A DNA stretch of 64,000 bases. Origin: Candidatus Omnitrophota bacterium. GTDB lineage: Bacteria > Omnitrophota > Gorgyraeia > Gygaellales > Profunditerraquicolaceae. The stretch spans positions 938 through 64,937 of the forward strand of contig JALOQK010000008.1 of NCBI GenBank assembly GCA_025453395.1, written 5' to 3'. Below the pieces are notes generated by a model. The model was not told the DNA's origin and searched no databases. It saw only the letters and a list, made by a program, of their open reading frames with translations. A program made the position numbers and the translations under genes. Numbering within the stretch: the stretch's first letter is position 1; every line of letters begins with the position of its first letter. Of this stretch, positions 1-64,000 are shown one piece after another.

Positions 1-43
<43 letters not shown>

Positions 44-330
44 AATCTTGCCGTAGGCAAGTTCACCTACGGTGAATCTCGTAAGAGAAAGTATAATGGC
101 TCTAAAACTACTTTTTGTTTTGTTTCCTTTTCCGCTTGGCTATAATTTAGAAAGAACGATAGATACACATCTATTTATGCGCCGCTTAGTGCTTCTCGCA
201 CACCTTGCCTTATTTGATGGCAAGTGTGCCGCGTATCAGCTTATAACACCCGGGCATAAATCACCTTGGCATAAATGATTGCCAAGTACGCCCTAGTGGG
301 CTGGATTGCCCGGTGTCGCGCATTCTGCGC

Positions 331-361
331 AACAAAAAAACGCCCCGTAAGTTACAGGGCG
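331..361 (-). terminator. Rho-independent terminator downstream of pilC, separating it from the rRNA leader
   Basis: Hairpin cgccccgtaagttacagggcg (7 bp stem, 1 mismatch) followed on the minus strand by a U7 tract (rc of aaaaaaa at 334-340). Confidence 0.45.
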
Positions 362-537
362 CTTGATTTTACGCCTTAACTTAAGTTAAAATTAAATTTC
401 AGATGATTTTGTCAATATCGCTTTTATTTATTCTCACGATATATTTGACCCGTGAAGATTTTAAATATACATCTTGCAGGGTAAGTAAATATAACAGAAC
501 ATGCTTTAATTGTCAAGAAATTTTTTTTATTTTTTTC

Positions 538-1743
538 TTACCTGTTTATCATCTCCGTAAGCTGGAATATCGGCATAAACAAAGCCACTACTATGCCTCC
601 TATAATCCCGCCTAAGAATACAATGACTAAAGGCTCTATCATGCTTGTAAGCCCTGATACCGCAACATCAACCTGCTCATCATAAAAATCAGCGATCTTA
701 GAAAGCATCTTTTCCAACTGCCCTGTTTGCTCTCCTACGCTTATCATGCGGCAGACCATCGCAGGAAAAATCTTACTTTTAGACAAAGGCTTATATATCG
801 GCTCTCCCTCGCGCACCGCGTTGCGGCAATTAAGGATAGTTTCTTCTATGACCTTATTTCCGGAAGTTGACGCTACTATATCTAAAGCATTCAGAACCGG
901 AACGCCGCTTTTCATTAAGGTGGCGAAGGTGCGCGAAAATTTGGCCACTCCTACTTTGCGAAAAAGCTCACCCGCTACCGGCAGCCTTAATTTTTGATAA
1001 TCAATATTATATCTACCGCGGACAGTGGCGGCATAACGTTTAAAAATAAACCCGGCAACAAAAAACCCTCCTATAACAATAGGGAACCATTTCTTGAAAA
1101 TATCGCTTATCCCCACCAATATCCTTGTTGGTAGCGGCAATGTTCCGCCAAGGCTGTCAAATATACCCTTAAAGGTAGGCACTACCTTTATTAATAACAA
1201 GGAAGTAATCGCAAAGGCAACTATTAAAACTACAACCGGATAAATCATACTGGAGCGCACCTTTCGGCTTAAAGAAGCTGCCTTCTCAAGGTAAGAAGCT
1301 AATCTATCCAAAACCTGATCCAACATACCGGAAGTTTCTCCTGCCTTGGCCATACTGACGAAAAGATCAGAAAATATATTAGGGTGTTTTGCCAAGGCAT
1401 CGCAAAAACTCATCCCGCCCTCTATATCCTGCTGCACGCTGGAAACAACATTTCTTAAGACTGGCTGTTCGATTTGTTCTGCCAATATATTTAAAGACTG
1501 CACCAGTGGAATACCTGCGTCAATCATGGTGGCTAATTGCCGAGAAAATATAACAATATCATCTATGCCGACCTTTCCTGTTTTCTTGCGCACAGAAACA
1601 GCTACCTTGGACTGTTCAATAGCTATAACAAACAACTCCTGCTTATGCAGGATTTCGCTTGCTTCGGTCTCGCTCTTGGCCTCAACTATTCCCTTAATGG
1701 TCTGCCCGCTTTTGCCTTTGGCAATATAATTAAAGGACAACAT
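538..1743 (-). CDS. pilC: Type IV pilus assembly / T2SS platform protein PilC (GspF family)
   Basis: 401 aa. Two GspF repeats with three TM segments. N-terminus MLSFNYIAKGKSGQTIKG...ASEILHKQEL is typical of PilC. Adjacent to PilB genes. Confidence 0.9.
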   Translation of the reverse strand: MLSFNYIAKGKSGQTIKGIVEAKSETEASEILHKQELFVIAIEQSKVAVSVRKKTGKVGIDDIVIFSRQLATMIDAGIPLVQSLNILAEQIEQPVLRNVVSSVQQDIEGGMSFCDALAKHPNIFSDLFVSMAKAGETSGMLDQVLDRLASYLEKAASLSRKVRSSMIYPVVVLIVAFAITSLLLIKVVPTFKGIFDSLGGTLPLPTRILVGISDIFKKWFPIVIGGFFVAGFIFKRYAATVRGRYNIDYQKLRLPVAGELFRKVGVAKFSRTFATLMKSGVPVLNALDIVASTSGNKVIEETILNCRNAVREGEPIYKPLSKSKIFPAMVCRMISVGEQTGQLEKMLSKIADFYDEQVDVAVSGLTSMIEPLVIVFLGGIIGGIVVALFMPIFQLTEMINR

Positions 1744-1762
1744 TTATATATTCCTCCTTGAT

Positions 1763-2824
1763 TTATTCCAAATTCTCCACAATATTCAGAAATGCGCTTA
1801 CTACCTGAGGATCGAATTGAATACCGCTGTTATTTTTTATTTCTGAAACAGCTTCTTCTTTTGTCAGAGGAACCTTACGGTACGAACGCGGCGAACGCAT
1901 AGCCTCGTAGGAGTCCGCCAGATTAATGATCCTTGAGCCCAAACAAATCTCTTCCCTCTTAAGCCCCTTCGGATAGCCAGACCCGTCATAATGTTCATGG
2001 TGTTGGCGGATAAGCTCAATAACTTCTTTCAAGAAAGTAAGCGGCTCTAAGATCTGCGCGGCGGTTGATGGATGACGGCGCATTTCCTGCCATTCTTCGG
2101 GTGTTAATTCCGAAGGCTTAATTAAAATACTATCCTGAATGCCCACTTTTCCTAAATCATGCAGCTCGCATGCCTCTCTTATCATTTCTATTTCCCTGGC
2201 CGGCAATTGCATTTCTTCGGCGATGCTAACCGCGTATTTGGAAACAAGCTGGGAGTGGCTGTGCGTATAATGATCACGAGCGTCTATTACCTGTGCCAGG
2301 ACTTTTATCGTGCGCAAATATGTTGCGCGCAAATCCTCATAAAGATGAGTCAAATTCCGCGCCGAATCTTCTATTCTGCTGGCTAAAAGCGCATTTTGTT
2401 TTTGCAAAGAATTATTTTGTTCCTGAAGATTATGCATGGACTTCCTGTGTGAAACAAGCATGGAATGTAATACAAAAGCCCTCTCAATGGAAAAAGAGGC
2501 TTTCTTATAATCTATGGGATTCTCTATACAATCAAATACCCCTAATGCCTGCAGATCATCCTGGGTAAAATTGACCGGGTTCTGGCTAAAAACTAAAATA
2601 CAGCAATCCGGATCATTCTTCCTTATCTCTTTTAAAAACCAATCAAAAACAGGAATATCCTCATTGACAATCACCACATCAAAAGCGTTATCTTTGAATT
2701 TTTCCAAAGCCAGTCCGATATCGCTTTCAAGATAAACCATCCAGCCTTCCTGATCTTTCTGTTTTTCTTTAAGCCGCGCCATCAAGGAATCGTTATTATC
2801 AACACCTACTACTAATATCTTCAT
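1763..2824 (-). CDS. Response regulator with HD-GYP c-di-GMP phosphodiesterase domain
   Basis: N-terminal CheY-like receiver (MKILVVGVD...). C-terminal HD motif (ELHDLGKVGI) and HHEHYDGSGYPKGL GYP motif. Confidence 0.85.
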   Translation of the reverse strand: MKILVVGVDNNDSLMARLKEKQKDQEGWMVYLESDIGLALEKFKDNAFDVVIVNEDIPVFDWFLKEIRKNDPDCCILVFSQNPVNFTQDDLQALGVFDCIENPIDYKKASFSIERAFVLHSMLVSHRKSMHNLQEQNNSLQKQNALLASRIEDSARNLTHLYEDLRATYLRTIKVLAQVIDARDHYTHSHSQLVSKYAVSIAEEMQLPAREIEMIREACELHDLGKVGIQDSILIKPSELTPEEWQEMRRHPSTAAQILEPLTFLKEVIELIRQHHEHYDGSGYPKGLKREEICLGSRIINLADSYEAMRSPRSYRKVPLTKEEAVSEIKNNSGIQFDPQVVSAFLNIVENLE

Positions 2825-2834
2825 TTTTTGTATC

Positions 2835-4550
2835 CTATTCCTCAGTAGTGATCCTGACCGCCTCTTCCAAAGAAGTAACCCCGTCTCTTACTTTTATAAA
2901 AGCATCATCTCGGAGGGTAAGCATCCCACAATTTTTTATGCAATAATCTTTGATTTCATCAATAGAGCGCTTTTTGGTAATCATCTCTCTTATCTTATCA
3001 TCAATAAGAGAAGTCTCCAGGATTGCTATTCTACCATAAAAACCCGTGTCATTACAATACTTACACCCATAGGAATTATACACCGGCATTCTTTCATCAA
3101 GGCCTAAGTTGCGCAAAACATCTTTGGGCACATCTATCTGTTTGCGGCACTTAAGACACAGTTTTCTGCACAGTCTCTGAGCGCACAACATCACCAGGCT
3201 TGATGAGACTAAAAACGGCTCAACCCCCATATCCAAAAGGCGGCTTATGCTTGATATCGCATCGTTTGTATGCAGCGTTGATAAAACAAGCTGTCCTGTA
3301 AGAGCGGCCTTAATGGCAATATCCGCGGTTTCAAAATCGCGGATCTCCCCGATCATGATTACATCCGGGCTCTGCCTTAATATCGCGCGCAATCCCGAAG
3401 CAAAATCAAGTTTAATCTCATGCCTGACCTGCACCTGCGTGATGCCTTCAATCTGATACTCTACGGGATCCTCAACTGTTACAATATTTTTCTCAGGGGT
3501 ATTTAACTGGTTTAAAACGGAATATAAAGTCGTGGATTTTCCTGAACCCGTGGGGCCGGTAACTAAGATCATGCCAAAAGGCTTGGCAATGGCTTGCTTA
3601 AAAACCTGGGTCGGCCTCTCTGAGAATCCAAGCTTATCCAAACCTATGGAAAGATTGGTCTTATCAAGCGCGCGCAAAACAAATTTTTGCCCGAAAGTAG
3701 TAGGCAGGCTTGAAACACGAAAATCTACTTCCCTGTTTTCAAAACGCACCTTGAACCTGCCATCTTGAGGGATACGGCTTTCGGTAATATCAAGATTCGA
3801 TATAATCTTAAGCCGCGCCAAGACCGCGTTCTGGTTATTCCGAGGGATTTTAAACGCCTCCAATAAAGACCCGTCTATGCGGTAACGCACTCTCAAGCAA
3901 TCGTATTCCGGCTCTAAATGAATGTCTGAAGCCCTGCGGCGCAATGCTTCGCTGAGCATTAAATCCACCATTTTGACAATCGGCGGCTTCTGGCTGTCTT
4001 TAACCGCGCTTGATAATTCTATCTGCTCGCTTCCGATCATCTCTACTGAGTCTTTGGCGTCTTGCGACATGGCTTCGCCAACAGTTTCATTAAAGATATT
4101 CTGGAAACTGGCGGGCTTAGGGGCATAATGAGCGTCGATGGCGTGGACAATTTCTTCTCTGGGGCTTAAGACTATATCAATATCACAACCAGTGCATGAT
4201 TTTAAATCATCCAAGGCAAAAACATTTAACGGATCGGCAATGGCCACGGTCAGGGTATTGCCTATGCGCGACAATGGGACAATCAAAGACTGCCTGGCCA
4301 TATGTTCAGGTATCAACTGTACAATATTAGGGTCAAATTTATATTTAGCTAAATGAAGCGTAGGCACATAAAGGTGCTGTGAAAAAACCGCCAATAGATC
4401 CTCTTCTGAAATAAATCCCTCGTCGATTAAGACTTTACGCAAAGAAGCCTGTTTTGTTTTCTGAATAGCCAAGGCCTTATCCAATTGCTCTTGGCTTAAA
4501 AGCTTGTTGGTAAGTAAAATATTGATAATATTATCTTTCAGCGTGGGCAT
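2835..4550 (-). CDS. pilB: Type IV pilus assembly ATPase PilB (GspE family) with MshEN-type N-domain
   Basis: 571 aa. T2SSE_N domain with both 24-aa MshEN motifs (LLSQEQLDKALAIQ / SLRKVLIDEGFISEEDLLAVFSQ). Walker A GPTGSGKST, Asp and His boxes, C-terminal tetracysteine CxxC...CxxC. Confidence 0.9.
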   Translation of the reverse strand: MPTLKDNIINILLTNKLLSQEQLDKALAIQKTKQASLRKVLIDEGFISEEDLLAVFSQHLYVPTLHLAKYKFDPNIVQLIPEHMARQSLIVPLSRIGNTLTVAIADPLNVFALDDLKSCTGCDIDIVLSPREEIVHAIDAHYAPKPASFQNIFNETVGEAMSQDAKDSVEMIGSEQIELSSAVKDSQKPPIVKMVDLMLSEALRRRASDIHLEPEYDCLRVRYRIDGSLLEAFKIPRNNQNAVLARLKIISNLDITESRIPQDGRFKVRFENREVDFRVSSLPTTFGQKFVLRALDKTNLSIGLDKLGFSERPTQVFKQAIAKPFGMILVTGPTGSGKSTTLYSVLNQLNTPEKNIVTVEDPVEYQIEGITQVQVRHEIKLDFASGLRAILRQSPDVIMIGEIRDFETADIAIKAALTGQLVLSTLHTNDAISSISRLLDMGVEPFLVSSSLVMLCAQRLCRKLCLKCRKQIDVPKDVLRNLGLDERMPVYNSYGCKYCNDTGFYGRIAILETSLIDDKIREMITKKRSIDEIKDYCIKNCGMLTLRDDAFIKVRDGVTSLEEAVRITTEE

Positions 4551-4554
4551 TTTA

Positions 4555-6261
4555 TTATTCGTCAGCTACGGTAACCCTGACAACCTCTTCAATAGTAGTA
4601 AGCCCTCTTAGGGCTGAGTCTATGCCTTCTTCGCGTAAAGTCCTCATCCCCTCTTTCCTGGCTTGATCTTTAATCTGATATTCTTGAGCATGAGAAAGGA
4701 TCATATCCCGTATTTTAACGCTTAAGATAATGACTTCCGCGATAGCAACTCTGCCGCTATAACCAGTATTAAAACATAACGGACATTTCTTGGGGCGGTA
4801 AAATTCACTTTTACTTTTATCTAATTTTAATGCCTCTGCTATTTCCGGGCTTAATGTATATTTTTCTTTACAGTTGGAACAGATCTTACGCACCAACCTT
4901 TGCGCCACAATACCCACCACCGCCGAATTAATCAAGAATGGCTCTACTCCCATATTGATCAGGCGCACAATTGATCCAGCCGCAGTAGTAGTATGCAAAG
5001 TAGAAATAACCAAGTGCCCGGTCAAGGCGCTTTTTATGGCGATGTCCACTGTCTCATAATCACGGATCTCGCCGATCATGATAATGTTAGGGTCTTGCCT
5101 GAGGATTGCGCGCAGGGAACTGGCGAAAGTAAGGCCAATGTCGGGCTTAATGGTCACCTGATTTATCCCATCGAGCTGAAACTCAACCGGATCCTCAACA
5201 GTAACAATGTTTTTATGCGGATCATCCACAAATTTAAGTATGGAATAAAGAGTGGTAGTTTTTCCGCTTCCCGTGGGCCCGGTGACCAAAAACATTCCAT
5301 GCGGCATCTTTGAAGCTTGTTGGATCTTAGTAACATTATTATCAGAAAATCCCAATTTTGCTAAATCCAAGTTGGCTTGGGATTTATCAAGGATACGCAA
5401 TGCCACTTTCTCGCCAAAGCTTGAAGGAATAATGGAAACACGAAAATCTATTTCTCTTCCTGATATGCGCGCCTTAAAACGTCCATCCTGCGGCAGGCGG
5501 TGCTCAGCGATATTAAGATCTGACATGACCTTAACGCGTGAGACTATGGAAGCATGCATGTTAGCCGGGGGCGACTGTTGTTCCTGAAGAACACCGTCAA
5601 TACGAAAACGGACGCGCATTTTCTTGTCCCAAGGCTCGATCAAAATATCTGAAGATTTCTTCTTAACAGCGTCTTCAAGGATAAGATTGGTTACTCTTAT
5701 AACCGGCACTTCGCGGCTGACCCGGGTTAACTCCTGTTCGCTGGGTTGGTTTTCTTTCTCCTCTTTAATAAGTTCAATCCCGGGGACATTTATCTCCTTG
5801 ACCAAATCCTCCATCTCGTCTTTTGTAACATTGGGATAATACAGCTCTATAGCGGCAATAATATCCTGCATCCCGGAAATAATAGGATTAATATTATACC
5901 CGGTCAGGGATTTTACATGGTCAATAGCAAAAATATTCAAAGGATCAACCATAGCCAAAGTAATAGTCTGGCCTATTTTAGAAACGGCTATGATCTGATA
6001 ATGACGGGCGATTTCTACGGGGATTATTCTAGCTGTAGCGGGATCGATCTTAAAACGTTTTAAATCAATAAGCGGCAGGCCCAACCCCTGGCTTAGGATA
6101 GAAACCAAATCCTGTTCCTTGATAAAACCTAAAGAGACAACAATATCGCTTAAGCGGCCTGCCTTTTCCTTCTGGATAGCAATAGCCTTATCCAATTGCT
6201 CGGAAGACAAAAGCTTACTATTAACCAACACTTCTTTAAGACGGTCCTTTAAGGAAAGCAT
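4555..6261 (-). CDS. Second PilB/GspE-family ATPase (tandem paralog) with MshEN-type N-domain
   Basis: 568 aa. MshEN motifs (LKEVLVNSKLLSSEQLDKAIAIQ / RLSDIVVSLGFIKEQDLVSILSQ). Walker A GPTGSGKTT. C-terminal CSNCK...CPLCFNTG zinc motif. Confidence 0.9.
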   Translation of the reverse strand: MLSLKDRLKEVLVNSKLLSSEQLDKAIAIQKEKAGRLSDIVVSLGFIKEQDLVSILSQGLGLPLIDLKRFKIDPATARIIPVEIARHYQIIAVSKIGQTITLAMVDPLNIFAIDHVKSLTGYNINPIISGMQDIIAAIELYYPNVTKDEMEDLVKEINVPGIELIKEEKENQPSEQELTRVSREVPVIRVTNLILEDAVKKKSSDILIEPWDKKMRVRFRIDGVLQEQQSPPANMHASIVSRVKVMSDLNIAEHRLPQDGRFKARISGREIDFRVSIIPSSFGEKVALRILDKSQANLDLAKLGFSDNNVTKIQQASKMPHGMFLVTGPTGSGKTTTLYSILKFVDDPHKNIVTVEDPVEFQLDGINQVTIKPDIGLTFASSLRAILRQDPNIIMIGEIRDYETVDIAIKSALTGHLVISTLHTTTAAGSIVRLINMGVEPFLINSAVVGIVAQRLVRKICSNCKEKYTLSPEIAEALKLDKSKSEFYRPKKCPLCFNTGYSGRVAIAEVIILSVKIRDMILSHAQEYQIKDQARKEGMRTLREEGIDSALRGLTTIEEVVRVTVADE

Positions 6262-6293
6262 CGGCTTTTTAGCGTCATACTTTTCAAAGTTAT

Positions 6294-6737
6294 TTATTCA
6301 CTGTAATATTTGGAAATGGCCTGTTTTATATCTGAAGAAGTAGAAACAAAGGTCTGGATATTGCATCCGGTCAGCATTTCCACATCCTCGATAGCGTGGA
6401 CATTCAAAGGATTAGACATGGCTAAGGTCAAATTATTGCCTATTTTGTCTATCGGGATAAGCACGTATTGCTTGGCAACCCGGCACGGAACAATATTGGC
6501 TACATCAGAGCTTATTTCATAATTACCAAGCGGCAAATACGGAAAACCATACTGCGCGGTTAAGGATTGGGCGATATCTTCTTCCTTGGCAAACCCCAGC
6601 TCCACCATGATCTCTCCGATAAGGCCGCCTCTTTCTTTCTGGCAGTTCAACGCCTTATCAAGCTGGTCTGCGGATACAAGCCCGCGGTCCACCAACAATT
6701 CACCTAATTGCTTATTAATTATTCTTTTTATCGGCAT
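6294..6737 (-). CDS. Stand-alone MshEN (T2SSE_N) domain protein, putative c-di-GMP receptor
   Basis: 147 aa. Both tandem 24-residue MshEN motifs with a 5-aa spacer: QLGELLVDRGLVSADQLDKALNCQ-KERGG-LIGEIMVELGFAKEEDIAQSLTAQ. No ATPase domain. Confidence 0.75.
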   Translation of the reverse strand: MPIKRIINKQLGELLVDRGLVSADQLDKALNCQKERGGLIGEIMVELGFAKEEDIAQSLTAQYGFPYLPLGNYEISSDVANIVPCRVAKQYVLIPIDKIGNNLTLAMSNPLNVHAIEDVEMLTGCNIQTFVSTSSDIKQAISKYYSE

Positions 6738-6740
6738 AAT

Positions 6741-8162
6741 CTAAATAGAAATCCTATTTCCCCCTTGGGCCTTGGCCATTTTTAAAGATTCCCTTGCCTT
6801 TAAGAAAAGCTCATCCGAGCTTACTCCGTCAATGGGGTTTTCGCTTACCGCCCCGCTTATAGTCAGATGCATATCTTGCGCTTGGGGATTACCTAAGGAA
6901 ACTTCTACCTTCTTTCTTACTTCTTCAGCCATGCGTATGGAAGCGCGCTTATTCTTATCTTGAAGCACTACAGCGAATTCGTTATCGCCTGTGCGCGCCG
7001 CGCGGTCAGACTCTGAAATAAAATCCCGGATTATGTTGGCTGTTTTCTTCAAAGCCGCTTCCGTCTGCAAAGCCCCTAATTTATGGCTATAATTCTGAAA
7101 ATTATCTATATTAAATATAACTAAAGAACACGGTTTCTGATAAACAATAGCCCTTTTGATTTCTTCTTGAAGACGGCTTTTAATAAAACTTTCATTATAC
7201 AAGCCGGTAAGGTTGTCTTTAATCTCAAGCTCATCCACCCAACCGGAAAGCATATCATTTTCAACCGCGATAGAAAGCTGCTTGGCAAAAATATCCAGTA
7301 ATTCCACATCTTCTTCATGATAACAAAAATCTTCCCTGTTATTTCCAATTACAAGAATACTGCTTAACGAACCTCTGACAAAAATCGGCAGGCTTAAAAA
7401 ATTCTTCAGCCTAAATCTTTCATAAATAAGTTCGCGGTCTTTTTCCTGGATATAATTGGCTTTATCTACTGTAAGCGGCCTTGTTAAATTGGAGATTTTC
7501 GGAAAAATATCATCGCCCTTGATTACTTTTACCTTAGAAAGATACTGGGCATTAGCTCCATCAACAGCCTTCATGAAAAAATCACCATTGTCGGACTCAC
7601 GCGACAAAATAAAAGCAACATCAGAGTTTGCCAAGGTGCGGGCTTTCTGCACCGAAAGAAGCAATATCTCTTCAAGCTTTAAACCTTGCGAAACAAGCGA
7701 ACTTATCTGAAGAAGGCTGGAAAGCACAAGCACTCTTTTCTGTATTTCCAGATTTATCTTGGTAGTTCTTTCGCTATATCCCTTAAGCTCATCCATATTG
7801 CTGCGGATCTTAGAAGTAAGCTGATTTAAAGCATCCCCCAGGTATCCTACTTCATCACCTTTGCTGGTCTTAACGATATGCTGAAAATCCCCCTTGGCGA
7901 TAATCCGGGCTTGAGCGCTTATTGAAGAAACTCTGTCAAAGACCTCTTTAATGATAAAAAACCCCGTAACAGCTACAATAACACTTATTGTCAATACCCA
8001 CATAATCTGTGGACTTACCGTTAAATTGGTGCTAGGAAGAAAATAATTCATAATAACATAACCTAACACCAAAAAAGGCAATACAAGCATAAGATAAAAG
8101 ACCATCCTCAGCTTGTATTTAAGATTGCCCGGACTTAAAAGGACATTTATCTGTTTATTCAT
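6741..8162 (-). CDS. Membrane sensor with HAMP-GAF and a degenerate GGDEF domain
   Basis: 473 aa. Two N-terminal TM helices and a HAMP-like linker. GGDEF-fold C-terminus in which GG(D/E)EF is replaced by GDNEF (RAARTGDNEFAVVL) and the upstream DxD by NIDNF. Confidence 0.8.
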   Translation of the reverse strand: MNKQINVLLSPGNLKYKLRMVFYLMLVLPFLVLGYVIMNYFLPSTNLTVSPQIMWVLTISVIVAVTGFFIIKEVFDRVSSISAQARIIAKGDFQHIVKTSKGDEVGYLGDALNQLTSKIRSNMDELKGYSERTTKINLEIQKRVLVLSSLLQISSLVSQGLKLEEILLLSVQKARTLANSDVAFILSRESDNGDFFMKAVDGANAQYLSKVKVIKGDDIFPKISNLTRPLTVDKANYIQEKDRELIYERFRLKNFLSLPIFVRGSLSSILVIGNNREDFCYHEEDVELLDIFAKQLSIAVENDMLSGWVDELEIKDNLTGLYNESFIKSRLQEEIKRAIVYQKPCSLVIFNIDNFQNYSHKLGALQTEAALKKTANIIRDFISESDRAARTGDNEFAVVLQDKNKRASIRMAEEVRKKVEVSLGNPQAQDMHLTISGAVSENPIDGVSSDELFLKARESLKMAKAQGGNRISI

Positions 8163-8188
8163 AAAAAGTCCTTTTTAACATGTTAATT

Positions 8189-8217
8189 ATTATACCTTGT
8201 ATCTTATTATATTGCAA
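8189..8217 (-). promoter_or_regulatory. Sigma70-type promoter for the GGDEF-like gene
   Basis: Minus strand reads TTGCAA-N17-TATAAT (rc of 8212-8217 and 8189-8194), about 25 nt upstream of the ATG at 8162. Confidence 0.4.
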
Positions 8218-8223
8218 TATATT

Positions 8224-9909
8224 TTAGAAATTGGCGCATTCCTGTGCCAAAGATTCCTTAGGAATGCCTGTATCAATGAAATCCCAAGGCAGCCTATCTT
8301 CTATTTTGCCTGCCAACAGGTAGTCTTGCGGGTTGATTCCAGAGCTAATAAAAGCATCCTGCCAAAGCTTAAAATTAAACTGGTCGTCCCAGGCCTGAAA
8401 ACGCCCGCCCTGGCTAAAGACATGTTCAATGACCCCGCCTAAACGCCTATCGCCTCTGGAGAATACCGCCTCAATGAAACTCATATGCGGATCATGAAAA
8501 TTAAGCCTTAAACTTTTGTGCTTAGAGGCTTTATCTCTTAGGATCTTTTGCTTAGCAAACATCGCCTCTATGTTATCCATAGCCTGCCACTGAAAACAGG
8601 TATGCGGCTTGGGGATCATCGTATTAACGCTTATATTTATCTGCGCCCGGGGCAAACCGATTTTTCTTCTTAATTCAGAAACCTTTACCGAAAAATCAAT
8701 TATGCCCTCTAAATCCTCTTGCGTTTCAGAAGGCACCCCTGACATAAAATATAATTTTACCCTCTGATAACCTGCCGAATACGCTTTTTCCATGGCATCA
8801 AAGAAAACATCCTCATCAAATTCTTTATTCAGCACCCGGCGCAGCCTTTGGCTGCCTGCTTCAGGGGCAAAAGTAAGCCCGGTCTTTTTCACCTTAGAAA
8901 GAATTCCCGCGATATCGCCGGTTAAGTCTTTGGGTTTTATGGAAGGAAGCGACACGCTTACTGCCTTTTGGCTAAAACAAGCGAATAAATCTTTGAGTAA
9001 TAAATCTACCCGCGGATAGTCGCTGACGCAAAGCCCGGCCAAAGAAATATCCTCATACCCGGTAGAAGAATATATTTCCTGCGCCGTAGAGATAAGTTTG
9101 TCTTTGCTTCTAAAACGCAAAGGATGATAAATTCTATTGGCCTGGCAGAAACGGCACTTATAAGGGCAGCCGCGCATTACCTCAAGCATCATGCGGTCAT
9201 GGATAATCTCGATATAAGGCACAAGCCACTTCACAGGGAAAAAGCTACTGTCCAGATCCTTGATAAAACGCTTTTTTATCTTCTTGGCCGGCAAAGAAGG
9301 CACATAAACGCCTTCTATATGGGAAAACTCTTTAAGCAATTCTTCTTTAAGCAGACTGCCTGATTTATAATCATCTTTGAGCCTTGCATAAAGCCCCACT
9401 ATCTCCGGGAGGGCCTCTTCAGCTTCCCCAATAAGAAAAAGATCAAAGAAATCACGCATCGGTTCAGGGTTAAAACAACAAACACCCCCTGCGATGACAA
9501 GGGGAAAATCTTTATTGCGCTCTACAGATCTCAAAGGGATATTGCCTAAATCAAGCATGCCCAGCACATTCACATAACCCAATTCATATCCTAAAGAAAA
9601 CCCCGCGAAATCAAAATCTTTAAGCGGCCGGGCTTCTTCAAGAGAAGAAAACAAGAGGTTATTCGCGCGCAAAATTTGCTCCATATCCGCAGCAGGGGCA
9701 AAAAACCTTTGGCAGCAAACCCCATCCAGCTGATTTAACAAGCCATAAATTATCCTGATACCTAAATTACTCATCCCAACTTCATACAAATCCGGGAAAC
9801 ATAAAGCAAAGTTTACCTTGTTATCCTCAAATTTCTTTGAGGAAACATTCCATTCTCCCCCGGTATAACGCGCCGGCTTTCTTACCTGTAATAAATAATC
9901 TTCAGTCAT
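8224..9909 (-). CDS. Radical SAM protein, TIGR03960-like (B12-binding-like N-domain plus radical SAM core)
   Basis: 561 aa. CxxxCxxC cluster in EVMRGCPYKCRFCQA. N-terminus MTEDYLLQVRKPARYTGGEW typical of the family. Sits upstream of rodA as in many genomes. Confidence 0.8.
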   Translation of the reverse strand: MTEDYLLQVRKPARYTGGEWNVSSKKFEDNKVNFALCFPDLYEVGMSNLGIRIIYGLLNQLDGVCCQRFFAPAADMEQILRANNLLFSSLEEARPLKDFDFAGFSLGYELGYVNVLGMLDLGNIPLRSVERNKDFPLVIAGGVCCFNPEPMRDFFDLFLIGEAEEALPEIVGLYARLKDDYKSGSLLKEELLKEFSHIEGVYVPSLPAKKIKKRFIKDLDSSFFPVKWLVPYIEIIHDRMMLEVMRGCPYKCRFCQANRIYHPLRFRSKDKLISTAQEIYSSTGYEDISLAGLCVSDYPRVDLLLKDLFACFSQKAVSVSLPSIKPKDLTGDIAGILSKVKKTGLTFAPEAGSQRLRRVLNKEFDEDVFFDAMEKAYSAGYQRVKLYFMSGVPSETQEDLEGIIDFSVKVSELRRKIGLPRAQINISVNTMIPKPHTCFQWQAMDNIEAMFAKQKILRDKASKHKSLRLNFHDPHMSFIEAVFSRGDRRLGGVIEHVFSQGGRFQAWDDQFNFKLWQDAFISSGINPQDYLLAGKIEDRLPWDFIDTGIPKESLAQECANF

Positions 9910-9914
9910 AGTAG

Positions 9915-10019
9915 TAGTGTAAAGCTTAAAGCGAAAAATGCAAAATCATAATTAAAAATTTAAAAGTTTTCAATTTTACGCTATAGTTTTACGCTTTGCG
10001 CTTTGAATTTTTAGCTTTC
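9915..10019. repeat. Palindromic intergenic element (aaagcttaaa...gcgtaaaac / gttttacgc...tttaagcttt family), copy 1
   Basis: About 100 nt with internal inverted repeats. A 38-nt core (aattttacgctatagttttacgctttgcgctttga) reappears inverted at 19320-19395 with 3 mismatches. Confidence 0.5.
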
Positions 10020-11117
10020 TTAAAACACTGTCCTGGTCTTCTCAATATTGGCCAGTATTCCCAAAGATATAAATGTCACCAAGATTGAGGAACCCCCGTA
10101 ACTCATTAATGGCAACGGCACTCCCACCACAGGGACAAGCCCTATATTCATGGCGATATTAATCAATACCTGCAAGCCTAACATAAAGGTAACCCCAAAA
10201 GCAAGAAGCTTACCGAAATAATCACTTGTAGATAAAGCGATGCGTATGCCCTTTTTTAGTATTAATGAATACAGGAACAATAAAACCAATACCCCCACAA
10301 GCCCCCATTCTTCAGAGAAAGTGGCAAAAATAAAATCTGTATGCGCTTCGGGCAAGAAATGCAGCTGGCTTTGCGTGCCGGCAAGCCATCCTTTTCCCAA
10401 AAATCCTCCTGAGCCAATGGCTATCTTAGATTGTATCACTGTATAGCCGGCGCCCAAGGGATCAATGTTGGGATTCAGAAAAACAAGGATCCTATTCTTC
10501 TGATAATCCTTAAGCATCTGCCATAAAATAGGCGCGCAAAGCAAAGATAATAAGAACAGCCCTGCATAGTAACGGATTTTTACCCCGGCCATAAAACTTA
10601 CTGCCAAAAAAACAAATATTACTAATAATCCTGTGCCCAAATCCGGCTGTTTGATAATAATTACAGCGGGGATCATCACTAAAAAAAATGGCAGGATAAA
10701 AGCTCGCAGGATCCCGTATTTATACGCGCCCCATGTGGTATCCATCTTGCTTTGAGTAAAATATCGCGCGATAGACATAACCATTATAATCTTGGCGAAT
10801 TCCGAAGGCTGGAAACTGAAAATTCCGATCCTTAACCATCTTTGCGCGCCAAGCCGAACACTGCCTAACGCCAAAACTAATAGAAGAATAATAAATATAG
10901 CAAAATAGAAAAGATAAGAAACACCCCAAAGATTCCGGTAATTAATGCTGGATATTACCCAGAATAATAACACCCCTAAGAAAACCCAGAGTATTTGACG
11001 TTGATAAATAAACTGCCAACTTTCTGCCTCTTTTTGATAAGTGCTGCTGTATATAGAAAGCACTCCGCAAGCGGTTATCAAAATAGCAATAAAAAGAATT
11101 GAGAGTCTGCTTTTCAT
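10020..11117 (-). CDS. rodA: Rod shape-determining SEDS glycosyltransferase RodA
   Basis: 365 aa polytopic membrane protein of the FtsW/RodA family, immediately downstream of mrdA and the mreBCD genes. Confidence 0.9.
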   Translation of the reverse strand: MKSRLSILFIAILITACGVLSIYSSTYQKEAESWQFIYQRQILWVFLGVLLFWVISSINYRNLWGVSYLFYFAIFIILLLVLALGSVRLGAQRWLRIGIFSFQPSEFAKIIMVMSIARYFTQSKMDTTWGAYKYGILRAFILPFFLVMIPAVIIIKQPDLGTGLLVIFVFLAVSFMAGVKIRYYAGLFLLSLLCAPILWQMLKDYQKNRILVFLNPNIDPLGAGYTVIQSKIAIGSGGFLGKGWLAGTQSQLHFLPEAHTDFIFATFSEEWGLVGVLVLLFLYSLILKKGIRIALSTSDYFGKLLAFGVTFMLGLQVLINIAMNIGLVPVVGVPLPLMSYGGSSILVTFISLGILANIEKTRTVF

Positions 11118-12835
11118 ATAAGCCCTTCCTCAAACATGCGCGTAATAATTTCTTTCGCTATTAAGCAGGCATAATAGCCTGCCTTGCCGTTTTCCAAGAA
11201 AACACAAACAGCAAATTTAGGGCGATCAGATGGGAAAAAACCGGCAAACCATCCGTGCGCAAAAGATCCAGTTACCTGCGCGGAACCTGTTTTGCCTGAT
11301 ACCTTAACTGGCAAATCCGCCAAAATACTGGCTGTACCAGCTGGATCTGATACGGCCTTACGCATGCCATCACTTATGTAATTAACTATCTCTTGCTTGG
11401 AAATAACTTTTATTTTCTTGCCAGAATGCCCCCCTGCGTTATATCCAGCGGCATATTTAGTAACATGCGGAACAACCAAAAAACCACCATTAGCAAAACA
11501 GGCAGTAACTCTTAGTATTTGTATAGGCGTGGTCAATAAATCACCCTGGCCAATAGAAAAATTGGCCGTATCCCCATCATACCATTTTTGATCCCGGCTT
11601 GATTTCTTCCAGGCTACTGATGGCACAAACCCGGATACCTCATATGGAAGATCTATCCCTGTGGTTTTTGCCAAACCAAATCTCAGAGAATAATCTGTTA
11701 TTAGTTGCGGGCCCAAGGCTAAGCCTGTATGATAAAAAAATACATCGCAGGAACCGGCTATGGCCTGTATTAAATCTTGACGGTTATGCGTATCCCAGCA
11801 CTTAAACTGCCGCCTGCCTATTGTTAGAAATCCAGGGCAAATAAAAGAAGTCCCGAGATTTATTTTCTTTTTTTCCAGGCCCGCAACAGCCACAATTAAC
11901 TTAAATATAGAACCAGGCGCATACGAAGCGCTTATCGCGCGATTCAAAAAAGGCGAATGCTTGTCGTTTAAAACCTCTTCAATAGAAGAAGAGCCTTTGA
12001 TAAAAATACCCGGGTCAAAATCCGGGAAACTTGCTAACGCCAGGATTTCCCCTGTATCAGGCTGCATAATAATAACCGCGCCTTTTTGGTTTTGCATCGC
12101 CTGTTGGACGATTTGCTGGATCTTAATATCTAAGGTTAGGCCCACATCGCCACCATTAACAGCAGGCTTATATCCTATTACTCTGACTAATTTTCCGACA
12201 TGATCTACTTCCGCGGATATCGCCCCATCGCCTTGGCGTAAAATATAATCATATTTTTCTTCTGCCCCGCCAAATCCCACAATATCTGCCGGCTTATAAC
12301 CGTAATCGGATAATTTATAAAGCCGCCACTGGTCTATTTGGCTTAGATACCCTAACACATGGCATGCCAGATTGCCATACGGATAATAGCGTAATGGATG
12401 CGGCTGTATGATAATTCCGGGTGAATCAAATTTAGCCTGCTCAAGGGCGATAAGCTTTTTGTTATCAGAAATCGTATCCAAAACAACTGGCAGCGATTCA
12501 GAGATATAACGCGACCTGAATCTCTTCCTAAGCTTCTGCTCATCCTGCTCTAATACAAAGGCGATTTTCCTTAACGCCCTTTCAAGTTCATCTTTATTTT
12601 GCCCTGAAACCATCACATCAAAAGCCAGGTAATTGTCCGCAATAGGATTTCCGTTACGGTCCAAGATCCTTCCTCTTGCGCCTTCTTGAGGCAGAACCCG
12701 GATGCAGTTCTTTTGGCTGAGCAAGCTGAATTTGGCCCCCTGGATTATTGCAAGATTAAAAACCCCAAAGCCCAAAACAACAAAGCTGGCGATAAAAACC
12801 GATATTACAAGTTTTGTCCTGTTCGGATAAGTCAT
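11114..12835 (-). CDS. mrdA: Penicillin-binding protein 2 (elongasome transpeptidase)
   Basis: 573 aa. N-terminal TM. SxxK (SIFK) and KTG (KTGSAQ) motifs. Overlaps mreD and rodA by 4 nt each. Confidence 0.9.
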   Translation of the reverse strand: MTYPNRTKLVISVFIASFVVLGFGVFNLAIIQGAKFSLLSQKNCIRVLPQEGARGRILDRNGNPIADNYLAFDVMVSGQNKDELERALRKIAFVLEQDEQKLRKRFRSRYISESLPVVLDTISDNKKLIALEQAKFDSPGIIIQPHPLRYYPYGNLACHVLGYLSQIDQWRLYKLSDYGYKPADIVGFGGAEEKYDYILRQGDGAISAEVDHVGKLVRVIGYKPAVNGGDVGLTLDIKIQQIVQQAMQNQKGAVIIMQPDTGEILALASFPDFDPGIFIKGSSSIEEVLNDKHSPFLNRAISASYAPGSIFKLIVAVAGLEKKKINLGTSFICPGFLTIGRRQFKCWDTHNRQDLIQAIAGSCDVFFYHTGLALGPQLITDYSLRFGLAKTTGIDLPYEVSGFVPSVAWKKSSRDQKWYDGDTANFSIGQGDLLTTPIQILRVTACFANGGFLVVPHVTKYAAGYNAGGHSGKKIKVISKQEIVNYISDGMRKAVSDPAGTASILADLPVKVSGKTGSAQVTGSFAHGWFAGFFPSDRPKFAVCVFLENGKAGYYACLIAKEIITRMFEEGLI

Positions 12836-13311
12836 TTTATGGATGGATTAATTATATATTCCCAAAGGATATAAGAACCTGCTGCGGAAAAAATAACACC
12901 AACGGCCAATATCCTTAAGAATACACCCCAAGATACGCTTAAGCCGTTTGTCAGCATCAGCCCGTGGATAATCAATGAATAAAACAAAAAACCTGCCGCC
13001 ACCACAGAAATCTTTACAAAGATATTTTCTATTTCTATTTTTCTGGCAACAAAAGAAAATAAAAGGCTGAATACCGGAAATAAAATACAATTTAACCCAA
13101 CCGAACCCGAGATAAAAATATCCTTAGCCAAACCGCAAAACAGGCCGATAATTAAAACCCTCGCGATATTATAACAAAACAATAAACTAAACAACGCGTT
13201 AATCAAAAACAAAAGATCCGGCTTAAGATATAATAACCGCATATCGTTTATAATGCCGGCCTGAAAATACGCGGTTAATAATATAAGCCCCGCTATAAAA
13301 ATACTGCTCAT
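12832..13311 (-). CDS. mreD: Rod shape-determining protein MreD
   Basis: 159 aa polytopic membrane protein between mreC and mrdA. Confidence 0.75.
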   Translation of the reverse strand: MSSIFIAGLILLTAYFQAGIINDMRLLYLKPDLLFLINALFSLLFCYNIARVLIIGLFCGLAKDIFISGSVGLNCILFPVFSLLFSFVARKIEIENIFVKISVVAAGFLFYSLIIHGLMLTNGLSVSWGVFLRILAVGVIFSAAGSYILWEYIINPSIK

Positions 13312-14078
13312 TGCGCAACCACCATTACTTCCTCTGTGTTTGCTAAATCTGAAAAGGGTTTGACAATTGCGTATTTACTTAAGCCTGAGAATTCCTCGCC
13401 TACATAAGTTACCGTGCCAATCATTAAACCTTTAGGGCAGCCTGAGGTTAGCCCGGAGGTAACTATCACATCAGAAACCTGGATGTCCGCATCGCGCGGC
13501 AGATACTTCATATTTAAGCAATTTCCTAACCCGCCACAGATCAAACCTTCCTGACGGCTGCGCATAACTAAAGCAGAAATACTTAAACTAGGATCACTAA
13601 TAAGAAGGACTTTGCTTGTAAAATTACCAGTCTCAACCACCCTGCCCAACAGCCCCTTATAAGACAAAACCGTCATTCCTTTATTGATGCCGCTTGCTTT
13701 TCCTTTATTAATAATAAGGCTTGCTGACCAGTTATCCGGGGAATGCGCGATTACACCCGCCACGCGCACCTTAAATGAAGATTGATCTTTCAGGGAAAGA
13801 AGCTCTCTTAAGCGGGAATTTTCCGCGTCTATTTCATCTATCTTATTTAACATCTGCTTCAGAAGCCCGTTCTCTTCTTCTAATTTAATATTATTTTTAT
13901 AATTACGGTGATAGAAAATAGCGGCCTTTGTTTCATCGGCAAGAAAATTAAACAACGATAACGGCAGGTGTGAAATGTCTAAAGCAATGGGTTTAAGATA
14001 GGAAACGGTTAGAGAACAAACTAAAGCAAAGCCGGCTACTACGAAAGTAAGGGTTAGATTTTTACTGGGTTTAAACAC
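13308..14078 (-). CDS. mreC: Rod shape-determining protein MreC
   Basis: 256 aa. N-terminal TM, coiled coil, C-terminal beta domain. Follows mreB. Confidence 0.85.
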   Translation of the reverse strand: MFKPSKNLTLTFVVAGFALVCSLTVSYLKPIALDISHLPLSLFNFLADETKAAIFYHRNYKNNIKLEEENGLLKQMLNKIDEIDAENSRLRELLSLKDQSSFKVRVAGVIAHSPDNWSASLIINKGKASGINKGMTVLSYKGLLGRVVETGNFTSKVLLISDPSLSISALVMRSRQEGLICGGLGNCLNMKYLPRDADIQVSDVIVTSGLTSGCPKGLMIGTVTYVGEEFSGLSKYAIVKPFSDLANTEEVMVVAQ

Positions 14079-14080
14079 AT

Positions 14081-15154
14081 TTAAGAATGCATCTCAGACT
14101 TTATCGGAACGGTAACTCTCTTGAGGTATTTTATTTCATTAAGCACTTTGCCTGTTCCGTTTGCTACCGCGGTAAGAGGGTCATCGGCAACATGCACCGG
14201 CAGGCCTGTCTCTTCAGAAATTAATTTATCCAAACCTCTTAATAGAGAACCGCCGCCCGCCATCATAATCCCATGCTCAATAAGGTCCGCTGACAATTCC
14301 GGAGGAGTCCTCTCAAGAGAGATCTTAGCAGATTCCACGATTGCCCTTAAGGGCTCTTGCAACGCCTCTCTTATTTCTTCAGAAGTAATGGTGACGGTTT
14401 TAGGCAGGCCCGCGATTAAATCTCTGCCTTTAACCTCAAGGCTCATTTCCTCTTCTAAAGGATAGGCAGAGCCTATTTTTATTTTTATATCTTCAGCAGT
14501 ACGCTCGCCGATCATTAAATTGTAAGTCTTTTTAAGATATTCAATGACCGCCTGATCCATTTCATCTCCGCCAATGCGTATAGAACGGGCAAAGACAATC
14601 CCCGCCAAAGAAATAACCGCGATCTCAGTTGTGCCGCCTCCTATATCTATGATCATATTGCCAATCGGGTCCTGAATCGGCAATCCCACCCCAATAGCCG
14701 CGGCCACAGGCTCTTCAATTAAAAATACTTCCCTGGCGCCAGCGCGCTCAGCTGAATCCTTAACCGCGCGTTTTTCCACTTCCGTAATGCCCGATGGGAT
14801 GGCAATAACAATTCTGGGCCTGACTAAAACCCTGCGATGATGCACCTTCTTAATAAAATACCGCAGCATCGCTTCGGTAATTTCAAAATCCGCAATAACC
14901 CCGTCTTTCATAGGGCGAATGGCGATAATATTGCCCGGGGTCCGGCCTAACATGCGCTTTGCTTCATCCCCTACAGCTAAAACATGGGAAGTCCCGCGCT
15001 CTATAGCTACTACTGAAGGCTCACACAAAACTACGCCTTCTCCTTTAACATAAACCAAAGTAGAGGCGGTGCCTAAGTCTATCCCCATGTCATTAGAGAA
15101 TAAACCTAATATATAATTTATTGTTTTCTTCAGTATCTCAGGGATTTGCGCCAT
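14081..15154 (-). CDS. mreB: Actin-like rod shape-determining protein MreB
   Basis: 357 aa. [18 protein letters not shown] phosphate-1 motif and MreB-type adenosine motif ([15 protein letters not shown]). Confidence 0.95.
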
Positions 15155-15198
15155 AGCAAGGATTTTAACAGAGTTTCAAAGTGCTGTCAAACAAAAAG

Positions 15199-16551
15199 TT
15201 AGATTAAAATAGCCTTTAAAGTGCTTAGAAAATCCGGAAAAGACTTATCAATGCAGCTGACATCATCTAAAATACTCTCATCCCGGGCTGCTAAGGCGGC
15301 AATAATCAGGCTCATGGCAGTCCGATGGTCATTAAAACTTCTTAAGATAGCCGCGTAAAGCTCTGATGGAGCGTTAATAATAACATCTTCCCCGTATTTG
15401 GAAGGCACAACCTTAATATCTACGCCCATACGGGCCAAATTGCTGCGCATAGACTCTATCCTGTCGGTTTCTTTGAAGCGCAACTCCCCTACCCCGTGAA
15501 AAACACTTTTGCCTTTGGCAAGACTTGCAGCTACCATTAATATAGGAAGTTCATCAATTAAAGACGGCACCTGTTTCGCGGATATATTCACGCCGCTTAA
15601 ACGGCTCGTGCTTACAAAGATATCGCCTGCCGGCTCAAAACGGGAAAATTTGTTATTATATTTTTTAATCCTGATCTTACCGCCCATTCTTTTAAGCACC
15701 CTTAAGAAACCAACGCGCGAAGGATTAAGGCTGACATTTTTGATAATCAAAGATGAATTCCTGAAAACAGCTGCTGCCACAATAAAGAAACTCGCCGAAG
15801 AAATATCCCCCGGAATAGTAATGGCTCCCGGAGAAACAAGCTTATCCAGAGCCTCTACAGAAACACTGTTTTTCTTAATTTCAACAGGCGCGCCAAAAAG
15901 TTTAAGCATACGCTCGGTGTGGTCACGCGTTTTAACAGACTCGATAACTGCTGTTTTTCCTTTTGCGCAAAGCCCTGCCAAAAGTACCGCTGACTTTACC
16001 TGAGCTGAGGCAACCGGCATTTTGTAATTAATAGATTTAAGCCCTCCCCCTTGAATAGTTAGAGGGGCATATTCTTCGGATTTAGCGCCTTTCATTCTTA
16101 CTTTTGAGGTTATCTTAGCGCCCATTAATCTCAAAGGAAGGTTAACCCGCAGCATTGGCCGGCGGCCAAGAGACCTGCCTACCTTAATAGAGGCTCTAAA
16201 ATTACAACCTGCTAAAACCCCCAACACAAGGCGCAAGGTCGTGCCGGATTCAGCAATAAAAAGCCTGCCGCTTTGGGGTCTCTTAAGATTCTTAAGCCCT
16301 TTGCCGTGCACTGTTACTAATAACCCGGGAAATCTTTTATTATTGCTCTTACGAAAACAGATATCCACGCCTAATTTTTGCAAAACTTCTATCGTGGAAA
16401 GGCAATCCTGATTGGCGGGAAAATTACTGATCACAACTTTGCTACTTGATAAAGCGCTTATTATAGCGCTTCTATGGGCAATGGACTTATCACCTGAGAA
16501 ACAAATCCTGCCTCTTAACCCTGCAGCCGGCCGAATTAAGAAAAAACACAT
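15199..16551 (-). CDS. aroA: 3-phosphoshikimate 1-carboxyvinyltransferase (EPSP synthase)
   Basis: 450 aa. SGDKSIAHRSAIISAL near the N-terminus and NDHRTAMSLIIAALA near the C-terminus are EPSPS signatures. Confidence 0.85.
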   Translation of the reverse strand: MCFFLIRPAAGLRGRICFSGDKSIAHRSAIISALSSSKVVISNFPANQDCLSTIEVLQKLGVDICFRKSNNKRFPGLLVTVHGKGLKNLKRPQSGRLFIAESGTTLRLVLGVLAGCNFRASIKVGRSLGRRPMLRVNLPLRLMGAKITSKVRMKGAKSEEYAPLTIQGGGLKSINYKMPVASAQVKSAVLLAGLCAKGKTAVIESVKTRDHTERMLKLFGAPVEIKKNSVSVEALDKLVSPGAITIPGDISSASFFIVAAAVFRNSSLIIKNVSLNPSRVGFLRVLKRMGGKIRIKKYNNKFSRFEPAGDIFVSTSRLSGVNISAKQVPSLIDELPILMVAASLAKGKSVFHGVGELRFKETDRIESMRSNLARMGVDIKVVPSKYGEDVIINAPSELYAAILRSFNDHRTAMSLIIAALAARDESILDDVSCIDKSFPDFLSTLKAILI

Positions 16552-17607
16552 TTATTTTTTTATGACCTTATCACCCTCTTGGACTACTTCTTTTAATCCT
16601 GCGGAAGCAAAACCTGCCGCGGACATAGAATCATGCACTTTTTCTACGTTAACTTCTCCCAAAAGCTTATTGTTGCGGGAAACCTGAAAAGTGTCCCCGG
16701 CTTTCACGCCGTCTTTTTCGCCGATATTCAACACCACAAAATCATACTCACGGTTTACTACCGCGATGCTGCCTTCGGGATTAAGCAAGGCCTGCCGGGC
16801 AAGCTCTTTTGCTTTTTGCGCCTCTTTTGCAGCCTGGGCTTTCGCTTCAACCTCTTGCTGATTATCATACTTCTTGGTTGTGCGCTGCATCTCTTTGCGC
16901 ATCTTCTCTTCATTCTTAAGTTTTAACTCGTCTTGTTTTTTCTGGGCAAGCTGCTGGTCTTTCTTTATTTTCTCTTCCAGCTTAAGCTTTGCCTCTTGGG
17001 CTTTCTGTTTTTCCCTGGCTTCCCTGGCTTCTTCTTTTGTGTTTTTCTTGACAGAAACTGCTTGCGGCTTATCTTCAGGGGAAACAACGATAGTGCCTAA
17101 CTGCACGCCTTTAAATTTTTCTTCCAACTGGCGGGATTTTTCTTCCAAGTCTTTAATTTTTACCTCTAAATCTATTTTCTTATTTTCCAGTTCCGCCAAA
17201 CGGGCTTGGATGGTTTTATTTTCTTCCTGCGCGCGGGAAAGCTGTTTGGCCAAATCATCTTTAGAGACAACCTGCTTATTCAGCTCTGCCTTTACTACGC
17301 CAATCTGATCCATGGCATCTTGCTTTGCCGCTTTCTCATTTTCCAATTCAGTATTTAAAGCAGAAACTTTTTTCTCCGTGGAGCTTAATTTATCCTCTAG
17401 GCTGAAGATCGTTTTCTTTGAATCTTCTAATTTCATTTTGGTCAGCTTCTGCTCAGCCCTGACATCTTCAAGCTGTTGCTGGATTTGGGCCTTAGCTAAT
17501 TTTTCCTGATTAAGAAGATAATATAGGCCGCCTGATAAAGCCAAAGATATAATGATAAGAAGTGTTAATATGATAATCGCGACTTTACCTTTTTTATTCA
17601 TGGCCAT
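16552..17607 (-). CDS. Membrane-anchored coiled-coil protein with C-terminal beta-rich domain (unknown function)
   Basis: 351 aa. One N-terminal TM (VAIIILTLLIIISLALSGGLYYLL), about 230 aa of K/E/Q-rich heptad coiled coil, then a C-terminal domain YDFVVLNIGEKDGVKAGDTFQV. Confidence 0.6.
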   Translation of the reverse strand: MAMNKKGKVAIIILTLLIIISLALSGGLYYLLNQEKLAKAQIQQQLEDVRAEQKLTKMKLEDSKKTIFSLEDKLSSTEKKVSALNTELENEKAAKQDAMDQIGVVKAELNKQVVSKDDLAKQLSRAQEENKTIQARLAELENKKIDLEVKIKDLEEKSRQLEEKFKGVQLGTIVVSPEDKPQAVSVKKNTKEEAREAREKQKAQEAKLKLEEKIKKDQQLAQKKQDELKLKNEEKMRKEMQRTTKKYDNQQEVEAKAQAAKEAQKAKELARQALLNPEGSIAVVNREYDFVVLNIGEKDGVKAGDTFQVSRNNKLLGEVNVEKVHDSMSAAGFASAGLKEVVQEGDKVIKK

Positions 17608-17672
17608 TCTCTCCTCCGTTTTTAATTTTTCAAGACCCTTAACTGGTTATTATAAGTAAACTACCGTTAAAA

Positions 17673-18575
17673 TCAAGCTATTTTTAAGAATTCCTGCGGA
17701 ATAGAAGAATCAAACTCTATAGCCTTCTGGCTTGTTGGATGGATAAAAGAAATATATTTCGCGTGCAGCGCCATGCGCGAAAAAGAATTATTCTTGCCGT
17801 ATTTATCATCGCCTAATATAGGATAACCTAAATGCGACAGATGCACCCTTAATTGATGGGTCCTGCCGGTAAACGGCTCTAATTCTACTAAAGTAGAATC
17901 CTTATTGCGTTTGATGACCCGGTAAGAAGTCTTGGCGTATTTATTGCCTGAAGAAAAACTAACTGCCATATTTTTCCTTTTGGAAGGATGCCTTCCGATA
18001 GGAAGCTCAATTACATCATGGTCAAAATCCATAACCCCTTTAACCAAGGCCACATATTTTCTATTAATGGAATGCCGGGCGAATTGTTCAGCCAAACAAA
18101 GGTGGCTGGCGTTATTTTTCGCGATAACCAGAAGCCCGGAAGTATCCTTATCTAAGCGATGCACTATCCCGGGCCGCTCTGGGTTTATTGAAGAAAGATT
18201 TTTAAAACGAAACAGCATCGCGTTGACAAGGGTCTTATCCGGATTCCCCGCGGCAGGATGCACACAAAGCCCGGGCTGCTTATTAATCACCGCCAAGTCA
18301 TCATCTTCATAAATAACATCCAAAGAAATCTCTTGAGCTAATAAAGCGGCGGCCTGCTTCTCTTGAAAAGAAAAAACAATTTCTTCATCCAGATGTAATT
18401 TATAATGGGCGCTTTTTACCGGCTGGCCCTGGATTAAAACACCTCCTTTAGAAATAAAATCCTGGATTTTCTCACGGGAAATGCCTAATTTATTTTCTTT
18501 GGAGAAAGCCGCCAATACCGCATCAACACGTTTGCCAACTTCATTGGCTGTAACCTTTAACCTGTATTCTGGCAT
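17673..18575 (-). CDS. rluD: RluA/RluD-family 23S rRNA pseudouridine synthase
   Basis: 300 aa. N-terminal S4 domain. Catalytic HRLDKDTSGLLVIAKN motif. Confidence 0.85.
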   Translation of the reverse strand: MPEYRLKVTANEVGKRVDAVLAAFSKENKLGISREKIQDFISKGGVLIQGQPVKSAHYKLHLDEEIVFSFQEKQAAALLAQEISLDVIYEDDDLAVINKQPGLCVHPAAGNPDKTLVNAMLFRFKNLSSINPERPGIVHRLDKDTSGLLVIAKNNASHLCLAEQFARHSINRKYVALVKGVMDFDHDVIELPIGRHPSKRKNMAVSFSSGNKYAKTSYRVIKRNKDSTLVELEPFTGRTHQLRVHLSHLGYPILGDDKYGKNNSFSRMALHAKYISFIHPTSQKAIEFDSSIPQEFLKIA

Positions 18576-18578
18576 ATG

Positions 18579-19307
18579 TTAGCGTTTGTTAAGCTGGATC
18601 AGTTTTAGGCAAGCAAAGATAAAAAAACCCGCGCTTATAATCTGGAATAAGCTTAAGCCGTAAAAGAAATGCGGATTATCCGCGCGCAAGAATTCCATAA
18701 AAAACCTCTTGGTTGAGTATAATAAAAGATACCACAAGAATACCTGGCCCTGTCTATGGGGCTTATCCTGTAAGTTCTTCAGGAAAAGAAAAAGCGCAAA
18801 AAGAATAATGCTTGAATAAAGTTGCGTTGGAATAAGAAAGGCGTCATGCGCGGGAAAATACATCCCCCATATTTTGTTTTCCCTGCCGTAGCAACAGCCA
18901 TTTAAAAAACACCCCAGCCTGCCAATGGCATGGCCTAATGCCAAAAACGGCGCCAATAGATCAAGTACCGTGTAGATTCTTAATTTGTTTCTTTTGACAT
19001 AATATAACGCGGTTAATGACCCGGCAGTAAAACCGCCAAACCAGGACATTCCGCCGTGCTGCAGCATGATTATTTCTAAAGGTTCAGCCAAATAATCCCT
19101 AAAATGCTCTACTACAAAAAATATCCGCGCCCCCAAAATCCCCGCGATAAAAGAATAAAAACAAAGATTGTAGATTATGTTGGGATCTATCCCTTGCTTC
19201 TTAGCCTGACGGCAAGCTAAGGATACCGCGGTTAAAAAAGCAACAACCATCATTAAACCGTAGGAATAAATGGTAAATGGACCGATTTGACAGATAATTG
19301 GATGCAT
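18579..19307 (-). CDS. lgt: Prolipoprotein diacylglyceryl transferase
   Basis: 242 aa polytopic membrane protein. N-terminus MHPIICQIGPFTIYSYGLMMVVAF and Lgt signature region GHAIGRLGCFLNGCCYG. Confidence 0.9.
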   Translation of the reverse strand: MHPIICQIGPFTIYSYGLMMVVAFLTAVSLACRQAKKQGIDPNIIYNLCFYSFIAGILGARIFFVVEHFRDYLAEPLEIIMLQHGGMSWFGGFTAGSLTALYYVKRNKLRIYTVLDLLAPFLALGHAIGRLGCFLNGCCYGRENKIWGMYFPAHDAFLIPTQLYSSIILFALFLFLKNLQDKPHRQGQVFLWYLLLYSTKRFFMEFLRADNPHFFYGLSLFQIISAGFFIFACLKLIQLNKR

Positions 19308-19400
19308 AATTTTAATTTAAAGCTTAAAACGCAAAGCGTAAAACCATAGCGTAAAATTAAAAATTTTGAATTTTGAATTATAGTTTTGCGTTTTTCGTTT
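19308..19400. repeat. Palindromic intergenic element, copy 2 (inverted relative to copy 1)
   Basis: Its reverse complement matches 9960-10015 (aattttacgctatGgttttacgctttgcgTttta). Internally palindromic (aaaacgcaaagcgtaaaacc / ggttttacgc...). Confidence 0.5.
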
Positions 19401-19872
19401 TACGCTTATTTGTTATTAATATTGTCCATCCTAACAACATTGCTCCTGCTGTTATCGCCGAATCCGCGATATTGAACACCGGCCAGATACGAAAATCCAG
19501 AAAATCAACCACATAACCAAACATCAAACGGTCAATAAGATTTCCCAGGCCGCCGGCAAGGATCAAGGTTAAAGAAAAATTACAAAGGTTGTTCTTATAG
19601 CCCTCTTTTTTAAGCTTGCGGATTATAAAAAAACTCACCAGCAAAGTAATGGCGATAAAAATCCAGCGTTGATATTTGAATAGGCCAAATGCCGCGCCGC
19701 GGTTATGCACCAAAGTAACATGAAAAACATTCTGGATAACCGGGATAGATTGATAAAGGTATAGTTTTGAGGAAACAAAGGCCTTACTAAGCTGATCAGC
19801 AATAATAAGGCCAAAGAGAAATAAAGAAAATTTAAAGAAAGGTTTTATTTTTTTTCCAGTTTTTCCTGACAT
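19378..19872 (-). CDS. lspA: Lipoprotein signal peptidase II
   Basis: 164 aa. Conserved NRGAAFGLF and FNIADSAI motifs. Classic ileS-lspA linkage. Confidence 0.9.
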   Translation of the reverse strand: MSGKTGKKIKPFFKFSLFLFGLIIADQLSKAFVSSKLYLYQSIPVIQNVFHVTLVHNRGAAFGLFKYQRWIFIAITLLVSFFIIRKLKKEGYKNNLCNFSLTLILAGGLGNLIDRLMFGYVVDFLDFRIWPVFNIADSAITAGAMLLGWTILITNKRKTKNAKL

Positions 19873-20228
19873 TTAACACAAAGCCGGGCATAAGGCACTG
19901 CTTTAAGGCGAGTCTTGGAAATAGTCTTCTTACAGCTCTCACAAAAGCCGTAACTTCCTTCATCTATTTTCTTCATCGCGTCATCCAGCTCATAAAGGAA
20001 TTTGCGGTCATTTGAAGCGATGCCCAAAGAAAATTCACGGTCATAGGTATCGGTAGCCACATCAGCCATATGATAAGTATAGCCTGATATATCTCCGGAT
20101 GCCTCTTTCTGTGATTTTTTAAGCGTGTCCTCGGAAATATGGTTGATATCGTCAATAACGCCGTCCTTGACCTTAATCAATAATCTCTTAAACTCAATCA
20201 ACTCTTTTTTATTCATTTTCTTCTTCAC
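19845..20228 (-). CDS. DksA/TraR-family C4 zinc-finger protein
   Basis: 127 aa. C-terminal CESCKKTI...CVKCQEK four-cysteine finger preceded by a coiled-coil region. Confidence 0.75.
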   Translation of the reverse strand: MKKKMNKKELIEFKRLLIKVKDGVIDDINHISEDTLKKSQKEASGDISGYTYHMADVATDTYDREFSLGIASNDRKFLYELDDAMKKIDEGSYGFCESCKKTISKTRLKAVPYARLCVKCQEKLEKK

Positions 20229-23047
20229 GCTGAAATCCCCCCTATGGCTTTAAGGCAAGTCTTACAGATTGACGGATGCGCATCATCTTCCCCCACCGAA
20301 TGCGAATAATTCCAACAGCGCATGCATTTTACCCCATCTGCTTTACTGGCGGCCAGGCATACATCCGGAAAAACGGTATTACGCCAATCTCCACCAGAAA
20401 TAAGATCTTTGGATTCTTCCACAATCACAGAAGAAACTTTAAAGGCCTCACAGAGCTGTTGGCTTAAGCTGCGTAAGAATGTATACTGATTAGGGGACTT
20501 TGTCAATATATTTATTTTGGCGTCAAAAGAACTGCCGATTATTCCGGCAATGCGCTTCTCTTCTAAAGCCTTGGCAACATCGGGGACCATCTTAAGGACC
20601 TCTTCCATATCTTGATAAGCCAAAGAGCCATGGACCTTGCCGGATTCCAACAAAGACAAAATAAGCCTGGTATCTGGATATTCCAAAAGATGCACACTGG
20701 CGGCATCTTTATCTTTAGAAGTTTTAGGCATATAAAACCATATTTCTTCAGCGGTAAAAGACAAAATCGGCGCGACTACCCTTACGATCGCATTTAACAA
20801 ATCATATATCGCCGTCTGAGCAGACCTTCTTTCAAGGGAATCTGCCCCGTATGTATACAATCTGCCCTTTACCATATCCAAATAATACATGGATAGATCT
20901 TCATTGCAAAAATCATAAATACCTTTATAGGCTTTATAAAATTCAAATTCTTCATAGCCGTTTGTTATAACTTTATCAAGCGCAAGGCAACTTTTATAGA
21001 GTATCCATTTATCAAGCATGCCCATATCATCATAGCTTATTCTGTCTTTATCGGGATTAAAATCATAGAGGTTGCTTAAGATAAACCTGCAGGTGTTGCG
21101 CACTTTACGGTAACCTTCCGAGAGCCTTTGCAGGATTTCTTTGGATATTCTTATATCCTCGTTGTAATCGCTTGAAGCCACCCACAGGCGCAAAATATCC
21201 GCGCCATAGTCTTTTATAATATCAAATGGAGAAACCACATTGCCTTGCGACTTGGACATTTTTCTTCCCTGACCATCCACCACAAAACCATGGGTTAGGA
21301 CACTTTTAAATGGCGCCTGATTATCAATGCAGACAGCCGGGATAAGCGAAGACTGGAACCACCCCCTATGCTGGTCTGAACCCTCAAGGTACAAAGAAGC
21401 GGGAAATTCCAATTCACTTCTTTTCTTTAATACTGACTGGCTGCTTACTCCGGAATCAAACCATACATCAAGGATATCTGTGCCTTTAGAGAATATTTTT
21501 CCCGCGCAGCAAGGGCATTGGATGTCTTTATATAAAAACTCCTGCACGCCAGATTCAAACCAAACATCCGTTCCATTTTCTTTAACCATCTGGCGGAATA
21601 CCTCAATAACCTTATTATCCAGGAATTCTTCTTTGCAATTATTGCATACCAAAGAGGGAATCGGCACCCCCCAATATCTTTGACGCGATAAACACCAATC
21701 CGGGCGCAAGCCCACCATTGAACCAATGCGCTCTTTTCCCGAAGAGGGAATCCACTTCACCTTATTTTGGATTACTTCAAGTAAAGCCTGCCTGAGATTA
21801 TTATGTTCAAGTTTTAAGAACCATTGATTTGTCGCTCTGAAAATAACCGGTGACTTGCAGCGCCAGCAATGCGGATAAGAATGCGGATATTTCATGCTAT
21901 AAACAAGCATCCCTAAACTATCCAATTTTTGTATGATCGGATCATTGGCAGAAAATACCTGCATCCCTTTAAATTCACCGGTAGAAGCGTCAAAATTCCC
22001 CCGGTTATCAACCGGCATAATAATATCCAACTTGTATTTTATCCCGGTGAAATAATCGTCATTGCCATGCCCGGGAGCGGTATGCACCAAACCAGTGCCT
22101 TCTTCATGTGAAACATAATCTGCCAAAACTACTTTTCCTTTTCTATCTAAAAAAGGATGCTCATAAACAAGCCCATCCAGCTTTTCGCCTTTAATGCGGG
22201 AAATAACCGCACATTGGCCAAGGCCGGTATTTTTTATAACTGTATCGAGCAGGCTTTCGGCAATAACTAAAATTCCTTTCGCAGTGTTTACCAAAACATA
22301 TTCCAGTTTTTGATGCACTGCTACTGCCACATTAGCCAGAAGCGTCCAGGGGGTGGTAGTCCAAATCAATAAATAAGCGTCTTGGCCATCTAAGGGATTG
22401 GTTAATTTAAATTTCACATAAACAGAGGGAGAAACATGATCCTCGTATTCAACCTCTGCCTCGGCAAGGGCGGTTTCACATTTATAACACCAGTTAACCG
22501 GCTTTAATCCTCTATAGATATACCCCTTCTGCGCCAGTTTGCCAAAAGAATCCACTATCCCCTCTTCATACTGGCGTGATAAAGTAAGATACGGATTATC
22601 CCAATCCCCGAATATACCTAAACGCTTAAACTGTTCTTTCTGCAAACCCACATATTTCATCGCGTAATCATGCGCTTTCTTGCGGAAATCAAGCTGCGAT
22701 ATCTGGGTTTTATTGATCTTTAATTCCTTTAACAACTGATGCTCAATGGGCAACCCATGGCAATCCCAACCCGGAACATAGGCGCAATTAAAAGCACGCA
22801 TGGTTTTATATTTAAGAATGATATCCTTAAGTGTCTTGTTTAAGGCATGGCCTATATGTATATCCCCGTTGGCATAAGGCGGCCCGTCATGCAAAATATA
22901 TTTTGGCAAACCTTGAGTTTTATTCTGGATAGAAACGTAAATATTCTTCTTCTCCCACTGCTCAAAAATAACGGGCTCTTTCTTGGGCAGATCCGCCTTC
23001 ATGGGAAAATCAGTTTTAGGAAGATTAAGAGTAAGTTTATAGTCCAT
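20225..23047 (-). CDS. ileS: Isoleucyl-tRNA synthetase
   Basis: 940 aa. HIGH (DIHIGHALNK) and KMSKS motifs. N-terminus MDYKLTLNLPKTDFPMKADLPKKEP is canonical for IleS. C-terminal zinc-binding cysteines. Confidence 0.97.
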   Translation of the reverse strand: MDYKLTLNLPKTDFPMKADLPKKEPVIFEQWEKKNIYVSIQNKTQGLPKYILHDGPPYANGDIHIGHALNKTLKDIILKYKTMRAFNCAYVPGWDCHGLPIEHQLLKELKINKTQISQLDFRKKAHDYAMKYVGLQKEQFKRLGIFGDWDNPYLTLSRQYEEGIVDSFGKLAQKGYIYRGLKPVNWCYKCETALAEAEVEYEDHVSPSVYVKFKLTNPLDGQDAYLLIWTTTPWTLLANVAVAVHQKLEYVLVNTAKGILVIAESLLDTVIKNTGLGQCAVISRIKGEKLDGLVYEHPFLDRKGKVVLADYVSHEEGTGLVHTAPGHGNDDYFTGIKYKLDIIMPVDNRGNFDASTGEFKGMQVFSANDPIIQKLDSLGMLVYSMKYPHSYPHCWRCKSPVIFRATNQWFLKLEHNNLRQALLEVIQNKVKWIPSSGKERIGSMVGLRPDWCLSRQRYWGVPIPSLVCNNCKEEFLDNKVIEVFRQMVKENGTDVWFESGVQEFLYKDIQCPCCAGKIFSKGTDILDVWFDSGVSSQSVLKKRSELEFPASLYLEGSDQHRGWFQSSLIPAVCIDNQAPFKSVLTHGFVVDGQGRKMSKSQGNVVSPFDIIKDYGADILRLWVASSDYNEDIRISKEILQRLSEGYRKVRNTCRFILSNLYDFNPDKDRISYDDMGMLDKWILYKSCLALDKVITNGYEEFEFYKAYKGIYDFCNEDLSMYYLDMVKGRLYTYGADSLERRSAQTAIYDLLNAIVRVVAPILSFTAEEIWFYMPKTSKDKDAASVHLLEYPDTRLILSLLESGKVHGSLAYQDMEEVLKMVPDVAKALEEKRIAGIIGSSFDAKINILTKSPNQYTFLRSLSQQLCEAFKVSSVIVEESKDLISGGDWRNTVFPDVCLAASKADGVKCMRCWNYSHSVGEDDAHPSICKTCLKAIGGISA

Positions 23048-23051
23048 TTTT

Positions 23052-23106
23052 CAGCTATCAGCTATCAGCTATCAGCTATCAGCTATCAGCTATCAGCTAT
23101 CAGCTA
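23052..23106. repeat. Tandem heptanucleotide array (CAGCTAT)x~8 abutting the ileS start codon
   Basis: Perfect 7-nt repeats read directly at 23052-23106. On the minus strand the mRNA leader reads (ATAGCTG)n AAAA ATG. Confidence 0.95.
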
Positions 23107-23141
23107 AAAAAGCTGAAGACTGAAAGCTGAAGGCTGAAAGC
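23107..23141. repeat. Degenerate heptamer array (RCTGAAR)x4 between the mtnP stop and the CAGCTAT array
   Basis: The sequence read directly is gctgaag actgaaa gctgaag gctgaaa. Confidence 0.8.
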
Positions 23142-23999
23142 TTAAATATATTTTCCTATAATTATCTTTAAATCCTTTTTTACTTTCGCCGGAATCATTT
23201 TTCTATCAGTGACAATCGCGCATTTTAAGGCATCCTGACAAGAACATACGCGCTTGTCAGGCAGCGCTTTAACGATCTGAATAATCATTTTCTTGGCGTT
23301 TTCAATATTCCTTTGCAGATTTTGCATCACCATATCCACCGTCACGCTTGCGTGCTTGGGATACCAGCAGTCATAATCTGTAACAGCGGCCAAAGTAGAG
23401 TAACATATCTCTGCTTCTCGGGATAGTTTTGCTTCAGCCATATTGGTCATTCCAATTATGTCCATGCCCCAACTTCGGTAAAGATTCGATTCAGCCAAAG
23501 TTGAGAATGCCGGGCCTTCCATGTTAATATAAGTCCCGCGAGGATGAATGTCTAATTTCAGCTTCTCGCCCGCAGCATAAACTACCTTTGCCAAATCTTG
23601 GCAAACAGGATGCGCGAAAACTATATGCGCCACAATGCCTTCATCAAAAAATGTCATCGCGCGAGCGTTATTAGTGCGGTCCACAAACTGATCAATAACC
23701 ACAAAATCAAGCGGCTTGAATTCTTCTTTAAGGCTGCCGCAGGCGCTTATGGAAACAATGCTTTCCACGCCAAGTTTCTTCATCCCATAAATATTGGCGC
23801 GGTAATTTATTTGGCTGGGAGAAATACAATGCCCTCTTCCGTGGCGAGGAAGAAAAACAACTTCTTTGCCCTCTATTTTCCCGGTAATAAATTTATCTGA
23901 AGGCTTGCCAAAAGGAGTGCTTAATGCGACCTCTTTTATGCCCTTCAAACTATCAATCTGATATAAACCGCTACCGCCAATAATCCCCAATTTAGACAT
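23142..23999 (-). CDS. mtnP: S-methyl-5'-thioadenosine phosphorylase
   Basis: 285 aa PNP/MTAP fold. Glycine-rich N-terminus LGIIGGSGLY. Confidence 0.88.
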   Translation of the reverse strand: MSKLGIIGGSGLYQIDSLKGIKEVALSTPFGKPSDKFITGKIEGKEVVFLPRHGRGHCISPSQINYRANIYGMKKLGVESIVSISACGSLKEEFKPLDFVVIDQFVDRTNNARAMTFFDEGIVAHIVFAHPVCQDLAKVVYAAGEKLKLDIHPRGTYINMEGPAFSTLAESNLYRSWGMDIIGMTNMAEAKLSREAEICYSTLAAVTDYDCWYPKHASVTVDMVMQNLQRNIENAKKMIIQIVKALPDKRVCSCQDALKCAIVTDRKMIPAKVKKDLKIIIGKYI

Positions 24000-24008
24000 T
24001 TTGTCCTC

Positions 24009-24830
24009 CTAGGCAGCTAATTCTTTAGCCCTTTTAATAGACGCCATGATCGCGTCTTTTAATGTCCCGCCAGAATTAAGCACATCTAAGCCTGCCTGGG
24101 TTGTCCCGCCTTTAGATGCCACCTGCTGACGCAGCCCTACAGGATCCGCGCCATTCTCAAGCATTTTGTCTGCCCCGCGCAAAGTAATCAAAGACATAAA
24201 ATGTGCCTGATCAGGGCTGAACCCTAAAGACCTTGCCGCATCCTCAAGCTCGGCGGTAAAATTTTCCATAAAACCAGACCAGTTATTTTTATAAGCTTCC
24301 GGGTTATTGGCTACCGCGTTAAAAAACCACCCCGGCCCACTGCCGGAAATCGCGGTAGCTTCATCCATTTTCGCTTCGTCAATAGCCATAACTTCTCCCA
24401 TATACTCAAATACATCTTGCGCGAAATCAAAATCTTCAAGGCTGGCGTATTTACCAGAGCACAAGCAAGTCATCCCATAACCAATACGAGCAGGCATATT
24501 TGGCATAACCCTAACCACCCTAACCACCCCTAAAAGGTTTTCTATATAAGAAGTGCCCAGGCCGGCTGCGATAGAAATAAAAAGTTTATCCAGAATATGC
24601 GGGTACTTTTTTATTTGGCCTAAAAGTTCTGCGAAATCCTGCGGTTTCACCGCCAAAATTATCGCGTCCGCTTTCTCCAGTAATTCCTGGATAGAACCTA
24701 CCGCTTGGATATCTTCAACAGAAGATACCCTAGCCTTATCCTTTTCATAGGCAAAAACCGTATAAGTATTTTTTATCTTTGAGGCGATTGCCTGGCCCAT
24801 GTTGCCTAAACCGATTATCCCTATTTTCAT
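24009..24830 (-). CDS. proC: Pyrroline-5-carboxylate reductase
   Basis: 273 aa. N-terminal NADP Rossmann motif IGIIGLGNMGQAIA. ProC C-terminal dimerisation domain. Confidence 0.9.
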   Translation of the reverse strand: MKIGIIGLGNMGQAIASKIKNTYTVFAYEKDKARVSSVEDIQAVGSIQELLEKADAIILAVKPQDFAELLGQIKKYPHILDKLFISIAAGLGTSYIENLLGVVRVVRVMPNMPARIGYGMTCLCSGKYASLEDFDFAQDVFEYMGEVMAIDEAKMDEATAISGSGPGWFFNAVANNPEAYKNNWSGFMENFTAELEDAARSLGFSPDQAHFMSLITLRGADKMLENGADPVGLRQQVASKGGTTQAGLDVLNSGGTLKDAIMASIKRAKELAA

Positions 24831-24836
24831 TTTATC

Positions 24837-25526
24837 TTACCTTTCAAATATCGCTCTGCCTAATCTTATTATTGTGGCGGCTTCTTCAATAGCAATTTCA
24901 AAATCATCGCTCATGCCCATGGAAAGCTGTAAGCTATAAGCTGTAAGCTTTAAGCTGTAAATCTTATCCCTTAATTCCCTAAGCTGGCGAAAATAGGGAC
25001 GCGCTTCTTCGGGCGCACTAACTAAAGGGGCGATGGTCATTAAACCTTTTAATTTTATATTTTTTAAAGAAGCGATCTGTTTTATAACCAAAACCGCGTC
25101 ATCAGGACTTAAACCAAATTTTGTTTCTTCTGGAGAAGTCTTTATCTGTAGTAATATCTGCTGTACTTTATTGATCTTGGCAGCCTGCCTATCGATTTCC
25201 TCTGCCAGGCGCAGGCTATCTACAGAATGAATCAAATCAAAGATCCTAACCGCATCTTTTACTTTATTAGTCTGCAAGTGGCCGATCATATGCCATTTAA
25301 TGGCAAATGGCAAATGGCAAATGGCAGACAGCTGATTAAATTTCAAAACAGCTTCTTGGACTTTATTCTCGCCGATATCAGATATGCCCTGTTGTAAAAC
25401 CTCTTGTATTTCTTGGGCGCTTCTGCCCTTGGCTACCGCAACAATAGTTATTTCAGAAGGGTCGCGGTTTGCTTTAAGGCAGGCCTGACCGACACGAAAA
25501 CTAACATCAGCCAATCCATTATACAT
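24837..25526 (-). CDS. yggS: YggS/YlmE-family PLP homeostasis protein
   Basis: 229 aa. HMIGHLQTNK and LSMGMSDDF signatures. Carries two in-frame heptamer-repeat insertions. Confidence 0.85.
   Translation of the reverse strand: MYNGLADVSFRVGQACLKANRDPSEITIVAVAKGRSAQEIQEVLQQGISDIGENKVQEAVLKFNQLSAICHLPFAIKWHMIGHLQTNKVKDAVRIFDLIHSVDSLRLAEEIDRQAAKINKVQQILLQIKTSPEETKFGLSPDDAVLVIKQIASLKNIKLKGLMTIAPLVSAPEEARPYFRQLRELRDKIYSLKLTAYSLQLSMGMSDDFEIAIEEAATIIRLGRAIFER
24924..24960. repeat. Heptamer tandem array (AAGCTNT)x5 inside the yggS coding sequence
   Basis: aagctgt aagctat aagctgt aagcttt aagctgt. Encodes YSLKLTAYSLQ just before the LSMGMS motif. Confidence 0.9.
25299..25326. repeat. Heptamer tandem array (AATGGCA)x4 inside the yggS coding sequence
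   Basis: Four perfect copies. Encodes the atypical insert HLPFAIKW immediately before the conserved HMIGHLQTNK. Confidence 0.9.
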
Positions 25527-25547
25527 AAAAACCCCTGAGGCACAATC

Positions 25548-26804
25548 TTAAAAATACTCCAGGTACAAAGCCTTGGCTTGATCAACTAACCTCTGTAATG
25601 GTTTGCGGCTAGCGTCATGAGGAAAAATAAACCCGGGCAATTTATCGTTTTCCAAAACCTCAACTAAAATGCCAAGGCAGGTAAGATACCCCAAATATTT
25701 CATCCCGGAAAGTTTAGGGTGGTTGATCAATGAAGAAACTCTCTGGGAGCTGACACGGGCAAGCTGCACCGGAAAAGAAAAAACAGACTCTGCTTTCTCC
25801 AAGAAACCTTCCTGTAAAACTGTGCCTCCGTATAAAACAAAATTAGTCACTTGGTTACTATTAAAATTAACAAAGGCATTTTTCTTGATTTCTTCAAGCA
25901 AACACTTTGCGCTATTGGTCACAACATCAACGATAAGCTTATGGCTTATCGGCTTATAGATATTATCCCTTTTGATTAAGATTTCTTTATCTACTGCAGG
26001 CGAAGCTGCCAAATAAATACTGCCGTATGTTTTCTTTACTTCTTCAGCCAAAGAATAAGGAATTCCTATTTCTTTAGAAATGGCCAGCGTAATATCATCT
26101 CCTCCGATGGGCAAATTGTGCACTTCTTTTAACATGCCATTTTCTAAGATAACAAGCTGCGTTATGTCGCTTCCAATATCGCAGAAAATACTTAAACCCT
26201 GCTTCATTTTCTCTTCAAAAAGAAGCTTGCTGGTAATCATCCCTGAATAAAATACCTCTTTTAAGTCAAGCCCCGCCTGACTTATAGCGCCAGTTAAATT
26301 CTGAAGGCAAGAAAGGCGCGCGCAAATAAGGTACAAATCTACCTGCAAACGGTGGCTGTATAGGCCTATTGGGTTGACAATATCTGCTTTATTATCAATA
26401 GCGTAACCAAAAGGCACCTCTGCAATAATCTCATCTTCCATGTTAGATCCCAAAATCCGCGCCTGAAGATTGGCTTTTTCTACATCAAAAGAAGTAATTA
26501 CCTTATTGCCTCTTTCCGCCAAAGGGATGATCGCATGGCTATGACGGGCGCTTATATCCTCACCGGCGATATTAGCATAAACATATTTTATCTGAATGCC
26601 GGAATTATTTCTAATCTTCTTGAATAAACTGCCTAAGGCTTTTACCAATTCTATTGAATCAACAACCGACCCTCTTCTTAGGCCGCAGGAAGGGATACTT
26701 TCAAAGAAAACCTCAGCAATCTTGCCTTGGGCAAGCCTTGCTACAGCCACAGATATCTTGCTTGATCCTATATCTAACGCGCAGATACTACGTTTACTGA
26801 ACAT
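25548..26804 (-). CDS. ftsA: Cell division protein FtsA
   Basis: 418 aa actin-fold. ALDIGSSKI phosphate-1 motif. Position downstream of ftsQ at the end of the dcw cluster. C-terminal extension. Confidence 0.9.
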   Translation of the reverse strand: MFSKRSICALDIGSSKISVAVARLAQGKIAEVFFESIPSCGLRRGSVVDSIELVKALGSLFKKIRNNSGIQIKYVYANIAGEDISARHSHAIIPLAERGNKVITSFDVEKANLQARILGSNMEDEIIAEVPFGYAIDNKADIVNPIGLYSHRLQVDLYLICARLSCLQNLTGAISQAGLDLKEVFYSGMITSKLLFEEKMKQGLSIFCDIGSDITQLVILENGMLKEVHNLPIGGDDITLAISKEIGIPYSLAEEVKKTYGSIYLAASPAVDKEILIKRDNIYKPISHKLIVDVVTNSAKCLLEEIKKNAFVNFNSNQVTNFVLYGGTVLQEGFLEKAESVFSFPVQLARVSSQRVSSLINHPKLSGMKYLGYLTCLGILVEVLENDKLPGFIFPHDASRKPLQRLVDQAKALYLEYF

Positions 26805-26821
26805 GTGATCCTTATCCTTTT

Positions 26822-27583
26822 TTAGTCAGTCTCATAGAATTTGATTGCCGGCTCCTTAAAACGTAAATCCACATACTTGATATTTATATTACTTTTTGAC
26901 GACTGATTAAGCAGGTTTCCCAAAAGGCTTATTTTTTCTTTTAAGTCTGCCAGGTCAAACCTCACTTCTATTCCCCTGCCAAAAGGCAATGGATAGATCA
27001 TGCAAGAAAAACCTTCCGGCGGGCTTGCGTCTATTTCCCGCAAGGCATAGCCCTTAAGGCTTTTCTTTTCCCTAAAAGCTGTGGCTATTTCTATGGCCAA
27101 TTTTAATTCACGCACCTGGTATTTCTTGCCTGACTGGGCGCCGAATATCTTTGTATCAAGCCCGGTGATTACCGGCATTCCGGTAACGGGAGAATTTTCT
27201 TCGCAAAGAAATAATACCCCTTCTTCATCGGTATAAAAATACCGGTATAATTTCACAAAGGCCACGGGAGACCTTTTCAAAAAATCAACCCATAAGATAC
27301 CGGGCAATAAACGGGTAATCCTGATCTTGCTGTAACCGGAATACCTATTCTCAAGTTGAAGCGACAAAGCCCGCAGATCGACTGAGAAGATATTGCGCCC
27401 CTTCAAATAAGAAAGGTTGAATTCATTATTTTTAGACGCTACCTCTTGGATTATGAAATATTCCGATTGCCTTAAGAACATGGAGATGCCGGATACGCAA
27501 GAAGCAACGCCTAAAACAAGAATTATAAGTATAACCCCTATAGCAAAGAATTCTTTGTTTTTCTTAAAGGCTTTGGCAGACAT
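26822..27583 (-). CDS. ftsQ: Cell division protein FtsQ/DivIB
   Basis: 253 aa. Single N-terminal TM, POTRA-like region. Position between ddl and ftsA. Confidence 0.7.
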   Translation of the reverse strand: MSAKAFKKNKEFFAIGVILIILVLGVASCVSGISMFLRQSEYFIIQEVASKNNEFNLSYLKGRNIFSVDLRALSLQLENRYSGYSKIRITRLLPGILWVDFLKRSPVAFVKLYRYFYTDEEGVLFLCEENSPVTGMPVITGLDTKIFGAQSGKKYQVRELKLAIEIATAFREKKSLKGYALREIDASPPEGFSCMIYPLPFGRGIEVRFDLADLKEKISLLGNLLNQSSKSNINIKYVDLRFKEPAIKFYETD

Positions 27584-28520
27584 TTCTCTTGTAAGCTAAT
27601 TCAATAAGCCTAAGGCATAGCTGGCTAAAATCAACTCCGATAAACTTCGCCGCTTTGGGAAGAAGGCTGGTGGAGGTCATCCCGGGTATAGCGTTAACTT
27701 CTAAAATATACGGGATATTATCCCCTCCAAGCATCATATCCACCCGCGAACAACCAAAACACCCTAAAAGCCTATGCGCTTTTACCGCCTGTTCTTGCGC
27801 CTTCCAAAAAGTATTTTCATCAAGTAAAGCGGGGATTATATACTGGGTTGTTGAAGATTTATATTTTGATTCATAATCAAAGATCTCGCCCTGATATTTA
27901 ATCTCAATCACCGGAAGCGGTTTATCGTCTAATATCCCCACAGTAAGCTCTCTGCCCTGGATAAACTCTTCCAAAACAACCCGATTATCTACTGCAAAAG
28001 CGCGCTCTATGGAAGAAATCAAATCCTGGGGAAAAGAAACCACAGACAAGCCAATACTTGAACCTGCGCACGCAGGTTTTACTACAAGAGGATATTTCAG
28101 CTCTTTATATTTCAACTTATCCCTATCAAAGGAATCTCTATCTATAATAAGATAAGCCTTGGGCATAAAAATCCCTTCCTCTTCAAAAATCTTGCGAGAC
28201 GCTATTTTATCCATTGCCAGGCGGCTGGCTGGCACGCCTGATCCAGTGTAAGGCAAAGATAGGCTTTCTAAAACTTCCTGTATCCCCCCGTCTTCGCCAA
28301 AACTTCCATGAAGCGCGATAAAGGCGCAATCCAAACTGTGCTTCTTGAGGATTTCCGCGTTCTGGGTTTTATCATCGCTTTTAATATCAATGGCAACCAC
28401 ATCAAGATTCAGGCATTTTAAATGCTCATAAACAGCCATCCCTGATTTAAACGAAACCTCCCTTTCAGTAGAAGGCCCGCCCATCAATACCCCAATTCTT
28501 CCTATTTTTTCTATTTCCAT
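27564..28520 (-). CDS. ddl: D-alanine--D-alanine ligase
   Basis: 318 aa ATP-grasp. N-terminus IGVLMGGPSTEREVSFKSG and C-terminal EVNAIPGMTSTSLLPKAA are Ddl signatures. Confidence 0.92.
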   Translation of the reverse strand: MEIEKIGRIGVLMGGPSTEREVSFKSGMAVYEHLKCLNLDVVAIDIKSDDKTQNAEILKKHSLDCAFIALHGSFGEDGGIQEVLESLSLPYTGSGVPASRLAMDKIASRKIFEEEGIFMPKAYLIIDRDSFDRDKLKYKELKYPLVVKPACAGSSIGLSVVSFPQDLISSIERAFAVDNRVVLEEFIQGRELTVGILDDKPLPVIEIKYQGEIFDYESKYKSSTTQYIIPALLDENTFWKAQEQAVKAHRLLGCFGCSRVDMMLGGDNIPYILEVNAIPGMTSTSLLPKAAKFIGVDFSQLCLRLIELAYKRNVCQSL

Positions 28521-29425
28521 ATTTTTATTTCTGGCTGAAGCTCTATGCCAAACTTTCTTTTGACCTTAAGGCGTGCCAAATCCATCAAGGATAAAATATC
28601 GCTTGTTTTAGCGCGACCATCATTAATAATAAAATTAGCGTGCTTTGCGCTTATATAAGCCCCGCCAATGCGCTTGCCCTTAAGGCCGCAGGCGTCAATA
28701 AGTTTACCGGCAGACTGGCTTTTGGGGTTTTTAAACACGCACCCTGCGGAAAACCCGGACACCAGCTGTTTTTTCCTCCGGTATAAACAATAATCTTTTA
28801 TCATCCGCCTGATAACTTCTTTTTTTTGCGCCTTAAATCTAAAGCGGGCACTCAAAATAATGTACTTGCCTAAATTGCTTGCTCGATAGGCAAATTTTAT
28901 TCTATCTCTTGGAATAGCTTTTATCTTCCCGGCGGCATCCATCACTGTCACAGACAAAACTATATCCTGCATCCACCGTTTTTTATAAGCTTGCCCGGCG
29001 TTGCCAACTATCGCCCCTCCCACTGTCCCGGGAATGCCAGACAAAAATTCAAAGCCTCCCAGCCCCAGAGAAACCGCGTAAGAAACAACAGCCCCCAACG
29101 GGCATCCAGCGCCTGCCTCTATAAAATTGCGCGCCTTTTTTATTTTCTTGAAAAAAGGCGCTGACAACTGAATCACTGCGCCTTTTTTCCCCTGGTCTGA
29201 AATCAAAAGGTTGCTGCCTAAACCAATAATTGAATATGATATATTATATCTTTTTAGGCACTTTAGCAATAATTTTAAATCCTCTACTGTGCAAGGCTTA
29301 ATAAAATACTCTGCTTTCCCGCCCAGCCTAAAAGTAGTATGCCTGGATAAGGGATAATTAAGTTTTATTTTTATTCTGTTTTGACAATTCTTCGGCAATC
29401 TCATCAGATATTCTGGTAATATCAC
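28511..29425 (-). CDS. murB: UDP-N-acetylenolpyruvoylglucosamine reductase
   Basis: 304 aa. FAD-binding motifs SRHTTFRLGGKAEYF and IIGLGSNLL. Overlaps murC by 68 nt, so an internal start is possible. Confidence 0.9.
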   Translation of the reverse strand: MILPEYLMRLPKNCQNRIKIKLNYPLSRHTTFRLGGKAEYFIKPCTVEDLKLLLKCLKRYNISYSIIGLGSNLLISDQGKKGAVIQLSAPFFKKIKKARNFIEAGAGCPLGAVVSYAVSLGLGGFEFLSGIPGTVGGAIVGNAGQAYKKRWMQDIVLSVTVMDAAGKIKAIPRDRIKFAYRASNLGKYIILSARFRFKAQKKEVIRRMIKDYCLYRRKKQLVSGFSAGCVFKNPKSQSAGKLIDACGLKGKRIGGAYISAKHANFIINDGRAKTSDILSLMDLARLKVKRKFGIELQPEIKIWK

Positions 29426-30740
29426 CCGCTCCCAATGTAAGAATTAGATCTTCTTTATTGAGGCCATCTATGACATGTTCTTTTATTTTATCTTTAGGCG
29501 TAAAGCACACCCGAGATCCCGGCATGGCCTTGGCTATTGCCAGGGCAAGATTTTGCGCATCCACTCCAGGAATAGGCTTTTCGCTTGCGGGGTAAATATC
29601 AGTGATGATCAATACGTCTGCCCCGGAAAAACATTTTGTAAACTCATCAAATAAACGCTGGGTGCGGCTGTAACGATGCGGCTGGAATATCACGACCATG
29701 CGCTTGTATTTAAGGTTATTTACCGCGGAAAGCGTGGCTTTTATCTCCGTAGGATGATGCGCGTAATCATCAATAAGCGCGCAACGGGAGTCTTGATATT
29801 TTACCTGGATACGCCTACCCGAACCTTTATAACCCTGAAGGGCGCTACTGATAATTGATTTATTAATCCCCAATTTCAAACCCAAGGCCACAACGCTTAA
29901 AGAATTTGAAATATTGTGCTTGCCCCCTAAAGATAATTTAAACCTGCCGATATTCTTATTCTTATAAATACAATCAAATTCTGAAGATAGTCCGTCCATC
30001 TTAATATTTGAAGCATAAATATGGTTATCTTTACCCAGGCCGAAGAATAAGAAATCTTCCGTGTATTTGGATAAAATCTGGCGCAAGTTAGAGTCGTCTC
30101 CGCAGGCAAACACACAGCCTCCAACAGCAGTTTTATCAATAAAATCAGAAAAACACCTTTTGAGATAATTAAAATCACGGTAATAATCCATATGTTCGTC
30201 GTCTAAATTCGTAATAACCGAATATAAAGGATTGTAATAAAGAAACGAACCGTCGGATTCATCCGCCTCAGCGACAAAAAATCCGCCATCCCCATGGCAG
30301 GCGTTATCCTGGATATTATTCAATATCCCGCCTATAACAACGCTTGGGCACATCTTGGCTTCCATCAAAAGGCAGGAAATAAGAGACGCGGTCGTGGTTT
30401 TCCCGTGAGCGCCTGTTACCGTAATTACTTTTTGCTCGCGCATAAGCTCTGCCAAAGCCTGGGCGCGCTTAATAACTCTGCGGGAAGATCTTCTTGCCTC
30501 CGCCAGCTCCGGATTGTCTTCTGCAATTGCTGATGAATAAACCACCAGGTCGGCATCGCCTAGATTTTCTTTGGCATGCCCAATAAAAATATCCGCCCCC
30601 TTAGAACGCAATAATGATATCAGACTAGTTTCTTTAACATCGGAGCCGCTCACGCGCGCGGCACCCCTGGTAATAAAAAGTTTGGCAATCCCGCTCATGC
30701 CGATGCCGCCGATGCCTATAAAATGAACATGCCTATTCAT
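29358..30740 (-). CDS. murC: UDP-N-acetylmuramate--L-alanine ligase
   Basis: 460 aa Mur ligase. HFIGIGGIGMSGIA N-terminal motif and P-loop GAHGKTTT. Confidence 0.92.
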   Translation of the reverse strand: MNRHVHFIGIGGIGMSGIAKLFITRGAARVSGSDVKETSLISLLRSKGADIFIGHAKENLGDADLVVYSSAIAEDNPELAEARRSSRRVIKRAQALAELMREQKVITVTGAHGKTTTASLISCLLMEAKMCPSVVIGGILNNIQDNACHGDGGFFVAEADESDGSFLYYNPLYSVITNLDDEHMDYYRDFNYLKRCFSDFIDKTAVGGCVFACGDDSNLRQILSKYTEDFLFFGLGKDNHIYASNIKMDGLSSEFDCIYKNKNIGRFKLSLGGKHNISNSLSVVALGLKLGINKSIISSALQGYKGSGRRIQVKYQDSRCALIDDYAHHPTEIKATLSAVNNLKYKRMVVIFQPHRYSRTQRLFDEFTKCFSGADVLIITDIYPASEKPIPGVDAQNLALAIAKAMPGSRVCFTPKDKIKEHVIDGLNKEDLILTLGAGDITRISDEIAEELSKQNKNKT

Positions 30741-31518
30741 TCTTGAAAGAACTCTCCCATTTATCCCCTAATGCTTTTAAACCGTTTATAGGATAGGCTG
30801 ATTTTATAGCCTGATCCATATCCTTTTTATCCCTCAAATATCTGCAGAAATAAACAAAATAATCCTTGCCGAAATTAGCGATAAGATAATCCACGATGCT
30901 GACCGACTCCATATAAAACAAATCGATTTTATCCTTATCTTCCAGCATGGACGGGTTTAAGCGGATTAACTGCGAAAATGGGATAAATTCCCCTTTGCTA
31001 TATGCCTTTTGCAGTATATAACGCAGGCCTATGTACCTTGTTTTCTGGTGATAAGAAGCCACTGCTTCATCCAGCCATACCGGCACAGCAGGGTTACCCA
31101 CTCCAACAAATTCCCGAAAGATAATATGCGCCATTTCATGGGATAATATCTGTTCAGAGAAACCTGAAGGCTTAGCATAGCTGTAGATCTCTTTTTCTTT
31201 TAGAGAGGCGTGTCCTCCCGCCCATTGCGGCTGTCCGGTCAACCTATGGTATTGTTCTTTGGTATCATATATGTATATCTTGGCGCGGTCATCCCAGAGC
31301 CAAAAGTCAAACCTCCTGAATCCTAATTCATCAGCAATAAGATTATAGTAGTTTTCCGCGCTTGACATTAGGTTATTTATAAAATCCTCCGGGGCATTCT
31401 GGTAGCAAACAATAAAATGCGTGCCTTTCTTCTCTTGCCACTTTTCATCAGCAAAAGAACTCTTAAAATAAAATAAAACAACCGCCAGGGCGATAGTGAC
31501 CGCTATGTTTATTTTCAT
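30733..31518 (-). CDS. Secreted HExxH zinc-metallopeptidase-like protein inserted between murG and murC
   Basis: 261 aa. N-terminal signal/TM (MKINIAVTIALAVVLFYF). HEMAH motif (ILSHEMAHIIF) with a downstream Glu (WLDEAV). Confidence 0.6.
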   Translation of the reverse strand: MKINIAVTIALAVVLFYFKSSFADEKWQEKKGTHFIVCYQNAPEDFINNLMSSAENYYNLIADELGFRRFDFWLWDDRAKIYIYDTKEQYHRLTGQPQWAGGHASLKEKEIYSYAKPSGFSEQILSHEMAHIIFREFVGVGNPAVPVWLDEAVASYHQKTRYIGLRYILQKAYSKGEFIPFSQLIRLNPSMLEDKDKIDLFYMESVSIVDYLIANFGKDYFVYFCRYLRDKKDMDQAIKSAYPINGLKALGDKWESSFKNE

Positions 31519-31521
31519 CTT

Positions 31522-32619
31522 TTAGGGCAAGAAAAATGAATCCGCAAGCCTGATCATATTGCCTAAAGCATCTATACTGGCCAAAGGCTGGTATGATTGG
31601 CGCATCTTTAGCAGATTTTCTTCAGAACAAACCAAGGGCTCTATTATCTGATTTAAAACTAAGGCGCTTAAATCACAATCTTGGACAATCGAACAAGCCC
31701 CGCACTGCGCGAGGACTTGGGCGTTAGCTTTTTGATGGCAGCGCGCATAAGGATATGGCACTAAAACCGCCGGAAGCTTATAGCGGATCAGCTCGCTTAT
31801 GGTCATCGCTCCGGAACGCGCAACAGAAAAACAAGAAGCGCTATACGCGTAGTGCATTTTATCAAAATAACTAAACAGCTTGTACTCTATATTTAAGCTT
31901 TTGTATTCTTCCTGAAGAAAAGCGTAATCATTGGCCCCGCAAATATGTATAACCTGAAGTTTAGCACAAAATTTACATTCTTTCAAAAAACTGATAAAGG
32001 CGCTGTTTATGCTGCTACTGCCTTGGCTTCCTCCGGAAACAAGTATGGTAAATTTACAAGCAGAGAAACCAAAATAAGACAACGCTTCTTGCTGGGGCAA
32101 AATAACCAAATCCTTACGTAAAGGGTTCCCGGTAAAGGCCACTTTACTTCTTGAAAAAGTTAAATAACCCTTTGTCCCTTCAAAAGACACTGCTATTTTA
32201 TCCGCAAAATATGACAAAAAAACAGTTGCCGCGCCCGGGACAACATTCTGCTCATGGATTAGGGTATTGGCCCTGAATAACCAGCCCCAGAAAACAAAAG
32301 CAACGCTGGTGATACTGCCGAAACCAACTACCAGGTCGGGCCTAAAATTTAAAACATCCCTTGCTGCTTCCAAAGAACTCTTAAAAGTTTTAAGAACATT
32401 CAAGAGGTTTTTTATTTTTAAGGACGGTTTCAATGAAAAAATAGCAACATATTTTACCTTTACATTAAGAAGCTCGATTTCCCGCCTGACAACGCTATTG
32501 ACAGGCAAAACCAGAAGTATTTCTGCAGCATCTTTCTTATCTTTTAAGCCTTGGATAAAAGCCAAAGCCGGAAAGATATGCCCGCCGCTTGCCCCAGAAA
32601 CAACTAGGATCTTTTTCAC
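31522..32619 (-). CDS. murG: Undecaprenyldiphospho-muramoylpentapeptide beta-N-acetylglucosaminyltransferase
   Basis: 365 aa GT28. N-terminus ILVVSGASGGHIFPALA (G-loop). Confidence 0.92.
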   Translation of the reverse strand: MKKILVVSGASGGHIFPALAFIQGLKDKKDAAEILLVLPVNSVVRREIELLNVKVKYVAIFSLKPSLKIKNLLNVLKTFKSSLEAARDVLNFRPDLVVGFGSITSVAFVFWGWLFRANTLIHEQNVVPGAATVFLSYFADKIAVSFEGTKGYLTFSRSKVAFTGNPLRKDLVILPQQEALSYFGFSACKFTILVSGGSQGSSSINSAFISFLKECKFCAKLQVIHICGANDYAFLQEEYKSLNIEYKLFSYFDKMHYAYSASCFSVARSGAMTISELIRYKLPAVLVPYPYARCHQKANAQVLAQCGACSIVQDCDLSALVLNQIIEPLVCSEENLLKMRQSYQPLASIDALGNMIRLADSFFLP

Positions 32620-33710
32620 GGATAGTCCCCTGTGCGCGCGATATTCATAATAATGCCAACGCTTACCATATCAAATATGAATGAGGACCCTCCGTAGCTT
32701 ATAAAAGGTAACGGCAGCCCCTTAGTCGGCATAACCCCACAGGAAACCCCGATATTGACTACCGCCTTAAAGGCAATCATTGAAACAAGGCCCAAAATAA
32801 GGAAATACCCGAACCTGTCCAAAGTGTTACGGGCGATTTTCACGCATTGCCAGATAAAAAGCATAAAAAGCATAATCACGCACAATGTCCCGATCAGGCC
32901 TAATTCTTCTCCGATAATTGAAAAAATAAAATCCGTGTGCGCTGCTGGAAGGTAAAAAAGCTTCTGTTTGGAATGGCCCAGGCCTTCGCCAAAAAAGCCT
33001 CCTGAGCCAATGGCCACCTGTGATTGAATAACCTGAAAACCGCTTCCTTTGGCATCCGCCCATGGATCCAAAAAAGCAAGTATCCTCGCTCTGCGGTAAG
33101 GCACGCTAAAAACCAAAAGGTATAGCGCTGGCAAGCTTAATAGAAATAAATAGACTAAATAGCTCTTTCTTACCCCGGCGACAAAAAGCATAGTAAAGAT
33201 AACAAGGCCTAAAGAAACTGTTGTCCCCAGATCAGGCTGAACCAAGATCAATAGAGCAGTCATGCCTAACGCCATGATAACCGGCATAAACCCTCTCCAA
33301 AAGGATTTAATCAAATCACCTTTTCTGGCGATAAAATCAGCGGTATAAATAATAAGCGCCAGATTTGCCAATTCCGATGGCTGAAAACTTAAGAACTTAA
33401 ACCGAAACCATCTGCGGGCGCCTGATATCTCCCTGCCAATTCCCGGAATAAGCACTAGAACAAGCAGGATCAATGAAATAACAAGAAAAGGCTTGGCAAA
33501 GCGCCTAAATTTATGATAATCCATGGCCATAGCCAGAAATGAAAGGAAAATCCCGATAATAAGAAAAGCGATATGCCGCTTAAGAAAAAACAGGCTGTCA
33601 TTCTGCTTTTCCATGGCATAGATTCCGGAAGAGCTATAGATCATTACTATCCCGACACAAATCAATATAACAGTAATTGCGAAAAGATTTATACGTAAGT
33701 TTCTAATCAT
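32616..33710 (-). CDS. ftsW: SEDS-family cell division protein FtsW
   Basis: 364 aa polytopic membrane protein of the FtsW/RodA family at the canonical dcw position between murD and murG. Confidence 0.9.
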   Translation of the reverse strand: MIRNLRINLFAITVILICVGIVMIYSSSGIYAMEKQNDSLFFLKRHIAFLIIGIFLSFLAMAMDYHKFRRFAKPFLVISLILLVLVLIPGIGREISGARRWFRFKFLSFQPSELANLALIIYTADFIARKGDLIKSFWRGFMPVIMALGMTALLILVQPDLGTTVSLGLVIFTMLFVAGVRKSYLVYLFLLSLPALYLLVFSVPYRRARILAFLDPWADAKGSGFQVIQSQVAIGSGGFFGEGLGHSKQKLFYLPAAHTDFIFSIIGEELGLIGTLCVIMLFMLFIWQCVKIARNTLDRFGYFLILGLVSMIAFKAVVNIGVSCGVMPTKGLPLPFISYGGSSFIFDMVSVGIIMNIARTGDYP

Positions 33711-33712
33711 TG

Positions 33713-34966
33713 CTATAACTTTAATACCTCTTTCTTAAAAACTTCCCCCCGCTGTTTATAGTTATCAAACATATCAAAACTGGAGCACATAGGAGACAAA
33801 AGAACATAATCGCCGCTGTTGGCATTTAAAAAAGCCTTAACCACCGCGTCACGCATAGAAGAAGCTTCTATAACCGGTATTTTCTTAAAGATACACCGGC
33901 GGATTTTGTCTTTTGCTTCTCCGATCAAAACAGCAAGCCTGACTTTCCCGGCAGCCTCTTTAAGCATTAATCCGTAATCTACTCCCTTGTCTTTTCCTCC
34001 GGCAATTAAAACAACATCTGAATTGATATTTCTTAAAGCCCAAACGCAAGATTCAACAGTAGTGGCCTTAGAGTCATTAATAAAGCTTACCCCTTTTTTC
34101 TTAGCCACAAATTCCATGCGATGCGCCAGGCCTTTAAATGCGCTGAACACTTTAAGACAAGTCTTACGCGCAATACCCAAGAGTTCTCCAACCTTGATTA
34201 CCGCCTGCTGATTAGGATTCAATTTGCCATCTGGCTCGTACCAAACAATCTCAGAAAGAGCGCTTTTGGAAACTTTCTTTAGCAGCTTGTCCTTGCTGTT
34301 AAGAACAAGATAATCTGAAGGGCCCTGATTTATGAAAATACGTTTCTTGGCCTCTAAGTATTCCCGCATATCTTTATGGCGGTCAAGATGATTGCGGTTA
34401 AAATTCAGAATAAGGGCTATTTTAGGACGAAAATTATAGCAGCTCTCCAGCTGAAAAGAACTGACTTCTAAAGAAACGAAATCTTCCGGGCGCATCTTCT
34501 TGACTAAAGACGTAAAAGGCGTGCCGATATTCCCGCAAACAAACACCCTGCGGGAACTGGCTTCTATGATCTTGCCGATCAAAGTTGTAACCGTGGTCTT
34601 GCCATTTGAACCGGTAACCGCGATGATTGAAGCATCACACAACATCCACCCTACTTCTATCTCGCTTATCGCAGGAATATTCTTTTCTTTAGCCCAAAGA
34701 ACTGGCTGGCTTACGGGGGTTACGCCCGGGGAGAGGACCAGCAGATCGCTTTTCTGAATTAAATCCTTACTGTGTTTGCCGGTTTCCACAAAAATATTTT
34801 TATCTTTTAGCTTCTTAGCTAGACAACGAACCGGTGCATCGTCCTTATTATCGGTAACGCTAACCCTAGACCCCAAATCATGAAGCAAATTCGCGCAGGA
34901 AAAACCGGAACTAGCTAAACCTACCACAGTTATTCTCTTGTCGCGGAAAAATTCAATATTTCTCAT
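33713..34966 (-). CDS. murD: UDP-N-acetylmuramoylalanine--D-glutamate ligase
   Basis: 417 aa. N-terminal Rossmann VVGLASSG. P-loop GSNGKTT. Confidence 0.92.
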   Translation of the reverse strand: MRNIEFFRDKRITVVGLASSGFSCANLLHDLGSRVSVTDNKDDAPVRCLAKKLKDKNIFVETGKHSKDLIQKSDLLVLSPGVTPVSQPVLWAKEKNIPAISEIEVGWMLCDASIIAVTGSNGKTTVTTLIGKIIEASSRRVFVCGNIGTPFTSLVKKMRPEDFVSLEVSSFQLESCYNFRPKIALILNFNRNHLDRHKDMREYLEAKKRIFINQGPSDYLVLNSKDKLLKKVSKSALSEIVWYEPDGKLNPNQQAVIKVGELLGIARKTCLKVFSAFKGLAHRMEFVAKKKGVSFINDSKATTVESCVWALRNINSDVVLIAGGKDKGVDYGLMLKEAAGKVRLAVLIGEAKDKIRRCIFKKIPVIEASSMRDAVVKAFLNANSGDYVLLSPMCSSFDMFDNYKQRGEVFKKEVLKL

Positions 34967-34967
34967 A

Positions 34968-36056
34968 TTACCGTATCTTTAAAGTAACGATGGTAAATAA
35001 AGCCAGAAGGCTGGCGATAATCCAAAACCGCACGATAACTTTATTTTCCTGCCATCCTGAAAAGCGAAAATGATGGTGTATCGGCGCAATCTTAAATATC
35101 CGCTTCTTGAAGAAACGGAAAGAAAATACCTGTAAGATAACTGATAGCGCTTCTACGACAAAAATCCCTCCCACTATCCCTAAAAGAAATTCTTTTTTAA
35201 TGAAAACCGCTACCGCCCCCAAACATCCGCCTAAGGCGAGGGAACCCACATCTCCCATAAAAATAGACGCCGGATAACAATTAAACCACAAAAAACCTAA
35301 ACCCGCGCCCAGGATACTGGCGCATAAAACTGTTAATTCTCCCGCCCCTCTTATATAGGGTATTAATAAGTAACTGCTGAATTTGATATTCCCGGAAACA
35401 TAACTTAAGACGCTAAAGGCAACCGCCACCATTATTACGCATCCAATAGCCAAACCATCAAGCCCGTCAGTCAGATTTACCGCGTTTGAAGTTCCGGTAA
35501 TAACCAAAACCACAAATAAAATATATAAAATTCCTAAATCAATAGAAACATCTTTTAGAAACGGTATATCTAATTTAGTACTTATCTGAGGATCAAGATA
35601 AATAAAAGCCCCCAAGATAAATCCTAAAGTTATTTGGCTGATTAGTTTCTGTGAAGCATTCATCCCCTTGGCGCGGTGTTTTATCTGCTTTAGGTAATCA
35701 TCGGCAAAACCAGTGGCCCCCAGCCAAACAATCACCAGTATCGATAAGAGTATATATTTATCGGTCATGTCAGCCCACAAAAACAAGGATATTAAAATCG
35801 CGGCAATAATGAATATTCCCCCCATGGTCGGAGTATCACGCTTAAAGCTGTGCTGTTTATCCAAATCCGCGCTATCGCCTTTGTTAATCTTCTCGGTAAG
35901 CTTATATTGTTTTAATATCTTAATCACCAATGGCCCAAAAATAAGGCTTAACAGAAAAGCGGTGATCGCTGCCATGGCCGCGCGAAAAGTGATATATTGA
36001 AATATATTCAAAAAAGGCAATATATCTCTTAAGGGATATAAAAGACTGTGTAACAT
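34968..36056 (-). CDS. mraY: Phospho-N-acetylmuramoyl-pentapeptide transferase
   Basis: 362 aa polytopic membrane protein. NAVNLTDGLDGLA catalytic motif. Confidence 0.95.
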   Translation of the reverse strand: MLHSLLYPLRDILPFLNIFQYITFRAAMAAITAFLLSLIFGPLVIKILKQYKLTEKINKGDSADLDKQHSFKRDTPTMGGIFIIAAILISLFLWADMTDKYILLSILVIVWLGATGFADDYLKQIKHRAKGMNASQKLISQITLGFILGAFIYLDPQISTKLDIPFLKDVSIDLGILYILFVVLVITGTSNAVNLTDGLDGLAIGCVIMVAVAFSVLSYVSGNIKFSSYLLIPYIRGAGELTVLCASILGAGLGFLWFNCYPASIFMGDVGSLALGGCLGAVAVFIKKEFLLGIVGGIFVVEALSVILQVFSFRFFKKRIFKIAPIHHHFRFSGWQENKVIVRFWIIASLLALFTIVTLKIR

Positions 36057-36057
36057 T

Positions 36058-37407
36058 TTACGTAATTACTCCTTCCATTTTCATAGAACGTGAGCCCTTA
36101 ACTAAAATCAGATCGTGCTTATCCGGATTCACCTTATCCAAAAGAATGTTTTTTGCTTCTTGGGCGCTTTCGCATGTAAAAACAGATTGCGCGCCGTTTT
36201 TAACAGCCTGCTTTGCCGCGTATTTGGCTAATTTGCCAACGCAAATAATAACGTCACAGACACCCGCCGCAAATTCTCCGGATTCTTTATGAAAATTCTT
36301 GGAGTTCTCCCCCAGCTCCAACATATCTGCCATGACCAGTATCCTTCTTTTCTTTACCGGATAATCCTTCAGGGCCTGCAAAGCCATCTTTAAAGAAAGC
36401 GGATTGCAGTTATAAGTATCATCAATAAATTTTAGGCTCCCCTTTTTAATTATGCTTAATCTGCCTTGCGGAAATTTGAAATTTCTTAATCTTGAAGCGA
36501 TCTGTTTATAGCTTACTCCCAAAATCCTAGCTGTGGCCACAGAAGATAAGGCATTATACACATTATATTGCCCGCAAGTAGATAAAGCAACTCTTTGTCT
36601 GTTATTCACCACAAACATGGCCTTTTCTTTAAAAAGCCTGACAGAAGAAGCCTGAAAGTCGCTTTTTTTATTTATCCCGAAACCTATCGAGATGGGGCTT
36701 TTAACGCCTGATGCTTTACGGTATAAAAAAGGATCGTCATAGTTGAATACCGCTATACCCTTGGGCCTTAGGTTACGGATAAGGCTATATTTCTCAGAAA
36801 ATACTCCTTGGAGGTCCTTTAAATACTCCAAATGCGAACAGCCAATATTAGTAATCACTCCGATATCAGGGGAAGCGATCTGGGCTAAATATTCAATCTC
36901 GCCAAAATGGTTAGTGCCTAATTCTAAAACCACCACTTGGTGTTTTCCTGAAAGCTCAAGAAGCGTCATGGGCAGACCAATATGATTATTTTTCGTGCCC
37001 TTGGTTTTAAGCACCTTAAACGCGCCCGATAAAACCCATGAGAGCATATCCTTGGTTGTAGTCTTTCCATTACTGCCGGTGACAGCGATCACAACAGGAT
37101 TGAATTTATTCCTTACATAAGAAGCCAGATAACCTAAAACCTTAAGGGTGTCTTTCCCGACTAAGAAAGTTACGCTCTTAGGCACTTGAGCGGATAAATC
37201 CTTCTGGGCGATAATACACCCGGCGCCATTTTTAACTGCTTGCTTTATAAAATCATGCCCATCCAGACGCTTGCCCTTTATGGCCACAAAAATATCGCCG
37301 GCAGCAACCTGGCGGGAATCAATGACAACTTTCCTAAAGGAATTTTTGCTGCCTGCCTGCGCCAAAGAAATGCGGCCATGGATAATTAATTCTTTTATCT
37401 TAAACAT
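36058..37407 (-). CDS. murF: UDP-MurNAc-tripeptide--D-alanyl-D-alanine ligase
   Basis: 449 aa Mur ligase. P-loop AVTGSNGKTTTKDML. Confidence 0.9.
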   Translation of the reverse strand: MFKIKELIIHGRISLAQAGSKNSFRKVVIDSRQVAAGDIFVAIKGKRLDGHDFIKQAVKNGAGCIIAQKDLSAQVPKSVTFLVGKDTLKVLGYLASYVRNKFNPVVIAVTGSNGKTTTKDMLSWVLSGAFKVLKTKGTKNNHIGLPMTLLELSGKHQVVVLELGTNHFGEIEYLAQIASPDIGVITNIGCSHLEYLKDLQGVFSEKYSLIRNLRPKGIAVFNYDDPFLYRKASGVKSPISIGFGINKKSDFQASSVRLFKEKAMFVVNNRQRVALSTCGQYNVYNALSSVATARILGVSYKQIASRLRNFKFPQGRLSIIKKGSLKFIDDTYNCNPLSLKMALQALKDYPVKKRRILVMADMLELGENSKNFHKESGEFAAGVCDVIICVGKLAKYAAKQAVKNGAQSVFTCESAQEAKNILLDKVNPDKHDLILVKGSRSMKMEGVIT

Positions 37408-38843
37408 TTTAAAGCAACCTTGCGATCGTCAAAATCAATTCTTTTGTTTTTTAATATCTGGTAATGCTCATGGCCTTTACCGGCGATAAGAACAACCTCG
37501 CCTTTATCTGCCAGGGAAATAGCCTTCTTGACCGCCTTTTCCCTGTCCGTAATAATTTCATAATTATTCTTACTAATGCCAGAAACGATATCTTGGATAA
37601 TCTTATGCGGATCTTCCTGCCGCGGGTTATCGTTGGTAATAATGGCATGATCGGCTAATTGCGTAACCACTTTGCCCATTTTAGGGCGCTTCAGAGAATC
37701 CCTGTCCCCTCCGCAACCAAAAACTACAATAACTTTATTGCCTGATATGCCTCTAAGCGCGCCGATCACATTCCTCAAGGCGTCATCGGTATGGGCATAA
37801 TCCACAAAAACGTTAATCCCTTTTCTATTAGCCACGCGCTCTAATCTGCCTCGGACAGTCTTAAAGTTTTCTATGGCAGATACGATATTCTTTAAGGCAA
37901 TTGCTTCTTTTAACCCCCAAGAAAAAGCTGCCAGGACATTATAGACATTATGCCTGCCAATTAAAGAAGTCTTTAAAGAAACTTCTCTTTTCCCAAACTT
38001 AATACAAAAACTTGTCCCGCTATAACTGCATTTAATATCTTCTGCCCGGACATCAGCTTTATTCTCTATCCCATAGGTTATAACATCTGTTTTTATAAAA
38101 GGCATCATTTTCCTGCCATAGGCATCATCAATATTGACTACCGCAAAATTTCTTCCCCTCAGAGACTTAAAAAGTTTCAATTTCGCCTGAAAATAACTGT
38201 CCATATCATGGTGATAATCTAAATGATCCTGTGTAATATTAGTAAATACCGCAGAGCTAAATTTAATCCCGCCAACCCTATTTTGATCTAAGGCGTGAGA
38301 AGAAACCTCCATAACAAGATAATCAACTTTGCCGTTTTGCATACTGCTTAGTATCTGGGCAAGCTCGAGCGGGCCGGGGGTAGTATTAACAGGGGAGAAA
38401 TATTTATTATTAAAACGGTAATTGATTGTTCCGATAACACCGGGGTTGTTAAGCGCTTTCTTTAGGATAGCTTCAATAATATAAGAAACTGTGGTCTTGC
38501 CATTGGTGCCGGTAATGCCGATAACTTTTATCTCTTCAGATGGCCTGCCATAAAAAGCGTTCGATATTACTGCTAAGGCCTGGCGGCTATCTTTTACTTT
38601 TACTACATGGATATTCCTATCTTTACAGCGATCTTCATCCTGGAGAATAATACACTTTGCCCCAAGGCGCAGCGCCTCGGGAATAAAATCATGGGCATCA
38701 CAACAAGCCCCTTTGATCGCCACAAAAACAGAATCTTTTGTTACTTGCTTGGAATCACAAAAAATTCCTTTGACCAGGAAATCGTTTCCGCAAGAAACAA
38801 GCTTGCCTTGCCCTAAAGATTTCAGAAGTTTCTTTATGCGCAT
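37395..38843 (-). CDS. murE: UDP-MurNAc-L-Ala-D-Glu--2,6-diaminopimelate (or Lys) ligase
   Basis: 482 aa Mur ligase. P-loop GITGTNGKTTVSYII. DNPR motif (ITNDNPRQEDP) suggests meso-DAP type. Confidence 0.92.
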   Translation of the reverse strand: MRIKKLLKSLGQGKLVSCGNDFLVKGIFCDSKQVTKDSVFVAIKGACCDAHDFIPEALRLGAKCIILQDEDRCKDRNIHVVKVKDSRQALAVISNAFYGRPSEEIKVIGITGTNGKTTVSYIIEAILKKALNNPGVIGTINYRFNNKYFSPVNTTPGPLELAQILSSMQNGKVDYLVMEVSSHALDQNRVGGIKFSSAVFTNITQDHLDYHHDMDSYFQAKLKLFKSLRGRNFAVVNIDDAYGRKMMPFIKTDVITYGIENKADVRAEDIKCSYSGTSFCIKFGKREVSLKTSLIGRHNVYNVLAAFSWGLKEAIALKNIVSAIENFKTVRGRLERVANRKGINVFVDYAHTDDALRNVIGALRGISGNKVIVVFGCGGDRDSLKRPKMGKVVTQLADHAIITNDNPRQEDPHKIIQDIVSGISKNNYEIITDREKAVKKAISLADKGEVVLIAGKGHEHYQILKNKRIDFDDRKVALKCLR

Positions 38844-38845
38844 TC

Positions 38846-40546
38846 TTACTTGGCCTCCAATCCTACAGGAAGCTGTTTGGTATTAAGATATTTCAATGAA
38901 TCTTCGGCTACTTTCTTAAACACCGGAGCTGAAACCACGCCTCCGTAATAAGAGCCGTGCGGCTCATCCACAACTACGACAATGGCAATTTTGGGGTCTT
39001 CTGCCGGGGCAAAACCAACAAAGGACGCCATAAATTTTGAATGCGAATAGCCCCTGCCCTCTATTTTCTGAGCAGTGCCGGTCTTACCGGCGGCTTTAAC
39101 TGAATCCATCTTGGCTAAAGTCCCTGTTCCCTTTTCTACAACCCCTGTAAGTATATTGCGCACCCTGACTGCTGTATCTATAGAAATAACCTTGCGAATC
39201 AATACCGGAGAAAATGATTTGAGCGTCTCTGCGTATTTATCCCTTATTTCTTTTATTAAATACGGTTTCATCAGTTGCCCGCCGTTAGCAATAACAGAAA
39301 TTGCGCTTACAAGCTGCAAAGCAGTAACCCCGACCTCTTGCCCCATGGGCACTGCGGTAATTGATGTCTTCGACCATACGCGCAAATCCCTGACCATGCC
39401 GGAGATTTCCCCAGAGATATCTATGCCAAGCTTATTCCCAAAACCAAAAAGTTTTATATACCTATATAAAAGCGGCGCCCCTAAAACTTGTGCCGCCTTA
39501 CAAGTGCCGATATTGCTAGATTGCTCTATAACTTCGCTGAAGGCCAACCACCCATGCGAAGTGTGGTCATGCAAGATATGCCCTGCTATATAATAAGCCC
39601 CGTTCTCACAATAGAACCTATCGGTTTCTTTAACTTTATTTTCCTCTAAAGAAGCGCAAGCAGTAACAATCTTGAATACTGAACCCGGCTCAAACATATC
39701 CGCTATCGCACGGTTACGTATATCATCCTTGGAACTTTTAGAATAGTTATTTAAATCATAGCTAGGACGATTCGCCAAGGCCAATATTGCGCCTGTATGC
39801 GGATCCATGACAATAATACTTGCCCCATTCGCGCGGTAATGCTTAAACACCTTGTCTAATTCCCTCTCAGCGATATACTGAATAACCTCATCAATAGTTA
39901 AGATTACATCATTGCCATCCTTGGGCAGCATCATTTCTTGCCCAAAATCAAGTTTGTTCTGGCGGGCATCGCGCAAGAATATCGCCCATCCGGGCTGCCC
40001 TTTTAAATATTGATCACACTTTGCCTCTATGCCTTCAAGGCCTGAATTATCAAGCCCCGCAAAACCAACAACATGGGCTGCCAGATAAGAATTTGGGTAA
40101 CAACGCTTAGTTTCCTTAATCAAACCTATGCCTTTTATTTTTTCTGCTCTAAGCTTTAAACTTTGTTCCGGGGTAATCTTGCGGGCTACCCAAACAAAAG
40201 ATTTCTTGCGCGACAATTTCTCTCTGACAGAATCATAATCTAAATATAAAATGGAAGACAACCTGCGGGCAGCATTGTCTTTTTTATCCTCCTGCATGTC
40301 TTTGGGGCTGGCGTAAACCGAATCCACGCTTATATTGATTGCCAAGGGATGCATAGTGCTATCGTATATTGCCCCGCGGCGAGGCTCTATCTCCACAAAC
40401 AGATTATGCTGTTTATTGGCTAAGGCGTTTAGGTATTGCGAACGGAAGAATTGTATATAGAGAAGCCGAAGAATGCAGATAACAAAAATAATAAAGAAGA
40501 GTATGAATACAGCGTTAAAGCGGCGGCGGTAATTGGTAATATACAC
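38846..40546 (-). CDS. ftsI: Penicillin-binding protein 3 (septal transpeptidase FtsI)
   Basis: 566 aa. N-terminal TM. SxxK (SVFK), SxN and KTG (KTGTAQ) motifs. dcw position after ftsL. Confidence 0.9.
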   Translation of the reverse strand: MYITNYRRRFNAVFILFFIIFVICILRLLYIQFFRSQYLNALANKQHNLFVEIEPRRGAIYDSTMHPLAINISVDSVYASPKDMQEDKKDNAARRLSSILYLDYDSVREKLSRKKSFVWVARKITPEQSLKLRAEKIKGIGLIKETKRCYPNSYLAAHVVGFAGLDNSGLEGIEAKCDQYLKGQPGWAIFLRDARQNKLDFGQEMMLPKDGNDVILTIDEVIQYIAERELDKVFKHYRANGASIIVMDPHTGAILALANRPSYDLNNYSKSSKDDIRNRAIADMFEPGSVFKIVTACASLEENKVKETDRFYCENGAYYIAGHILHDHTSHGWLAFSEVIEQSSNIGTCKAAQVLGAPLLYRYIKLFGFGNKLGIDISGEISGMVRDLRVWSKTSITAVPMGQEVGVTALQLVSAISVIANGGQLMKPYLIKEIRDKYAETLKSFSPVLIRKVISIDTAVRVRNILTGVVEKGTGTLAKMDSVKAAGKTGTAQKIEGRGYSHSKFMASFVGFAPAEDPKIAIVVVVDEPHGSYYGGVVSAPVFKKVAEDSLKYLNTKQLPVGLEAK

Positions 40547-40621
40547 TATTTATAAATATATGAATTCACTCTCCCGGCGTAATTACCGGAAGACAGAAAA
40601 ATCAAGGTTAAATATTTTCTT

Positions 40622-40972
40622 TTAAGGCTTGATGGTCTTGGCCTGAGCCTCGCGAACCGTGCCTAACAAGCGGGCAAATATATTCTCTTTGCCGACCGCT
40701 TGAGAAGCTAAAACGTGCGTTGATCTTGGGCTATATAGCCTTACCAACTGATAAGAATTTGGCATGCTGTAATCGCTGTTGTCGTAAATTTTATCGCCGA
40801 TCCGGGTCAAGGACGTATTCTTTTCAATATTATAACGCAGCAGGTTATTCTTATCAAGAAGTTCCTGGAAGAAAACAGCTTTTTTCTGAGTGATATAGGC
40901 AAAGCGCACAATCTCGGTCTGTTGGTGCACATAAAGAAGCGAGAGAAAAGTAATTGTTGTAAGCGACAACAT
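40622..40972 (-). CDS. ftsL: Cell division protein FtsL (start probably at the internal Met)
   Basis: Single-TM coiled-coil protein between rsmH and ftsI. The longest ORF (to 41068) overlaps rsmH by 77 nt. Internal MLSLTTITFLSLLY start at 40972 lies just downstream of the rsmH stop. Confidence 0.55.
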   Translation of the reverse strand: MLSLTTITFLSLLYVHQQTEIVRFAYITQKKAVFFQELLDKNNLLRYNIEKNTSLTRIGDKIYDNSDYSMPNSYQLVRLYSPRSTHVLASQAVGKENIFARLLGTVREAQAKTIKP

Positions 40973-40991
40973 AAAACTGCCTAATTTCACT

Positions 40992-41882
40992 TTATATCCT
41001 TTCTGCCACCCGCAACTTAGCGCTGCGGCAGGCGCGATTGCCTTTAATTTGTTCCCATGACGGCTCAAGAGGTTTACGGGTAATAATCTTTAATAATCCG
41101 CTTTTCTCTTTCTCGCGGAAAGCTAATTTCACAATCCTGTCTTCCAGGGAATGGAATGATATAACAGCAATCCGCCCGTTTTTTCTTAATAGCCCAATGG
41201 CCTTTACTATGGCCTGGCCTAGAATTTCAAGCTCGCGGTTAACCGCGATGCGCACCGCCTGAAAGGTCCGGGTAGCCGGATGTATGCGCTGGTGCCCTCT
41301 ATAAGGAACGGCCTTAAGCACAATCCGCGAAAGCTCTGCAGTTGTAGCAATAGGGTGCTTTTGCCTTTCCTGCACCAAAAAACGGGCAATGCGATTATGC
41401 CATCTCTCTTGGCCAAAATTACGCAAGATGCCGGATAATTCTTCTTCATTTAAATTATTCACTAGATCATAGGCGGATATATAGCTATCCTGATCAAGAC
41501 GCATGTCTAAAGGGCCGTCCTTGCTGAAACTAAACCCTCTGGCGGGGTCGTCAAGTTGATAAGAAGAAACGCCTAAATCAAGGATTATGCCGTCTACCTG
41601 CTGAACAGCTAAACCCAAAAGCACCTTATCTAAATCTACAAAATTGCTATGGATAAAAACACAATTATTTTGATAATCAGATAATCTTTCAGCGGCTATC
41701 TTCAGGGAGTTGCTATCTTTATCTATGCAGATAAGTTTACCCGAAGGCCCGATGCGTTTAATAATTTCACTGCTGTGTCCGGCAGTGCCAACAGTAGCAT
41801 CAACTATAACCTTGCCTTCAGAAAGGCCAAGATATTCTAAAACCTGTTCCAGCATCACCGGATTATGATATTTTATTTCCAT
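40992..41882 (-). CDS. rsmH: 16S rRNA (cytosine1402-N4)-methyltransferase
   Basis: 296 aa. N-terminus YHNPVMLEQVLEYL and SAM motif VDATVGTAGHS. Confidence 0.95.
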   Translation of the reverse strand: MEIKYHNPVMLEQVLEYLGLSEGKVIVDATVGTAGHSSEIIKRIGPSGKLICIDKDSNSLKIAAERLSDYQNNCVFIHSNFVDLDKVLLGLAVQQVDGIILDLGVSSYQLDDPARGFSFSKDGPLDMRLDQDSYISAYDLVNNLNEEELSGILRNFGQERWHNRIARFLVQERQKHPIATTAELSRIVLKAVPYRGHQRIHPATRTFQAVRIAVNRELEILGQAIVKAIGLLRKNGRIAVISFHSLEDRIVKLAFREKEKSGLLKIITRKPLEPSWEQIKGNRACRSAKLRVAERI

Positions 41883-41887
41883 AGCCT

Positions 41888-42328
41888 TTAAGCGTTATCT
41901 ATAAGTTTTTCAGCAATGGATTCAAAAGACTGCTGGGAGTTGTTATAGAATTCGTTCCATTTATCGCGCGACCAGATCTCAACCCTGTTAGAAACACCAA
42001 CCACCACCACATCTTTTTTGATCAAAGCGTAGTCTTTCAAATACTGCGGAAGAAGAATCCTGCCTTGTTTATCCGGCACGATCTCTGAGGCCCCGGAAAA
42101 ATAAAGCCGGTTAAAATTTCGGCTCTCCTGCTTAGTAAAAGACAAAGCCTTAAATTTATTTTCCTGCGTGCGCCACTCTTCCTCGGCAAACATAAAAAGG
42201 CAGCGGTCAAGGCCGCGGGTAATGAAAAATCTCTCAATGAAATTATTCTTTGCCGCTTCACGAAAACGAGACGGCAGGATCAAGCGACCTTTACGGTCTA
42301 TAGAATGGAAATATTCACCGTAGAACAT
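41888..42328 (-). CDS. mraZ: Transcriptional regulator MraZ
   Basis: 146 aa. Duplicated MraZ domains with DRKGRLILP and DKQGRILLP motifs. First gene of the dcw cluster. Confidence 0.92.
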   Translation of the reverse strand: MFYGEYFHSIDRKGRLILPSRFREAAKNNFIERFFITRGLDRCLFMFAEEEWRTQENKFKALSFTKQESRNFNRLYFSGASEIVPDKQGRILLPQYLKDYALIKKDVVVVGVSNRVEIWSRDKWNEFYNNSQQSFESIAEKLIDNA

Positions 42329-42383
42329 AAATGACCTTCCTTGCTCACCACTTTACTCCACTTTTAACCACTTTGTATTCCCA

Positions 42384-42412
42384 AGTATATGTATTTTTAC
42401 TTTTTTTGTCAA
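42384..42412 (-). promoter_or_regulatory. Near-consensus sigma70 promoter upstream of mraZ (Pmra)
   Basis: Minus strand reads TTGACA-N17-TATACT (rc of 42407-42412 and 42384-42389), giving a ~50-nt leader before the mraZ ATG. Confidence 0.55.
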
Positions 42413-42531
42413 GATAAAAAAAAGCCTATAATGGGCTATCACAACCGATAGTGCCCCAAAGATATACAAAACATATATATTGTGGTATTTATAGGAGGTT
42501 TTTTAGGGAATTTGTGGGGGCTTTAGAGAAA

Positions 42532-43440
42532 TTAAGCGAAGAATTTATGACAAGCCAAAATATCTTTTTCTATTTGCCGCTTTAAAGATTGCAGGCTGGA
42601 GAATTTCTTATCATTGCGGATTTTATTCAGGAAAAATACTTCCATGTTCTTGCCGTAGATACTGCGGGAAAAATCAAAAATATGGACTTCAATATGCACT
42701 TTTGGTTTGCAAAATTTTTTATGCAAAGTAGGCCGCGTCCCGATATAAGAAATACCATTGTAAATCTTGCCTTCCAAAAACACCTTAACCGCGTATATGC
42801 CTGAGGCCGGCAATACTTCATGATGCGGATTTAAATTAGCAGTAGGCACGCCTAATCTACGAGCTAAAGCATTTCCTTTTATCACTGTGCCTAAAATGCT
42901 AACCGGCCTTAATAAAAAATGCCTGGCCCTGTTAAGCTTTCCGGTTTTGATAAGCTGGCGGATATAGGTACTGCTGACCGGCTCTCCATTTACTTTAATC
43001 GTATCAAAAACCCTAAGTTTAAATCCGTATTCGCCGGAAAACTTTTTAAGAAACTGCGCGTCTCCTTTGGCATTATGCCCGAAACGAAAATTATTACCTA
43101 CGTATATAAAACTAGGCTTGATGCGCTTAAAAATAATATTTTTGATAAAGCTGTATGCGGAAATAAGAGAAAATGAGGCGGTAAATCTAATTACCACGCA
43201 GACATCAACCCCCAGACAAGCCAATAGATGCAGGCGATGGTCTAAAGAATATAAACTTTGCTTGGCCTTAGGATGAGGATGAAAAGTAACTACAACGCTT
43301 TTTGACCCGATTGACGCCGCCTTGGCACAGGCTTCTTCTAAGATTTTCTGGTGCGCCAGATGCATCCCGTCAAACACGCCAAGAGATAAAACACAAGATT
43401 TTGTGCCGCGGATATCTTTCAGATTATAGATTACGCGCAT
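42532..43440 (-). CDS. ribF: Bifunctional riboflavin kinase / FMN adenylyltransferase
   Basis: 302 aa. N-terminal nucleotidyltransferase (LGVFDGMHLAHQ), C-terminal flavokinase domain. Confidence 0.9.
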   Translation of the reverse strand: MRVIYNLKDIRGTKSCVLSLGVFDGMHLAHQKILEEACAKAASIGSKSVVVTFHPHPKAKQSLYSLDHRLHLLACLGVDVCVVIRFTASFSLISAYSFIKNIIFKRIKPSFIYVGNNFRFGHNAKGDAQFLKKFSGEYGFKLRVFDTIKVNGEPVSSTYIRQLIKTGKLNRARHFLLRPVSILGTVIKGNALARRLGVPTANLNPHHEVLPASGIYAVKVFLEGKIYNGISYIGTRPTLHKKFCKPKVHIEVHIFDFSRSIYGKNMEVFFLNKIRNDKKFSSLQSLKRQIEKDILACHKFFA

Positions 43441-44419
43441 TAACCACCCTGGATGTTTCTTTTATTATATCTTGTTCAATCCTGCCTATACCGCCTTCTA
43501 AAGTACAACCGCTTGCGCACTTATGCCCTCCTCCGCCAAATAAAGAAGCGATCTTATTCACATCAATCTTTCCTTGAGAACGAAAATTCACCCTGACTTT
43601 GCTTCTATCTTCTGGCAGTTTGCGCAATAAAACCGCCGCCTGCACGCCTTTGAGCGCGCGGATATGGCTTAAAATATACTCTGGCAGATCAAAATCGTCT
43701 TTCTTTGATAAGGCTGCCTCCGGAATAACTACCCATGCCAATTTTCCGTTACAGGCGGTTTTTACCTGTGAAATAATCTTTGCCGCTTTTTTAAGCGAAG
43801 ATATCCGGATATCTTCATATATCTTGCGGTAAATCTCAGAAACGCCGATCTTCATAAAAGGCATTAAATCCGCGACCGCCTGATGCGTAAAAGAAGATGT
43901 GGTATTGTACCTAAATGATCCCGTATCAGTCATAATCCCGGTGTAAAGGGCATTTGATGATACGCGGTCAAACTTTATTTTAGATTTCTTAAACAGGCGA
44001 TATACAATTTCAGAACATGAAGAAGCGCCAGCAAGCACCAGATTTACATCTGCGAAATAAGTATTAGAAATATGATGGTCGATATTAAGCACAAAAGCTT
44101 TTTTTGTTTTATTAAGCTGCCAGACCTTGCCGCATCTATCTTCCGAGGAACAATCCACCAGGCAAAAACAATCAAAATTATTTTCCCGCTTAAGATTTCT
44201 TAAAAGCTTTATTTTATTTATCCCCGGCATAAAACTATATTCTTCCGGAGCAGGGTCATCATTCACGATTATAACTTTCTTGCCTAATGCTTTCAAAAGC
44301 TGGGCAATAGCTAATTCCGAACCCAAGGCATCACCCTCCAGATTCTTATGGCTGGTGACTAAAAAACTTTTATGTCCGCGTATACACCTGAGCGCTTTAT
44401 CCATAAATGCTGCCTCCAA
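43424..44419 (-). CDS. nrnA: DHH/DHHA1 phosphoesterase NrnA (nanoRNase / pAp phosphatase)
   Basis: 331 aa. DHH motif (NIDHHISN) and DHHA1 GGGGH motif (LFGGGGHKCASG). Confidence 0.8.
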   Translation of the reverse strand: MEAAFMDKALRCIRGHKSFLVTSHKNLEGDALGSELAIAQLLKALGKKVIIVNDDPAPEEYSFMPGINKIKLLRNLKRENNFDCFCLVDCSSEDRCGKVWQLNKTKKAFVLNIDHHISNTYFADVNLVLAGASSCSEIVYRLFKKSKIKFDRVSSNALYTGIMTDTGSFRYNTTSSFTHQAVADLMPFMKIGVSEIYRKIYEDIRISSLKKAAKIISQVKTACNGKLAWVVIPEAALSKKDDFDLPEYILSHIRALKGVQAAVLLRKLPEDRSKVRVNFRSQGKIDVNKIASLFGGGGHKCASGCTLEGGIGRIEQDIIKETSRVVNARNL

Positions 44420-44429
44420 AGAAAAAACA

Positions 44430-44789
44430 TCATTCTTTATTATTTTTCTTATCCATTTCTTTTATCTGATCAATGACCTGCTGGATCTTGACGCTATACT
44501 CGCTTGAGCGGTCTTCCCTGAAGTCTATCTCCGGGACAAAGCGCAGTTGAACACGCTCTGCGATTAAACGGCGCACAAACCCTAATGCCGAATCAAGCGC
44601 CTGCTTACTTTTCTTATATTCCTGCTCGCCGCCTAAGACGCTAAAGAAAACTTTGGCATAGCGCAAGTCCTGGGTCAATTCCACGCGCGTAATAGTTACA
44701 AAGCCTAAACGCGGGTCATTGATTTCGCGCTGCAGGATATTGCTTATTTCTTTATGAATTTGTTCCGCGACTTTCTCATACCTGGCCAT
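44430..44789 (-). CDS. rbfA: Ribosome-binding factor A
   Basis: 119 aa. KH-like fold. RLGFVTITRVELTQDLRYAKVFFSVLG is the RbfA signature. Confidence 0.9.
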   Translation of the reverse strand: MARYEKVAEQIHKEISNILQREINDPRLGFVTITRVELTQDLRYAKVFFSVLGGEQEYKKSKQALDSALGFVRRLIAERVQLRFVPEIDFREDRSSEYSVKIQQVIDQIKEMDKKNNKE

Positions 44790-45550
44790 TTTTCCTCCAA
44801 AAGTTGTAACTGCTCTCTAACCGGAAGAGCCGTCTTCAGGATAGATAGCCGTTGCAGATTTTCTATCTGCCGAAGCGGGTCTTTTTCATTCAAACAAAGG
44901 CGCAGCTCACGGGAAATCCTATACCCGGAAATCCTGGAAAACATTTCCAGTTTCAGCGCATCATTGATCCCTTGCAGAGTGCGCGCGTCTATCTTAAAAC
45001 CAAGCCGCTGCTGTAAACGTGCCGCCCGTAATATCCGCGTAGGATCATCAATAAAGCTTAAATCATGCAAAAACCTTATGGTTTTATCGCGCAGGTCTTT
45101 TAAACCGCCAAAAATATCAATCAAATAACCGTAGTCATCAGGATTCAAGCTTATCGCCATAGCATTAATGGTAAAATCCCTGCGCCGCAAGTCATCGAGG
45201 ATAGAGCCGGGAGAAACTACCGGAAGCGATCCTGGATGAGGGTATTTCTCCACCCTTGAACGGGCGATATCTATTTTTAACCCACCGTCAAAAATAACAG
45301 TGGCGGTAAAAAATTTTTTGTAATAAGCTACCTTAAGAAGGCGCTGTTTCTTGCGAAGAAACTCCAGAAATCTTACAACATCTGCCTCTAAACAGATATC
45401 TATATCCAGGTTTTTCTTCCTTAAAAGCAAATCCCGCACGCAACCTCCGACAAGGAAAATCCGCGCGCTGCTTGCTTCAGATGCTTCTTGCAGCAAAGCA
45501 ATTATGGCTTTAACCTGCGATGGTAATTTATTCATTAAATTTTTCATCAT
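44744..45550 (-). CDS. Short class-II nucleotidyltransferase (CCA-adding / poly(A) polymerase head domain only)
   Basis: GGCVRDLLL...DIDI (motif A) and RRDFTINAMA (motif C) are present, but the body and tail domains are absent (~268 aa). The track's 45562 start is a GTG. An ATGATG at 45550 with a GGGGGAAG Shine-Dalgarno is more likely. Confidence 0.7.
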   Translation of the reverse strand: MMKNLMNKLPSQVKAIIALLQEASEASSARIFLVGGCVRDLLLRKKNLDIDICLEADVVRFLEFLRKKQRLLKVAYYKKFFTATVIFDGGLKIDIARSRVEKYPHPGSLPVVSPGSILDDLRRRDFTINAMAISLNPDDYGYLIDIFGGLKDLRDKTIRFLHDLSFIDDPTRILRAARLQQRLGFKIDARTLQGINDALKLEMFSRISGYRISRELRLCLNEKDPLRQIENLQRLSILKTALPVREQLQLLEEKWPGMRKSRNKFIKK

Positions 45551-45555
45551 TTCTT

Positions 45556-45627
45556 CCCCCACAACTAAACCCCACCCTTAACCCCTGCCTACCGGCAGGC
45601 AGGCACAACCCATAACCCATAACTGAC
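45556..45627. repeat. C-rich / G4-prone tract with (AACCCAT)x2 heptamers and a cctgcctaccggcaggcagg palindrome
   Basis: Runs CCCCC, CCCC, CCC, CCCC on the + strand, so the minus-strand transcript has 4 or more G-runs. Heptamer aacccat aacccat aactgac. Confidence 0.6.
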
Positions 45628-45635
45628 CCTATCAT

Positions 45636-46523
45636 TTAAGGGCGCGGATGATACATCCTGTGGATGCTTTTTAAACGGTCTTTATTTATATGTGTATATA
45701 TCTGCGTGGTAGAGATATTCGCATGTCCTAACATCTCCTGCACAGAACGCAAGTCCGCTCCATGTTCTAAAAGATGCGTGGCAAAAGAATGACGCAAGAT
45801 ATGCGGCTTGATATGCTTCTTGATCCCGGCCTGGCGGCTGTAACGCTGGATTATTTTCCATAAAGATTGCCGGGAAAGCCGCCCTCCTAAGCGGCTTATA
45901 AAAAGATATTCACTTTCTTTCTTGCCTAAAAGTTTAGGCCGCGATGATTCCAAATATTTACGCACACAAGCAATTGCCTTTTTACCTACGGGCACCACTC
46001 TTTCTTTATTGCCTTTACCTATGCAACGCAAGAAGCCAACATCTAAATTAACCTCTTTAAGTTTTAAATGCGCTGACTCGGAAACACGCATTCCGGTAGC
46101 GTACAATATTTCTAATATCGCCTTATCCCGGATGCCTTGGGTGTCCCGGGAATCTGGCGCGTTCAACAACGCTTCCACTTCGCTTAAAGAGAGAGTCTCC
46201 GGGATTTTCTTCCACAGCTTAGGCGAATCTACTAAACTTGTAGGATCTTCCTTCAATACCCTCTCACGCACTAAAAAGCGATAAAAAGATTTTATCGCTG
46301 CCAGGCGGCGGGAAATCGAAACCGCCGAAATACCTCTATCTTTTTGTTTAAGCATGAAGCCGCTTATATTATTACGGTTTGTCTGGGACAAAAGCGCAAT
46401 CTTCTGCGATTCTAAAAAAGCAAAATATGCCTCCAAGTCATCGCGGTAAGAATTTATGGTATTAACAGCCAGACCGCGCTCTACAGAAATATAATCCAAA
46501 AATGAATCAATCAACTCTCTCAT
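45636..46523 (-). CDS. Tyrosine site-specific recombinase XerC/XerD
   Basis: 295 aa. N-terminal SAM-like core-binding domain. C-terminal HILRHSFATHLLEHGADLRSVQEMLGHANISTTQIYTHI with the catalytic Tyr. Confidence 0.85.
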   Translation of the reverse strand: MRELIDSFLDYISVERGLAVNTINSYRDDLEAYFAFLESQKIALLSQTNRNNISGFMLKQKDRGISAVSISRRLAAIKSFYRFLVRERVLKEDPTSLVDSPKLWKKIPETLSLSEVEALLNAPDSRDTQGIRDKAILEILYATGMRVSESAHLKLKEVNLDVGFLRCIGKGNKERVVPVGKKAIACVRKYLESSRPKLLGKKESEYLFISRLGGRLSRQSLWKIIQRYSRQAGIKKHIKPHILRHSFATHLLEHGADLRSVQEMLGHANISTTQIYTHINKDRLKSIHRMYHPRP

Positions 46524-46526
46524 ATC

Positions 46527-47150
46527 TTATAGATAGGGGTTATGTGTTTTCTCATAAGCTATAGTAGAACTTGCCCCGTGCCCGGGATAAACAACCGTTT
46601 TATCGGGAAGAATAAAAAGTTTTTCTTTTATCCCTTTGATTAAACTCTTTTCACTGCCGCCTGTAAAATCCGTTCTTCCAATGCCTTCACGGAAAAGGCA
46701 ATCTCCGGTAAAAACAATATCCTCTTTTGGGTTTTCCATATATAAAGCCATCCCTCCGGGGGAATGCCCCGGGATATGAAGCACCCTTAAGCTTATGCCT
46801 GATTCTTCGATCAATTGCCCGTCTGTTACTGTGCGAATTTGCCCTTTAACACTGTAACCGCAAGAGAAAAAACCGGAAAGATTAAGCATAGGGTCTCTTA
46901 ATAAAGCCAGGTCATCCTGATGCACATAGACCGGCGCGCCGAATTCATCATCGCAGCCGATATGGTCATAATGCGCGTGGGTATTAATAACCGCCGCCGC
47001 AGTTAAGCCATATTTATCTAATGATTTCTTGATCTTTCTAAGGTCATCTCCGGGATCAATGACAATCGCTGTGGAGTTTTTTTCTTTTGCCACAACATAA
47101 CAATTAACCTCAAGAGAGCCCACCACTACTGTTTCAAGTATAATGCCCAT
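46527..47150 (-). CDS. MBL-fold metallo-hydrolase (glyoxalase II-like)
   Basis: 207 aa. THAHYDH metal-binding motif and downstream His/Asp ligands. Confidence 0.8.
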   Translation of the reverse strand: MGIILETVVVGSLEVNCYVVAKEKNSTAIVIDPGDDLRKIKKSLDKYGLTAAAVINTHAHYDHIGCDDEFGAPVYVHQDDLALLRDPMLNLSGFFSCGYSVKGQIRTVTDGQLIEESGISLRVLHIPGHSPGGMALYMENPKEDIVFTGDCLFREGIGRTDFTGGSEKSLIKGIKEKLFILPDKTVVYPGHGASSTIAYEKTHNPYL

Positions 47151-47151
47151 A

Positions 47152-49992
<2,841 letters not shown>

Positions 49993-50021
49993 GGGCTTAT
50001 TCTGGTGAGATGATTTTAAAA

Positions 50022-50094
50022 TCGGGGGAGTGGGACTTGAACCCACGGCCTCAGCGTCCCGAACGCTGCGCTCTACCAAGCTGAGCCACCCCCC
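50022..50094 (-). tRNA. tRNA-Pro (anticodon CGG)
   Basis: rc reads CGGGGGGTGGCTCAGCTTGGTAGAGCGCAGCGTTCGGGACGCTGAGGCCGTGGGTTCAAGTCCCACTCCCCCGA. Cloverleaf with a 7-bp acceptor stem, GTTCAAGTC T-loop and anticodon loop TTCGGGA. Confidence 0.9.
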
Positions 50095-50120
50095 GTTATT
50101 TTCCGAAATTTAACTTTACA

Positions 50121-50149
50121 AGTATAGCAGATTTCCGGCGGGCGAACAA
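50121..50149 (-). promoter_or_regulatory. Candidate promoter for tRNA-Pro
   Basis: Minus strand reads TTGTTC-N17-TATACT, about 20 nt upstream of the tRNA 5' end. Confidence 0.35.
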
Positions 50150-50157
50150 GCGCAAAA

Positions 50158-50724
50158 TTAGACAACGCCATGCATGTCGAATTCCAAATTAACTTTATCT
50201 GAAGGCCCCTTAAAAGACAAGGTGGTATTTTTAAGGGTATGCGGGATAATATAAACAAAAAGGGAATTTGAAAGCTTCTGCATTATAGTCAGGCTTATTC
50301 CATCCACGGCAATAGAACCTTTAGGAGAAACATACTTAATGAATTGCTGAGGAAAGAAAATCTGGAAGAAAGTATTTCCTTCGCGTATGCCTTTCTTGCG
50401 GATAAGCCCTTCACAATGGACATGGCCATTTACTAAATGCCCGGAAACCCTGTCGCCAAATTTAAGCGCCTTTTCCAAGTTCACCTTATCCAAAGGCCTT
50501 AAACTCTTAAGATTGCTATCCTTTAATGTCTGCGGCATTGCCTCAAAAGAAAGCATTTTATCTTTTTGCCCCACCAAAGTAAGGCATACTCCATTGACCG
50601 CTATGCTGTCCCCGAGATTAAGGCCTTCAGTAATCTTAGAAGCGATAATTTGGATAAGCGTAACATTGCCCCGGCGGGAAATAAGATGGACGCTTCCTAA
50701 TTCTTCCACAATTCCGCTAAACAT
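50158..50724 (-). CDS. ribE: Riboflavin synthase alpha subunit (B. subtilis RibE nomenclature)
   Basis: 188 aa. N-terminus MFSGIVEELG and internal duplicated lumazine-binding halves. Confidence 0.9.
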   Translation of the reverse strand: MFSGIVEELGSVHLISRRGNVTLIQIIASKITEGLNLGDSIAVNGVCLTLVGQKDKMLSFEAMPQTLKDSNLKSLRPLDKVNLEKALKFGDRVSGHLVNGHVHCEGLIRKKGIREGNTFFQIFFPQQFIKYVSPKGSIAVDGISLTIMQKLSNSLFVYIIPHTLKNTTLSFKGPSDKVNLEFDMHGVV

Positions 50725-51808
50725 AGGCCTGAAAGAGAAAATCTTCCCCTATTTTATTCACCGTTACATCTTTTAATTTAAAAGCGCTCTGCACTTTTTC
50801 TATGCCTTTGCCCATGACTGAAGAGATTGCCTCTTTCCCCCCGATAATCTTGGGGCTGGTAAAAAACATGATCTTATCCACCAGCTTCTCGTCAAAAAGA
50901 GACCCCACCAATGTGCCTCCGCCCTCTACAAGAATGTTAGTTATCTGAAGCCGGGCCAATTTCTTCAAAGCATCCCTTAAATTCACCTGCCCATTCTGGG
51001 ATTCTTTAACCTCAAGAATCCTCGCCTTAGAAGAAAGATCGCCTCTGTTCTGAGTTTCTTGAGCCGGCTTAACCGGCAGAGTAACAATAATCACTTCGCT
51101 TTTCTTTTTAAAAATATTGGCACCGGGTGGAGTGCTTAACTGACTGTCCACAATAATCTTTTTTAGTTCTTTCTGGGAAAACCAGGGGTCAAGATAAGGA
51201 TTATCCCTTAATACGGTATTAACCCCCACCATGATCGCGTCAAAACCGGCCCTTTTCTGATGGGCAAAAGCGCGAGAACGGTCAGATGTAATCCATTTAG
51301 AATCTCCCGTACGCGTGGCAATCTTTCCGTCTAAAGACTGGGCGATCTTAACAGTAATAAAAGGCACATTCCTGGTAATATATTTAATGAAAACTTCATT
51401 CAATTTTCTCAATTCGTCTTCCATTACTCCAACTTCTACTTTTATCCCATTCTGCTTTAAGATTTCCACTCCCCTTGTATTATTCAATGGGTTTGGATCG
51501 ATCATCCCCACAACAACTTTCTTTATCTTGCTTCTTATGATCGCCTCAATACAAGGAGGAGTCCTGCCGTAATGCGCGCAAGGCTCTAAAGTAACATACA
51601 AACAAGCACCTTCTGCCTTGCTGCCCGCCTGCTCTAAAGCCATAACTTCAGCATGGACACTACCAGCTTTCTTATGATAACCGGTTGCGACTATTTTTCC
51701 GTGCTTTACCAAAACAGCCCCCACCATAGGATTAGGGCTAGTCTTACCCTTGCCTTTTAAAGCAAGCTTCATCGCTTGACGCATATAATACTGATTATTC
51801 TTATTCAT
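50717..51808 (-). CDS. ribD: Bifunctional diaminohydroxyphosphoribosylaminopyrimidine deaminase / 5-amino-6-(5-phosphoribosylamino)uracil reductase
   Basis: 363 aa. Deaminase zinc motifs HAEVMAL and LEPCAHYGRTPPC. C-terminal reductase domain. Confidence 0.92.
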   Translation of the reverse strand: MNKNNQYYMRQAMKLALKGKGKTSPNPMVGAVLVKHGKIVATGYHKKAGSVHAEVMALEQAGSKAEGACLYVTLEPCAHYGRTPPCIEAIIRSKIKKVVVGMIDPNPLNNTRGVEILKQNGIKVEVGVMEDELRKLNEVFIKYITRNVPFITVKIAQSLDGKIATRTGDSKWITSDRSRAFAHQKRAGFDAIMVGVNTVLRDNPYLDPWFSQKELKKIIVDSQLSTPPGANIFKKKSEVIIVTLPVKPAQETQNRGDLSSKARILEVKESQNGQVNLRDALKKLARLQITNILVEGGGTLVGSLFDEKLVDKIMFFTSPKIIGGKEAISSVMGKGIEKVQSAFKLKDVTVNKIGEDFLFQAYV

Positions 51809-52625
51809 TTATTTTCCTGGCTTGTTTTAATTTCTCTACTAACTCATAGGGGATCTTTGCCTGCCCGATTTTCACATCCGGCTTGGCTTTACCATGATAA
51901 TCAGAACCACCGGTAACTAAAAGCTTATACTTATCCGCCATCTCAAGATAATATTGCGTAAGAACAAAATTGTGCTCCGGATAATAAACTTCTAAACCCT
52001 GCAAACCGTAACCGACAAACTCTTCAATAAGCTTGTCGTTTCTTAATAGATAAGGGTGCGCCAATACCGCGATGCCTCCAAAATCCTTGATAAATTTTAT
52101 CGCCTCAATAATAGTAAAACGAAAACCACAGACATAGGCCGGGCCATTATCTCCGATATATTTCTGAAACGCCTCTTGGGTTGTCTTGATCAAGCCCTTT
52201 GCAAACATCGCCCGCGCGACATGCAATCTGCCTACTGTGCCCTCACCGCCAATATCAAAGACATCTTTAGGATCTAAATCCACTCCTATATTCTTTAGCT
52301 TAGAGCAGATTTTATATACGCGTTCTTGGCGGATAGTCTTCAAGGATTCGAGTTTATCTTGAAAACTTTTCGATAAATAATCAATAAAATAACCCAACAA
52401 ATGAACCTCTATCCCGCCATGATCAACGCTAAGCTCTATCCCCGGGATAACTTCCAAGCCCTGCTGTTGGGCGTAAAAGCTGGCGGCAAGCAATCCCGAA
52501 ACAGTATCATGGTCAGTAATCGAAATAGCCGCGAGATTTGTCTTTTTTACTTTAGCAATAAGCTGTTCGGGCTCAACTGTGCCATCGGAAAAAGTAGTAT
52601 GCAGATGCAGATCGGCAAAACTCAT
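51801..52625 (-). CDS. PHP-family (histidinol-phosphatase-like) metal-dependent phosphoesterase embedded in the rib operon
   Basis: 274 aa. N-terminal DLHLHTTFSDG and downstream ITDHD motifs of the PHP domain. 4-8 nt overlaps with nusB and ribD. Confidence 0.8.
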   Translation of the reverse strand: MSFADLHLHTTFSDGTVEPEQLIAKVKKTNLAAISITDHDTVSGLLAASFYAQQQGLEVIPGIELSVDHGGIEVHLLGYFIDYLSKSFQDKLESLKTIRQERVYKICSKLKNIGVDLDPKDVFDIGGEGTVGRLHVARAMFAKGLIKTTQEAFQKYIGDNGPAYVCGFRFTIIEAIKFIKDFGGIAVLAHPYLLRNDKLIEEFVGYGLQGLEVYYPEHNFVLTQYYLEMADKYKLLVTGGSDYHGKAKPDVKIGQAKIPYELVEKLKQARKINE

Positions 52626-53047
52626 AAATCCTTGATGTGTTTTTGTTTTTCCTGCTTGATTTTATCAACAATGCCGTTTACAAACTTTCCGGATTCAGGC
52701 GCGGAGAATTTCTTGGCTAAATCCACAGCTTCATTGATAGCAACCTTAGGCGGAATATCATCGCAAAACATCAATTCATAGCAGCTCAAGCGCAGGACGT
52801 TCCTATCCACCACCGCCATTCTATCCAGCCTCCAGTTAGTGGCATATTGCGAAATGATCTTATCAAGAGCTTCCTTATGGTCAAGCACGCCCTGAACTAA
52901 CTGATTAGCAAAACTCTGCGAAACCTGCTCTACATCTTCACGGCTAGACCAGAAGTCAGGCATAGTCTTATCATCAAACTGGCCTGTTATGTCAATCTGA
53001 TATAAAATCTGCAGAGCGCATTCCCGCGCTAATGTGCGTTTACGCAT
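52622..53047 (-). CDS. nusB: Transcription antitermination factor NusB
   Basis: 141 aa. RECALQILYQ N-terminus. Position after ribH as in many bacteria. Confidence 0.9.
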   Translation of the reverse strand: MRKRTLARECALQILYQIDITGQFDDKTMPDFWSSREDVEQVSQSFANQLVQGVLDHKEALDKIISQYATNWRLDRMAVVDRNVLRLSCYELMFCDDIPPKVAINEAVDLAKKFSAPESGKFVNGIVDKIKQEKQKHIKDL

Positions 53048-53049
53048 TT

Positions 53050-53514
53050 TTAGATTTTCTCCATGATGTTTGCCATCTCTATAGCGCTTATGGCAGCGTC
53101 TTTACCTTTATTGCCGTCTTTGGTGCCAGCGCGTTCAATAGCCTGTTCAATTGTATCAGCGGTAATCACCCCAAAAATAACCGGCAAACCTGCATCTAAA
53201 GAAACCTTGGCTGTGCCTTTTGAAACTTCCGCAGCCACATAATCGAAATGCGGAGTAGAACCGCGTATTACTGTGCCTAAACAGATAAGCGCGTCGTAGG
53301 TTTTAGATTCAGCCATTTTTGATGCTACTAAAGGCAACTCAAATGCCCCCGGCGCCCAAACCAATGTTATATCTTTCTCGTCAGCTCCATGCCTTACCAA
53401 AGTATCAATACAGCCAGCAACCAATTGCTTAGTCACAAAATCATTAAACCGCGAAGCAATGAGCGCGAATTTCTTTTGTTTTGCGATTAAGTTTCCCTCT
53501 ATTGTTTTTACCAT
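53050..53514 (-). CDS. ribH: 6,7-dimethyl-8-ribityllumazine synthase
   Basis: 154 aa. [16 protein letters not shown] and [14 protein letters not shown] motifs. GGAGGA Shine-Dalgarno upstream. Confidence 0.92.
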
Positions 53515-53535
53515 GTTTCCTCCTTTTTTTTATCA

Positions 53536-53696
53536 ACTAAATATATAATCCCAATAACCAATGACCAAATCTCAATCACCAAATAAATTCCAATAATCAA
53601 TAACCAATTTACCAAACAGGTTTGGTAAATTGGGCAATTGGTAATTGGTTATTGTTTGATTATTGGTGCTTGATAATTGGTTATTAATCATATGAA
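53536..53696. repeat. Long imperfect palindrome built from CCAAT/ATTGG units between ribBA and ribH
   Basis: Arms ...ccaataatcaataaccaatttaccaaac / gtttggtaaattgggcaattggtaattggttattgtttgattattgg centred on ccaaacaggtttgg (53612-53625). Confidence 0.5.
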
Positions 53697-53719
53697 CTAT
53701 TGATATTTATGCCCACTAT

Positions 53720-54931
53720 TCACCTTATATCTAAATGATGACCCATCTTCTCTTTTTTAGTCTTAAGATACCTGTAATTAACATTGTTAGGCTCTATCTC
53801 TATGGGAAGCCGCTCAACAACTTTAAGCCCATACCCTTCAAGCCCTACTATCTTGCGTGGATTATTGGTCATAAGACGGATATTCTTTATTCCTAAATCC
53901 ACCAAAATCTGCGCCCCAATGCCATAGTCGCGTAAGTCCGGCTTAAAACCTAAAGCCTGATTTGCCTCTACTGTATCAAGGCCTTTATCCTGAAGCGCGT
54001 AGGCGCGGATTTTCTCTACCAAACCAATGCCTCTGCCCTCCTGATTCATGTATAAGATGACACCTTTTTTCTCTTTTTCAATAAGCTGCATGGCTTTTTT
54101 AAGCTGCCTGCCGCAGTCACAACGTAAAGATGAAAAAACATCCCCGGTTAAACATTCTGAATGCACCCTGACTAAAACATTTTCATTGCCAAATTCACCC
54201 ATAGCCAAGACTGTATGCACCTGATTATTCACCAAATCTTTATACAGAATAAGCTTATAAGTACCGTATTCGGTTGGGACATCTGTTTCTGCAACCCGCT
54301 TAATTAATTTTTCATAACGCCTGCGGTACTGAATTAAATCTGCGATGGAACATATTCTTAGGTTATGCCTAGAGGCAAATTCCTTCAACTGAGGCAATCT
54401 TGCCATAGTGCCGTCTTCATTCATGATCTCGCAAATAACCCCGGCCGGATACAAGCCAGCGAGTTTAGCTAAATCCACGCAAGCTTCAGTATGGCCAGAA
54501 CGCACCAAGACCCCGCCCTTCTGCGCCCTTAAGGGAAACAAATGGCCCGGACGGATCAAATCTTCCGGCAAAGACTGCGGATTAATCAACACTTCTATTG
54601 TATGTGCGCGGTCATGCGCTGAAATGCCAGTGGCAATCCCTCTGGAAGCATCCACAGAAACCATCCAAGCGGTAGAAAATTTGTCTTTGTGGAAAGAAAT
54701 GTTTTTATCCATAAACATAGGCCCTAAATTAAGCGCGCTAAGCCTTTCTTCTTCCATGGGCACGCAAATAAGGCCTCTGCCGAATTTAGCCATAAAATTA
54801 ATGTGTTCGGCCTTAACAAAAGAGGCAGCCATCAAAAGGTCGCCTTCGTTCTCGCGGGATTCATCATCCACGACTACGACCATTTTGCCGTTTTTTAAGT
54901 CTTCTAAGATTTCTGGAATTGAGTTAAACAT
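53720..54931 (-). CDS. ribBA: Bifunctional 3,4-dihydroxy-2-butanone-4-phosphate synthase / GTP cyclohydrolase II
   Basis: 403 aa. DHBP synthase N-half (RENEGDL) and GTP cyclohydrolase II C-half with CxxC zinc ligands ([20 protein letters not shown]). Confidence 0.92.
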
Positions 54932-55011
54932 AGTTTAGCTGGATATAGTCTAATTTTTTTACATTGTTTCTGATTATACCCGGCGCAACTTGATGCGCCG
55001 GTATGTTGTCT

Positions 55012-55048
55012 TCTACAACAAAAGGCCCGAAGAACATTCTCTTCGGGC
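55012..55048 (-). terminator. Intrinsic terminator of the FMN riboswitch expression platform
   Basis: Minus-strand hairpin GCCCGAAGA-gaatgt-TCTTCGGGC (9-bp stem) followed by CUUUUGUUGU. Confidence 0.5.
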
Positions 55049-55065
55049 GAATAGATATTACTATT

Positions 55066-55376
55066 AATCATCTTCTCTCATCTGGACTTTGCGCAGATAG
55101 CGCACGCCGATCCTTAAAATAGGATCGGGCGACGCCTACTATGCGTGCCTGGCTACCCCCAATTCAATTTGATGAATTGGGGTGCCTTTTCTAGGCTACC
55201 ATCGGTACTGGAATTACACCAGTTCATGCCTGTTTAAGGCTTGCGGACTGTTACACCCGGCGCAATTTGATGCGCCGGTGTGCGCTTGCCTAAGCTACAC
55301 CCGGCGCAATTTGATGCGCCGGTGTGCGCTTGCTGCGCTACCGCCGGTCGGGAATTTCACCCTGCCCTGAAGATTA
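55066..55376 (-). ncRNA. FMN riboswitch (RFN element) in the ribBA leader, with an expanded variable region
   Basis: The 5' part reads CTTCAGGGCAGGGTGAAATTCCCGACCGGCGGTAG and the 3' part AAGTCCAGATGAGAGAAGATGAT, the conserved aptamer termini. It is upstream of the rib operon and followed by a terminator. Confidence 0.75.
55252..55333. repeat. Tandem direct duplication (2 x 38 nt, 44-nt period) of a hairpin element inside the riboswitch, with a third diverged copy at 54977-55003
   Basis: tacacccggcgcaatttgatgcgccggtgtgcgcttgc occurs perfectly at 55252-55289 and 55296-55333. Each copy contains the hairpin ccggcgca-atttga-tgcgccgg. Confidence 0.85.
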
Positions 55377-55382
55377 AGCTTT

Positions 55383-55410
55383 ATTATATAGGTAAAAGTA
55401 TCCTTGTCAA
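55383..55410 (-). promoter_or_regulatory. Sigma70 promoter driving the FMN riboswitch / rib operon
   Basis: Minus strand reads TTGACA-N16-TATAAT. The aptamer begins ~8 nt downstream of the predicted TSS. Confidence 0.5.
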
Positions 55411-55432
55411 TATATTTAATCAAAGGTATAAT
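55404..55432 (+). promoter_or_regulatory. Divergent sigma70 promoter for pncC, giving a near-leaderless transcript
   Basis: Plus strand reads TTGTCA-N17-TATAAT. The -10 ends 8 nt before the ATG at 55441. Its -35 overlaps the minus-strand -35 on the quasi-palindrome cTTGTCAa. Confidence 0.45.
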
Positions 55433-55440
55433 GTTATATT

Positions 55441-55905
55441 ATGGAAACCATTGCCAAACAAATACATACGCTGCTGATTAAGAATAAAAAGACTGTTGCT
55501 GTGGCTGAATCCTGCACTGGAGGATACACCTGCATGCTTCTCACTCAATTTCCAGGCAGTTCTGCTTATTTCTTAGCTGGGATAGTAGCCTATCACAATA
55601 GCTCTAAAACAAAACTATTGGGTATTTCCAAAGAGATCTTAAAAAAACACGGGGCGGTAAGCGCCATTGTAGCAAGAAAAATGGCTGAGCATATCCGTAA
55701 AACTACCGGCGCAAACTTAAGCATCGGAATAACCGGCATTGCCGGCCCATCTGGAGCAACAAAAAATAAACCCATAGGAACAGTATTTATCGGCTTGTCA
55801 GGAAAAAGGCAAATTGTTAAAAGATTTCTATTGCGCGGCACAAGAATGGATATACAGAAAAAAACTGCTTTAAAAGCCTTGCAACTATTAAAAAAAATAA
55901 TATGA
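55441..55905 (+). CDS. pncC: CinA C-terminal-domain protein / NMN amidohydrolase PncC
   Basis: 154 aa. VAVAESCTGG motif and GIAGPSGAT region are typical of the CinA C-domain. Confidence 0.8.
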   Translation: METIAKQIHTLLIKNKKTVAVAESCTGGYTCMLLTQFPGSSAYFLAGIVAYHNSSKTKLLGISKEILKKHGAVSAIVARKMAEHIRKTTGANLSIGITGIAGPSGATKNKPIGTVFIGLSGKRQIVKRFLLRGTRMDIQKKTALKALQLLKKII

Positions 55906-56474
55906 GGGCCTTTATCGCTATAGAACTTGACCTTGCAGCAAAGAAAAAAATATCTTCCCTGCAGCAAGAACTAAAAAACCTGTCTTGCGATGTAAAGTGG
56001 GTTGATAGCGACAACCTGCATTTAACCTTAAAGTTTCTTGGGCAGGTCCCAGAAGAACAAACAGATCAAATCTGTTCTGTGCTGGAGAAGATGGCAAAAG
56101 AAAAAACGCCCTACTCTATTGCCCTTGATTGCATAGGAGCATTTCCAAACCCCAGAAACCCTAAAGTAATCTGGGTGGGAACTAGAAAGCAAAATCAACA
56201 AACACAGAATATATTCAATCAAATAGAAGAGGATTTAAGCCATCTGGGGATACCGAGAGAGGAAAAAGATTTCTCTTGCCACATAACTCTGGGCAGATCA
56301 AGAAATACGCTTAAATGCCAAAGGATTGCCTCAGGCGTAGAGAAACTGGATAAGAAAATACTTGAAAACCCTATTGAATTTACAGTGCAGAAAATAACTC
56401 TTTTTGAAAGCAAGCTCTCAAAGGAGGGGCCGGCTTACCGACAGCTTAAAGCAGCCCACCTTAAAACTGCCTGA
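55902..56474 (+). CDS. thpR: RNA 2',3'-cyclic phosphodiesterase (2'-5' RNA ligase family, ThpR/LigT)
   Basis: 190 aa. Two H-x-T-x motifs (HLTLKFLG and HITLGR). Confidence 0.85.
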   Translation: MRAFIAIELDLAAKKKISSLQQELKNLSCDVKWVDSDNLHLTLKFLGQVPEEQTDQICSVLEKMAKEKTPYSIALDCIGAFPNPRNPKVIWVGTRKQNQQTQNIFNQIEEDLSHLGIPREEKDFSCHITLGRSRNTLKCQRIASGVEKLDKKILENPIEFTVQKITLFESKLSKEGPAYRQLKAAHLKTA

Positions 56475-56911
56475 AGAATCATATTAGTGTAAAAGGCGGC
56501 CACTAAATCATCCGCCACAATCCCCCATCCTGCTTTTGCCGACTGAACAAGATACCCCGGATAGGGCTTAATAGTATCCATGGCCCTGAACAAAATAAAA
56601 GCCATCAGGATTACTTTTACGCTGTAACACGGCAGCAAAGCTAACGCAAGAAGCATCCCAAGGACTTCATCTATCACAACTGCCCCGGGGTCTTTCTTAT
56701 GGAAAAGCCTCTCCGCGCTTTTCCCTAGAGCTACTCCTAAAACAGCTAACAATAAAACCAAAGAAAAATATATGGCCGGGCTTGATTTAACCAATAAAAA
56801 CAAAAATATCCCCGCGATACTGGCGAATGTCCCTGGAGCTGCCGGAAGATAACCAATATAAAAGAATGTAACAATAACCTCAACCAATTTATTTTTAAAG
56901 CGCATTTGCAT
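56435..56911 (-). CDS. pgpA: Phosphatidylglycerophosphatase A
   Basis: 158 aa membrane protein. FFYIGYLPAAPGTFASIAG is the PgpA signature. Convergent 40-nt overlap with thpR. Confidence 0.85.
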   Translation of the reverse strand: MQMRFKNKLVEVIVTFFYIGYLPAAPGTFASIAGIFLFLLVKSSPAIYFSLVLLLAVLGVALGKSAERLFHKKDPGAVVIDEVLGMLLALALLPCYSVKVILMAFILFRAMDTIKPYPGYLVQSAKAGWGIVADDLVAAFYTNMILQAVLRWAALSCR

Positions 56912-56995
56912 GTTCTTAATCTTATTGGATAGAATGAGTAGTTAGTATGGGTAGCAAGGTTAGGATGAGAATTAGAATGAGGGAAATATTCTTAA

Positions 56996-57051
56996 TAATT
57001 CCCCGCAACCCACCCCCATCCCCGACTCACAACTCAGAACTCAGAACTCAT
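56996..57051. repeat. C-rich (G4-prone on minus strand) tract followed by an (AACTCAG)x3 heptamer array
   Basis: ccccgcaacccacccccatcccc then gactcac aactcag aactcag aactcat, in the pgsA-pgpA intergenic region. Confidence 0.6.
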
Positions 57052-57058
57052 CCTATCT

Positions 57059-57637
57059 TTAAAGCTTAGTAATAATCTTACGATTCTTCCAGAAATAAGA
57101 AAAACCCGAATAGAGTGTCATGCCCACGGTAATAAACATTAAGATATTTATCCCCTGACGGAAGAATTGTTCCCAACCCGGGCTCCAGTTAAAATATTCT
57201 AACATTGTTTCCTTAAGCACGATAAACCCTAAGATAAGAAGGATCGCCGCCATTTGGGAGACTGTTTTATGTTTTCCGGAACGGCTGGCTGAAAGGACTT
57301 TTCCTTTATTAAGCGCAAACAGCCTTAATGATGTTACCAGCAACTCACGTGATATAATAAACACAAACATCCACGCATCAATCAATTGCATCTGCACGAA
57401 TACCGCGAAAGCTGAAATCACAAGGATCTTATCTGCAATAGGGTCCATAAGCTTGCCGAAATCCGTGACCATGTTCCTTTTATGGGCGATCCTGCCGTCA
57501 AAATAATCTGAAATAGCCGCCAAGATAAATACTGCCAAGGCTATGATCTTTGCCCAAAGCCCGTGCACAAACAAAAAGAACATGAACACAAACGATAAAA
57601 TAATCCTTAACACAGTCAAACGATTAGCTAAATTCAT
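57059..57637 (-). CDS. pgsA: CDP-diacylglycerol--glycerol-3-phosphate 3-phosphatidyltransferase
   Basis: 192 aa. CDP-alcohol phosphatidyltransferase motif DYFDGRIAHK...DPIADK. Confidence 0.9.
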   Translation of the reverse strand: MNLANRLTVLRIILSFVFMFFLFVHGLWAKIIALAVFILAAISDYFDGRIAHKRNMVTDFGKLMDPIADKILVISAFAVFVQMQLIDAWMFVFIISRELLVTSLRLFALNKGKVLSASRSGKHKTVSQMAAILLILGFIVLKETMLEYFNWSPGWEQFFRQGINILMFITVGMTLYSGFSYFWKNRKIITKL

Positions 57638-58890
57638 CAGATTGCCTCTCCTACCAAGTCGTATTCCATGGTATCTGTAATCTTAACTCTTACTAAATCG
57701 CCCGCCAAGAGTTTTCTCTTGAACTTTACAAAAACGTTTCCGTCAACTTCCGGAGCATCATGCTGGCTTCTGCCGATATAAACGCCATTTTCTTCTTCTT
57801 CAATAAGCACATCAACAACCTGCCCCATCATGCGCAGATTAACACCAGTGGATATCTGCTGCTGTAGTTGCATAATCTGATCAAAACGCTCCTGTTTAAC
57901 TTTCTCAGGGACCTGATTCTTCATTTTAAATGCCGGGGTGCCTTCTTCCGGAGAATAAATAAAAACCCCCAGCCTTTCAAATTTAACTTCTTTAACAAAA
58001 TTCAAAAGCTGTTTAAAATCTCTATCCGTCTCTTGAGGAAAACCCACGATAAAAGCTGTCCTGATAGCTGCCTGCGGGATTTTTCCCCTTATTGCGCCAA
58101 TTATCTGGCGAATATTATTTTGTGAAACACTCCTGCGCATCAACTTCAGGATGCGATCTGAAATATGCTGCAACGGCAGATCTATATACTTAAGAAGCCG
58201 CCTGTTATAACGCATAATCTCAAGCAGATCATTAATAACTTTGATGTCCGGATAAAGATATAACAAACGTACCCAATCAATATTCCGGGTATTTTCTAGT
58301 ATCTTCTTTACAAGCAAAGATAACCTGCTTTGCCCGTATAGGTCGCGCCCGTAAGAACTTATATCCTGCCCAATGATATTAAGTTCACGCACACCCTGTT
58401 TATCAAAGAGCTTTGCCTGTTTTATTAAGGTTTCAAGGGGTAAACTTTTTAAGCGGCCCTTGATCTTTGGGATGATACAAAAGCTGCAGCTGTTGAAACA
58501 CCCCTCGCAAATCTTTAAATACGCCAGATGATTAGCTGTCAGCGGATACCTTTTATTTTGGGCGGACAAATCAAAACTGCCGATAAAGGCATCAACCTCG
58601 GGTAACTCTTTTTGCAACTTTTCTTTATACCTTTGCGCCAAGCAACCGCAGACGATAATCTTCTTAATTTTCCCGGACTTTTTAAGCTGGATCAAATCAA
58701 GTATTACGTCAATGGACTGCTTCTTGGCATCATTTATAAAAGAACAGGTATTAACTATCCCCGTGTCTGCTTTATCAATATCAACTATTTTATAGCCCTT
58801 ACGGTCAAGCTGGCCAAGCAATAGCTCTGAATCTACTAAGTTGCGCGCACAGCCTAAACTTATGATGCCGATCTTCTTCTCTGGCAGCAT
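57637..58890 (-). CDS. rimO: Ribosomal protein S12 methylthiotransferase RimO (MiaB-like radical SAM)
   Basis: 417 aa. N-terminal MTTase domain KIGIISLGCARNLVDSE, radical SAM CEGCFNSCSFC cluster, C-terminal TRAM domain. Confidence 0.85.
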   Translation of the reverse strand: MLPEKKIGIISLGCARNLVDSELLLGQLDRKGYKIVDIDKADTGIVNTCSFINDAKKQSIDVILDLIQLKKSGKIKKIIVCGCLAQRYKEKLQKELPEVDAFIGSFDLSAQNKRYPLTANHLAYLKICEGCFNSCSFCIIPKIKGRLKSLPLETLIKQAKLFDKQGVRELNIIGQDISSYGRDLYGQSRLSLLVKKILENTRNIDWVRLLYLYPDIKVINDLLEIMRYNRRLLKYIDLPLQHISDRILKLMRRSVSQNNIRQIIGAIRGKIPQAAIRTAFIVGFPQETDRDFKQLLNFVKEVKFERLGVFIYSPEEGTPAFKMKNQVPEKVKQERFDQIMQLQQQISTGVNLRMMGQVVDVLIEEEENGVYIGRSQHDAPEVDGNVFVKFKRKLLAGDLVRVKITDTMEYDLVGEAI

Positions 58891-58891
58891 G

Positions 58892-59698
58892 CTATTTTAT
58901 TTGCAGGCCCTGCTTTGTAACAAGAATATTATTTACCGCCTGATTTTTTCTGCCCAGAGAAGAAATCATCTTGCCATTTATCTCTATATCCACGCAAGAG
59001 GCGTCACTTAAGGAAAATTCAATTTTTTCTTTGGCAACCCAAGTTTCAAATCTTCCTTTCTTAAGAATACTCTGAAACATAACTTTACCGTCGCTTCTTA
59101 ATTTAATATAACAATTTTCCCGGGCGCGAATACTTAAACGGATAAGATCATCTATCACAATCGGGGCTGGCGCAGACCTGACAGAAGCGGGAGAATTCCT
59201 CTGCTTCGGGGCAAACTGCCGGCTATGAGATACTGCTTTAGAGCGCAAAAAATAGGAAGCCTTTTTAATCAAGCGCGCGGCTATAAAAACAACCAACACA
59301 ATAACAAGAATAAACACAAAGTTTCTGGCGTTACGCCTAACAAAAACAATAACCGGAGATTTTAACAGATTAAAAGAACTTTTCTTCTGCGGAATATGCG
59401 CCTTAATATTCTGTTGATGCTCTTCTTGGACATGCATTTTGCCCGCAACGATCTTGGATTCCGGAACAAATTCCTTATAGTCCTGGCCTAAAGATTGGGC
59501 GTATATCTTTAAGAAACCTTTTAGGTAAATGGGGTCAACGCTTACAAAATTATCTTCTTCAATCGAACGCAGAATATTAAGGTGGATTTTAGTTTTTTTA
59601 TGGACATCTTCTAAGGTTAACCCCTTAGAAAGCCTTATTTCTTTTAGCCTGTTTCCTATGCCCTGATTATCCATTTTCTGCCTCTGTTTCTTTGACAC
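58892..59698 (-). CDS. rodZ: Cytoskeleton protein RodZ-like (HTH, TM, C-terminal DUF4115)
   Basis: 268 aa. N-terminal XRE-type HTH (IGNRLKEIRLSKGLTLEDV), central TM (FVFILVIVLVVFIAARL), C-terminal beta domain. Confidence 0.7.
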   Translation of the reverse strand: MSKKQRQKMDNQGIGNRLKEIRLSKGLTLEDVHKKTKIHLNILRSIEEDNFVSVDPIYLKGFLKIYAQSLGQDYKEFVPESKIVAGKMHVQEEHQQNIKAHIPQKKSSFNLLKSPVIVFVRRNARNFVFILVIVLVVFIAARLIKKASYFLRSKAVSHSRQFAPKQRNSPASVRSAPAPIVIDDLIRLSIRARENCYIKLRSDGKVMFQSILKKGRFETWVAKEKIEFSLSDASCVDIEINGKMISSLGRKNQAVNNILVTKQGLQIK

Positions 59699-61904
59699 CG
59701 CTGGAATTATTCATTACCGACTGCTTGATCCACTCTTCACGGTTGATAAGGATCTGCCGGGCTTTACTGCCCTCAAACGGCCCGACTATGCCTTCGGCTT
59801 CCATCATATCCAGAATGCGCGCAGCCCTGGTATATCCCAGGCGCAAACGGCGCTGAATGATCGATGCTGATGCCTGGTTTGTCTCCATAACTATTCTTAC
59901 CGCATCGTCAAAAAGCTCATCCCTTTGATCGCCCATCATATTTGAACGCTGCTGTTCCTTCAATATCGCTTCATTATAAACCGGCTTGGCTTGAGCGCTT
60001 ATAAAACCAATTACTTTTTCTATTTCTTTATCCTTGACTAATGAGCCTTGAGCGCGGGTTAACTTTTCTTCCCCGGGCTTTAAGAAAAGCATATCCCCTT
60101 TTCCTAAAAGCTTATCCGCTCCGTTCATATCCAAAACCGTGCGGGAATCAACCTTAGAGGCAACCTTAAATGAGACGCGCGCAGGAAAGTTAGCTTTAAT
60201 AACCCCTGTCACAACATCAACCGAAGGCCGCTGTGTGGCTAAAACAAGATGGATCCCCACCGCGCGGGATAATTGCGCCAAACGGGTAATCGCGCTTTCA
60301 ATCTGATCGCGCGAAACCATCATCAGATCTGCCAACTCGTCAATAATCACCACAATATAAGGCATGCCGGGAGCAGGGTCTTTTTTCTGATTATAGGATT
60401 CAATATTGCGGGTACCTTCTTTGGCTAGAAGCTGATAGCGGTCTTCCATTTCCCCGACAATCCATCCCAAAGCTGCGGAGGCCTTTTTGGCGTCTGTAAC
60501 CACCGGGCACATCAAGTGCGGCAGGCCATTATATGCAGCTAATTCCACCATCTTAGGATCAACCATCACCAGCTTTAATTCATGCGGAGCTAACTTATAT
60601 AAAAGCGACAAAATAAGCGAATTCACGCAAACAGTTTTTCCGCTTCCGGTTGTTCCGGCAATCAAAAGATGCGGCATGTCCGACAAATCCGCGATAACCG
60701 GATGGCCGGAAATATCCTTGCCAAAAACAACGGGCAGTTTGTATTTTGCGTGCTGGAACTGTTCGTGAACAAAGACCTCTTTTAAATAAACAATACTGCC
60801 TTGGGAATTTGGCACCTCAATGCCGACCCTGGCCTTTCCCGGTATAGGAGCGACAATGCGCACTGACGGGGCCTTCATTGCCAAAGAAATATCGTCATTC
60901 AAAGCGACAATACGGTTTAATTTCATCCCCGGAGCAGGCTCTAACTCATAACGGGTGATCACCGGGCCGCGTTCAATATCTGTAACCTTAACCTGGATCC
61001 CAAAATCATTCAAGGTATCCTCAAGTATGCGCGCGTTTTCCTGAAGGTCCTCTTTTAACTGCCTCTCTTCAGGAGGAGGCGGAGATTCCAAAAGATCAAG
61101 CCCAGGCAAAACATAGCCGCCGATTTTTACTTCCTCCTGGCGCACTTTTATTTGAGATTCTTGCGGCTTACTTTTTATCTGGATATTCGGTTTAGCCGCC
61201 AATGAAGAGGTAAGGTTATTTTCTTTGATAACTACTGGCTGGCCGGCTGTCTTAAGCTGGAATTTAAGCTTTTTATCTTCTTTGGCCTGTTTTTCAGAGT
61301 TTGCAGATGCGCGATTAACGTCAAATTTGACCTTTACTTTATTTTTAGCAAGAGCATTGAAATTTCCGAACAGGATATTCTTGAATTTCTCCGAGAAGAA
61401 ACGCACAACAACAGAAATAAGCATTTCGGTAACAAGAGCAAAAGATAAAAGCGCCAAGGTAATAAATATAATATACCCGCCCAGCTTTCCGAAATAGGCG
61501 TTTACAAAACGCGCTGATATAAACCCTAATGCCCCGCCGTGGGAAAAACTTACTATTTGATCTTTATCGCTTGCTAATCCGATGATAGAGCTTATTGAAA
61601 TAAGAAATAATACTATGCCTAATATACGGATCAAGCGTAAATCAAGTTTTTCATGCTTAAAAAGCTTAATGCCTAAAAATAGAACCAAAAGCGGGATAAA
61701 ATAGCTGGCCCAGCCAAAAAGAAATAGGCATGCTCCAGCAAGGTAGGCCCCAAATGTGCTGATCAGGTTTTTAGCAGGGATATTCGGATGCGAAGTATAA
61801 AAGGCAAGGTCAAAGACAGTAAAAGAAACAAGGCTTGCTAAGATTATAAGCCCTATGGCTATAAGGATTACGCCTTTTATTTCATTGAATCTTCTTTCTT
61901 TCAC
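59667..61904 (-). CDS. ftsK: DNA translocase FtsK/SpoIIIE
   Basis: 745 aa. N-terminal 4-TM domain, linker, motor with Walker A GTTGSGKT, C-terminal gamma (winged-helix KOPS-reading) domain. Confidence 0.9.
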   Translation of the reverse strand: MKERRFNEIKGVILIAIGLIILASLVSFTVFDLAFYTSHPNIPAKNLISTFGAYLAGACLFLFGWASYFIPLLVLFLGIKLFKHEKLDLRLIRILGIVLFLISISSIIGLASDKDQIVSFSHGGALGFISARFVNAYFGKLGGYIIFITLALLSFALVTEMLISVVVRFFSEKFKNILFGNFNALAKNKVKVKFDVNRASANSEKQAKEDKKLKFQLKTAGQPVVIKENNLTSSLAAKPNIQIKSKPQESQIKVRQEEVKIGGYVLPGLDLLESPPPPEERQLKEDLQENARILEDTLNDFGIQVKVTDIERGPVITRYELEPAPGMKLNRIVALNDDISLAMKAPSVRIVAPIPGKARVGIEVPNSQGSIVYLKEVFVHEQFQHAKYKLPVVFGKDISGHPVIADLSDMPHLLIAGTTGSGKTVCVNSLILSLLYKLAPHELKLVMVDPKMVELAAYNGLPHLMCPVVTDAKKASAALGWIVGEMEDRYQLLAKEGTRNIESYNQKKDPAPGMPYIVVIIDELADLMMVSRDQIESAITRLAQLSRAVGIHLVLATQRPSVDVVTGVIKANFPARVSFKVASKVDSRTVLDMNGADKLLGKGDMLFLKPGEEKLTRAQGSLVKDKEIEKVIGFISAQAKPVYNEAILKEQQRSNMMGDQRDELFDDAVRIVMETNQASASIIQRRLRLGYTRAARILDMMEAEGIVGPFEGSKARQILINREEWIKQSVMNNSSGVKETEAENG

Positions 61905-61908
61905 TTTA

Positions 61909-63990
61909 TTAAGAAGCTTGATCTGCTTGTTTCTTACTTAAGTTGATGCGGCCCATTTCATCAATGCCGATGACCTTGACTTTTATCTCATCGCCGAGCT
62001 TGACTACTTCTTCCACATTCTTAACAAAACGATCGGATAATTCCGAAACATGCACTAAGCCTTCTTTCTTAGGGGCAATCTCACAAAAGGCCCCAAAAGG
62101 CATTATTCTTTTTACTTTACCATTATAGATTCTGCCAACTTCGATATCATCGCTAATAGCCTTAATCATCCGGATAGCATCTTCTGCTTTAGCTGTATCA
62201 GTAGCGCCGATCATCACGGTACCGTCATCCTGGATATCAATAGTTGTGCCGGTGGCGGCAATAATAGCCTTAATATTCTTTCCTCCGGGGCCGATAAGCT
62301 CTCCAATTTTCTCTGGATTAACTTTAATCCTGATAATCCGCGGGGCATAAGAACAGACTTCCTGGCGAGCCGAAGAAATAACGCTATCCATCTTATCTAG
62401 TATGATAAACCTTGCTTCTTTCGCCTGATTCAAACAACGTTCAAGCAAGTTTAAATCTATGTAATCAACTTTTAAATCCATCTGAACAGCAGTTACCCCT
62501 TTACGGGTACCCGCGACTTTAAAATCCATATCCCCGAAATGGTCCTCTACTCCGGCAATATCAGTCAAAACAATGTTCTCGCCGCCTTCACGGATAAGGC
62601 CTAAGGCCACGCCGCTGACATTGCTTTTAATCGGAACTCCGGCGTCCATCAAGGAAAGGCTTGCGGCGCAAACCGTAGCCATACTAGACGACCCGTTGGA
62701 TTCTAATATTTCTGAAACTACTCTTGTGGTATAAGGAAATTTTTCTTTATCCGGCATTACCGCCAAAAGCGCTTTCTCGGCTAATGCGCCGTGGCCGATT
62801 TCACGCCTTCCGGGGCCGCGTACCGGGCCAGTTTCCCCTACGCTAAAAGGAGGAAAACTATAATGCAGCATAAAAGACTTGGATTTTTCTCCCTCCAAGG
62901 CCTCAACCAATTGCTCATCATCGCCTGTACCAAGAGTTGTAACCGAAAGGCTCTGGGTCTGTCCTCTTGTAAAAAGCCCTGATCCGTGTGTGCGCGGCAG
63001 GATCCCGACTTCGCAGGAAATCTGCCTGATATCATTGAATTTACGGCCATCTACACGAGCTTTATCATGAACTATTTTCTGCCTGACCTGCTTTTTCTCT
63101 ATTTCATGCAGGGCGGATTTTATCTGAGCAGGCAAATAACCAGCAGGAACAAGAATATTCTCTATTTCTTTAGAAAGAAGGTCAACGGATTCTTCTCTTT
63201 GCTCTTTTTTGGCCAAATTATATACTTCTTTTAACTTATCTGCTGATAACTCTTCTGTCTTTTTCAATAATTCTGGGTCAATAGTCTTATACTCTACGGT
63301 TGCCTTGGGCCTACCGTAACTGGCGGCAAAATCTTTTTGCAGCTTTAAGACAGGCTTGATATTCTCAAAACCAAAAGCTACCGCTTCTTTAAAAAGCTCC
63401 TCGGATATTTCCTGCGCCTTTGATTCAAGCATAATAATACCTTTATCATTGGCAGCTACCACTATATCAAATTCACTTTTCTCTAATTGCGCGTAGGTAG
63501 GATTTAAAACAAGGTTGCCGTTTAAACGGGCGACCCGGCAGCAAGCCAAGGGGCCATTAAAAGGGATATCGGATATCGACAAAGCCGCCGAAGCTCCGGT
63601 TACCGCCAAGATATCCGGGTCGTTTTCTCCGTCACTTGACAAAACAATAGCCATAATCTGCACATCATTATAAAGCCCTTTTGGAAAAAGCGGGCGGATT
63701 GGACGGTCAATAAGCCGCGCAGTCAAAATTTCGTTTTCTGAGGGCCGGCCCTCCCTTTTAAAGAAGCCTCCGGGGATCCTTCCCGCGGCGTAAGTCTTTT
63801 CCTGATATTCTACGGTAAGAGGGAAAAAATCTATGCCCTCCCGGGGCAGCTTAGACATACATACCGTGACCAAAACTACCGTGCCGCCACAGACAACAGT
63901 AACCGAACCATTGGCCTGTTTGGCCAACTTCCCGGTACTTATAATAATGTCCTGCTGGCCGAACTTTAATTGTGTTTTATTAAACTGCAT
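61909..63990 (-). CDS. pnp: Polynucleotide phosphorylase
   Basis: 693 aa. Two RNase PH domains, KH ([10 protein letters not shown]) and S1 domains. N-terminus [29 protein letters not shown] is canonical. Confidence 0.95.
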
Positions 63991-64000
63991 ACTTTCTGCC

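Follow-up and report, generated by a model that had tools for sequence, protein, structure and literature searches.

Heptamer arrays fill the mtnP-ileS spacer

The window, a 64,000-nt stretch of contig JALOQK010000008.1 from a Candidatus Omnitrophota assembly (GCA_025453395.1; the contig is JGI Ga0392394_0000196), carries mtnP and ileS one behind the other, and the gap between them is occupied throughout by two arrays of heptanucleotide units (Table 1). Read as mRNA, the junction runs TAA-GC-(NTTCAGC)x4-TTTTT-(TAGCTGA)x8-AAA-ATG. On the plus strand this corresponds to ttt (23048-50), eight perfect copies of TCAGCTA (23051-23106), AAAAA (23107-11) and the units GCTGAAG ACTGAAA GCTGAAG GCTGAAA with a final GC (23112-23141), after which TTA is the mtnP stop on the minus strand. 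A first-pass annotation made from the sequence alone had described the spacer as built almost wholly of heptanucleotide tandem repeats, and both the sequence and TRF bear this out, with eight perfect units and an array of four: TRF reports the right array at period 7, 8.0 copies and 100% matches (score 112), and a second array (23112-23142) at period 7, 4.4 copies and 79%. Shuffling the window 50 times never yielded a perfect array with a period of at least 5 and three or more units. The spacer is thus a heptanucleotide long SSR (LSSR) in the usual sense of a tandem 5-11 nt unit that runs longer than chance.

Table 1. Features of the mtnP-ileS junction and heptamer arrays elsewhere in the window.
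Feature	Coordinates	Strand	Description
mtnP	23142..23999	-	S-methyl-5'-thioadenosine phosphorylase; TIGR01694; stop TAA at 23142-23144
ileS	20225..23047	-	isoleucine-tRNA ligase; TIGR00392, 937 bits; start ATG at 23045-23047
mtnP-ileS spacer	23048-23141	-	94 nt, the whole gap; mRNA sense is the minus strand
Right (3') arm	23051..23106	-	(TAGCTGA)x8, mismatch-free; ends 3 nt before the ileS ATG; stops in 3/3 frames
U5 linker	23107..23111	-	joins both arrays; nominal loop, the predicted MFE structure looping instead within the longer right arm
Left (5') arm	23112..23141	-	GC-TTTCAGC-CTTCAGC-TTTCAGT-CTTCAGC; four degenerate units, inverted complements of the right-arm unit
yggS site A array	25299..25326	-	sense (TGCCATT)x4 plus one inverted unit; encodes LSAICHLPFAI before the conserved KWHMIGHLQTN
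yggS site B array	24924..24960	-	sense CAGCTTA/AAGCTTA/TAGCTTA, the CAGCT family of the spacer; encodes YSLKLTAYSLQ before the conserved LSMGMSDD
ribBA-ribH intercistronic spacer	53515..53719	-	205-nt imperfect predicted hairpin with degenerate CCAATAA/TTGGTAA heptamer arms, -57 kcal/mol; architecture of the ileS spacer
lspA-lgt junction	19308..19420	-	inverted 7-periodic arms (AAGCGTAAAAC... / GTTTTACGCTT...); left arm overlaps the lspA 3' end
Intercistronic spacer	9910..10019	-	inverted 7-periodic arms, AAAGCGT/AAAAC family
pgsA-pgpA spacer	56912..57058	-	(GAGTTCT)-type heptamers on the 5' side of a long imperfect predicted hairpin, -51.7 kcal/mol

The ileS start is correctly placed, since the N-terminus MDYKLTLNLP is common to all relatives. 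The spacer contains no ATG, GTG or TTG and therefore cannot encode a leader peptide; its left arm, which begins immediately 3' of the mtnP stop, has stop codons in 0/3 frames. As the first-pass annotation had stated, no Shine-Dalgarno motif (GGAG, GAGG or AGGA) lies upstream of the ileS ATG. The absence is the norm in this genome, where only 20/58 window genes have such a motif at -20 to -4 (against 6/58 at a control position). Relatives in which the two genes lie close together have just A/T-rich sequence preceding the ileS ATG.

A predicted stem-loop beside the ileS start

The two spacer arrays, and this the first-pass annotation had overlooked, are inverted complements of one another at about 6 of 7 bases per unit, because GCTGAA, the reverse complement of TTCAGC, pairs with GCTGAT of the right arm. 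The spacer alone is predicted to form a long interrupted stem-loop of -49.6 kcal/mol, and with its flanks one of -50.5 kcal/mol (z = -6 against dinucleotide shuffles). The predicted stem covers at least two helical turns and has its base 2 nt 3' of the mtnP stop and 2-4 nt 5' of the ileS ATG. Several pairing registers are possible, since the right arm with its eight units is longer than the left with its four, and surplus right-arm units may pair mutually, AGCU being a palindrome.

Would a change in unit number reach the start codon? The first-pass annotation had proposed that it alters the length and structure of the ileS leader, and in a series from 0 to 12 right-arm units the total predicted stability does shift with unit number. 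The predicted probability that the AUG is unpaired nevertheless stays flat, at 0.59-0.66 from 3 to 12 units, so that no copy-number switch follows from thermodynamics.

Several other kinds of leader or junction element were considered and set aside. A scan for intrinsic terminators finds no site in 23048-23141, and the sense stem is followed by AAAAUG rather than by a U tract; promoter-like matches are at chance level (24 found, 23.7 expected); and no T-box, attenuator, riboswitch or other Rfam leader is recognised, the sole Rfam matches lying far below threshold and being to generic miRNA-precursor hairpins. Folding energies of the sense and antisense strands, together with G-U counts, do not distinguish an element acting in RNA from one acting in DNA: six comparisons favour the sense strand, four the antisense, and two are equal, with no consistent bias.

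Sampling of the organism and unit number

This organism has been sampled essentially once, as the distance of its MtnP and IleS relatives indicates. IleS relatives among GTDB species representatives are all Omnitrophota MAGs, the best at 66% identity; the closest MtnP relatives, both in JGI metagenomes and among 5.8 billion clustered proteins, have 77% identity; and the four operon proteins are all singletons in 90% clusters, one fragment aside. A contig from a different, sibling JGI sample (L125; related loci carry L numbers throughout) is 99.94% identical, differing at 1/1624 positions, and has the same 94-nt spacer with eight units. A Logan contig assembled from SRR12684589 matches the window at 100% identity and ends 3.4 units into the array, which is an assembly break and not a variant. 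Phase variation would be recognised by polymorphic copy number in close populations; at consensus level, the window and L125 show no such polymorphism, with eight units in both samples.

A homologous element is found in L002, whose IleS is 65% identical. Its 5' boundary is the same and its left arm is identical at 31/35 positions, while its right arm is 23 nt (~3 units) shorter, with about 4-5 units against eight in the window, and is degenerate at the 3' end. Unit number therefore changes on evolutionary time scales, and the eight perfect units of the window look like a recent expansion. The copy-number change that the first-pass annotation anticipated is thus seen against L002 and is lacking between the window and its near-identical sibling contig. 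The comparison with relatives that it suggested has likewise a divided outcome: the unit count differs in L002, whereas most of the junctions described below are tight and have no spacer.

The junction across Omnitrophota

Among 95 loci with adjacent mtnP and ileS, the two genes overlap in 27, are separated by 0-15 nt in 26 and by 16-40 nt in 7, and stand 41-150 nt apart in 19 and more than 150 nt apart in 16. Given that 53 of the 95 junctions overlap or have a gap of at most 15 nt, the hairpin is an insertion into a junction that was probably translationally coupled, the ancestral state being most likely a tight junction of this kind. Several of the gaps above 150 nt, at about 0.9-1.2 kb, could hold an extra gene.

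Period-7 inverted arrays occupy the junction in 7/95 loci (the window, L002, L011, L043, L049, L060 and L107), and L007 has a period-8 analogue. The units differ (CAGCT, AGCTATA/AAGCTTA, CGTATAG, ACCAYGA, AGTGAAC), the arms are complementary every time, and in every case the element spans the spacer from the stop codon to 0-10 nt before the ATG. Other species have non-periodic hairpins at the same position, and all expanded junctions fold strongly. Some unit families are shared at this junction by scattered lineages, CAGCT by the window and L002 and CGTATAG by L035, L037, L043 and L049. In a neighbour-joining tree of MtnP, which is too star-like to favour either vertical or independent origin of the element, the nearest neighbours of the window and of L002 have tight junctions.

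Heptamer arrays in other spacers

The window is 95% coding, and most of its spacers longer than about 60 nt are built like the one between mtnP and ileS; besides those in Table 1, this holds for 45563-45635. The arrays at 19308-19420 and 9910-10019 share one unit family. The first-pass annotation had noted that an AGCTNTA-like motif family recurs in the window, and we do find a related array of the CAGCT type, outside the spacer only in yggS (24924-24960). The spacer tract is not particular to the ileS leader, since similar arrays fill the ribBA-ribH, lspA-lgt and pgsA-pgpA spacers and the spacer at 9910-10019 and lie in the yggS loops.

We extended the census to the window and 123 related loci, about 1 Mb syntenic with the window and ascertained through the yggS-to-ileS region rather than as whole genomes. 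Period 7 accounts for 7/9 TRF arrays of at least three copies in the window, for 35/60 in loci from genomes (389 kb) and for 49/100 in loci from metagenomes (539 kb). Outside the ascertained region (205 kb) 13 arrays have period 7, 6 have period 6 and 2 have period 8, and a 50-kb E. coli control contains no period-7 array. Inversion is usual among intergenic arrays: an inverted unit with at most one mismatch is carried by 20 of the 27 arrays that have another array within 60 nt, and 40/91 arrays have at least two inverted units in their flanks, compared with 9-15 in reversed-only or complemented-only controls.

Each locus, at ~10-64 kb per genome, holds several arrays, some of them of shared families. 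Pairs of arrays belong to the same unit family in 17.7% of within-locus and 4.8% of between-locus comparisons (Fisher p = 3e-5); one locus, L007, dominates this difference, so that within-genome sharing of units is suggestive at most. The element at 53.5 kb in the window has a 20-nt exact string in common with L026. GC-rich CCTGCC..GGCAGG hairpins form a second dispersed family, with 14 matches against 0.85 expected, and are located both between genes and in frame in yggS loops.

In-frame arrays in conserved proteins

Heptamer arrays also lie within coding sequences, where they are without inverted partners. In 57 aligned Omnitrophota yggS genes, the two loop sites that hold arrays in the window contain ~4-5 heptamer units in many species, and the length of the loops is nearly constant while the units vary from species to species. 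Under a strict criterion, 19 or more self-matches out of 21 at the lag in question, 13/55 yggS genes pass at lag 7, solely at the two loop sites, and none at any other lag from 4 to 12; the lag-7 counts elsewhere are 0/79 for proC, 0/118 for mtnP, 0/32 for ftsA and 2/97 for ileS. A variable surface loop of IleS has in-frame arrays in two loci (L069 and L045) and a GC-rich hairpin in a third (L064).

At yggS site B, read in a fixed register, unit identity is 0.76 within arrays as against 0.42 between the consensus units of different species, and species without arrays at this site score 0.34. This contrast between within-species and between-species identity is the signature of concerted evolution. 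Frameshifted yggS genes, which would be a footprint of slippage, were found at 0/62 yggS loci.

Relationship to known repeats

How do these arrays compare with repeats described in other bacteria? In the LSSR literature, long SSRs with heptanucleotide units are over-represented and mostly intergenic, and polymerase slippage is proposed as their origin (Mrazek et al. 2007; PMC4679880, PMC4692102). The Omnitrophota arrays share with LSSRs the head-to-tail 7-nt units that run beyond chance length and the dominance of heptamers among long SSRs, and the loci examined here show the excess, with period 7 dominant, that characterises an LSSR-rich lineage. They differ in that they are typically inverted pairs forming predicted hairpins and also lie in frame in coding loops, although 7 is not a multiple of 3.

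The units of the cyanobacterial STRR are CCCCAGT, TTGGTCA and CAACAGT; those of the spacer are TAGCTGA and TTCAGCN, and its host belongs to a different phylum, Omnitrophota. What the two may have in common is dispersed tandem heptamers, as the STRR are described as tandem heptanucleotides scattered over many loci in a few unit families and of unknown function (Mazel et al. 1990; PMC4692102). Inverted arms and conserved positions within coding sequences, both seen in Omnitrophota, are not part of the STRR definition as given there.

Close in unit sequence is the TAACTGA repeat of marine Beggiatoaceae, in which direct, forward repeats stand a few nucleotides from Shine-Dalgarno-less starts, those of essential genes included, and have been proposed to bind, as an array, a heptamer-specific translation factor or regulator (MacGregor 2015, PMC4679880). 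TAGCTGA is one base away, both units have the form stop-C-stop with stops in three frames, and the spacer array has the same placement, forward and 3 nt before a Shine-Dalgarno-less ATG. Three features separate them: arrays of TAGCTGA are predicted to fold and those of TAACTGA to remain unstructured; the Beggiatoaceae genome has one dominant unit and inverted sets in 1 of 170 cases, whereas Omnitrophota have many units that are commonly inverted; and TAGCTGA direct repeats are absent from the Beggiatoaceae genome. We also considered TAGCTGA as a special, widely mobile element. At least four units occur in 14 viral contigs, where scrambled heptamers reach 6 and 8 contigs and TAACTGA reaches 32; these counts amount to a generic background of heptamer SSRs, and the TAGCTGA unit is therefore not special. 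Some of the viral contigs with TAGCTGA have an arm arrangement strikingly similar to that of the spacer.

Heptamers as part of a hairpin have a counterpart in the H. influenzae hmw1A 5'-UTR, where a transcribed (ATCTTTC)n tract is one arm of a long hairpin that is cleaved by RNase III, the other arm being non-repeat and G-rich; hmw1A is a phase-variable adhesin gene, and copy number varies within populations (PMC12721329). The ileS spacer, with its predicted stem, likewise places a heptamer SSR as the arm of a long hairpin directly upstream of a gene. Unlike hmw1A, it has arrays in both arms, precedes a housekeeping synthetase gene and has a consensus copy number that is identical in two samples. 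In Xanthomonas and Nostoc, GGGAATC and GGGGA(T/C)T form intergenic heptamer arrays at the same junctions that vary between related species, with some inverted pairs (PMC4692102); those units are G-rich and quadruplex-forming, whereas the Omnitrophota units are A/T-rich and are predicted to form Watson-Crick pairs.

In lying in frame in surface loops of conserved proteins, the Omnitrophota elements resemble the Rickettsia palindromic elements (RPEs), which Ogata et al. are said to have described inside coding sequences in 2000. In lying between co-transcribed genes they resemble REP elements and BIMEs, REPs being small, dispersed and hairpin-forming and situated at such positions (PMC3333891), and the spacer does possess a predicted hairpin of the sort by which REP and MITE elements are recognised. 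REPs and RPEs, however, are palindromes of unique sequence, and the Omnitrophota elements are tandem arrays.

Discussion

We propose, at a probability of about 0.55, that the mtnP-ileS spacer is one of a class of heptanucleotide tandem-repeat elements that are common across Candidatus Omnitrophota, long SSRs comparable to the cyanobacterial STRR, which are tolerated and self-propagating, and that it is not a dedicated copy-number switch for ileS. Four lines of evidence carry this reading. Two inverted 7-nt arrays fill the whole mtnP-ileS gap and are predicted to form a stem-loop of about -50 kcal/mol; the element has been inserted into a junction that in most relatives is at most 15 nt long or overlapping; its homologue in L002, at 65% IleS identity, has another number of units; and further intercistronic spacers, as well as permissive protein loops, hold similar arrays, with units that are more alike within a genome than between species.

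Slipped-strand mispairing, perhaps helped by arm-to-arm (quasi-palindrome) templating, would create such arrays and alter their length, and they would persist wherever the sequence is unconstrained. On the polycistronic mRNA, the hairpin would loop out the 94 nt and set the mtnP stop beside the Shine-Dalgarno-less, A-rich ileS start. By melting the outer stem, a ribosome that finishes mtnP would then uncover the start of ileS, and translational coupling of the two genes would be kept, not broken, despite the insertion. We infer that the element has at most a generic RNA-structural effect; a gene-specific regulatory role for ileS is not supported.

Some observations pull away from purely passive tolerance. 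The unit sequence of both arms is kept between the window and L002 at 65% IleS identity, and unit families recur at the junction, which hints at selection or targeted insertion as against neutral drift. Unless it is functional, a predicted stem of about -50 kcal/mol over the site where ribosomes bind the message of an essential gene should lower fitness, and the strong predicted folding of all expanded junctions could equally be compatible with selection for a hairpin there.

The main rival builds on these points and holds that the spacer is a functional intercistronic RNA stem-loop: an operon punctuation mark, a site for RNase III or another endonuclease, or a stabilising element through which the mtnP and ileS mRNAs meet different fates or are expressed in a set ratio. 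We regard it as possible, if unlikely on balance. The predicted stem is very stable over its two or more helical turns and lies between genes read in one direction, a position shared by the window's other array hairpins, some of them in operons for a single pathway (ribBA-ribH, pgsA-pgpA). Moreover, arm complementarity is preserved in each of the seven unit families at the junction, which amounts to unit-level covariation, and conservation between the window and L002 extends to both arms. Precedents are the hmw1A 5'-UTR hairpin (PMC12721329) and the REP elements of E. coli operons. It is harder to reconcile this reading with the sense strand having no consistent energy advantage over the antisense strand, with the fact that most relatives have no spacer at all, or with in-CDS arrays of the same kind that have no inverted partners.

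A more speculative alternative, which we put forward as doubtful, is that Omnitrophota actively maintain the arrays, through a lineage-specific mechanism that copies or homogenises 7-nt units or a factor that recognises them, and that the mtnP-ileS hairpin is a working punctuation or coupling element of this undescribed system. Active maintenance would explain the long-fixed positions of the arrays, including the frame of yggS at constant length, and the concerted change of units at a site; it would also explain unit families shared across loci of one genome and the complementary arms of intercistronic elements.

The first-pass annotation had favoured a contingency locus, in which slipped-strand changes in unit number tune or switch ileS through its leader, and this now seems improbable. 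Eight perfect units are indeed a slippage-prone tract, the count differs in the homologous element of L002, and a heptamer SSR in a 5' leader controls the expression of hmw1A in H. influenzae (PMC12721329). The count is nonetheless identical in two samples and the predicted accessibility of the start site is independent of it; ileS serves an essential housekeeping function rather than a surface or restriction-modification one; and equivalent arrays stand at many unrelated junctions and inside coding sequences, none of them out of frame.

We attach equally little weight to a reading modelled on TAACTGA, in which the spacer would be an array of binding sites for a sequence-specific nucleic-acid-binding protein. 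The single-base difference between TAGCTGA and TAACTGA and the forward array abutting a Shine-Dalgarno-less start (PMC4679880) would fit such a role, as would the sharing of unit families within a genome (17.7% vs 4.8%, p = 3e-5), though L007 largely drives the latter. At any one site, however, units vary widely from species to species, the TAGCTGA array is predicted to be structured where TAACTGA is not and is not repeated in the Beggiatoaceae genome, TAGCTGA arrays on viral contigs are only ~2x as frequent as scrambled controls, and no candidate protein was identified. An assembly artefact, with the tract or its length made by the assembler, can be dismissed with near certainty: assemblers do struggle with the tract, as the Logan contig that breaks 3.4 units into it illustrates, but two independent JGI assemblies of different samples give an identical 94-nt spacer, and dozens of MAGs from other projects contain homologous or analogous arrays, some of them in frame in conserved genes.

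Taken as tolerated, self-propagating elements, the arrays extend a phenomenon of which one part is already known, the over-representation of heptamer SSRs (LSSR survey, STRR, Xanthomonas/Nostoc, Beggiatoaceae TAACTGA; PMC4679880, PMC4692102). What appears to be new is the lineage, the regular architecture of inverted-array hairpins separating co-transcribed genes, and the presence in frame, at conserved loops, of arrays with concerted turnover; our literature search found no paper linking Omnitrophota with such repeats. To our knowledge, the over-representation of heptanucleotides in bacteria, known since 1990 (STRR) and 2007 (LSSR), has no accepted function or mechanism.

For annotation there are two practical warnings: the tracts break short-read assemblies, as in the Logan contig, and it takes more than the presence of a heptamer tract to call it a gene-specific regulator. 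Bacteria of the Omnitrophota are uncultured and often ultra-small, and their genomes are very compact. Even so, repeat hairpins of 70-205 nt are tolerated in this lineage between co-transcribed genes, and 7-nt arrays inside conserved enzymes. With a junction that is seen with and without the element, seven unit families that keep complementary arms, and in-frame arrays that evolve in concert at constant length, the comparative set offers a tractable system for separating selfish products of slippage from functional RNA or DNA elements and for asking why the period is 7.

Heptamer arrays within coding sequences

In many Omnitrophota species, the yggS coding sequence contains in-frame tandem heptamer arrays in two conserved loops. 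The loops that bear them keep a near-constant length, but their heptamer units differ by species, with a unit identity of 0.76 within arrays vs 0.42 between species; the units of an array evolve in concert. Heptamer arrays are absent from the yggS neighbours proC, mtnP and ftsA. A variable surface loop of IleS, at about residue 215 of the window protein, is likewise a site of in-frame insertions in three relatives.

Coding loops also carry a GC-rich hairpin, CCTGCC(N2-14)GGCAGG. Across 979 kb of Omnitrophota loci it was counted 14 times, whereas shuffled sequence would be expected to yield 0.85 copies. These hairpins are found intergenically and also in-frame within yggS loops, where copies translate to, for example, LPAGQAG.

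yggS itself comes 21 nt after ftsA in the cell-division cluster of the window, and ftsZ does not lie between the two genes in this cluster, an arrangement that differs from the usual order ftsQ-ftsA-ftsZ, as in E. coli, for example. Gene co-orientation in the window is extreme: the minus strand carries 57 of the 59 ORFs of at least 100 aa (positions 1-64000). About 95% of the window is coding, and plus-strand GC skew is negative throughout (-0.07 to -0.17).

Locations of repeat arrays, hairpins and associated loci (L002-L121, loci of Omnitrophota relatives)
Feature	Location	Content
yggS loop sites, minus strand	window 24924-24960 and 25299-25326	in-frame heptamer arrays
Same two yggS sites, relatives	L002, L006, L007, L008, L011, L012, L016, L043, L045, L047-L050, L056, L057, L069, L070, L121	arrays
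IleS loop insertion	L069 6518-6549	(AACTATC)x4.6
IleS loop insertion	L045	AATAACC-like heptamers
IleS loop insertion	L064	GC-rich inverted repeat
GC-rich hairpin	window 45584-45603; L057 1375; L063 4008; L011 1727; others	CCTGCC(N2-14)GGCAGG
Cell-division cluster (ftsA followed by yggS)	window 24837-26804	murC, murB, ddl, 253-aa ORF, ftsA
Viral cassette (IMG/VR contigs, about 70% GC)	L131 4366-4560; L132; L135	AT-richer cassette
Viral G-rich units	L140 2170-2250	GGGGATT/GGGGAAA-type heptamers directly adjoining TAGCTGA array
Logan contig, SRR12684589	L127 7573-7637	TAGCTGA array
ribBA-ribH spacer	window 53515-53719	205-nt hairpin of CCAATAA/TTGGTAA-type heptamers
Relative's copy of spacer string	L026 1816-1835	ACCAATGACCAAATCTCAAT
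Intercistronic spacers	window 9910-10019 and 19308-19420	inverted 7-periodic arms

Arrays in viral contigs and short-read assemblies

The cassette of three high-GC viral contigs runs (NTCAGC)x5, (TAGCTGA)4-5 and GCTGAAA-type units, stops about 10 nt upstream of an ATG (MNKGELSKQ...) and has the same arrangement of arms as the mtnP-ileS element of the window. The G-rich units of a fourth viral contig are of the G-quadruplex type known from Nostoc and Xanthomonas. The Logan contig, 100% identical to the window, ends 3.4 units into its array. Short-read assemblies are broken by perfect heptamer arrays that exceed the assembler's k-mer, and such arrays are therefore probably under-represented in MAGs.

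Possible dispersed intercistronic families

The ribBA-ribH spacer and a relative, L026, whose IleS is only 51% identical to that of the window, have in common a 20-nt exact string, ACCAATGACCAAATCTCAAT. Because the L026 copy lies just downstream of mtnP, a position non-homologous to the spacer, its recurrence suggests that the hairpin belongs to a dispersed or mobile family. Two further intercistronic spacers of the window have common AAAGCGTAAAAC / GTTTTACGCTTT arms and represent a repeat family within one genome.

Follow-up and report, generated by a model that had tools for sequence, protein, structure and literature searches.

Candidatus Omnitrophota have very probably lost ftsZ across the phylum while leaving the other division and cell wall machinery intact, and would then divide by a mechanism scaffolded by FtsA. 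The window on which this is based, the whole stretch of DNA analysed, covers 64 kb of a 65.5-kb metagenome-derived contig (MAG), which can be assigned to the Omnitrophota because its FtsA is 100% identical to NCBI entry MCU0666789.1 ('Candidatus Omnitrophica bacterium'). The absence of ftsZ from this phylum is already known from the literature, hence the window reveals no new phenomenon, and the novelty implied by a preliminary description of the same DNA is not borne out. It provides a clean, well-assembled example and a starting point for hypotheses on FtsA, to which are added here the dN/dS of FtsA, the identification of subdomain 1C as its best-conserved part and the lack of conservation at positions equivalent to E298, R300 and E303 of the Escherichia coli protein.

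Organisation of the dcw cluster

Pfam and NCBIfam assignments give, as had been described previously, the order mraZ-rsmH-ftsL-ftsI-murE-murF-mraY-murD-ftsW-murG-X-murC-murB-ddl-ftsQ-ftsA, which lies entirely on the minus strand. The first gene of the cluster, mraZ (41888..42328; Pfam MraZ, 136.7 bits), is followed by rsmH, or mraW (40992..41882; Pfam Methyltransf_5, 346 bits), and by a gene for a small protein of 116 aa (40622..40972), called in the JGI record, which is designated ftsL-like by its position between rsmH and ftsI only and has no Pfam or NCBIfam match. The PBP3-type transpeptidase gene ftsI (38846..40546; PBP_dimer and Transpeptidase domains) then precedes a block of ten genes from murE to ddl (27564..38843; assigned from the Pfam families of genes called in L001 and L087). 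Nine of these have their expected Pfam/NCBIfam assignments: murE (37395-38843), murF (36058-37407), mraY (34968-36056), murD (33713-34966), ftsW (32616-33710), murG (31522-32619), murC (29358-30740), murB (28511-29425) and ddl (27564-28520). The remaining gene, X (30733-31518), lies between murG and murC and encodes a Peptidase_MA_2 domain (PF13485, 59.7 bits). The position of ftsQ (26822..27583; Pfam FtsQ_DivIB_C, 26.2 bits against a cut-off of 21) is kept in 80 of 83 related loci. The last division gene, ftsA (25548..26804, 418 aa; Pfam FtsA 64.9 bits, SHS2_FTSA 42.4 bits), has the placement expected of it, closing the cluster behind ftsQ.

The resemblance to the canonical dcw cluster (mraZ ... 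ftsQ-ftsA-ftsZ) therefore covers the set of genes between mraZ and ftsA and their arrangement, the use of a single strand and tight packing. The window differs in the additional Peptidase_MA_2 gene and in its terminus: the canonical cluster ends with ftsZ, whereas here ftsZ is missing and yggS-proC come directly after ftsA.

The ftsA-yggS junction

The site at which ftsZ would be expected consists of 21 nt on the minus strand (25527..25547, read directly from the sequence), within which no terminator-like site was found. The adjacency of the two genes had been correctly described, the distance from the ftsA stop to the yggS start being 21 nt and not the 22 nt claimed. The product of yggS (24837..25526, minus strand; 229 aa) belongs to the YggS/PLPBP family of PLP-binding proteins, having a single-domain alanine-racemase-N fold and scoring 205 bits with TIGR00044 (cut-off 106) and 73 bits with Pfam Ala_racemase_N. 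Beyond it on the same strand lies proC (24009..24830; P5CR_dimer and F420_oxidored domains). A location of yggS just 3' of ftsZ is typical of the ylmE neighbourhood of Firmicutes, Actinobacteria and Cyanobacteria, but is not found in E. coli, and hence the suggestion of a normal position for yggS immediately after ftsZ lacks support as a general rule.

Synteny among relatives, proposed earlier as a check, proved informative, in that the ftsZ-less ftsA-yggS junction is conserved across Omnitrophota species. Comparison of 83 related loci, 70 of which had at least 1.5 kb of sequence downstream of ftsA, found ftsA to be followed by yggS-proC-MTAP-ileS in 57 of these 70. At loci lacking yggS beside ftsA, the genes after ftsA instead encode a GlmU-like transferase, MarC, a polyprenyl synthase, a histidine kinase, UvrD or some unknown proteins, none of which is FtsZ.

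Absence of ftsZ

Searching the window by tblastn with the FtsZ proteins of E. coli and Bacillus subtilis, both verified beforehand against the PDB, failed to identify any FtsZ homologue; the sole match, within murE, is spurious (E = 0.49). A motif scan of all frames likewise found no GGGTGTG-type tubulin signature in the window. The previous statement that the window contains no ORF of the size of ftsZ is literally wrong, because many ORFs of 350-450 aa exist; it is a homologue of FtsZ that is lacking. Among the relatives, ftsZ was not found beside ftsA in any of the 83 related loci, nor was ftsZ, an FtsZ homologue or a tubulin signature detected in 1.36 Mb around ftsA at 85 loci. No pseudogene remnants of ftsZ could be found in the ftsA-yggS gaps of relatives, the long gaps included, this search returning a single 12-residue match (E = 3.3) inside a giant ORF of locus L080.

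These observations agree with published surveys. Omnitrophica are listed among the FtsZ-less PVC phyla by Pende 2021, in which three Omnitrophica genomes have FtsA accessions and none has FtsZ, and ftsZ was likewise reported missing from Omnitrophota by Rivas-Marin 2016. The supplement of Seymour 2023 also records Omnitrophota without ftsZ, the lone exception being a contaminant 89% identical to an archaeal protein; across Pende 2021 and the Seymour 2023 supplement, the exceptions are this archaeal-like contaminant and OLB16. Henriques et al. 2025 group Omnitrophota with phyla of 'highly conserved' dcw genes without singling out ftsZ, and neither the supplement of that study nor that of a 2026 complete-genome preprint contains per-genome FtsZ data. 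Because three surveys report Omnitrophota without ftsZ, its absence here is far likelier than its relocation, and is a known finding. The relatives and the literature together indicate that the loss is common to the phylum, and therefore that ftsZ is most probably absent from the source genome rather than moved. The earlier alternative, that ftsZ is either elsewhere or absent, can thus be narrowed strongly in favour of the latter, given the conserved junction and the published surveys.

That ftsZ was relocated within the source genome, making this a simple gene-order rearrangement, is accordingly very improbable. Such a reading could appeal to the 64 kb of the genome examined, to the incompleteness of MAGs and to the high conservation ascribed to Omnitrophota dcw genes by Henriques et al. 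2025, but it has to be set against two independent surveys in which the only Omnitrophota ftsZ are the exceptions given above, and against the 1.36 Mb flanking ftsA in 83 relatives, which lacks the gene. The source being a metagenome assembly, an artefact of assembly or binning might also be considered, for instance a join of ftsA to yggS that is collapsed or chimeric. This is scarcely credible, as a Logan assembly derived from another sequencing run shows no difference across 7637 bp that include the junction, and the same type of junction recurs in 57 other species-level genomes originating from many studies.

Structure and conservation of FtsA

FtsA barely passes the equivalog cut-off of TIGR01174 (177.0 bits against 175.85), while the profile of its family matches FtsA from the PDB with E = 1e-41. 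The Pfam SHS2_FTSA domain, corresponding to subdomain 1C, spans residues 81-160. An AF2 model built from a 120-sequence alignment has a pLDDT of 87; an earlier model from a 14-sequence alignment was dropped, having a pLDDT of 64 and an unfolded 1C. The 19 best matches to the retained model in a Foldseek search of the PDB are all FtsA (TM 0.72-0.85), ahead of PilM and MreB. Pfam, AF2 and Foldseek hence concur on an actin/HSP70-type ATPase fold with 1C (SHS2) instead of 1B. A PilM or MreB paralogue was discounted, since both score clearly lower than FtsA structures and models.

The unusual C-terminal extension previously attributed to this FtsA is absent. At 418 aa the protein falls among its relatives (415-427 aa), and the model has a standard layout, in which the core reaches approximately residue 388 and is joined by a disordered linker (388-400) to a helix (402-417); E. 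coli FtsA is approximately 420 aa long. For the C-terminal helix the hydrophobic moment is 0.40-0.55, compared with 0.57 for the membrane-targeting sequence of E. coli, and the last eight residues of the protein, KEVYQEYF, are nearly invariant (about 92% conserved). In the model, the C-terminus is thus a linker followed by an amphipathic helix, which is predicted to be membrane targeting.

This fold, with its 1C subdomain, linker and amphipathic helix, is shared with the FtsA of E. coli, Vibrio, Xenorhabdus, Staphylococcus aureus and Thermotoga maritima (PDB 7Q6D, 7Q6F, 7Q6G, 3WQT and 4A2A), despite an identity to these proteins of only 16-22%. The Omnitrophota proteins differ in a 1C loop containing an invariant ERGNK, with a three-residue insertion relative to E. 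coli FtsA, and in being found without FtsZ, the usual partner of canonical FtsA.

The median dN/dS of FtsA over 20 independent species pairs is 0.065, indicating strong purifying selection. This is as low as the value for IleS (0.082) and below those for FtsQ (0.128) and YggS (0.146). The most conserved subdomain is 1C, in which 43 of 82 columns are at least 90% conserved, although this could simply mirror filament contacts. Taking sequence and model together, FtsA is judged to be still functional, as a canonical actin-like FtsA whose C-terminal helix is predicted to bind the membrane. In canonical FtsA, subdomain 2B binds the conserved C-terminal peptide of FtsZ. E298, R300 and E303 of E. coli FtsA fall within the part to which the FtsZ tail is reported to bind (PMC10769210). 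The matching positions are unconserved in Omnitrophota, where the 120 family members have T, K/S and L/S, whereas the equivalents are kept in S. aureus FtsA, the canonical sample in this comparison being small and consisting of gammaproteobacterial and S. aureus FtsA only. Subdomain 2B is still constrained, as the motifs DKEILVKK and YKPI are conserved in the family.

Proposed division without FtsZ

Further division and elongation genes are found on the minus strand on either side of the cluster. Downstream are the elongasome genes murA, mreB, mreC, mreD-like, pbp2 and rodA (10020..16551; Pfam families in L086), among which MreB is canonical (539 bits, NCBIfam) and MreD weak (19.4 bits). Upstream are ftsK and rodZ (58892..61904), with FtsK_4TM, FtsK_SpoIIIE and FtsK_gamma domains in the former and HTH_25 and RodZ_C in the latter, for which the NCBIfam matches score under their cut-offs. 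A conserved membrane-anchored protein, which combines a coiled coil with an FlgT_C-like domain, is encoded in the same gene array in all 39 of 39 relatives.

FtsA, FtsQ, the FtsL-like protein, FtsW, FtsI, FtsK and the Mur enzymes are therefore retained alongside MreBCD, RodZ, RodA and PBP2. The likely mechanism of division, we infer, is one that is independent of FtsZ and scaffolded by FtsA. Membrane-bound FtsA polymers would provide the cytoplasmic scaffold without FtsZ, and their highly conserved 1C would serve to recruit or activate the septal peptidoglycan synthase, FtsQ/L-FtsW/I; MreB, RodZ and FtsK may assist, by analogy with the FtsZ-less Chlamydiae. A more specific version can be advanced only tentatively: that Omnitrophota are the one bacterial phylum in which FtsA outlasted the loss of FtsZ, with FtsA as the primary organiser of septal peptidoglycan synthesis via 1C and the former pocket for the FtsZ tail remodelled.

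A rather unlikely competitor is that MreB, RodZ and FtsK mainly organise division, as in Chlamydiae, and that FtsA is accessory or has been repurposed. The presence of MreB, MreC, MreD-like, RodZ, FtsK, PBP2 and RodA on the same strand of the window is consistent with this, as is the reported early arrival of FtsK at the division site of Chlamydia. Yet Chlamydiae and Planctomycetes lost FtsA along with FtsZ, while that of Omnitrophota is under very strong purifying selection and its gene still closes the dcw cluster beside ftsQ. The constraint on the 2B motifs could alternatively imply that a very divergent tubulin-like or non-homologous protein substitutes for FtsZ and works with FtsA, for which the membrane-anchored coiled-coil/FlgT_C-like protein encoded in the gene array of 39 of 39 relatives would be a candidate. 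This appears improbable: neither a tubulin-like signature nor weak FtsZ similarity was seen across the 85 loci, the published HMM-based surveys found no such protein, and nothing ties the coiled-coil protein to division.

Comparison with other FtsZ-less bacteria

Almost all bacteria have FtsZ, and division without it is still a puzzle in Chlamydiae and Planctomycetes. If FtsA alone organises division in Omnitrophota, this would reveal what FtsA is capable of without a Z-ring and help to explain the constriction of very small cells; were it the primary organiser, the lineage would represent a natural experiment for telling apart what FtsA and FtsZ each do. Like Omnitrophota, Chlamydiota and Planctomycetota lack FtsZ and retain genes for peptidoglycan synthesis, FtsK, FtsQ, FtsW/FtsI, MreB and RodZ. 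By analogy, division in Omnitrophota may partly resemble that of Chlamydiae, although the gene set differs. The Chlamydia-type divisome has MreB, RodZ and FtsK with neither FtsZ nor FtsA, and the window departs from it in having an FtsA that is both present and constrained. Hence, while Chlamydiota and Planctomycetota lost FtsA too, Omnitrophota constitute a distinct FtsZ-less case, in which a strongly constrained FtsA is kept within an intact, unfragmented dcw cluster.

Gene order and the search for ftsZ

The window has a G+C content of 42%, corresponds to positions 966-64965 in a 65,475-bp contig of JGI metagenome 3300037461 and carries nearly all of its genes on the minus strand. Matches to Pfam and NCBIfam families bear out the order given in the preliminary description, namely mraZ, rsmH, an FtsL-like small gene, ftsI, murE, murF, mraY, murD, ftsW, murG, X, murC, murB, ddl, ftsQ and ftsA. 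The ftsA reading frame spans 25548-26804 (-), including the stop codon, and its product is identical to MCU0666789.1 ('MAG: cell division protein FtsA [Candidatus Omnitrophica bacterium]', NCBI). As read from the sequence, the ATG of yggS is at 25526 on the same strand; the intervening gap is thus 21 nt and contains no terminator-like site, which suggests that the two genes are co-transcribed. Downstream of yggS lie, in order, proC, an MTAP-type phosphorylase gene, ileS, a dksA/traR-type gene, lspA, lgt and rluD, followed by a gene for a conserved coiled-coil membrane protein and then murA, mreB, mreC, an mreD-like gene, pbp2 and rodA, while ftsK and rodZ are found upstream of the dcw cluster on the same strand. 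All core divisome and elongasome genes looked for are present in the window, except ftsZ.

Several other features of the region were recorded. The division and shape genes form a loose one-strand array (10020-61904, -) broken up by housekeeping genes, running from ftsK-rodZ through approximately 16 kb of housekeeping genes to the dcw cluster, then the genes from yggS to rluD and finally murA-mreB-mreC-mreD-like-pbp2-rodA; the ftsQ-to-murA stretch of this array is kept in relatives. The gene X, at 30733-31518 (-) within the dcw cluster, encodes a secreted-looking Peptidase_MA_2 protein (PF13485); of 64 related loci, 40 have such a gene between murG and murC, and in the other 24 murG directly adjoins murC. 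The coiled-coil protein (16552-17607, -; 351 aa) has an N-terminal membrane anchor and a coiled coil of about 250 aa, and its C-terminal domain is FlgT_C-like (35.8 bits in a separate scan). This protein occurs between rluD and murA in 39/39 related loci and is a candidate for a morphogenetic role in an FtsZ-less lineage. A type II secretion/type IV pilus gene cluster (538-8162, -) encodes two T2SSE ATPases with MshEN domains, a stand-alone MshEN protein, a T2SSF platform protein, an HD-domain protein and a GAF-GGDEF diguanylate cyclase.

The FtsZ sequences of E. coli and B. subtilis used as probes were validated against the PDB, where they matched full-length proteins at 808 and 802 bits and also detected archaeal FtsZ (~1e-84). 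When both were compared with the window by tblastn, the sole match was spurious (E = 0.49, within murE), and the tubulin signature GG[GAS]TG[STA]G was not found in any frame. The earlier statement that no FtsZ-sized ORF exists here fails if taken literally, as many ORFs of 350-450 aa are present, but is right in substance, as none in the window encodes an FtsZ homologue. The contig ends outside the window, of 965 and 510 bases, are too short for ftsZ. Logan run SRR12684589, assembled independently, shows no difference over 7637 bp that include the ftsA-yggS junction, thereby ruling out an assembly artefact at this point.

The ftsA junction in relatives

The window FtsA belongs to a large family (415-427 aa, 44-50% identity to the window protein), the named members of which carry the annotation Omnitrophica or Omnitrophota. 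On three long contigs from relatives the order is likewise ftsQ-ftsA-yggS-proC-MTAP-ileS-dksA-lspA-lgt-rluD, without ftsZ. When one genome was scanned for each GTDB species, 80 further loci emerged, with titles nearly all Omnitrophota, and in the resulting 83 related loci (1.36 Mb in total once the contig of the window itself, present in two copies, is added) neither an FtsZ match at E <= 1e-3 nor the tubulin signature was detected. Where at least 1.5 kb was available downstream of ftsA, yggS follows directly in 57 of 70 loci; apart from L080 (below), the remainder have unrelated genes as neighbours, encoding a GlmU-like transferase, MarC, a polyprenyl synthase, a histidine kinase or UvrD. No FtsZ remnant is observed in the longer ftsA-yggS gaps of relatives. 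This lack of both gene and remnant from the related loci implies that the missing ftsZ is an old, lineage-wide trait. At one locus (L080, JAHFFR010000010.1), ftsA and yggS are separated by an inserted ORF of 1717 aa (11356-16509); Omnitrophota are known for very long proteins. Some loci, L007, L013, L014, L017, L047 and L075 among them, combine an Omnitrophota-type FtsA and the same synteny with titles such as 'uncultured Planctomycetales bacterium', 'Candidatus Margulisiibacteriota' and 'Patescibacteria group', which are probably submitter mislabels.

That ftsZ has been relocated elsewhere in the genome is very improbable in view of published surveys, on the basis of which genome-wide absence is much more likely. 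Omnitrophota were reported to be without ftsZ by Rivas-Marin et al. (2016), and Pende et al. (2021) found FtsZ absent from Planctomycetes, Omnitrophica and Chlamydiae, the first and last of which also lack FtsA and SepF. The table of Pende et al. lists FtsA but no FtsZ in Omnitrophus magneticus, RIFOXYB12_FULL_50_7 and WOR_2 SM23_29, and among Omnitrophica gives FtsZ only in OLB16, a genome that may fall outside the phylum. With a sample of 421 genomes from 276 species, Seymour et al. (2023) describe Omnitrophota as FtsZ-less in their supplement, the one FtsZ sequence being 89% identical to an archaeal protein. Henriques et al. (2025), by contrast, place Omnitrophota with FtsZ-bearing phyla and call the dcw genes 'highly conserved', without discussing ftsZ in Omnitrophota; this disagreement with the surveys of 2021 and 2023 is a minor inconsistency. 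The absence of ftsZ from Omnitrophota is therefore already published at the phylum level, though in passing.

Structure and constraint of FtsA

The FtsA of this locus without ftsZ has a canonical architecture and is under strong constraint. It matches Pfam FtsA and SHS2_FTSA, and with 177.0 bits barely exceeds the NCBIfam equivalog threshold of 175.85; the MreB encoded in the window, by contrast, reaches 539 bits. With a profile built from 120 homologues, FtsA structures from E. coli, Vibrio, Xenorhabdus, S. aureus and T. maritima are recovered at E = 1e-41 to 2e-14, and an AlphaFold2 model based on the same alignment (pLDDT 87, pTM 0.84) has FtsA structures as its first 19 PDB matches (TM-scores 0.72-0.85), ranked above PilM and MreB. 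The protein is of standard length and layout for FtsA, and the unusual C-terminal extension described previously is not supported: the core is predicted to fold to about residue 388, followed by a disordered linker (388-400) and a helix (402-417). The hydrophobic moment of this helix (0.40-0.55) is near that of the E. coli membrane-targeting sequence (0.57), and the last eight residues, KEVYQEYF, are ~92% conserved in the family.

Median dN/dS over 20 independent species pairs (Nei-Gojobori) is 0.065 for ftsA (range 0.025-0.168), compared with 0.064 for MTAP, 0.082 for ileS, 0.128 for both ftsQ and proC and 0.146 for yggS; the constraint on ftsA hence equals that on housekeeping genes. The most conserved region is the 1C subdomain, with a mean top-residue frequency of 0.82 (0.66-0.74 in the other folded regions) and 43 of 82 columns at least 90% conserved. 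Within it, PLAERGNK (residues 94-101; about 26502-26525, -) is invariant or nearly so among the 120 homologues, and the invariant ERGNK loop contains an insertion of 3 residues when compared with the FtsA of E. coli and Vibrio; the motif may mark a lineage-specific interaction surface. In the helix aligned to E. coli FtsA 294-304, conservation is among the lowest in the core (0.57-0.60). Binding of the FtsZ C-terminal peptide has been modelled and genetically mapped to residues 294-304 and 234-245 in E. coli (PMC10769210). At the positions of E. coli E298, R300 and E303, S. aureus FtsA has E, R and E, and the 120 family members have T (94), K/S (55/42) and L/S (43/41). This fits a remodelled FtsZ-tail site, but with a small sample of canonical FtsA it is only a lead.

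A proposed mode of division without FtsZ

On the leading, though tentative, reading, division in this organism would be FtsZ-independent and powered by septal peptidoglycan synthesis, with membrane-bound FtsA polymers serving as the cytoplasmic scaffold and engaging FtsQ/L-FtsW/I via 1C. The main mechanistic rival is a Chlamydia-like system in which MreB, RodZ and FtsK, all encoded in the window, lead and FtsA is accessory, an arrangement considered rather unlikely. A cryptic substitute for FtsZ is improbable.

A dcw cluster ending at ftsA without ftsZ is a real observation, already known at the phylum level, to which the present analysis adds how strongly FtsA is constrained, how conservation is distributed over its domains and how widely the ftsA junction is kept. 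The window locus is a dcw cluster of canonical type that lacks only the final gene. Its host is similar to the FtsZ-less Chlamydiota and Planctomycetota, but differs from them in keeping FtsA and an unfragmented cluster, a difference that separates Omnitrophota from these two other FtsZ-less PVC phyla (Pende et al. 2021).

Follow-up and report, generated by a model that had tools for sequence, protein, structure and literature searches.

Heptanucleotide repeat arrays translated in frame at two loops of YggS across a clade of Omnitrophota

Microsatellites with a non-triplet unit are normally purged from coding DNA, phase-variable genes excepted. In the window, by which we mean the whole 64-kb stretch of Omnitrophota DNA that was analysed, tandem 7-nt units were observed inside the coding sequence of an intact yggS gene. 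This raises the question of whether the units are a genuine repeat of the DNA, when they entered the gene, and how a period of seven can persist in a reading frame. The features considered here are the following:

24837..25526, minus strand: yggS, encoding a PLP-homeostasis protein (PF01168); an intact 229-aa ORF that hosts both coding arrays
24924..24960, minus strand: the site-2 heptamer array, our main finding; residues 190-200, YSLKLTAYSLQ
25299..25326, minus strand: the site-1 heptamer array, four perfect copies of TGCCATT in the sense direction; residues 67-76, AICHLPFAI
23051..23142, minus strand: the arrays of the MTAP-ileS spacer, an AGCT-core family with a long hairpin

The 229-aa product matched Ala_racemase_N in Pfam (E 3e-20) and solved PLP-homeostasis proteins in the PDB (E 3e-39 to 1e-24), and an identical protein, from a Candidatus Omnitrophica MAG, is listed in NCBI as a YggS family enzyme. 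It consists of a single Ala_racemase_N-type barrel of ~230 aa with the conserved motifs of YggS, of which K33, HxIGHLQ and LSMGM were invariant in an alignment of 30 orthologs. The host protein is an ordinary member of the YggS/PLPBP/PipY family (PF01168), with the PLP-lysine region, LSMGMS and HxIGxLQ kept; unlike other members, it has two loops preceding beta-strands that are encoded by heptamer arrays. The loops were placed using AlphaFold2 secondary structure (a poor model, mean pLDDT 65) combined with alignment to solved homologues. The site-2 array is predicted in this way to form the loop that leads from the last long helix into the LSMGMS strand, and the site-1 array the loop preceding the KWHMIGHLQ strand. 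Such loops of the YggS fold lie away from the PLP site.

On the plus strand, the site-2 array reads AAGCTGT AAGCTAT AAGCTGT AAGCTTT AAGCTGT AA, which corresponds to the sense units ACAGCTT, AAAGCTT, ACAGCTT, ATAGCTT and ACAGCTT. Tandem Repeats Finder described it as 5.3 copies of period 7 with 86% matches, or alternatively as period 14 with 95% matches. Lag-7 nucleotide identity at the array was 0.71-0.79, varying with the stretch measured. Three consecutive copies of AAGCTNT were unique to this array within the window, with an expectation of 0 in 100 shuffles. When the 64-kb window was scanned for periods 4-15, strong periodicity was found in five segments at period 7, in three at period 14, and at no other period; the five segments represent four distinct arrays, as two of them overlap within site 2. 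The translation of the yggS ORF contains RELRDKIYSLKLTAYSLQLSMGMSDD, covering the site-2 array peptide. The first-pass annotation had described tandem AAGCTNT units in the yggS coding sequence, read in frame as YSLKLTAYSLQ directly before LSMGMS, and the ORF agrees with that description in every detail. A chance origin, or an ancestral non-repeat peptide at site 2, is ruled out by the shuffles together with the 7-nt periodicity of the orthologs described below. The heptamer array is a feature of the DNA itself, periodic at the nucleotide level and in frame. No RNA structure was detected for the coding array (z -0.15), and an Rfam search returned no match for it. Site 1 has AATGGCA in four copies on the plus strand, just ahead of KWHMIGHLQ.

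To place the arrays in time, yggS was compared with its relatives. The best 120 homologues were 59-69% identical and all ~230 aa in length, and those that are named all belong to Omnitrophica/Omnitrophota. Over the wider range of 51-69% identity, orthologs share the length of the site-2 loop and bear heptamer arrays in it. In the alignment of 30 orthologs, the site-2 array had the same length throughout, bar one codon. The spacing at site 2 was 26 aa in 93 of 108 orthologs (19 in two, 33 in one), and that at site 1 was 26 aa in 66, 25 in 15, 27 in 13, 19 in two and 18 in two. The nearest solved homologue aligned without gaps across the site-2 loop. A recent insertion specific to this genome is excluded by the ortholog lengths and this gap-free alignment. 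The earlier suggestion that the units were inserted into yggS, to be defined by aligning orthologs, is thus contradicted by that very alignment, in which the loop length is shared. Near-identical site-2 peptides occurred in some orthologs, such as YSLKLTAYNLQ in P0009 and NNLQLTAYSLQL in P0003, and different period-7 peptides in others, such as ELRVTSYELRV and LSTIDYRLST. The site-1 peptides of orthologs are likewise 7-aa periodic (LSTIDYRLSTI, LRTPNSELRTV, LTPNAQHLTPI). The first-pass annotation had named orthologs with the same peptide lacking nucleotide periodicity as the observation that would speak against a repeat insertion; since the orthologs have 7-aa-periodic peptides and are 7-nt periodic at site 2, this test does not apply to the locus.

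The periodicity has been retained although the peptides diverge widely (CHLPFAI, RLSTIDY, NTQYSML, ELRVTSY). Among 119 orthologs, at least three lag-7 residue matches per 14-residue window were found at site 1 in 36% and at site 2 in 50%, compared with 2.2% elsewhere in the same proteins; not a single lag-7 residue match was present in 33 of the 119 at site 1 and in five at site 2. At the DNA level, yggS was retrieved from 172 loci, with loci of other phyla from a contig search serving as controls. At both sites, Omnitrophota orthologs had a lag-7 nucleotide identity of 0.55-0.9 and a lag-14 identity of 0.6-0.9, as against a lag-7 identity of about 0.25 in yggS of other phyla (~80-140 genes). 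Deeper Omnitrophota orthologs (L085, L090, L021, L092 and L093) were without periodicity. The arrays occupy the same two yggS positions in >100 orthologs at a near-constant ~33 nt, and perfect arrays are common (L161, L165, L166, L084 and site 1 of the window). The unit differs by genome: CTTACAG, GTTACGA, CAGCTAT, CAGCTGT, CGTTACC, GGGATTT, ACTATCG, ATACTCA, ACTCCGA, CGGGATA and ATCGGGT were all found in yggS. At least ten unrelated units occur across the clade, and none is conserved clade-wide. The yggS arrays are old and clade-wide, and they probably predate the radiation of the clade.

A census of the surrounding DNA counted 27 arrays of period 7 in the Omnitrophota loci (359 kb), in which every other period from 4 to 15 gave at most four, and six arrays of period 7 in the control loci (1387 kb). 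The syntenic 20-kb loci, which contain the dcw cluster, ftsA, yggS, proC, MTAP, ileS, dksA, lspA, lgt and rluD, had 24 coding arrays, of which 17 lay in yggS, yet this gene makes up only ~3.5% of the DNA. The array-bearing gene in these loci was usually yggS alone.

Some further properties of the neighbourhood were noted. In the window (24837-27583) and in the syntenic loci L161-L168, ddl-ftsQ-ftsA directly adjoins yggS without ftsZ, and the tubulin/FtsZ signature GGGTG[ST]G had zero occurrences across the 64-kb window. The neighbouring proC holds a 9-nt repeat at 24508-24529 (ACCCTAACC, 2.4 copies), which encodes VVRVVRV ahead of the MPN motif. It was considered as an insertion and rejected, as orthologs have xVRVIRV at the same length. 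The plus strand of this repeat holds CCCTAA, and its telomere likeness is coincidental.

Outside yggS, the arrays of the window are intergenic, and at least six unit types are present in the window. The MTAP-ileS spacer (23040-23150) consists almost wholly of arrays. On its plus strand, (TCAGCTA)x8 at 23051-23106 is accompanied by an approximate inverted partner at 23109-23142; in the sense direction this reads as (CAGCTTT/CAGTCTT)n and then (TAGCTGA)x8. The long hairpin so formed in the RNA (-49.6 kcal/mol, z -6.1) stops 4 nt short of the ileS start codon. A search of known RNA families with this intergenic hairpin gave only sub-threshold microRNA-hairpin noise, and the spacer is missing from most syntenic loci. 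Another intergenic region, 53515-53720, holds CCAATAA (7.7 copies) and TTGGTAA (4.4 copies) in inverted orientation, forming a ~150-nt hairpin (-57.3 kcal/mol, z -5.1). Short intergenic arrays of ACTCAGA, AACCCAT, AATTTTG and GTTTTGC were seen at 57025-57050, 45607-45623 and 19319-19401, together with a 13-14-nt repeat, AAAGCGTAAAACGC.

The yggS unit had been related to the repeat in the ileS leader by the first-pass annotation, from which it concluded that one repeat family invades coding and non-coding DNA with the frame kept. Rotated units of yggS and the spacer match at six of seven positions (CAGCTTA/CAGCTTT and TAGCTTA/TAGCTGA) and have the AGCT core in common, which makes a relationship plausible on sequence grounds, a single pair of this kind not being strongly significant. 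Across genomes, the best match of a yggS unit to another unit was 5.6/7 within genomes versus 4.2/7 between them (permutation p ~0.03, n=5). In L087, yggS has GGGATTT and a spacer has the complement AAATCCC. In L163, ACTATCG occurs at three loci and its complement at a fourth, and the unit is found at both yggS sites and in a spacer. For a unit common to the two yggS sites of one gene, the DNA gave a weak signal (p 0.09, n=9) and the peptides a modest one (4-mers, 7 against 2.4 expected, p 0.006). The sister lineage L163 also has an in-frame heptamer array in murB, a lineage-specific insertion adding 7-9 aa, and two in-frame arrays in aroA, where one loop became an array with almost unchanged length. 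Given these shared unit families and the murB and aroA arrays of L163, the spread of a repeat family into coding and non-coding DNA is true of the clade; what does not hold is a fresh insertion into yggS at this locus.

The array-rich regions of L163 are 5890-5920, 18772-18802, 19210-19244 and 6397-6466 (murB, aroA and murB-ddl), and its murB-ddl spacer contains the inverted arrays AGTCTAT/ACTATAG. One of the aroA array positions is weakly periodic in other lineages, and L084 and L086 have arrays at the start of ddl.

To describe how the arrays evolve, 23 array-bearing loci were compared, with the following identities:

Within the array, at lag 7: 0.61 at site 1, 0.73 at site 2
33 nt downstream of the array, at lag 7: 0.21 at site 1, 0.31 at site 2
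The same 33 nt between orthologs, in register: 0.36 at site 1, 0.41 at site 2
Adjoining conserved codons, between orthologs: 0.78 at site 1, 0.77 at site 2

A unit is much more like the adjacent units of its array than like the corresponding unit of an ortholog, which points to concerted evolution. L002, which is ~95% identical to L162, has the same C>T change in two adjacent site-2 units. The loops grow or shrink 7 aa at a time. At the position where L083 carries five units of this family, L171 carries only two (CAGCTGT; CAGCTGTCAGCTGTA, QLSAV) and is shorter by exactly 21 nt. This two-unit state was observed at site 1 of L171:1068-1736 (P0009), where the loop is exactly 7 aa shorter, and it is either the seed state or the contraction of an array by three units. 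The non-array Omnitrophota L085, L090 and L093 are also 7 aa shorter, with a loop length of 20 versus 27 at site 1 and of 33-34 versus 41 at site 2. In most other bacteria, the site-1 loop measures 21 and the site-2 loop 41. The site-2 loop of the clade is thus as long as in most bacterial YggS and longer only in comparison with the deeper non-array Omnitrophota, and the site-1 loop exceeds that of most bacteria by 6-7 residues. Since the site-1 lengths are 27 in the clade and 20-21 in non-array Omnitrophota and other bacteria, site 1 represents a net expansion of ~7 aa.

The coding frame limits which units can occur. In register, the site-2 units follow NNN-YTA-Y, giving xLxxxxY. Loop position 2 has the Leu codon YTA, which returns after 21 nt as a second Leu, and in the third frame YTA forces TAY (Tyr) and CTG forces TGY (Cys). 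A Leu codon in heptamer register therefore yields the near-invariant xLxxxx(Y/C)xL without any selection for Tyr. As a heptamer array is read in three frames, stop codons are barred from all three of them. The restricted choice of units may in part explain why unrelated lineages repeatedly have the same one.

The arrays are uncoupled from the genes that carry them. Array identity and backbone identity were uncorrelated (r = -0.02 at site 2 and 0.19 at site 1). Where backbones were 80-90% identical, the paired arrays were mostly unrelated, and arrays were shared by ~1-2% of pairs, whatever the distance. One cluster at >=90% identity contained two unrelated site-1 alleles, and close relatives had wholly different arrays, or none, at this site. 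L170 and L169 are 100% identical over yggS apart from ~70 nt (nt 165-234). In this patch, L170 matches L164, to which it is otherwise about 85% identical, at 59 of 60 positions. This match of the patch to L164 indicates short-patch homologous recombination. The ftsA-yggS spacers of L169 and L170 (L169:3421-4000 and L170:1198-1422; 580 versus 225 nt) are completely different, with yggS and proC identical, and that of L170 holds a G/C-run hairpin; the difference suggests that small elements were inserted or replaced.

The site-2 array of the window, including the imperfect units AAAGCTT and ATAGCTT, is identical at 32 of 33 positions to that of L171 and at 31 of 33 to that of L172 (91-97%), on backbones that are 57-67% identical (64-68% in the 90 nt upstream of the array). 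At identical residues, codons were identical in 10 of 11 cases in the array and at a fraction of 0.47-0.50 in the backbone (Fisher p 0.005-0.009 for L171 and L172). The stretch common to the window and L171 spans ~75 nt (the array plus SMGMSDDFE) and is 96% identical. We read it as another exchanged patch, with nucleotide-level selection as the alternative. The window, L171 and L172 are not mutual nearest relatives by backbone. A backbone clade uniting the lineages with the window's array was also considered and rejected, P0009 and P0052 ranking 60-107 of 107 for the middle segment.

Heptanucleotide repeats are already known as kinds, both as SSR/STRR and as coding SSRs. Cyanobacterial STRRs, the nearest analogue in nature, form 7-bp hairpins between hupS and hupL, with a function described as unknown (PMC2670836), and STRRs inside the RNase P RNA gene are the subject, by its title, of Vioque 1997 (as cited in PMC2858038). 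In experiments on Pseudomonas pflu0185, a coding heptanucleotide tract arose and expanded via slipped-strand mispairing and acts as an on/off switch (bioRxiv 10.1101/2024.05.01.592015). Like the STRRs, the Omnitrophota arrays are made of tandem 7-nt units with only period 7 enriched; they comprise several unit families over many, mostly intergenic loci, and their inverted arrays fold (z -6.1 and -5.1). Arrays are also tolerated inside a functional gene, as would be the case for the RNase P RNA gene judging from that title. Unlike STRRs, they are translated as part of protein-coding sequence, they occupy two orthologous positions clade-wide with turnover of the unit, they are hosted by Omnitrophota and not by heterocyst-forming cyanobacteria, and their units differ from the canonical STRR units. 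The arrays may accordingly be likened to STRRs in their working, not counted among them, and homology is not claimed. Contingency SSRs are long tracts, usually found near the 5' end of surface, restriction-modification or regulatory genes. The yggS arrays resemble them, pflu0185 included, in having a non-triplet unit within an ORF and a likely origin by slippage seeded on a short repeat. They differ in being short tracts of 4-5 units, not 5'-terminal, in the gene of a housekeeping, PLP-binding cytoplasmic protein, and in showing no frame-breaking or frame-restoring copy-number differences between close relatives (170 loci). No literature on heptamer repeats in Omnitrophota was found. A housekeeping gene that carries translated in-frame arrays in two orthologous loops throughout a clade, with a turnover of the unit uncoupled from the gene tree, appears to be new.

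The explanation that we favour, and regard as reasonably probable, is that the arrays are an STRR-like heptanucleotide microsatellite, seeded by slippage, changed in three-unit steps, homogenised, tolerated in permissive surface loops and exchanged in short patches. A short native direct repeat would have seeded slipped-strand mispairing, and the two-unit state in one ortholog, CAGCTGTCAGCTGTA, is a possible relic of such a seed. The frame would then survive only if units were gained or lost in threes (21 nt, 7 aa), so that loop length would shift in steps of 7 aa. Slippage or conversion of units would keep the array homogeneous while the unit drifts, giving rise to concerted evolution, and the units would be restricted to those with Leu at its fixed position and no stop in three frames. 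Whole arrays would be carried across lineages by short-patch homologous recombination (~70 nt). The encoded peptide would be a tolerated linker without a function of its own, and the arrays would be tolerated because both sites are loops preceding beta-strands. Slippage would thus be the driver, and the arrays would be close to neutral.

Several observations speak against this explanation. Slippage should be infrequent in arrays as short as 4-5 units, but periodicity persists in most of >100 lineages. Single-unit slips would inactivate yggS, and homogenisation at constant length therefore needs transient frameshift intermediates or conversion events, neither of which was observed. The near-identical array of the window, L171 and L172 on divergent backbones requires either recombination with tight borders or selection at the nucleotide level. 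The excess of arrays in yggS (17 of the 24 coding arrays) is not predicted by a neutral model, and the period of 7 and the preference for yggS are both left unexplained.

The arrays could be actively maintained, either by a heptamer-specific renewing mechanism or as selected cis-elements or recombination cassettes, with the yggS loops as preferred targets. We consider this unlikely as a whole; if true, such maintenance would possibly be analogous to whatever makes cyanobacterial STRRs. Under selection as cis-acting nucleic-acid elements, the arrays would be sites of a heptamer-reading protein or RNA, or would promote recombination, and the coding sequence would accommodate them; in one variant, three heptamer units correspond to two turns of B-DNA. 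This would fit the retention of arrays of ~33 nt at two positions in >100 orthologs, the strong over-representation of yggS among array genes, the conservation of synonymous sites in the window's array above the backbone relative to L171 and L172, and the centring of both documented recombination patches on arrays. It is rather doubtful in view of the at least ten unrelated units with none conserved clade-wide, the decay of periodicity in 33 of 119 orthologs at site 1 and five at site 2, the lack of RNA structure and Rfam matches for the array, and the entirely different or absent site-1 arrays of close relatives. A trans-acting process, e.g. a dedicated enzyme of the kind speculated on for cyanobacterial STRRs, that writes or renews arrays from genome-specific templates would, if true, account for why the period is strictly 7, why loci have unit families in common and how arrays are replaced at constant length. 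It draws on the exclusive period of 7, on the units common to yggS and other loci of a genome (L087, L163 and the AGCT core in the window), on the sharing of 4-mers by the two yggS sites beyond chance (p 0.006), and on the aroA loop of L163 that turned into an array at almost the same length. We nevertheless regard it as very unlikely: no candidate gene was identified, the sole replacement resolved at the DNA level was ordinary allelic recombination, the Leu and no-stop limits on unit space could explain the recurrence, and the samples are small.

Phase variation of yggS, with the protein turned off or on again each time a 7-nt unit is gained or lost, would be favoured by an intra-ORF unit length that is not divisible by three. 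As yggS is dispensable in E. coli, an OFF state could be tolerable. Heptanucleotide tracts are moreover able to become evolved on/off switches (10.1101/2024.05.01.592015). Against this, none of 170 yggS loci was frameshifted (a single in-frame HSP each; ~25 array-bearing), none of 120 proteins was truncated at the arrays, and clusters at >=90% identity were without frame changes. The copy number is nearly constant at 4-5 units and differs only by three-unit steps, the arrays lie in mid-gene and near the 3' end, away from the 5' end, and YggS is a cytoplasmic housekeeping protein; we hold such switching to be even less probable than an array-writing process. Selection at the protein level for a 7-residue structural repeat, with the DNA repeat as a secondary effect, would account for the near-invariance of Leu at i and i+7 and of Tyr/Cys at i+5 at site 2. 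Nucleotide periodicity is present at 7 and 14 nt and not at 21 nt alone, with lag-7 and lag-14 nucleotide identities of 0.6-0.9, which is not the pattern of a protein-level repeat. Furthermore, Tyr/Cys is dictated by the Leu codon in heptamer register, the ortholog peptides are otherwise unrelated, and loops of the same length in other phyla are non-periodic, leaving this the least probable explanation, and one that we hardly credit. We retain the slippage-seeded, loop-tolerated microsatellite as the probable explanation.

The finding is that a 7-nt repeat is kept in frame at two loops of YggS in >100 lineages, with its unit turning over and its arrays swapped in patches. It provides a natural system in which to study how repeats slip and evolve in concert when the frame must be strictly kept. 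For the alignment or phylogeny of the clade, the YggS loops are unreliable. Omnitrophota represent a second, unrelated phylum with STRR-like heptamer repeats and, as the origin and role of STRRs are described as unknown (PMC2670836), genomes bearing such repeats and genomes free of them could be compared to find the responsible factor.

Follow-up and report, generated by a model that had tools for sequence, protein, structure and literature searches.

Heptanucleotide tandem arrays at two fixed sites of the yggS gene in a clade of Candidatus Omnitrophota

Tandem repeats with a unit of seven nucleotides are over-represented in some bacteria, where about four units are preferred and the arrays are mainly intergenic and located near gene ends (Rehm et al. 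2015, PMC4692102). The STRR heptamers of heterocystous cyanobacteria and the GGGNATC heptamers of Xanthomonas and Nostoc are examples of such repeats (PMC4692102). Geobacter metallireducens carries 49 four-copy heptanucleotide elements of the GGACCGG family, both within and between genes (Aklujkar et al. 2009, PMC2700814). A heptamer array is also present in the neuO gene of E. coli K1, where the (AAGACTC)n VNTR at the 5' end of the gene ranges from 3 to 53 copies, changes by single units and is in the OFF state in 66% of genomes (PMC13001214). Full-length protein is made from neuO only if the repeat number is divisible by three (PMC13001214). Known heptamer repeats are poorly understood and have been described as mostly non-coding (PMC4692102), whereas the yggS arrays analysed here are coding and located at fixed sites. 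Our literature search, made partly by generic query, found no report linking Omnitrophota with heptanucleotide repeats. Two other kinds of repetitive DNA bear comparison with the yggS arrays, namely the Rickettsia palindromic elements, which are palindromic mobile elements of about 100-150 nt, and the genic tandem repeats of Borgs, whose unit lengths are divisible by three.

The window, by which we mean the whole 64-kb stretch (64,000 nucleotides) of Candidatus Omnitrophota DNA that was analysed, carries yggS on its minus strand at positions 24837-25526. The gene encodes a protein of 229 amino acids belonging to the PLP homeostasis protein family (COG0325), hosts both arrays and is located between ftsA (25548-26804) and the downstream proC (24009-24830). 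YggS is a cytoplasmic housekeeping protein, and the family is marked by a length of about 220-260 aa, a (beta/alpha)8 barrel, a PLP lysine (K36 in E. coli) and the motifs HxxGxLQxNK and SMGMSxD. The open reading frame of the window matches the Pfam family Ala_racemase_N (PF01168) at 3e-20 over residues 30-227, and matches in the PDB extend over the full length of the protein: 7ygf (Fusobacterium YggS) at 3e-39, PipY at 4e-38 and E. coli YggS at 6e-31. An AlphaFold model built from a 97-sequence alignment has a pLDDT of 91.1 (an earlier model from 32 sequences, with a pLDDT of 59.5, was discarded) and superposes on E. coli YggS with a TM score of 0.90-0.92 and an rmsd of about 1.9 A. Residues K33, H79, G82-H83-L84-Q85, N87-K88 and S202-M203-G204-M205 are invariant in the 97 sequences. 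K33, which aligns to the lysine of 'vavtK' in 7ygf, is taken here to be the PLP lysine, from established knowledge of YggS. By sequence and by predicted fold, the product of the window gene is a normal member of the YggS/PLPBP family, whose proteins bind PLP and contribute to the homeostasis of vitamin B6 and amino acids.

The first array (25299-25326, coding strand minus) consists of (TGCCATT)x4 and is perfect. TRF, an exact scan and direct reading all find AATGGCA x4, head-to-tail and with 100% matches, on the plus strand of the same interval, and in yggS the array is read in frame, directly ahead of KWHMIGHLQTNK, as a reading made from the sequence only had reported. The codons are GCC ATT TGC CAT TTG CCA TTT GCC ATT, giving A-I-C-H-L-P-F-A-I (residues 68-76), so that A68-I76 are followed at once by KWHMIGHLQTNK. 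The segment HLPFAIKW, to which the array had been assigned, needs correction, as K77-W78 are outside the array. A further copy of the unit in inverted orientation (coding strand AATGGCA; minus, 25291-25297) is present in the conserved codons AAA TGG CAT of K77, W78 and H79, separated from the array by one base on direct reading; this copy is probably coincidental, because relatives lack it.

The second in-frame array, which the same reading had also proposed, is real but imperfect. It is located at 24924-24960 on the minus strand, where the coding strand reads ACAGCTT AAAGCTT ACAGCTT ATAGCTT ACAGCTT, and TRF describes it either as 5.3 copies of AAGCTGT at 86% or as period 14 at 95%. Its product, Y190-S-L-K-L-T-A-Y-S-L-Q-L201 (YSLKLTAYSLQL), directly precedes SMGMSDD. 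Within the 229 codons, array 1 (68-76) is thus placed in the middle of the gene and array 2 (190-201) near its 3' end, and the DNA identity at a lag of seven nucleotides is 0.82 and 0.86, respectively. In the AlphaFold model, the residues of array 1 run from the final turn of helix H56-68 through a loop to the entry of strand E77-80, and those of array 2 from the end of helix H172-191 through a loop to the entry of strand E200-203. The predicted RNA fold of both coding arrays is ordinary (z = -0.5 and -0.1), and RNA structure was rejected as their role on these values.

These two places, called site 1 and site 2 below, are repetitive in nearly all of the clade. Site 1 directly precedes KWHM[VI]GHLQTNK and site 2 directly precedes LSMGM[ST]DD, and each runs from the C-terminal turn of a helix through an alpha-beta loop to the entry of the following strand. 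Three consecutive heptamer units (21 nt), read in three phases, correspond to 7 residues. Across 105 parsed homologs, lag-7 residue identity is 0.21 at site 1 and 0.29 at site 2, while other lags mostly give 0.02-0.10, with the exception of lag 10 at site 2 (0.17). Typical peptides are LSTIDYR-LSTI, LSAIRYP-LSAI and LRTPNSE-LRTV at site 1, and LRVTSYE-LRVL and LQLTAYS-LQLL at site 2. At the DNA level, site 2 is heptameric in all 15 clade genes (lag-7 identity 0.61-0.89), and site 1 is heptameric in eight, octameric in four (L087, L098, L209 and L211) and non-repetitive in three. Against the proposal of a heptamer process, these four relatives carry 8-nt units at site 1. Where site 1 is heptameric, the unit is TGCCATT in the window, GACTATC in L004 and L083, CACCTAT in L003, ACTCCGA in L088, GGGTTAC in L200, CTATACG in L210 and CCTAACA in L212. 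The site-2 unit of L152, CTATCAG, corresponds to the TAGCTGA of an intergenic array of the window that is described below. A distant Omnitrophota gene (L023, 46% identity) has an array at neither site, and among the matches listed from other phyla (115 yggS control genes) the lag-7 identity at site 1 averages 0.26 and peaks at 0.43. Nearly every clade member carries an array at both sites, with unit sequences that differ between lineages.

The array had been read as creating an insertion, that is, an extra segment ahead of the conserved motif. This does not apply to the window copy as such: array 1 is not a private insertion, because the window protein has the modal length and shows no gap at site 1 against most homologs. 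The best 120 homologs (59-69% identical, 219-249 aa) are all full length, in a set biased toward intact genes, and 229 aa is the usual length in the clade. Against 31 close homologs, the window protein is gap-free at site 1 in most comparisons and one residue shorter at site 2. There is a surplus relative to other phyla. The spacing from VQE (of GENxVQE) to the Trp is 57 nt in the window and 54-60 nt across the clade; 92 of the 109 control genes among the matches listed have 39 nt. By these spacings, the surplus at site 1 belongs to the clade as a whole and amounts to +6 aa (about 6-7) rather than +7. The corresponding spacing at site 2 is 69 nt in the clade majority, 66 nt in the window and 69 nt in the measurable controls, and array 2 aligns to 7ygf and PipY with zero gaps; the array at site 2 adds no residues. 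The controls are yggS genes of other phyla, obtained from a genome-collection scan by protein alignment and from a metagenome scan with WHM[VI]GHLQTNKVK. Both scans gave mostly other phyla among the matches listed, the latter including 3-4 clade members.

Comparison between relatives indicates how the cassettes change. At site 1, a gap of exactly 21 nt with TCAGC direct repeats on its flanks separates L214 (P0009) from L215 (P0013). P0009, P0021 and P0100 are shorter by 7 aa, the loss being at site 2 in P0021 and P0100, and P0054 is longer by 7 aa. Steps of 21 nt, which had been predicted as the increment that keeps the frame, are borne out by these cases. The related suggestion that copy numbers themselves should be multiples of three is not, since the coding arrays have about 4-5.3 copies; only changes in copy number need be multiples of three. 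The units can differ throughout an array: at site 2, ACAGCTT of the window is ACGACTT in L215, changed in all units. At site 1 of L213, the GCCATT core of the window unit (GCCATTT) is present in all four units and only the seventh base varies (GCCATTN). In L212, a third copy of CCTAACA would read an in-frame TAA, and the copy found there is CCCAACA (T>C). The 3' end of site 1 always falls at the conserved x-Ile-Lys-Trp codons, with every unit holding that Ile codon in register.

The cassettes also change as whole blocks. In each of the pairs L209/L210 and L211/L212, the 460 nt downstream of site 1 are about 99.8% identical and the upstream part about 94-95%, yet the cassettes are unrelated, heptameric in one member and octameric in the other. 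About 95% identity also links L004 and L085, which differ wholly in a 36-nt block of equal length. At the protein level, pairs that are 92-96% identical outside site 1 often differ completely at site 1. The variable block has sharp edges, and a small number of cassette types turns up again in different gene backgrounds. These comparisons show that the genealogy of the cassettes is decoupled from that of the gene. Three further pairs, in which the same YggS protein comes from different records (L001/L002, L083/L084 and L085/L086), say nothing on copy-number polymorphism because they are 100% identical.

Array 2 shows a different pattern in one comparison. Overall identity between the window gene and L214 is 67%, and at third codon positions it is 48%, but array 2 reaches 94%. 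Third positions are the same at 11 of 12 places in array 2, against 48% elsewhere (binomial p about 0.002), which could reflect either nucleotide-level constraint or recent transfer. Position 2 of the unit runs C/A/C/T/C through array 2 in both genes, and this shared pattern argues against continuous homogenisation of the array.

A preference for period 7 extends beyond yggS. With a threshold of at least 4 copies and at least 85% match, which was used for the main counts, the window contains four period-7 arrays (23045-23110, 24922-24960, 25296-25332 and 57021-57052) and zero arrays of any other period from 4 to 14; its dinucleotide-type shuffles contain zero arrays at the same threshold. Chance origin of the arrays is excluded. 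In 181 kb of Omnitrophota DNA there are 18 period-7 arrays against 0 of periods 5, 6 and 8-12, and 356 kb from other phyla contain one period-7 array (both at 4 copies and 85%). With the threshold set to three copies and 90% match, the density is 121/Mb in Omnitrophota and 9.6/Mb in 1.78 Mb of other phyla, a difference of about 12-fold. The Omnitrophota survey covers about 215 kb, mostly of one syntenic neighbourhood. The sequence-only reading had proposed an active, genome-wide expansion of heptamer repeats; heptamer arrays do prove to be a specific and strongly enriched class in Omnitrophota, but across coding DNA the process is not uniform. Fifteen of the 18 coding arrays are in yggS, at the same two sites, although yggS makes up only ~5% of the coding DNA surveyed. 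The other three are all in the array-rich L083, one in murB and two in aroA; murB of L083 is 7 aa longer than that of the window, and its aroA has the length of its orthologs. In-frame heptamer arrays in other coding sequences, which had been expected, are thus present at the clade level, so the result named in advance as contrary to the proposal, a lack of any such arrays, was not obtained there. In the 64-kb window itself, the other genes show neither a heptamer array as DNA nor a lag-7 residue identity above that of other lags.

The intergenic arrays of the window, all given on the minus strand, are unlike the coding ones in that they form roughly complementary pairs that give long hairpins. 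A perfect (TAGCTGA)x8 (23051-23106) ends 3 nt before the ileS start codon. A GCTTTCA-like x5 array (23109-23142), located right after the stop of a PNP-family gene, is roughly complementary to it, and its unit written as CTTTCAG is one base apart from CTTACAG of yggS site 2. The region 23040-23150 is predicted to fold into a long hairpin of -49.6 kcal/mol (z = -6.1, equalled by 0 of 200 shuffles). Upstream of the gene at 53050-53514, two degenerate arrays (53551-53654; CCAATAA-like and TTGGTAA-like) are mutually complementary, and the hairpin predicted over 53540-53670 has -40.6 kcal/mol (z = -4.3). Heptamer-periodic arms at 19319-19401 (AAAACGC/AAAGCGT against GTTTTGC) form an imperfect hairpin, with z = -2.35 over 19300-19410. 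A (GAGTTCT)x3.7 array at 57025-57050 has an ordinary RNA fold (z = -0.75). A search of the window against Rfam matched only a tRNA. At least four unrelated units (TGCCATT, ACAGCTT, TAGCTGA and GAGTTCT) are present in these 64 kb of genome, in arrays of 3.7-8 copies. Units are reused in L083: each yggS site and two intergenic arrays share CTATCGA/CTATAGA, and CAGCTGN recurs in aroA and one intergenic array.

On balance, we favour the explanation that the yggS arrays are self-renewing slippage microsatellites which are filtered to three-unit changes, pinned by flanking codons and shuffled by recombination, where slippage, neutrality and recombination are what we infer. It is likewise rather probable that array 1 is a heptanucleotide microsatellite at one of two fixed cassette sites of a large, uncultivated Omnitrophota clade. 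The arrays would be born and renewed by slipped-strand mispairing in genomes that may be strongly prone to slippage of period 7. In coding DNA, only net changes of three units would pass selection, which would also clear in-frame stops and hold the flanking codons. Homologous recombination with breakpoints at or near the arrays would move cassette types between lineages. The repeat-encoded residues would be tolerated filler in two loops, where the right length suffices and almost any sequence may do. Both loops are predicted to be on the barrel face formed by the strand N-termini, which, from the usual geometry of a (beta/alpha)8 barrel, would point away from the PLP site. A homogenised heptamer array has no silent sites because each base of the unit is codon position 1, 2 and 3 in turn, and this lack of silent sites may explain why cassettes are kept intact or swapped wholesale. 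The repeat as such is probably without a dedicated function.

However, neutral tolerance alone leaves unexplained why 15 of the 18 coding arrays are in yggS and always at the same two sites. It is possible, though we consider it unlikely, that the yggS sites are a conserved, self-renewing hypervariable system, in which the concentration of arrays reflects a function at the level of DNA, RNA or protein, or a dedicated repeat-generating activity, and not mere tolerance. Microsatellites with 7- or 8-nt units, held by invariant codons on their flanks, would then rewrite the two loops of the enzyme again and again throughout the clade, and lineages would exchange cassettes at recombination breakpoints associated with the arrays. 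A DNA or RNA function would here be a recombination, pausing or regulatory signal, and a protein function would be diversifying selection. Because the concentration in yggS, the synonymous conservation of array 2 and the preference for 7 nt are unexplained, two alternatives, a nucleic-acid element and diversifying selection, stay live rivals.

According to the first of these, the arrays are functional nucleic-acid elements at two fixed places of yggS which the coding sequence only accommodates. Candidates are the site of a repeat-binding protein, a recombination or replication-pause signal and a regulator of the downstream proC. Several observations are in line with such an element: the sites are kept across the clade though their sequences vary, most coding arrays are in yggS, synonymous sites of array 2 are conserved between the window and L214, and the identity breakpoints fall at site 1 in the two near-identical pairs L209/L210 and L211/L212. 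The four-heptamer elements of Geobacter, inside and between genes, have also been proposed as regulatory (PMC2700814). On the other hand, units are wholly different between close relatives and have a period of 7 or 8, which makes a sequence-specific binder unlikely, while three clade members have no array at site 1, and the coding arrays combine an ordinary RNA fold with zero Rfam matches. We regard a nucleic-acid element as an improbable, though serious, alternative.

The second alternative holds that the cassettes are hypervariable patches of the protein surface under diversifying selection, for example to escape or match an interacting factor. Wholly different cassettes between genes that are 92-96% identical elsewhere, the recurrence of a limited number of types and the sharp boundaries of the variable blocks are all in its favour. 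However, YggS is a cytoplasmic housekeeping protein, both sites are modelled before the N-termini of strands, on the barrel face away from the ligand site, and some distant genes retain one and the same cassette. There is only a small chance, in our judgement, that diversifying selection is the explanation.

Just as doubtful is an origin by insertion: a mobile or templated repeat would, like the Rickettsia palindromic elements, have entered yggS in frame, its copies being taken from arrays elsewhere in that genome and not generated in place. One unit family does occur at several places per genome, as the reuse of CTATCGA/CTATAGA in L083 and the occurrences of CAGCTGN show, CTTACAG of the window yggS is one base from the intergenic CTTTCAG, and site 1 is longer by 6 aa than in other phyla. 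But no conserved element sequence, terminal repeat or palindromic structure is found in the coding arrays, and the site 2 and aroA arrays replace sequence at unchanged length. The units at site 1 are moreover in register with the flanking Ile codon, as growth in place predicts.

The neuO example raises the question of whether yggS is a phase-variable contingency gene, switched off and on by slippage of one unit; a unit whose length is not a multiple of three, inside a coding sequence, is what the two genes share. Against this, the yggS arrays are short (4-5 copies) and located in the middle or near the 3' end of the gene, not at its 5' end. Both arrays keep the frame in all five loci that were found regardless of frame (L003, L004, L098, L152 and L200); with 66% of loci OFF, as in neuO, the chance of such an outcome would be about 0.005. 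The best 120 protein matches are full length, albeit in a set biased toward intact genes, and the indels seen are of 21 nt, with no single-unit ON/OFF alleles in a small sample. Phase variation is therefore very unlikely. A chance or assembly artefact, for which only the general fragility of repeats in short-read assemblies could be invoked, is hardly credible, since shuffles contain zero such arrays, the reading frame is intact, the identical sequence is present in a JGI contig and in a Logan contig, and dozens of independent assemblies show repeats at these sites.

Whichever of these explanations applies, the yggS cassettes are a natural system for the coexistence of slippage-prone DNA and protein constraint, and they bear on the question of why period 7 is favoured. 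They offer a test case for whether bacterial microsatellites can serve as breakpoints for recombination or diversify protein loops. In practice, the two sites would serve as sensitive strain markers for Omnitrophota populations, and the arrays call for caution with gene callers and alignments in this group.

Compared with the described systems, the Omnitrophota arrays resemble those of Geobacter metallireducens in being tandem heptamers of about four copies dispersed in one genome. However, Geobacter uses one consensus unit genome-wide, whereas the units of Omnitrophota vary between arrays and lineages, and positional conservation in one orthologous gene across a clade is not described there. 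With the STRR sequences they share a lineage-specific excess of period 7 and a preference for ~four units, and the intergenic arrays of the window fit this pattern. Unlike STRR, the host belongs to Omnitrophota, as do the related loci by name, and is not a heterocystous cyanobacterium, the units are AT-rich and diverse, and two arrays are inside the gene of a conserved enzyme. As in neuO, a heptamer array is present inside a coding sequence and translated in three phases, but the yggS arrays have 4-5 copies, are in the middle or near the 3' end of the gene and are in frame in all loci seen. Like the Rickettsia palindromic elements and the Borg repeats, they would be repetitive DNA tolerated in permissive surface segments of genes. 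The features of a Rickettsia-type element are absent from yggS, as relatives share no conserved or palindromic element, site 2 adds zero residues and the 6 extra residues of site 1 are seen only against other phyla. In contrast to both, the yggS arrays are a 7-nt microsatellite at fixed sites of one orthologous gene. What is new here is the fixed position of the arrays in one orthologous housekeeping gene throughout a clade, together with a diversity of units that includes 8-mers and with the mosaic nature of the cassettes.

The yggS gene of the window lies in a conserved dcw-type cluster, in which it comes directly after ftsA and is itself followed by proC, a PNP-family gene and ileS (24009–27583 in the window; the same order is present in the related loci L083, L085, L087 and L088). 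None of these syntenic loci, about 20 kb long, contains a gene with an FtsZ/tubulin Pfam domain. In four relatives, site 1, the position of the first yggS array (25299–25326 in the window), is occupied by octamer arrays in place of heptamers, with a cassette of 12 aa (yggS of L087, 10001–10702; L098; L209, 1743–2438; and L211, 134–829). Examples among these are AACCAGCG in 3.5 copies and CGAACCGG in 3–4 copies. At site 1 it is the position that is conserved and not the repeat period. A 56-aa ORF on the plus strand (25227–25397), opposite to yggS, crosses the array in the window; since yggS encloses it completely, this ORF is most likely spurious.

In the yggS of another relative (L200, 532–1230), the site-1 unit GGGTTAC/GGGATAC is approximately the reverse complement of the site-2 unit GTTACCC, and the two arrays are about 375 nt apart. 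They could pair in the mRNA. Such near-reverse-complement units are not seen in the yggS of the window.

The spacer of the window that runs from the stop codon of the PNP-family gene (23142) to the start codon of ileS (23047) consists entirely of two roughly complementary heptamer arrays, which fold into a hairpin of −49.6 kcal/mol (23040–23150; z = −6.1 against shuffled sequence). The ileS ATG is located 3 nt beyond the end of this hairpin and no Shine-Dalgarno-like sequence is visible before it in the spacer. The corresponding spacer of L083 also contains a heptamer array (12408–12436), with a different unit. Two more intergenic hairpins of the window have heptamer-periodic arms, at 53540–53670 (z = −4.3), immediately 5′ of a gene that has AAGGAGG as a strong ribosome-binding site, and at 19300–19410 (z = −2.35). 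The only Rfam match in the whole window is a tRNA gene on the minus strand (50022–50095).

In-frame heptamer arrays in L083 are also found in murB (5889–5922), as an insertion of 7–9 aa, and twice in aroA (18768–18808 and 19207–19247), whose length equals that of its orthologs. Units recur within this locus: CAGCTGN is shared by aroA and an intergenic array (16298–16332), and CTATCGA/CTATAGA by both yggS sites and intergenic positions 6397–6472. In the yggS of L152, the site-2 array (1286–1320) is a perfect (CTATCAG)x4, and the same unit builds the intergenic eight-copy array at 23051–23106 of the window (TCAGCTA on the plus strand). This shared unit hints at a repertoire of units common to different genomes and to coding and non-coding sites.
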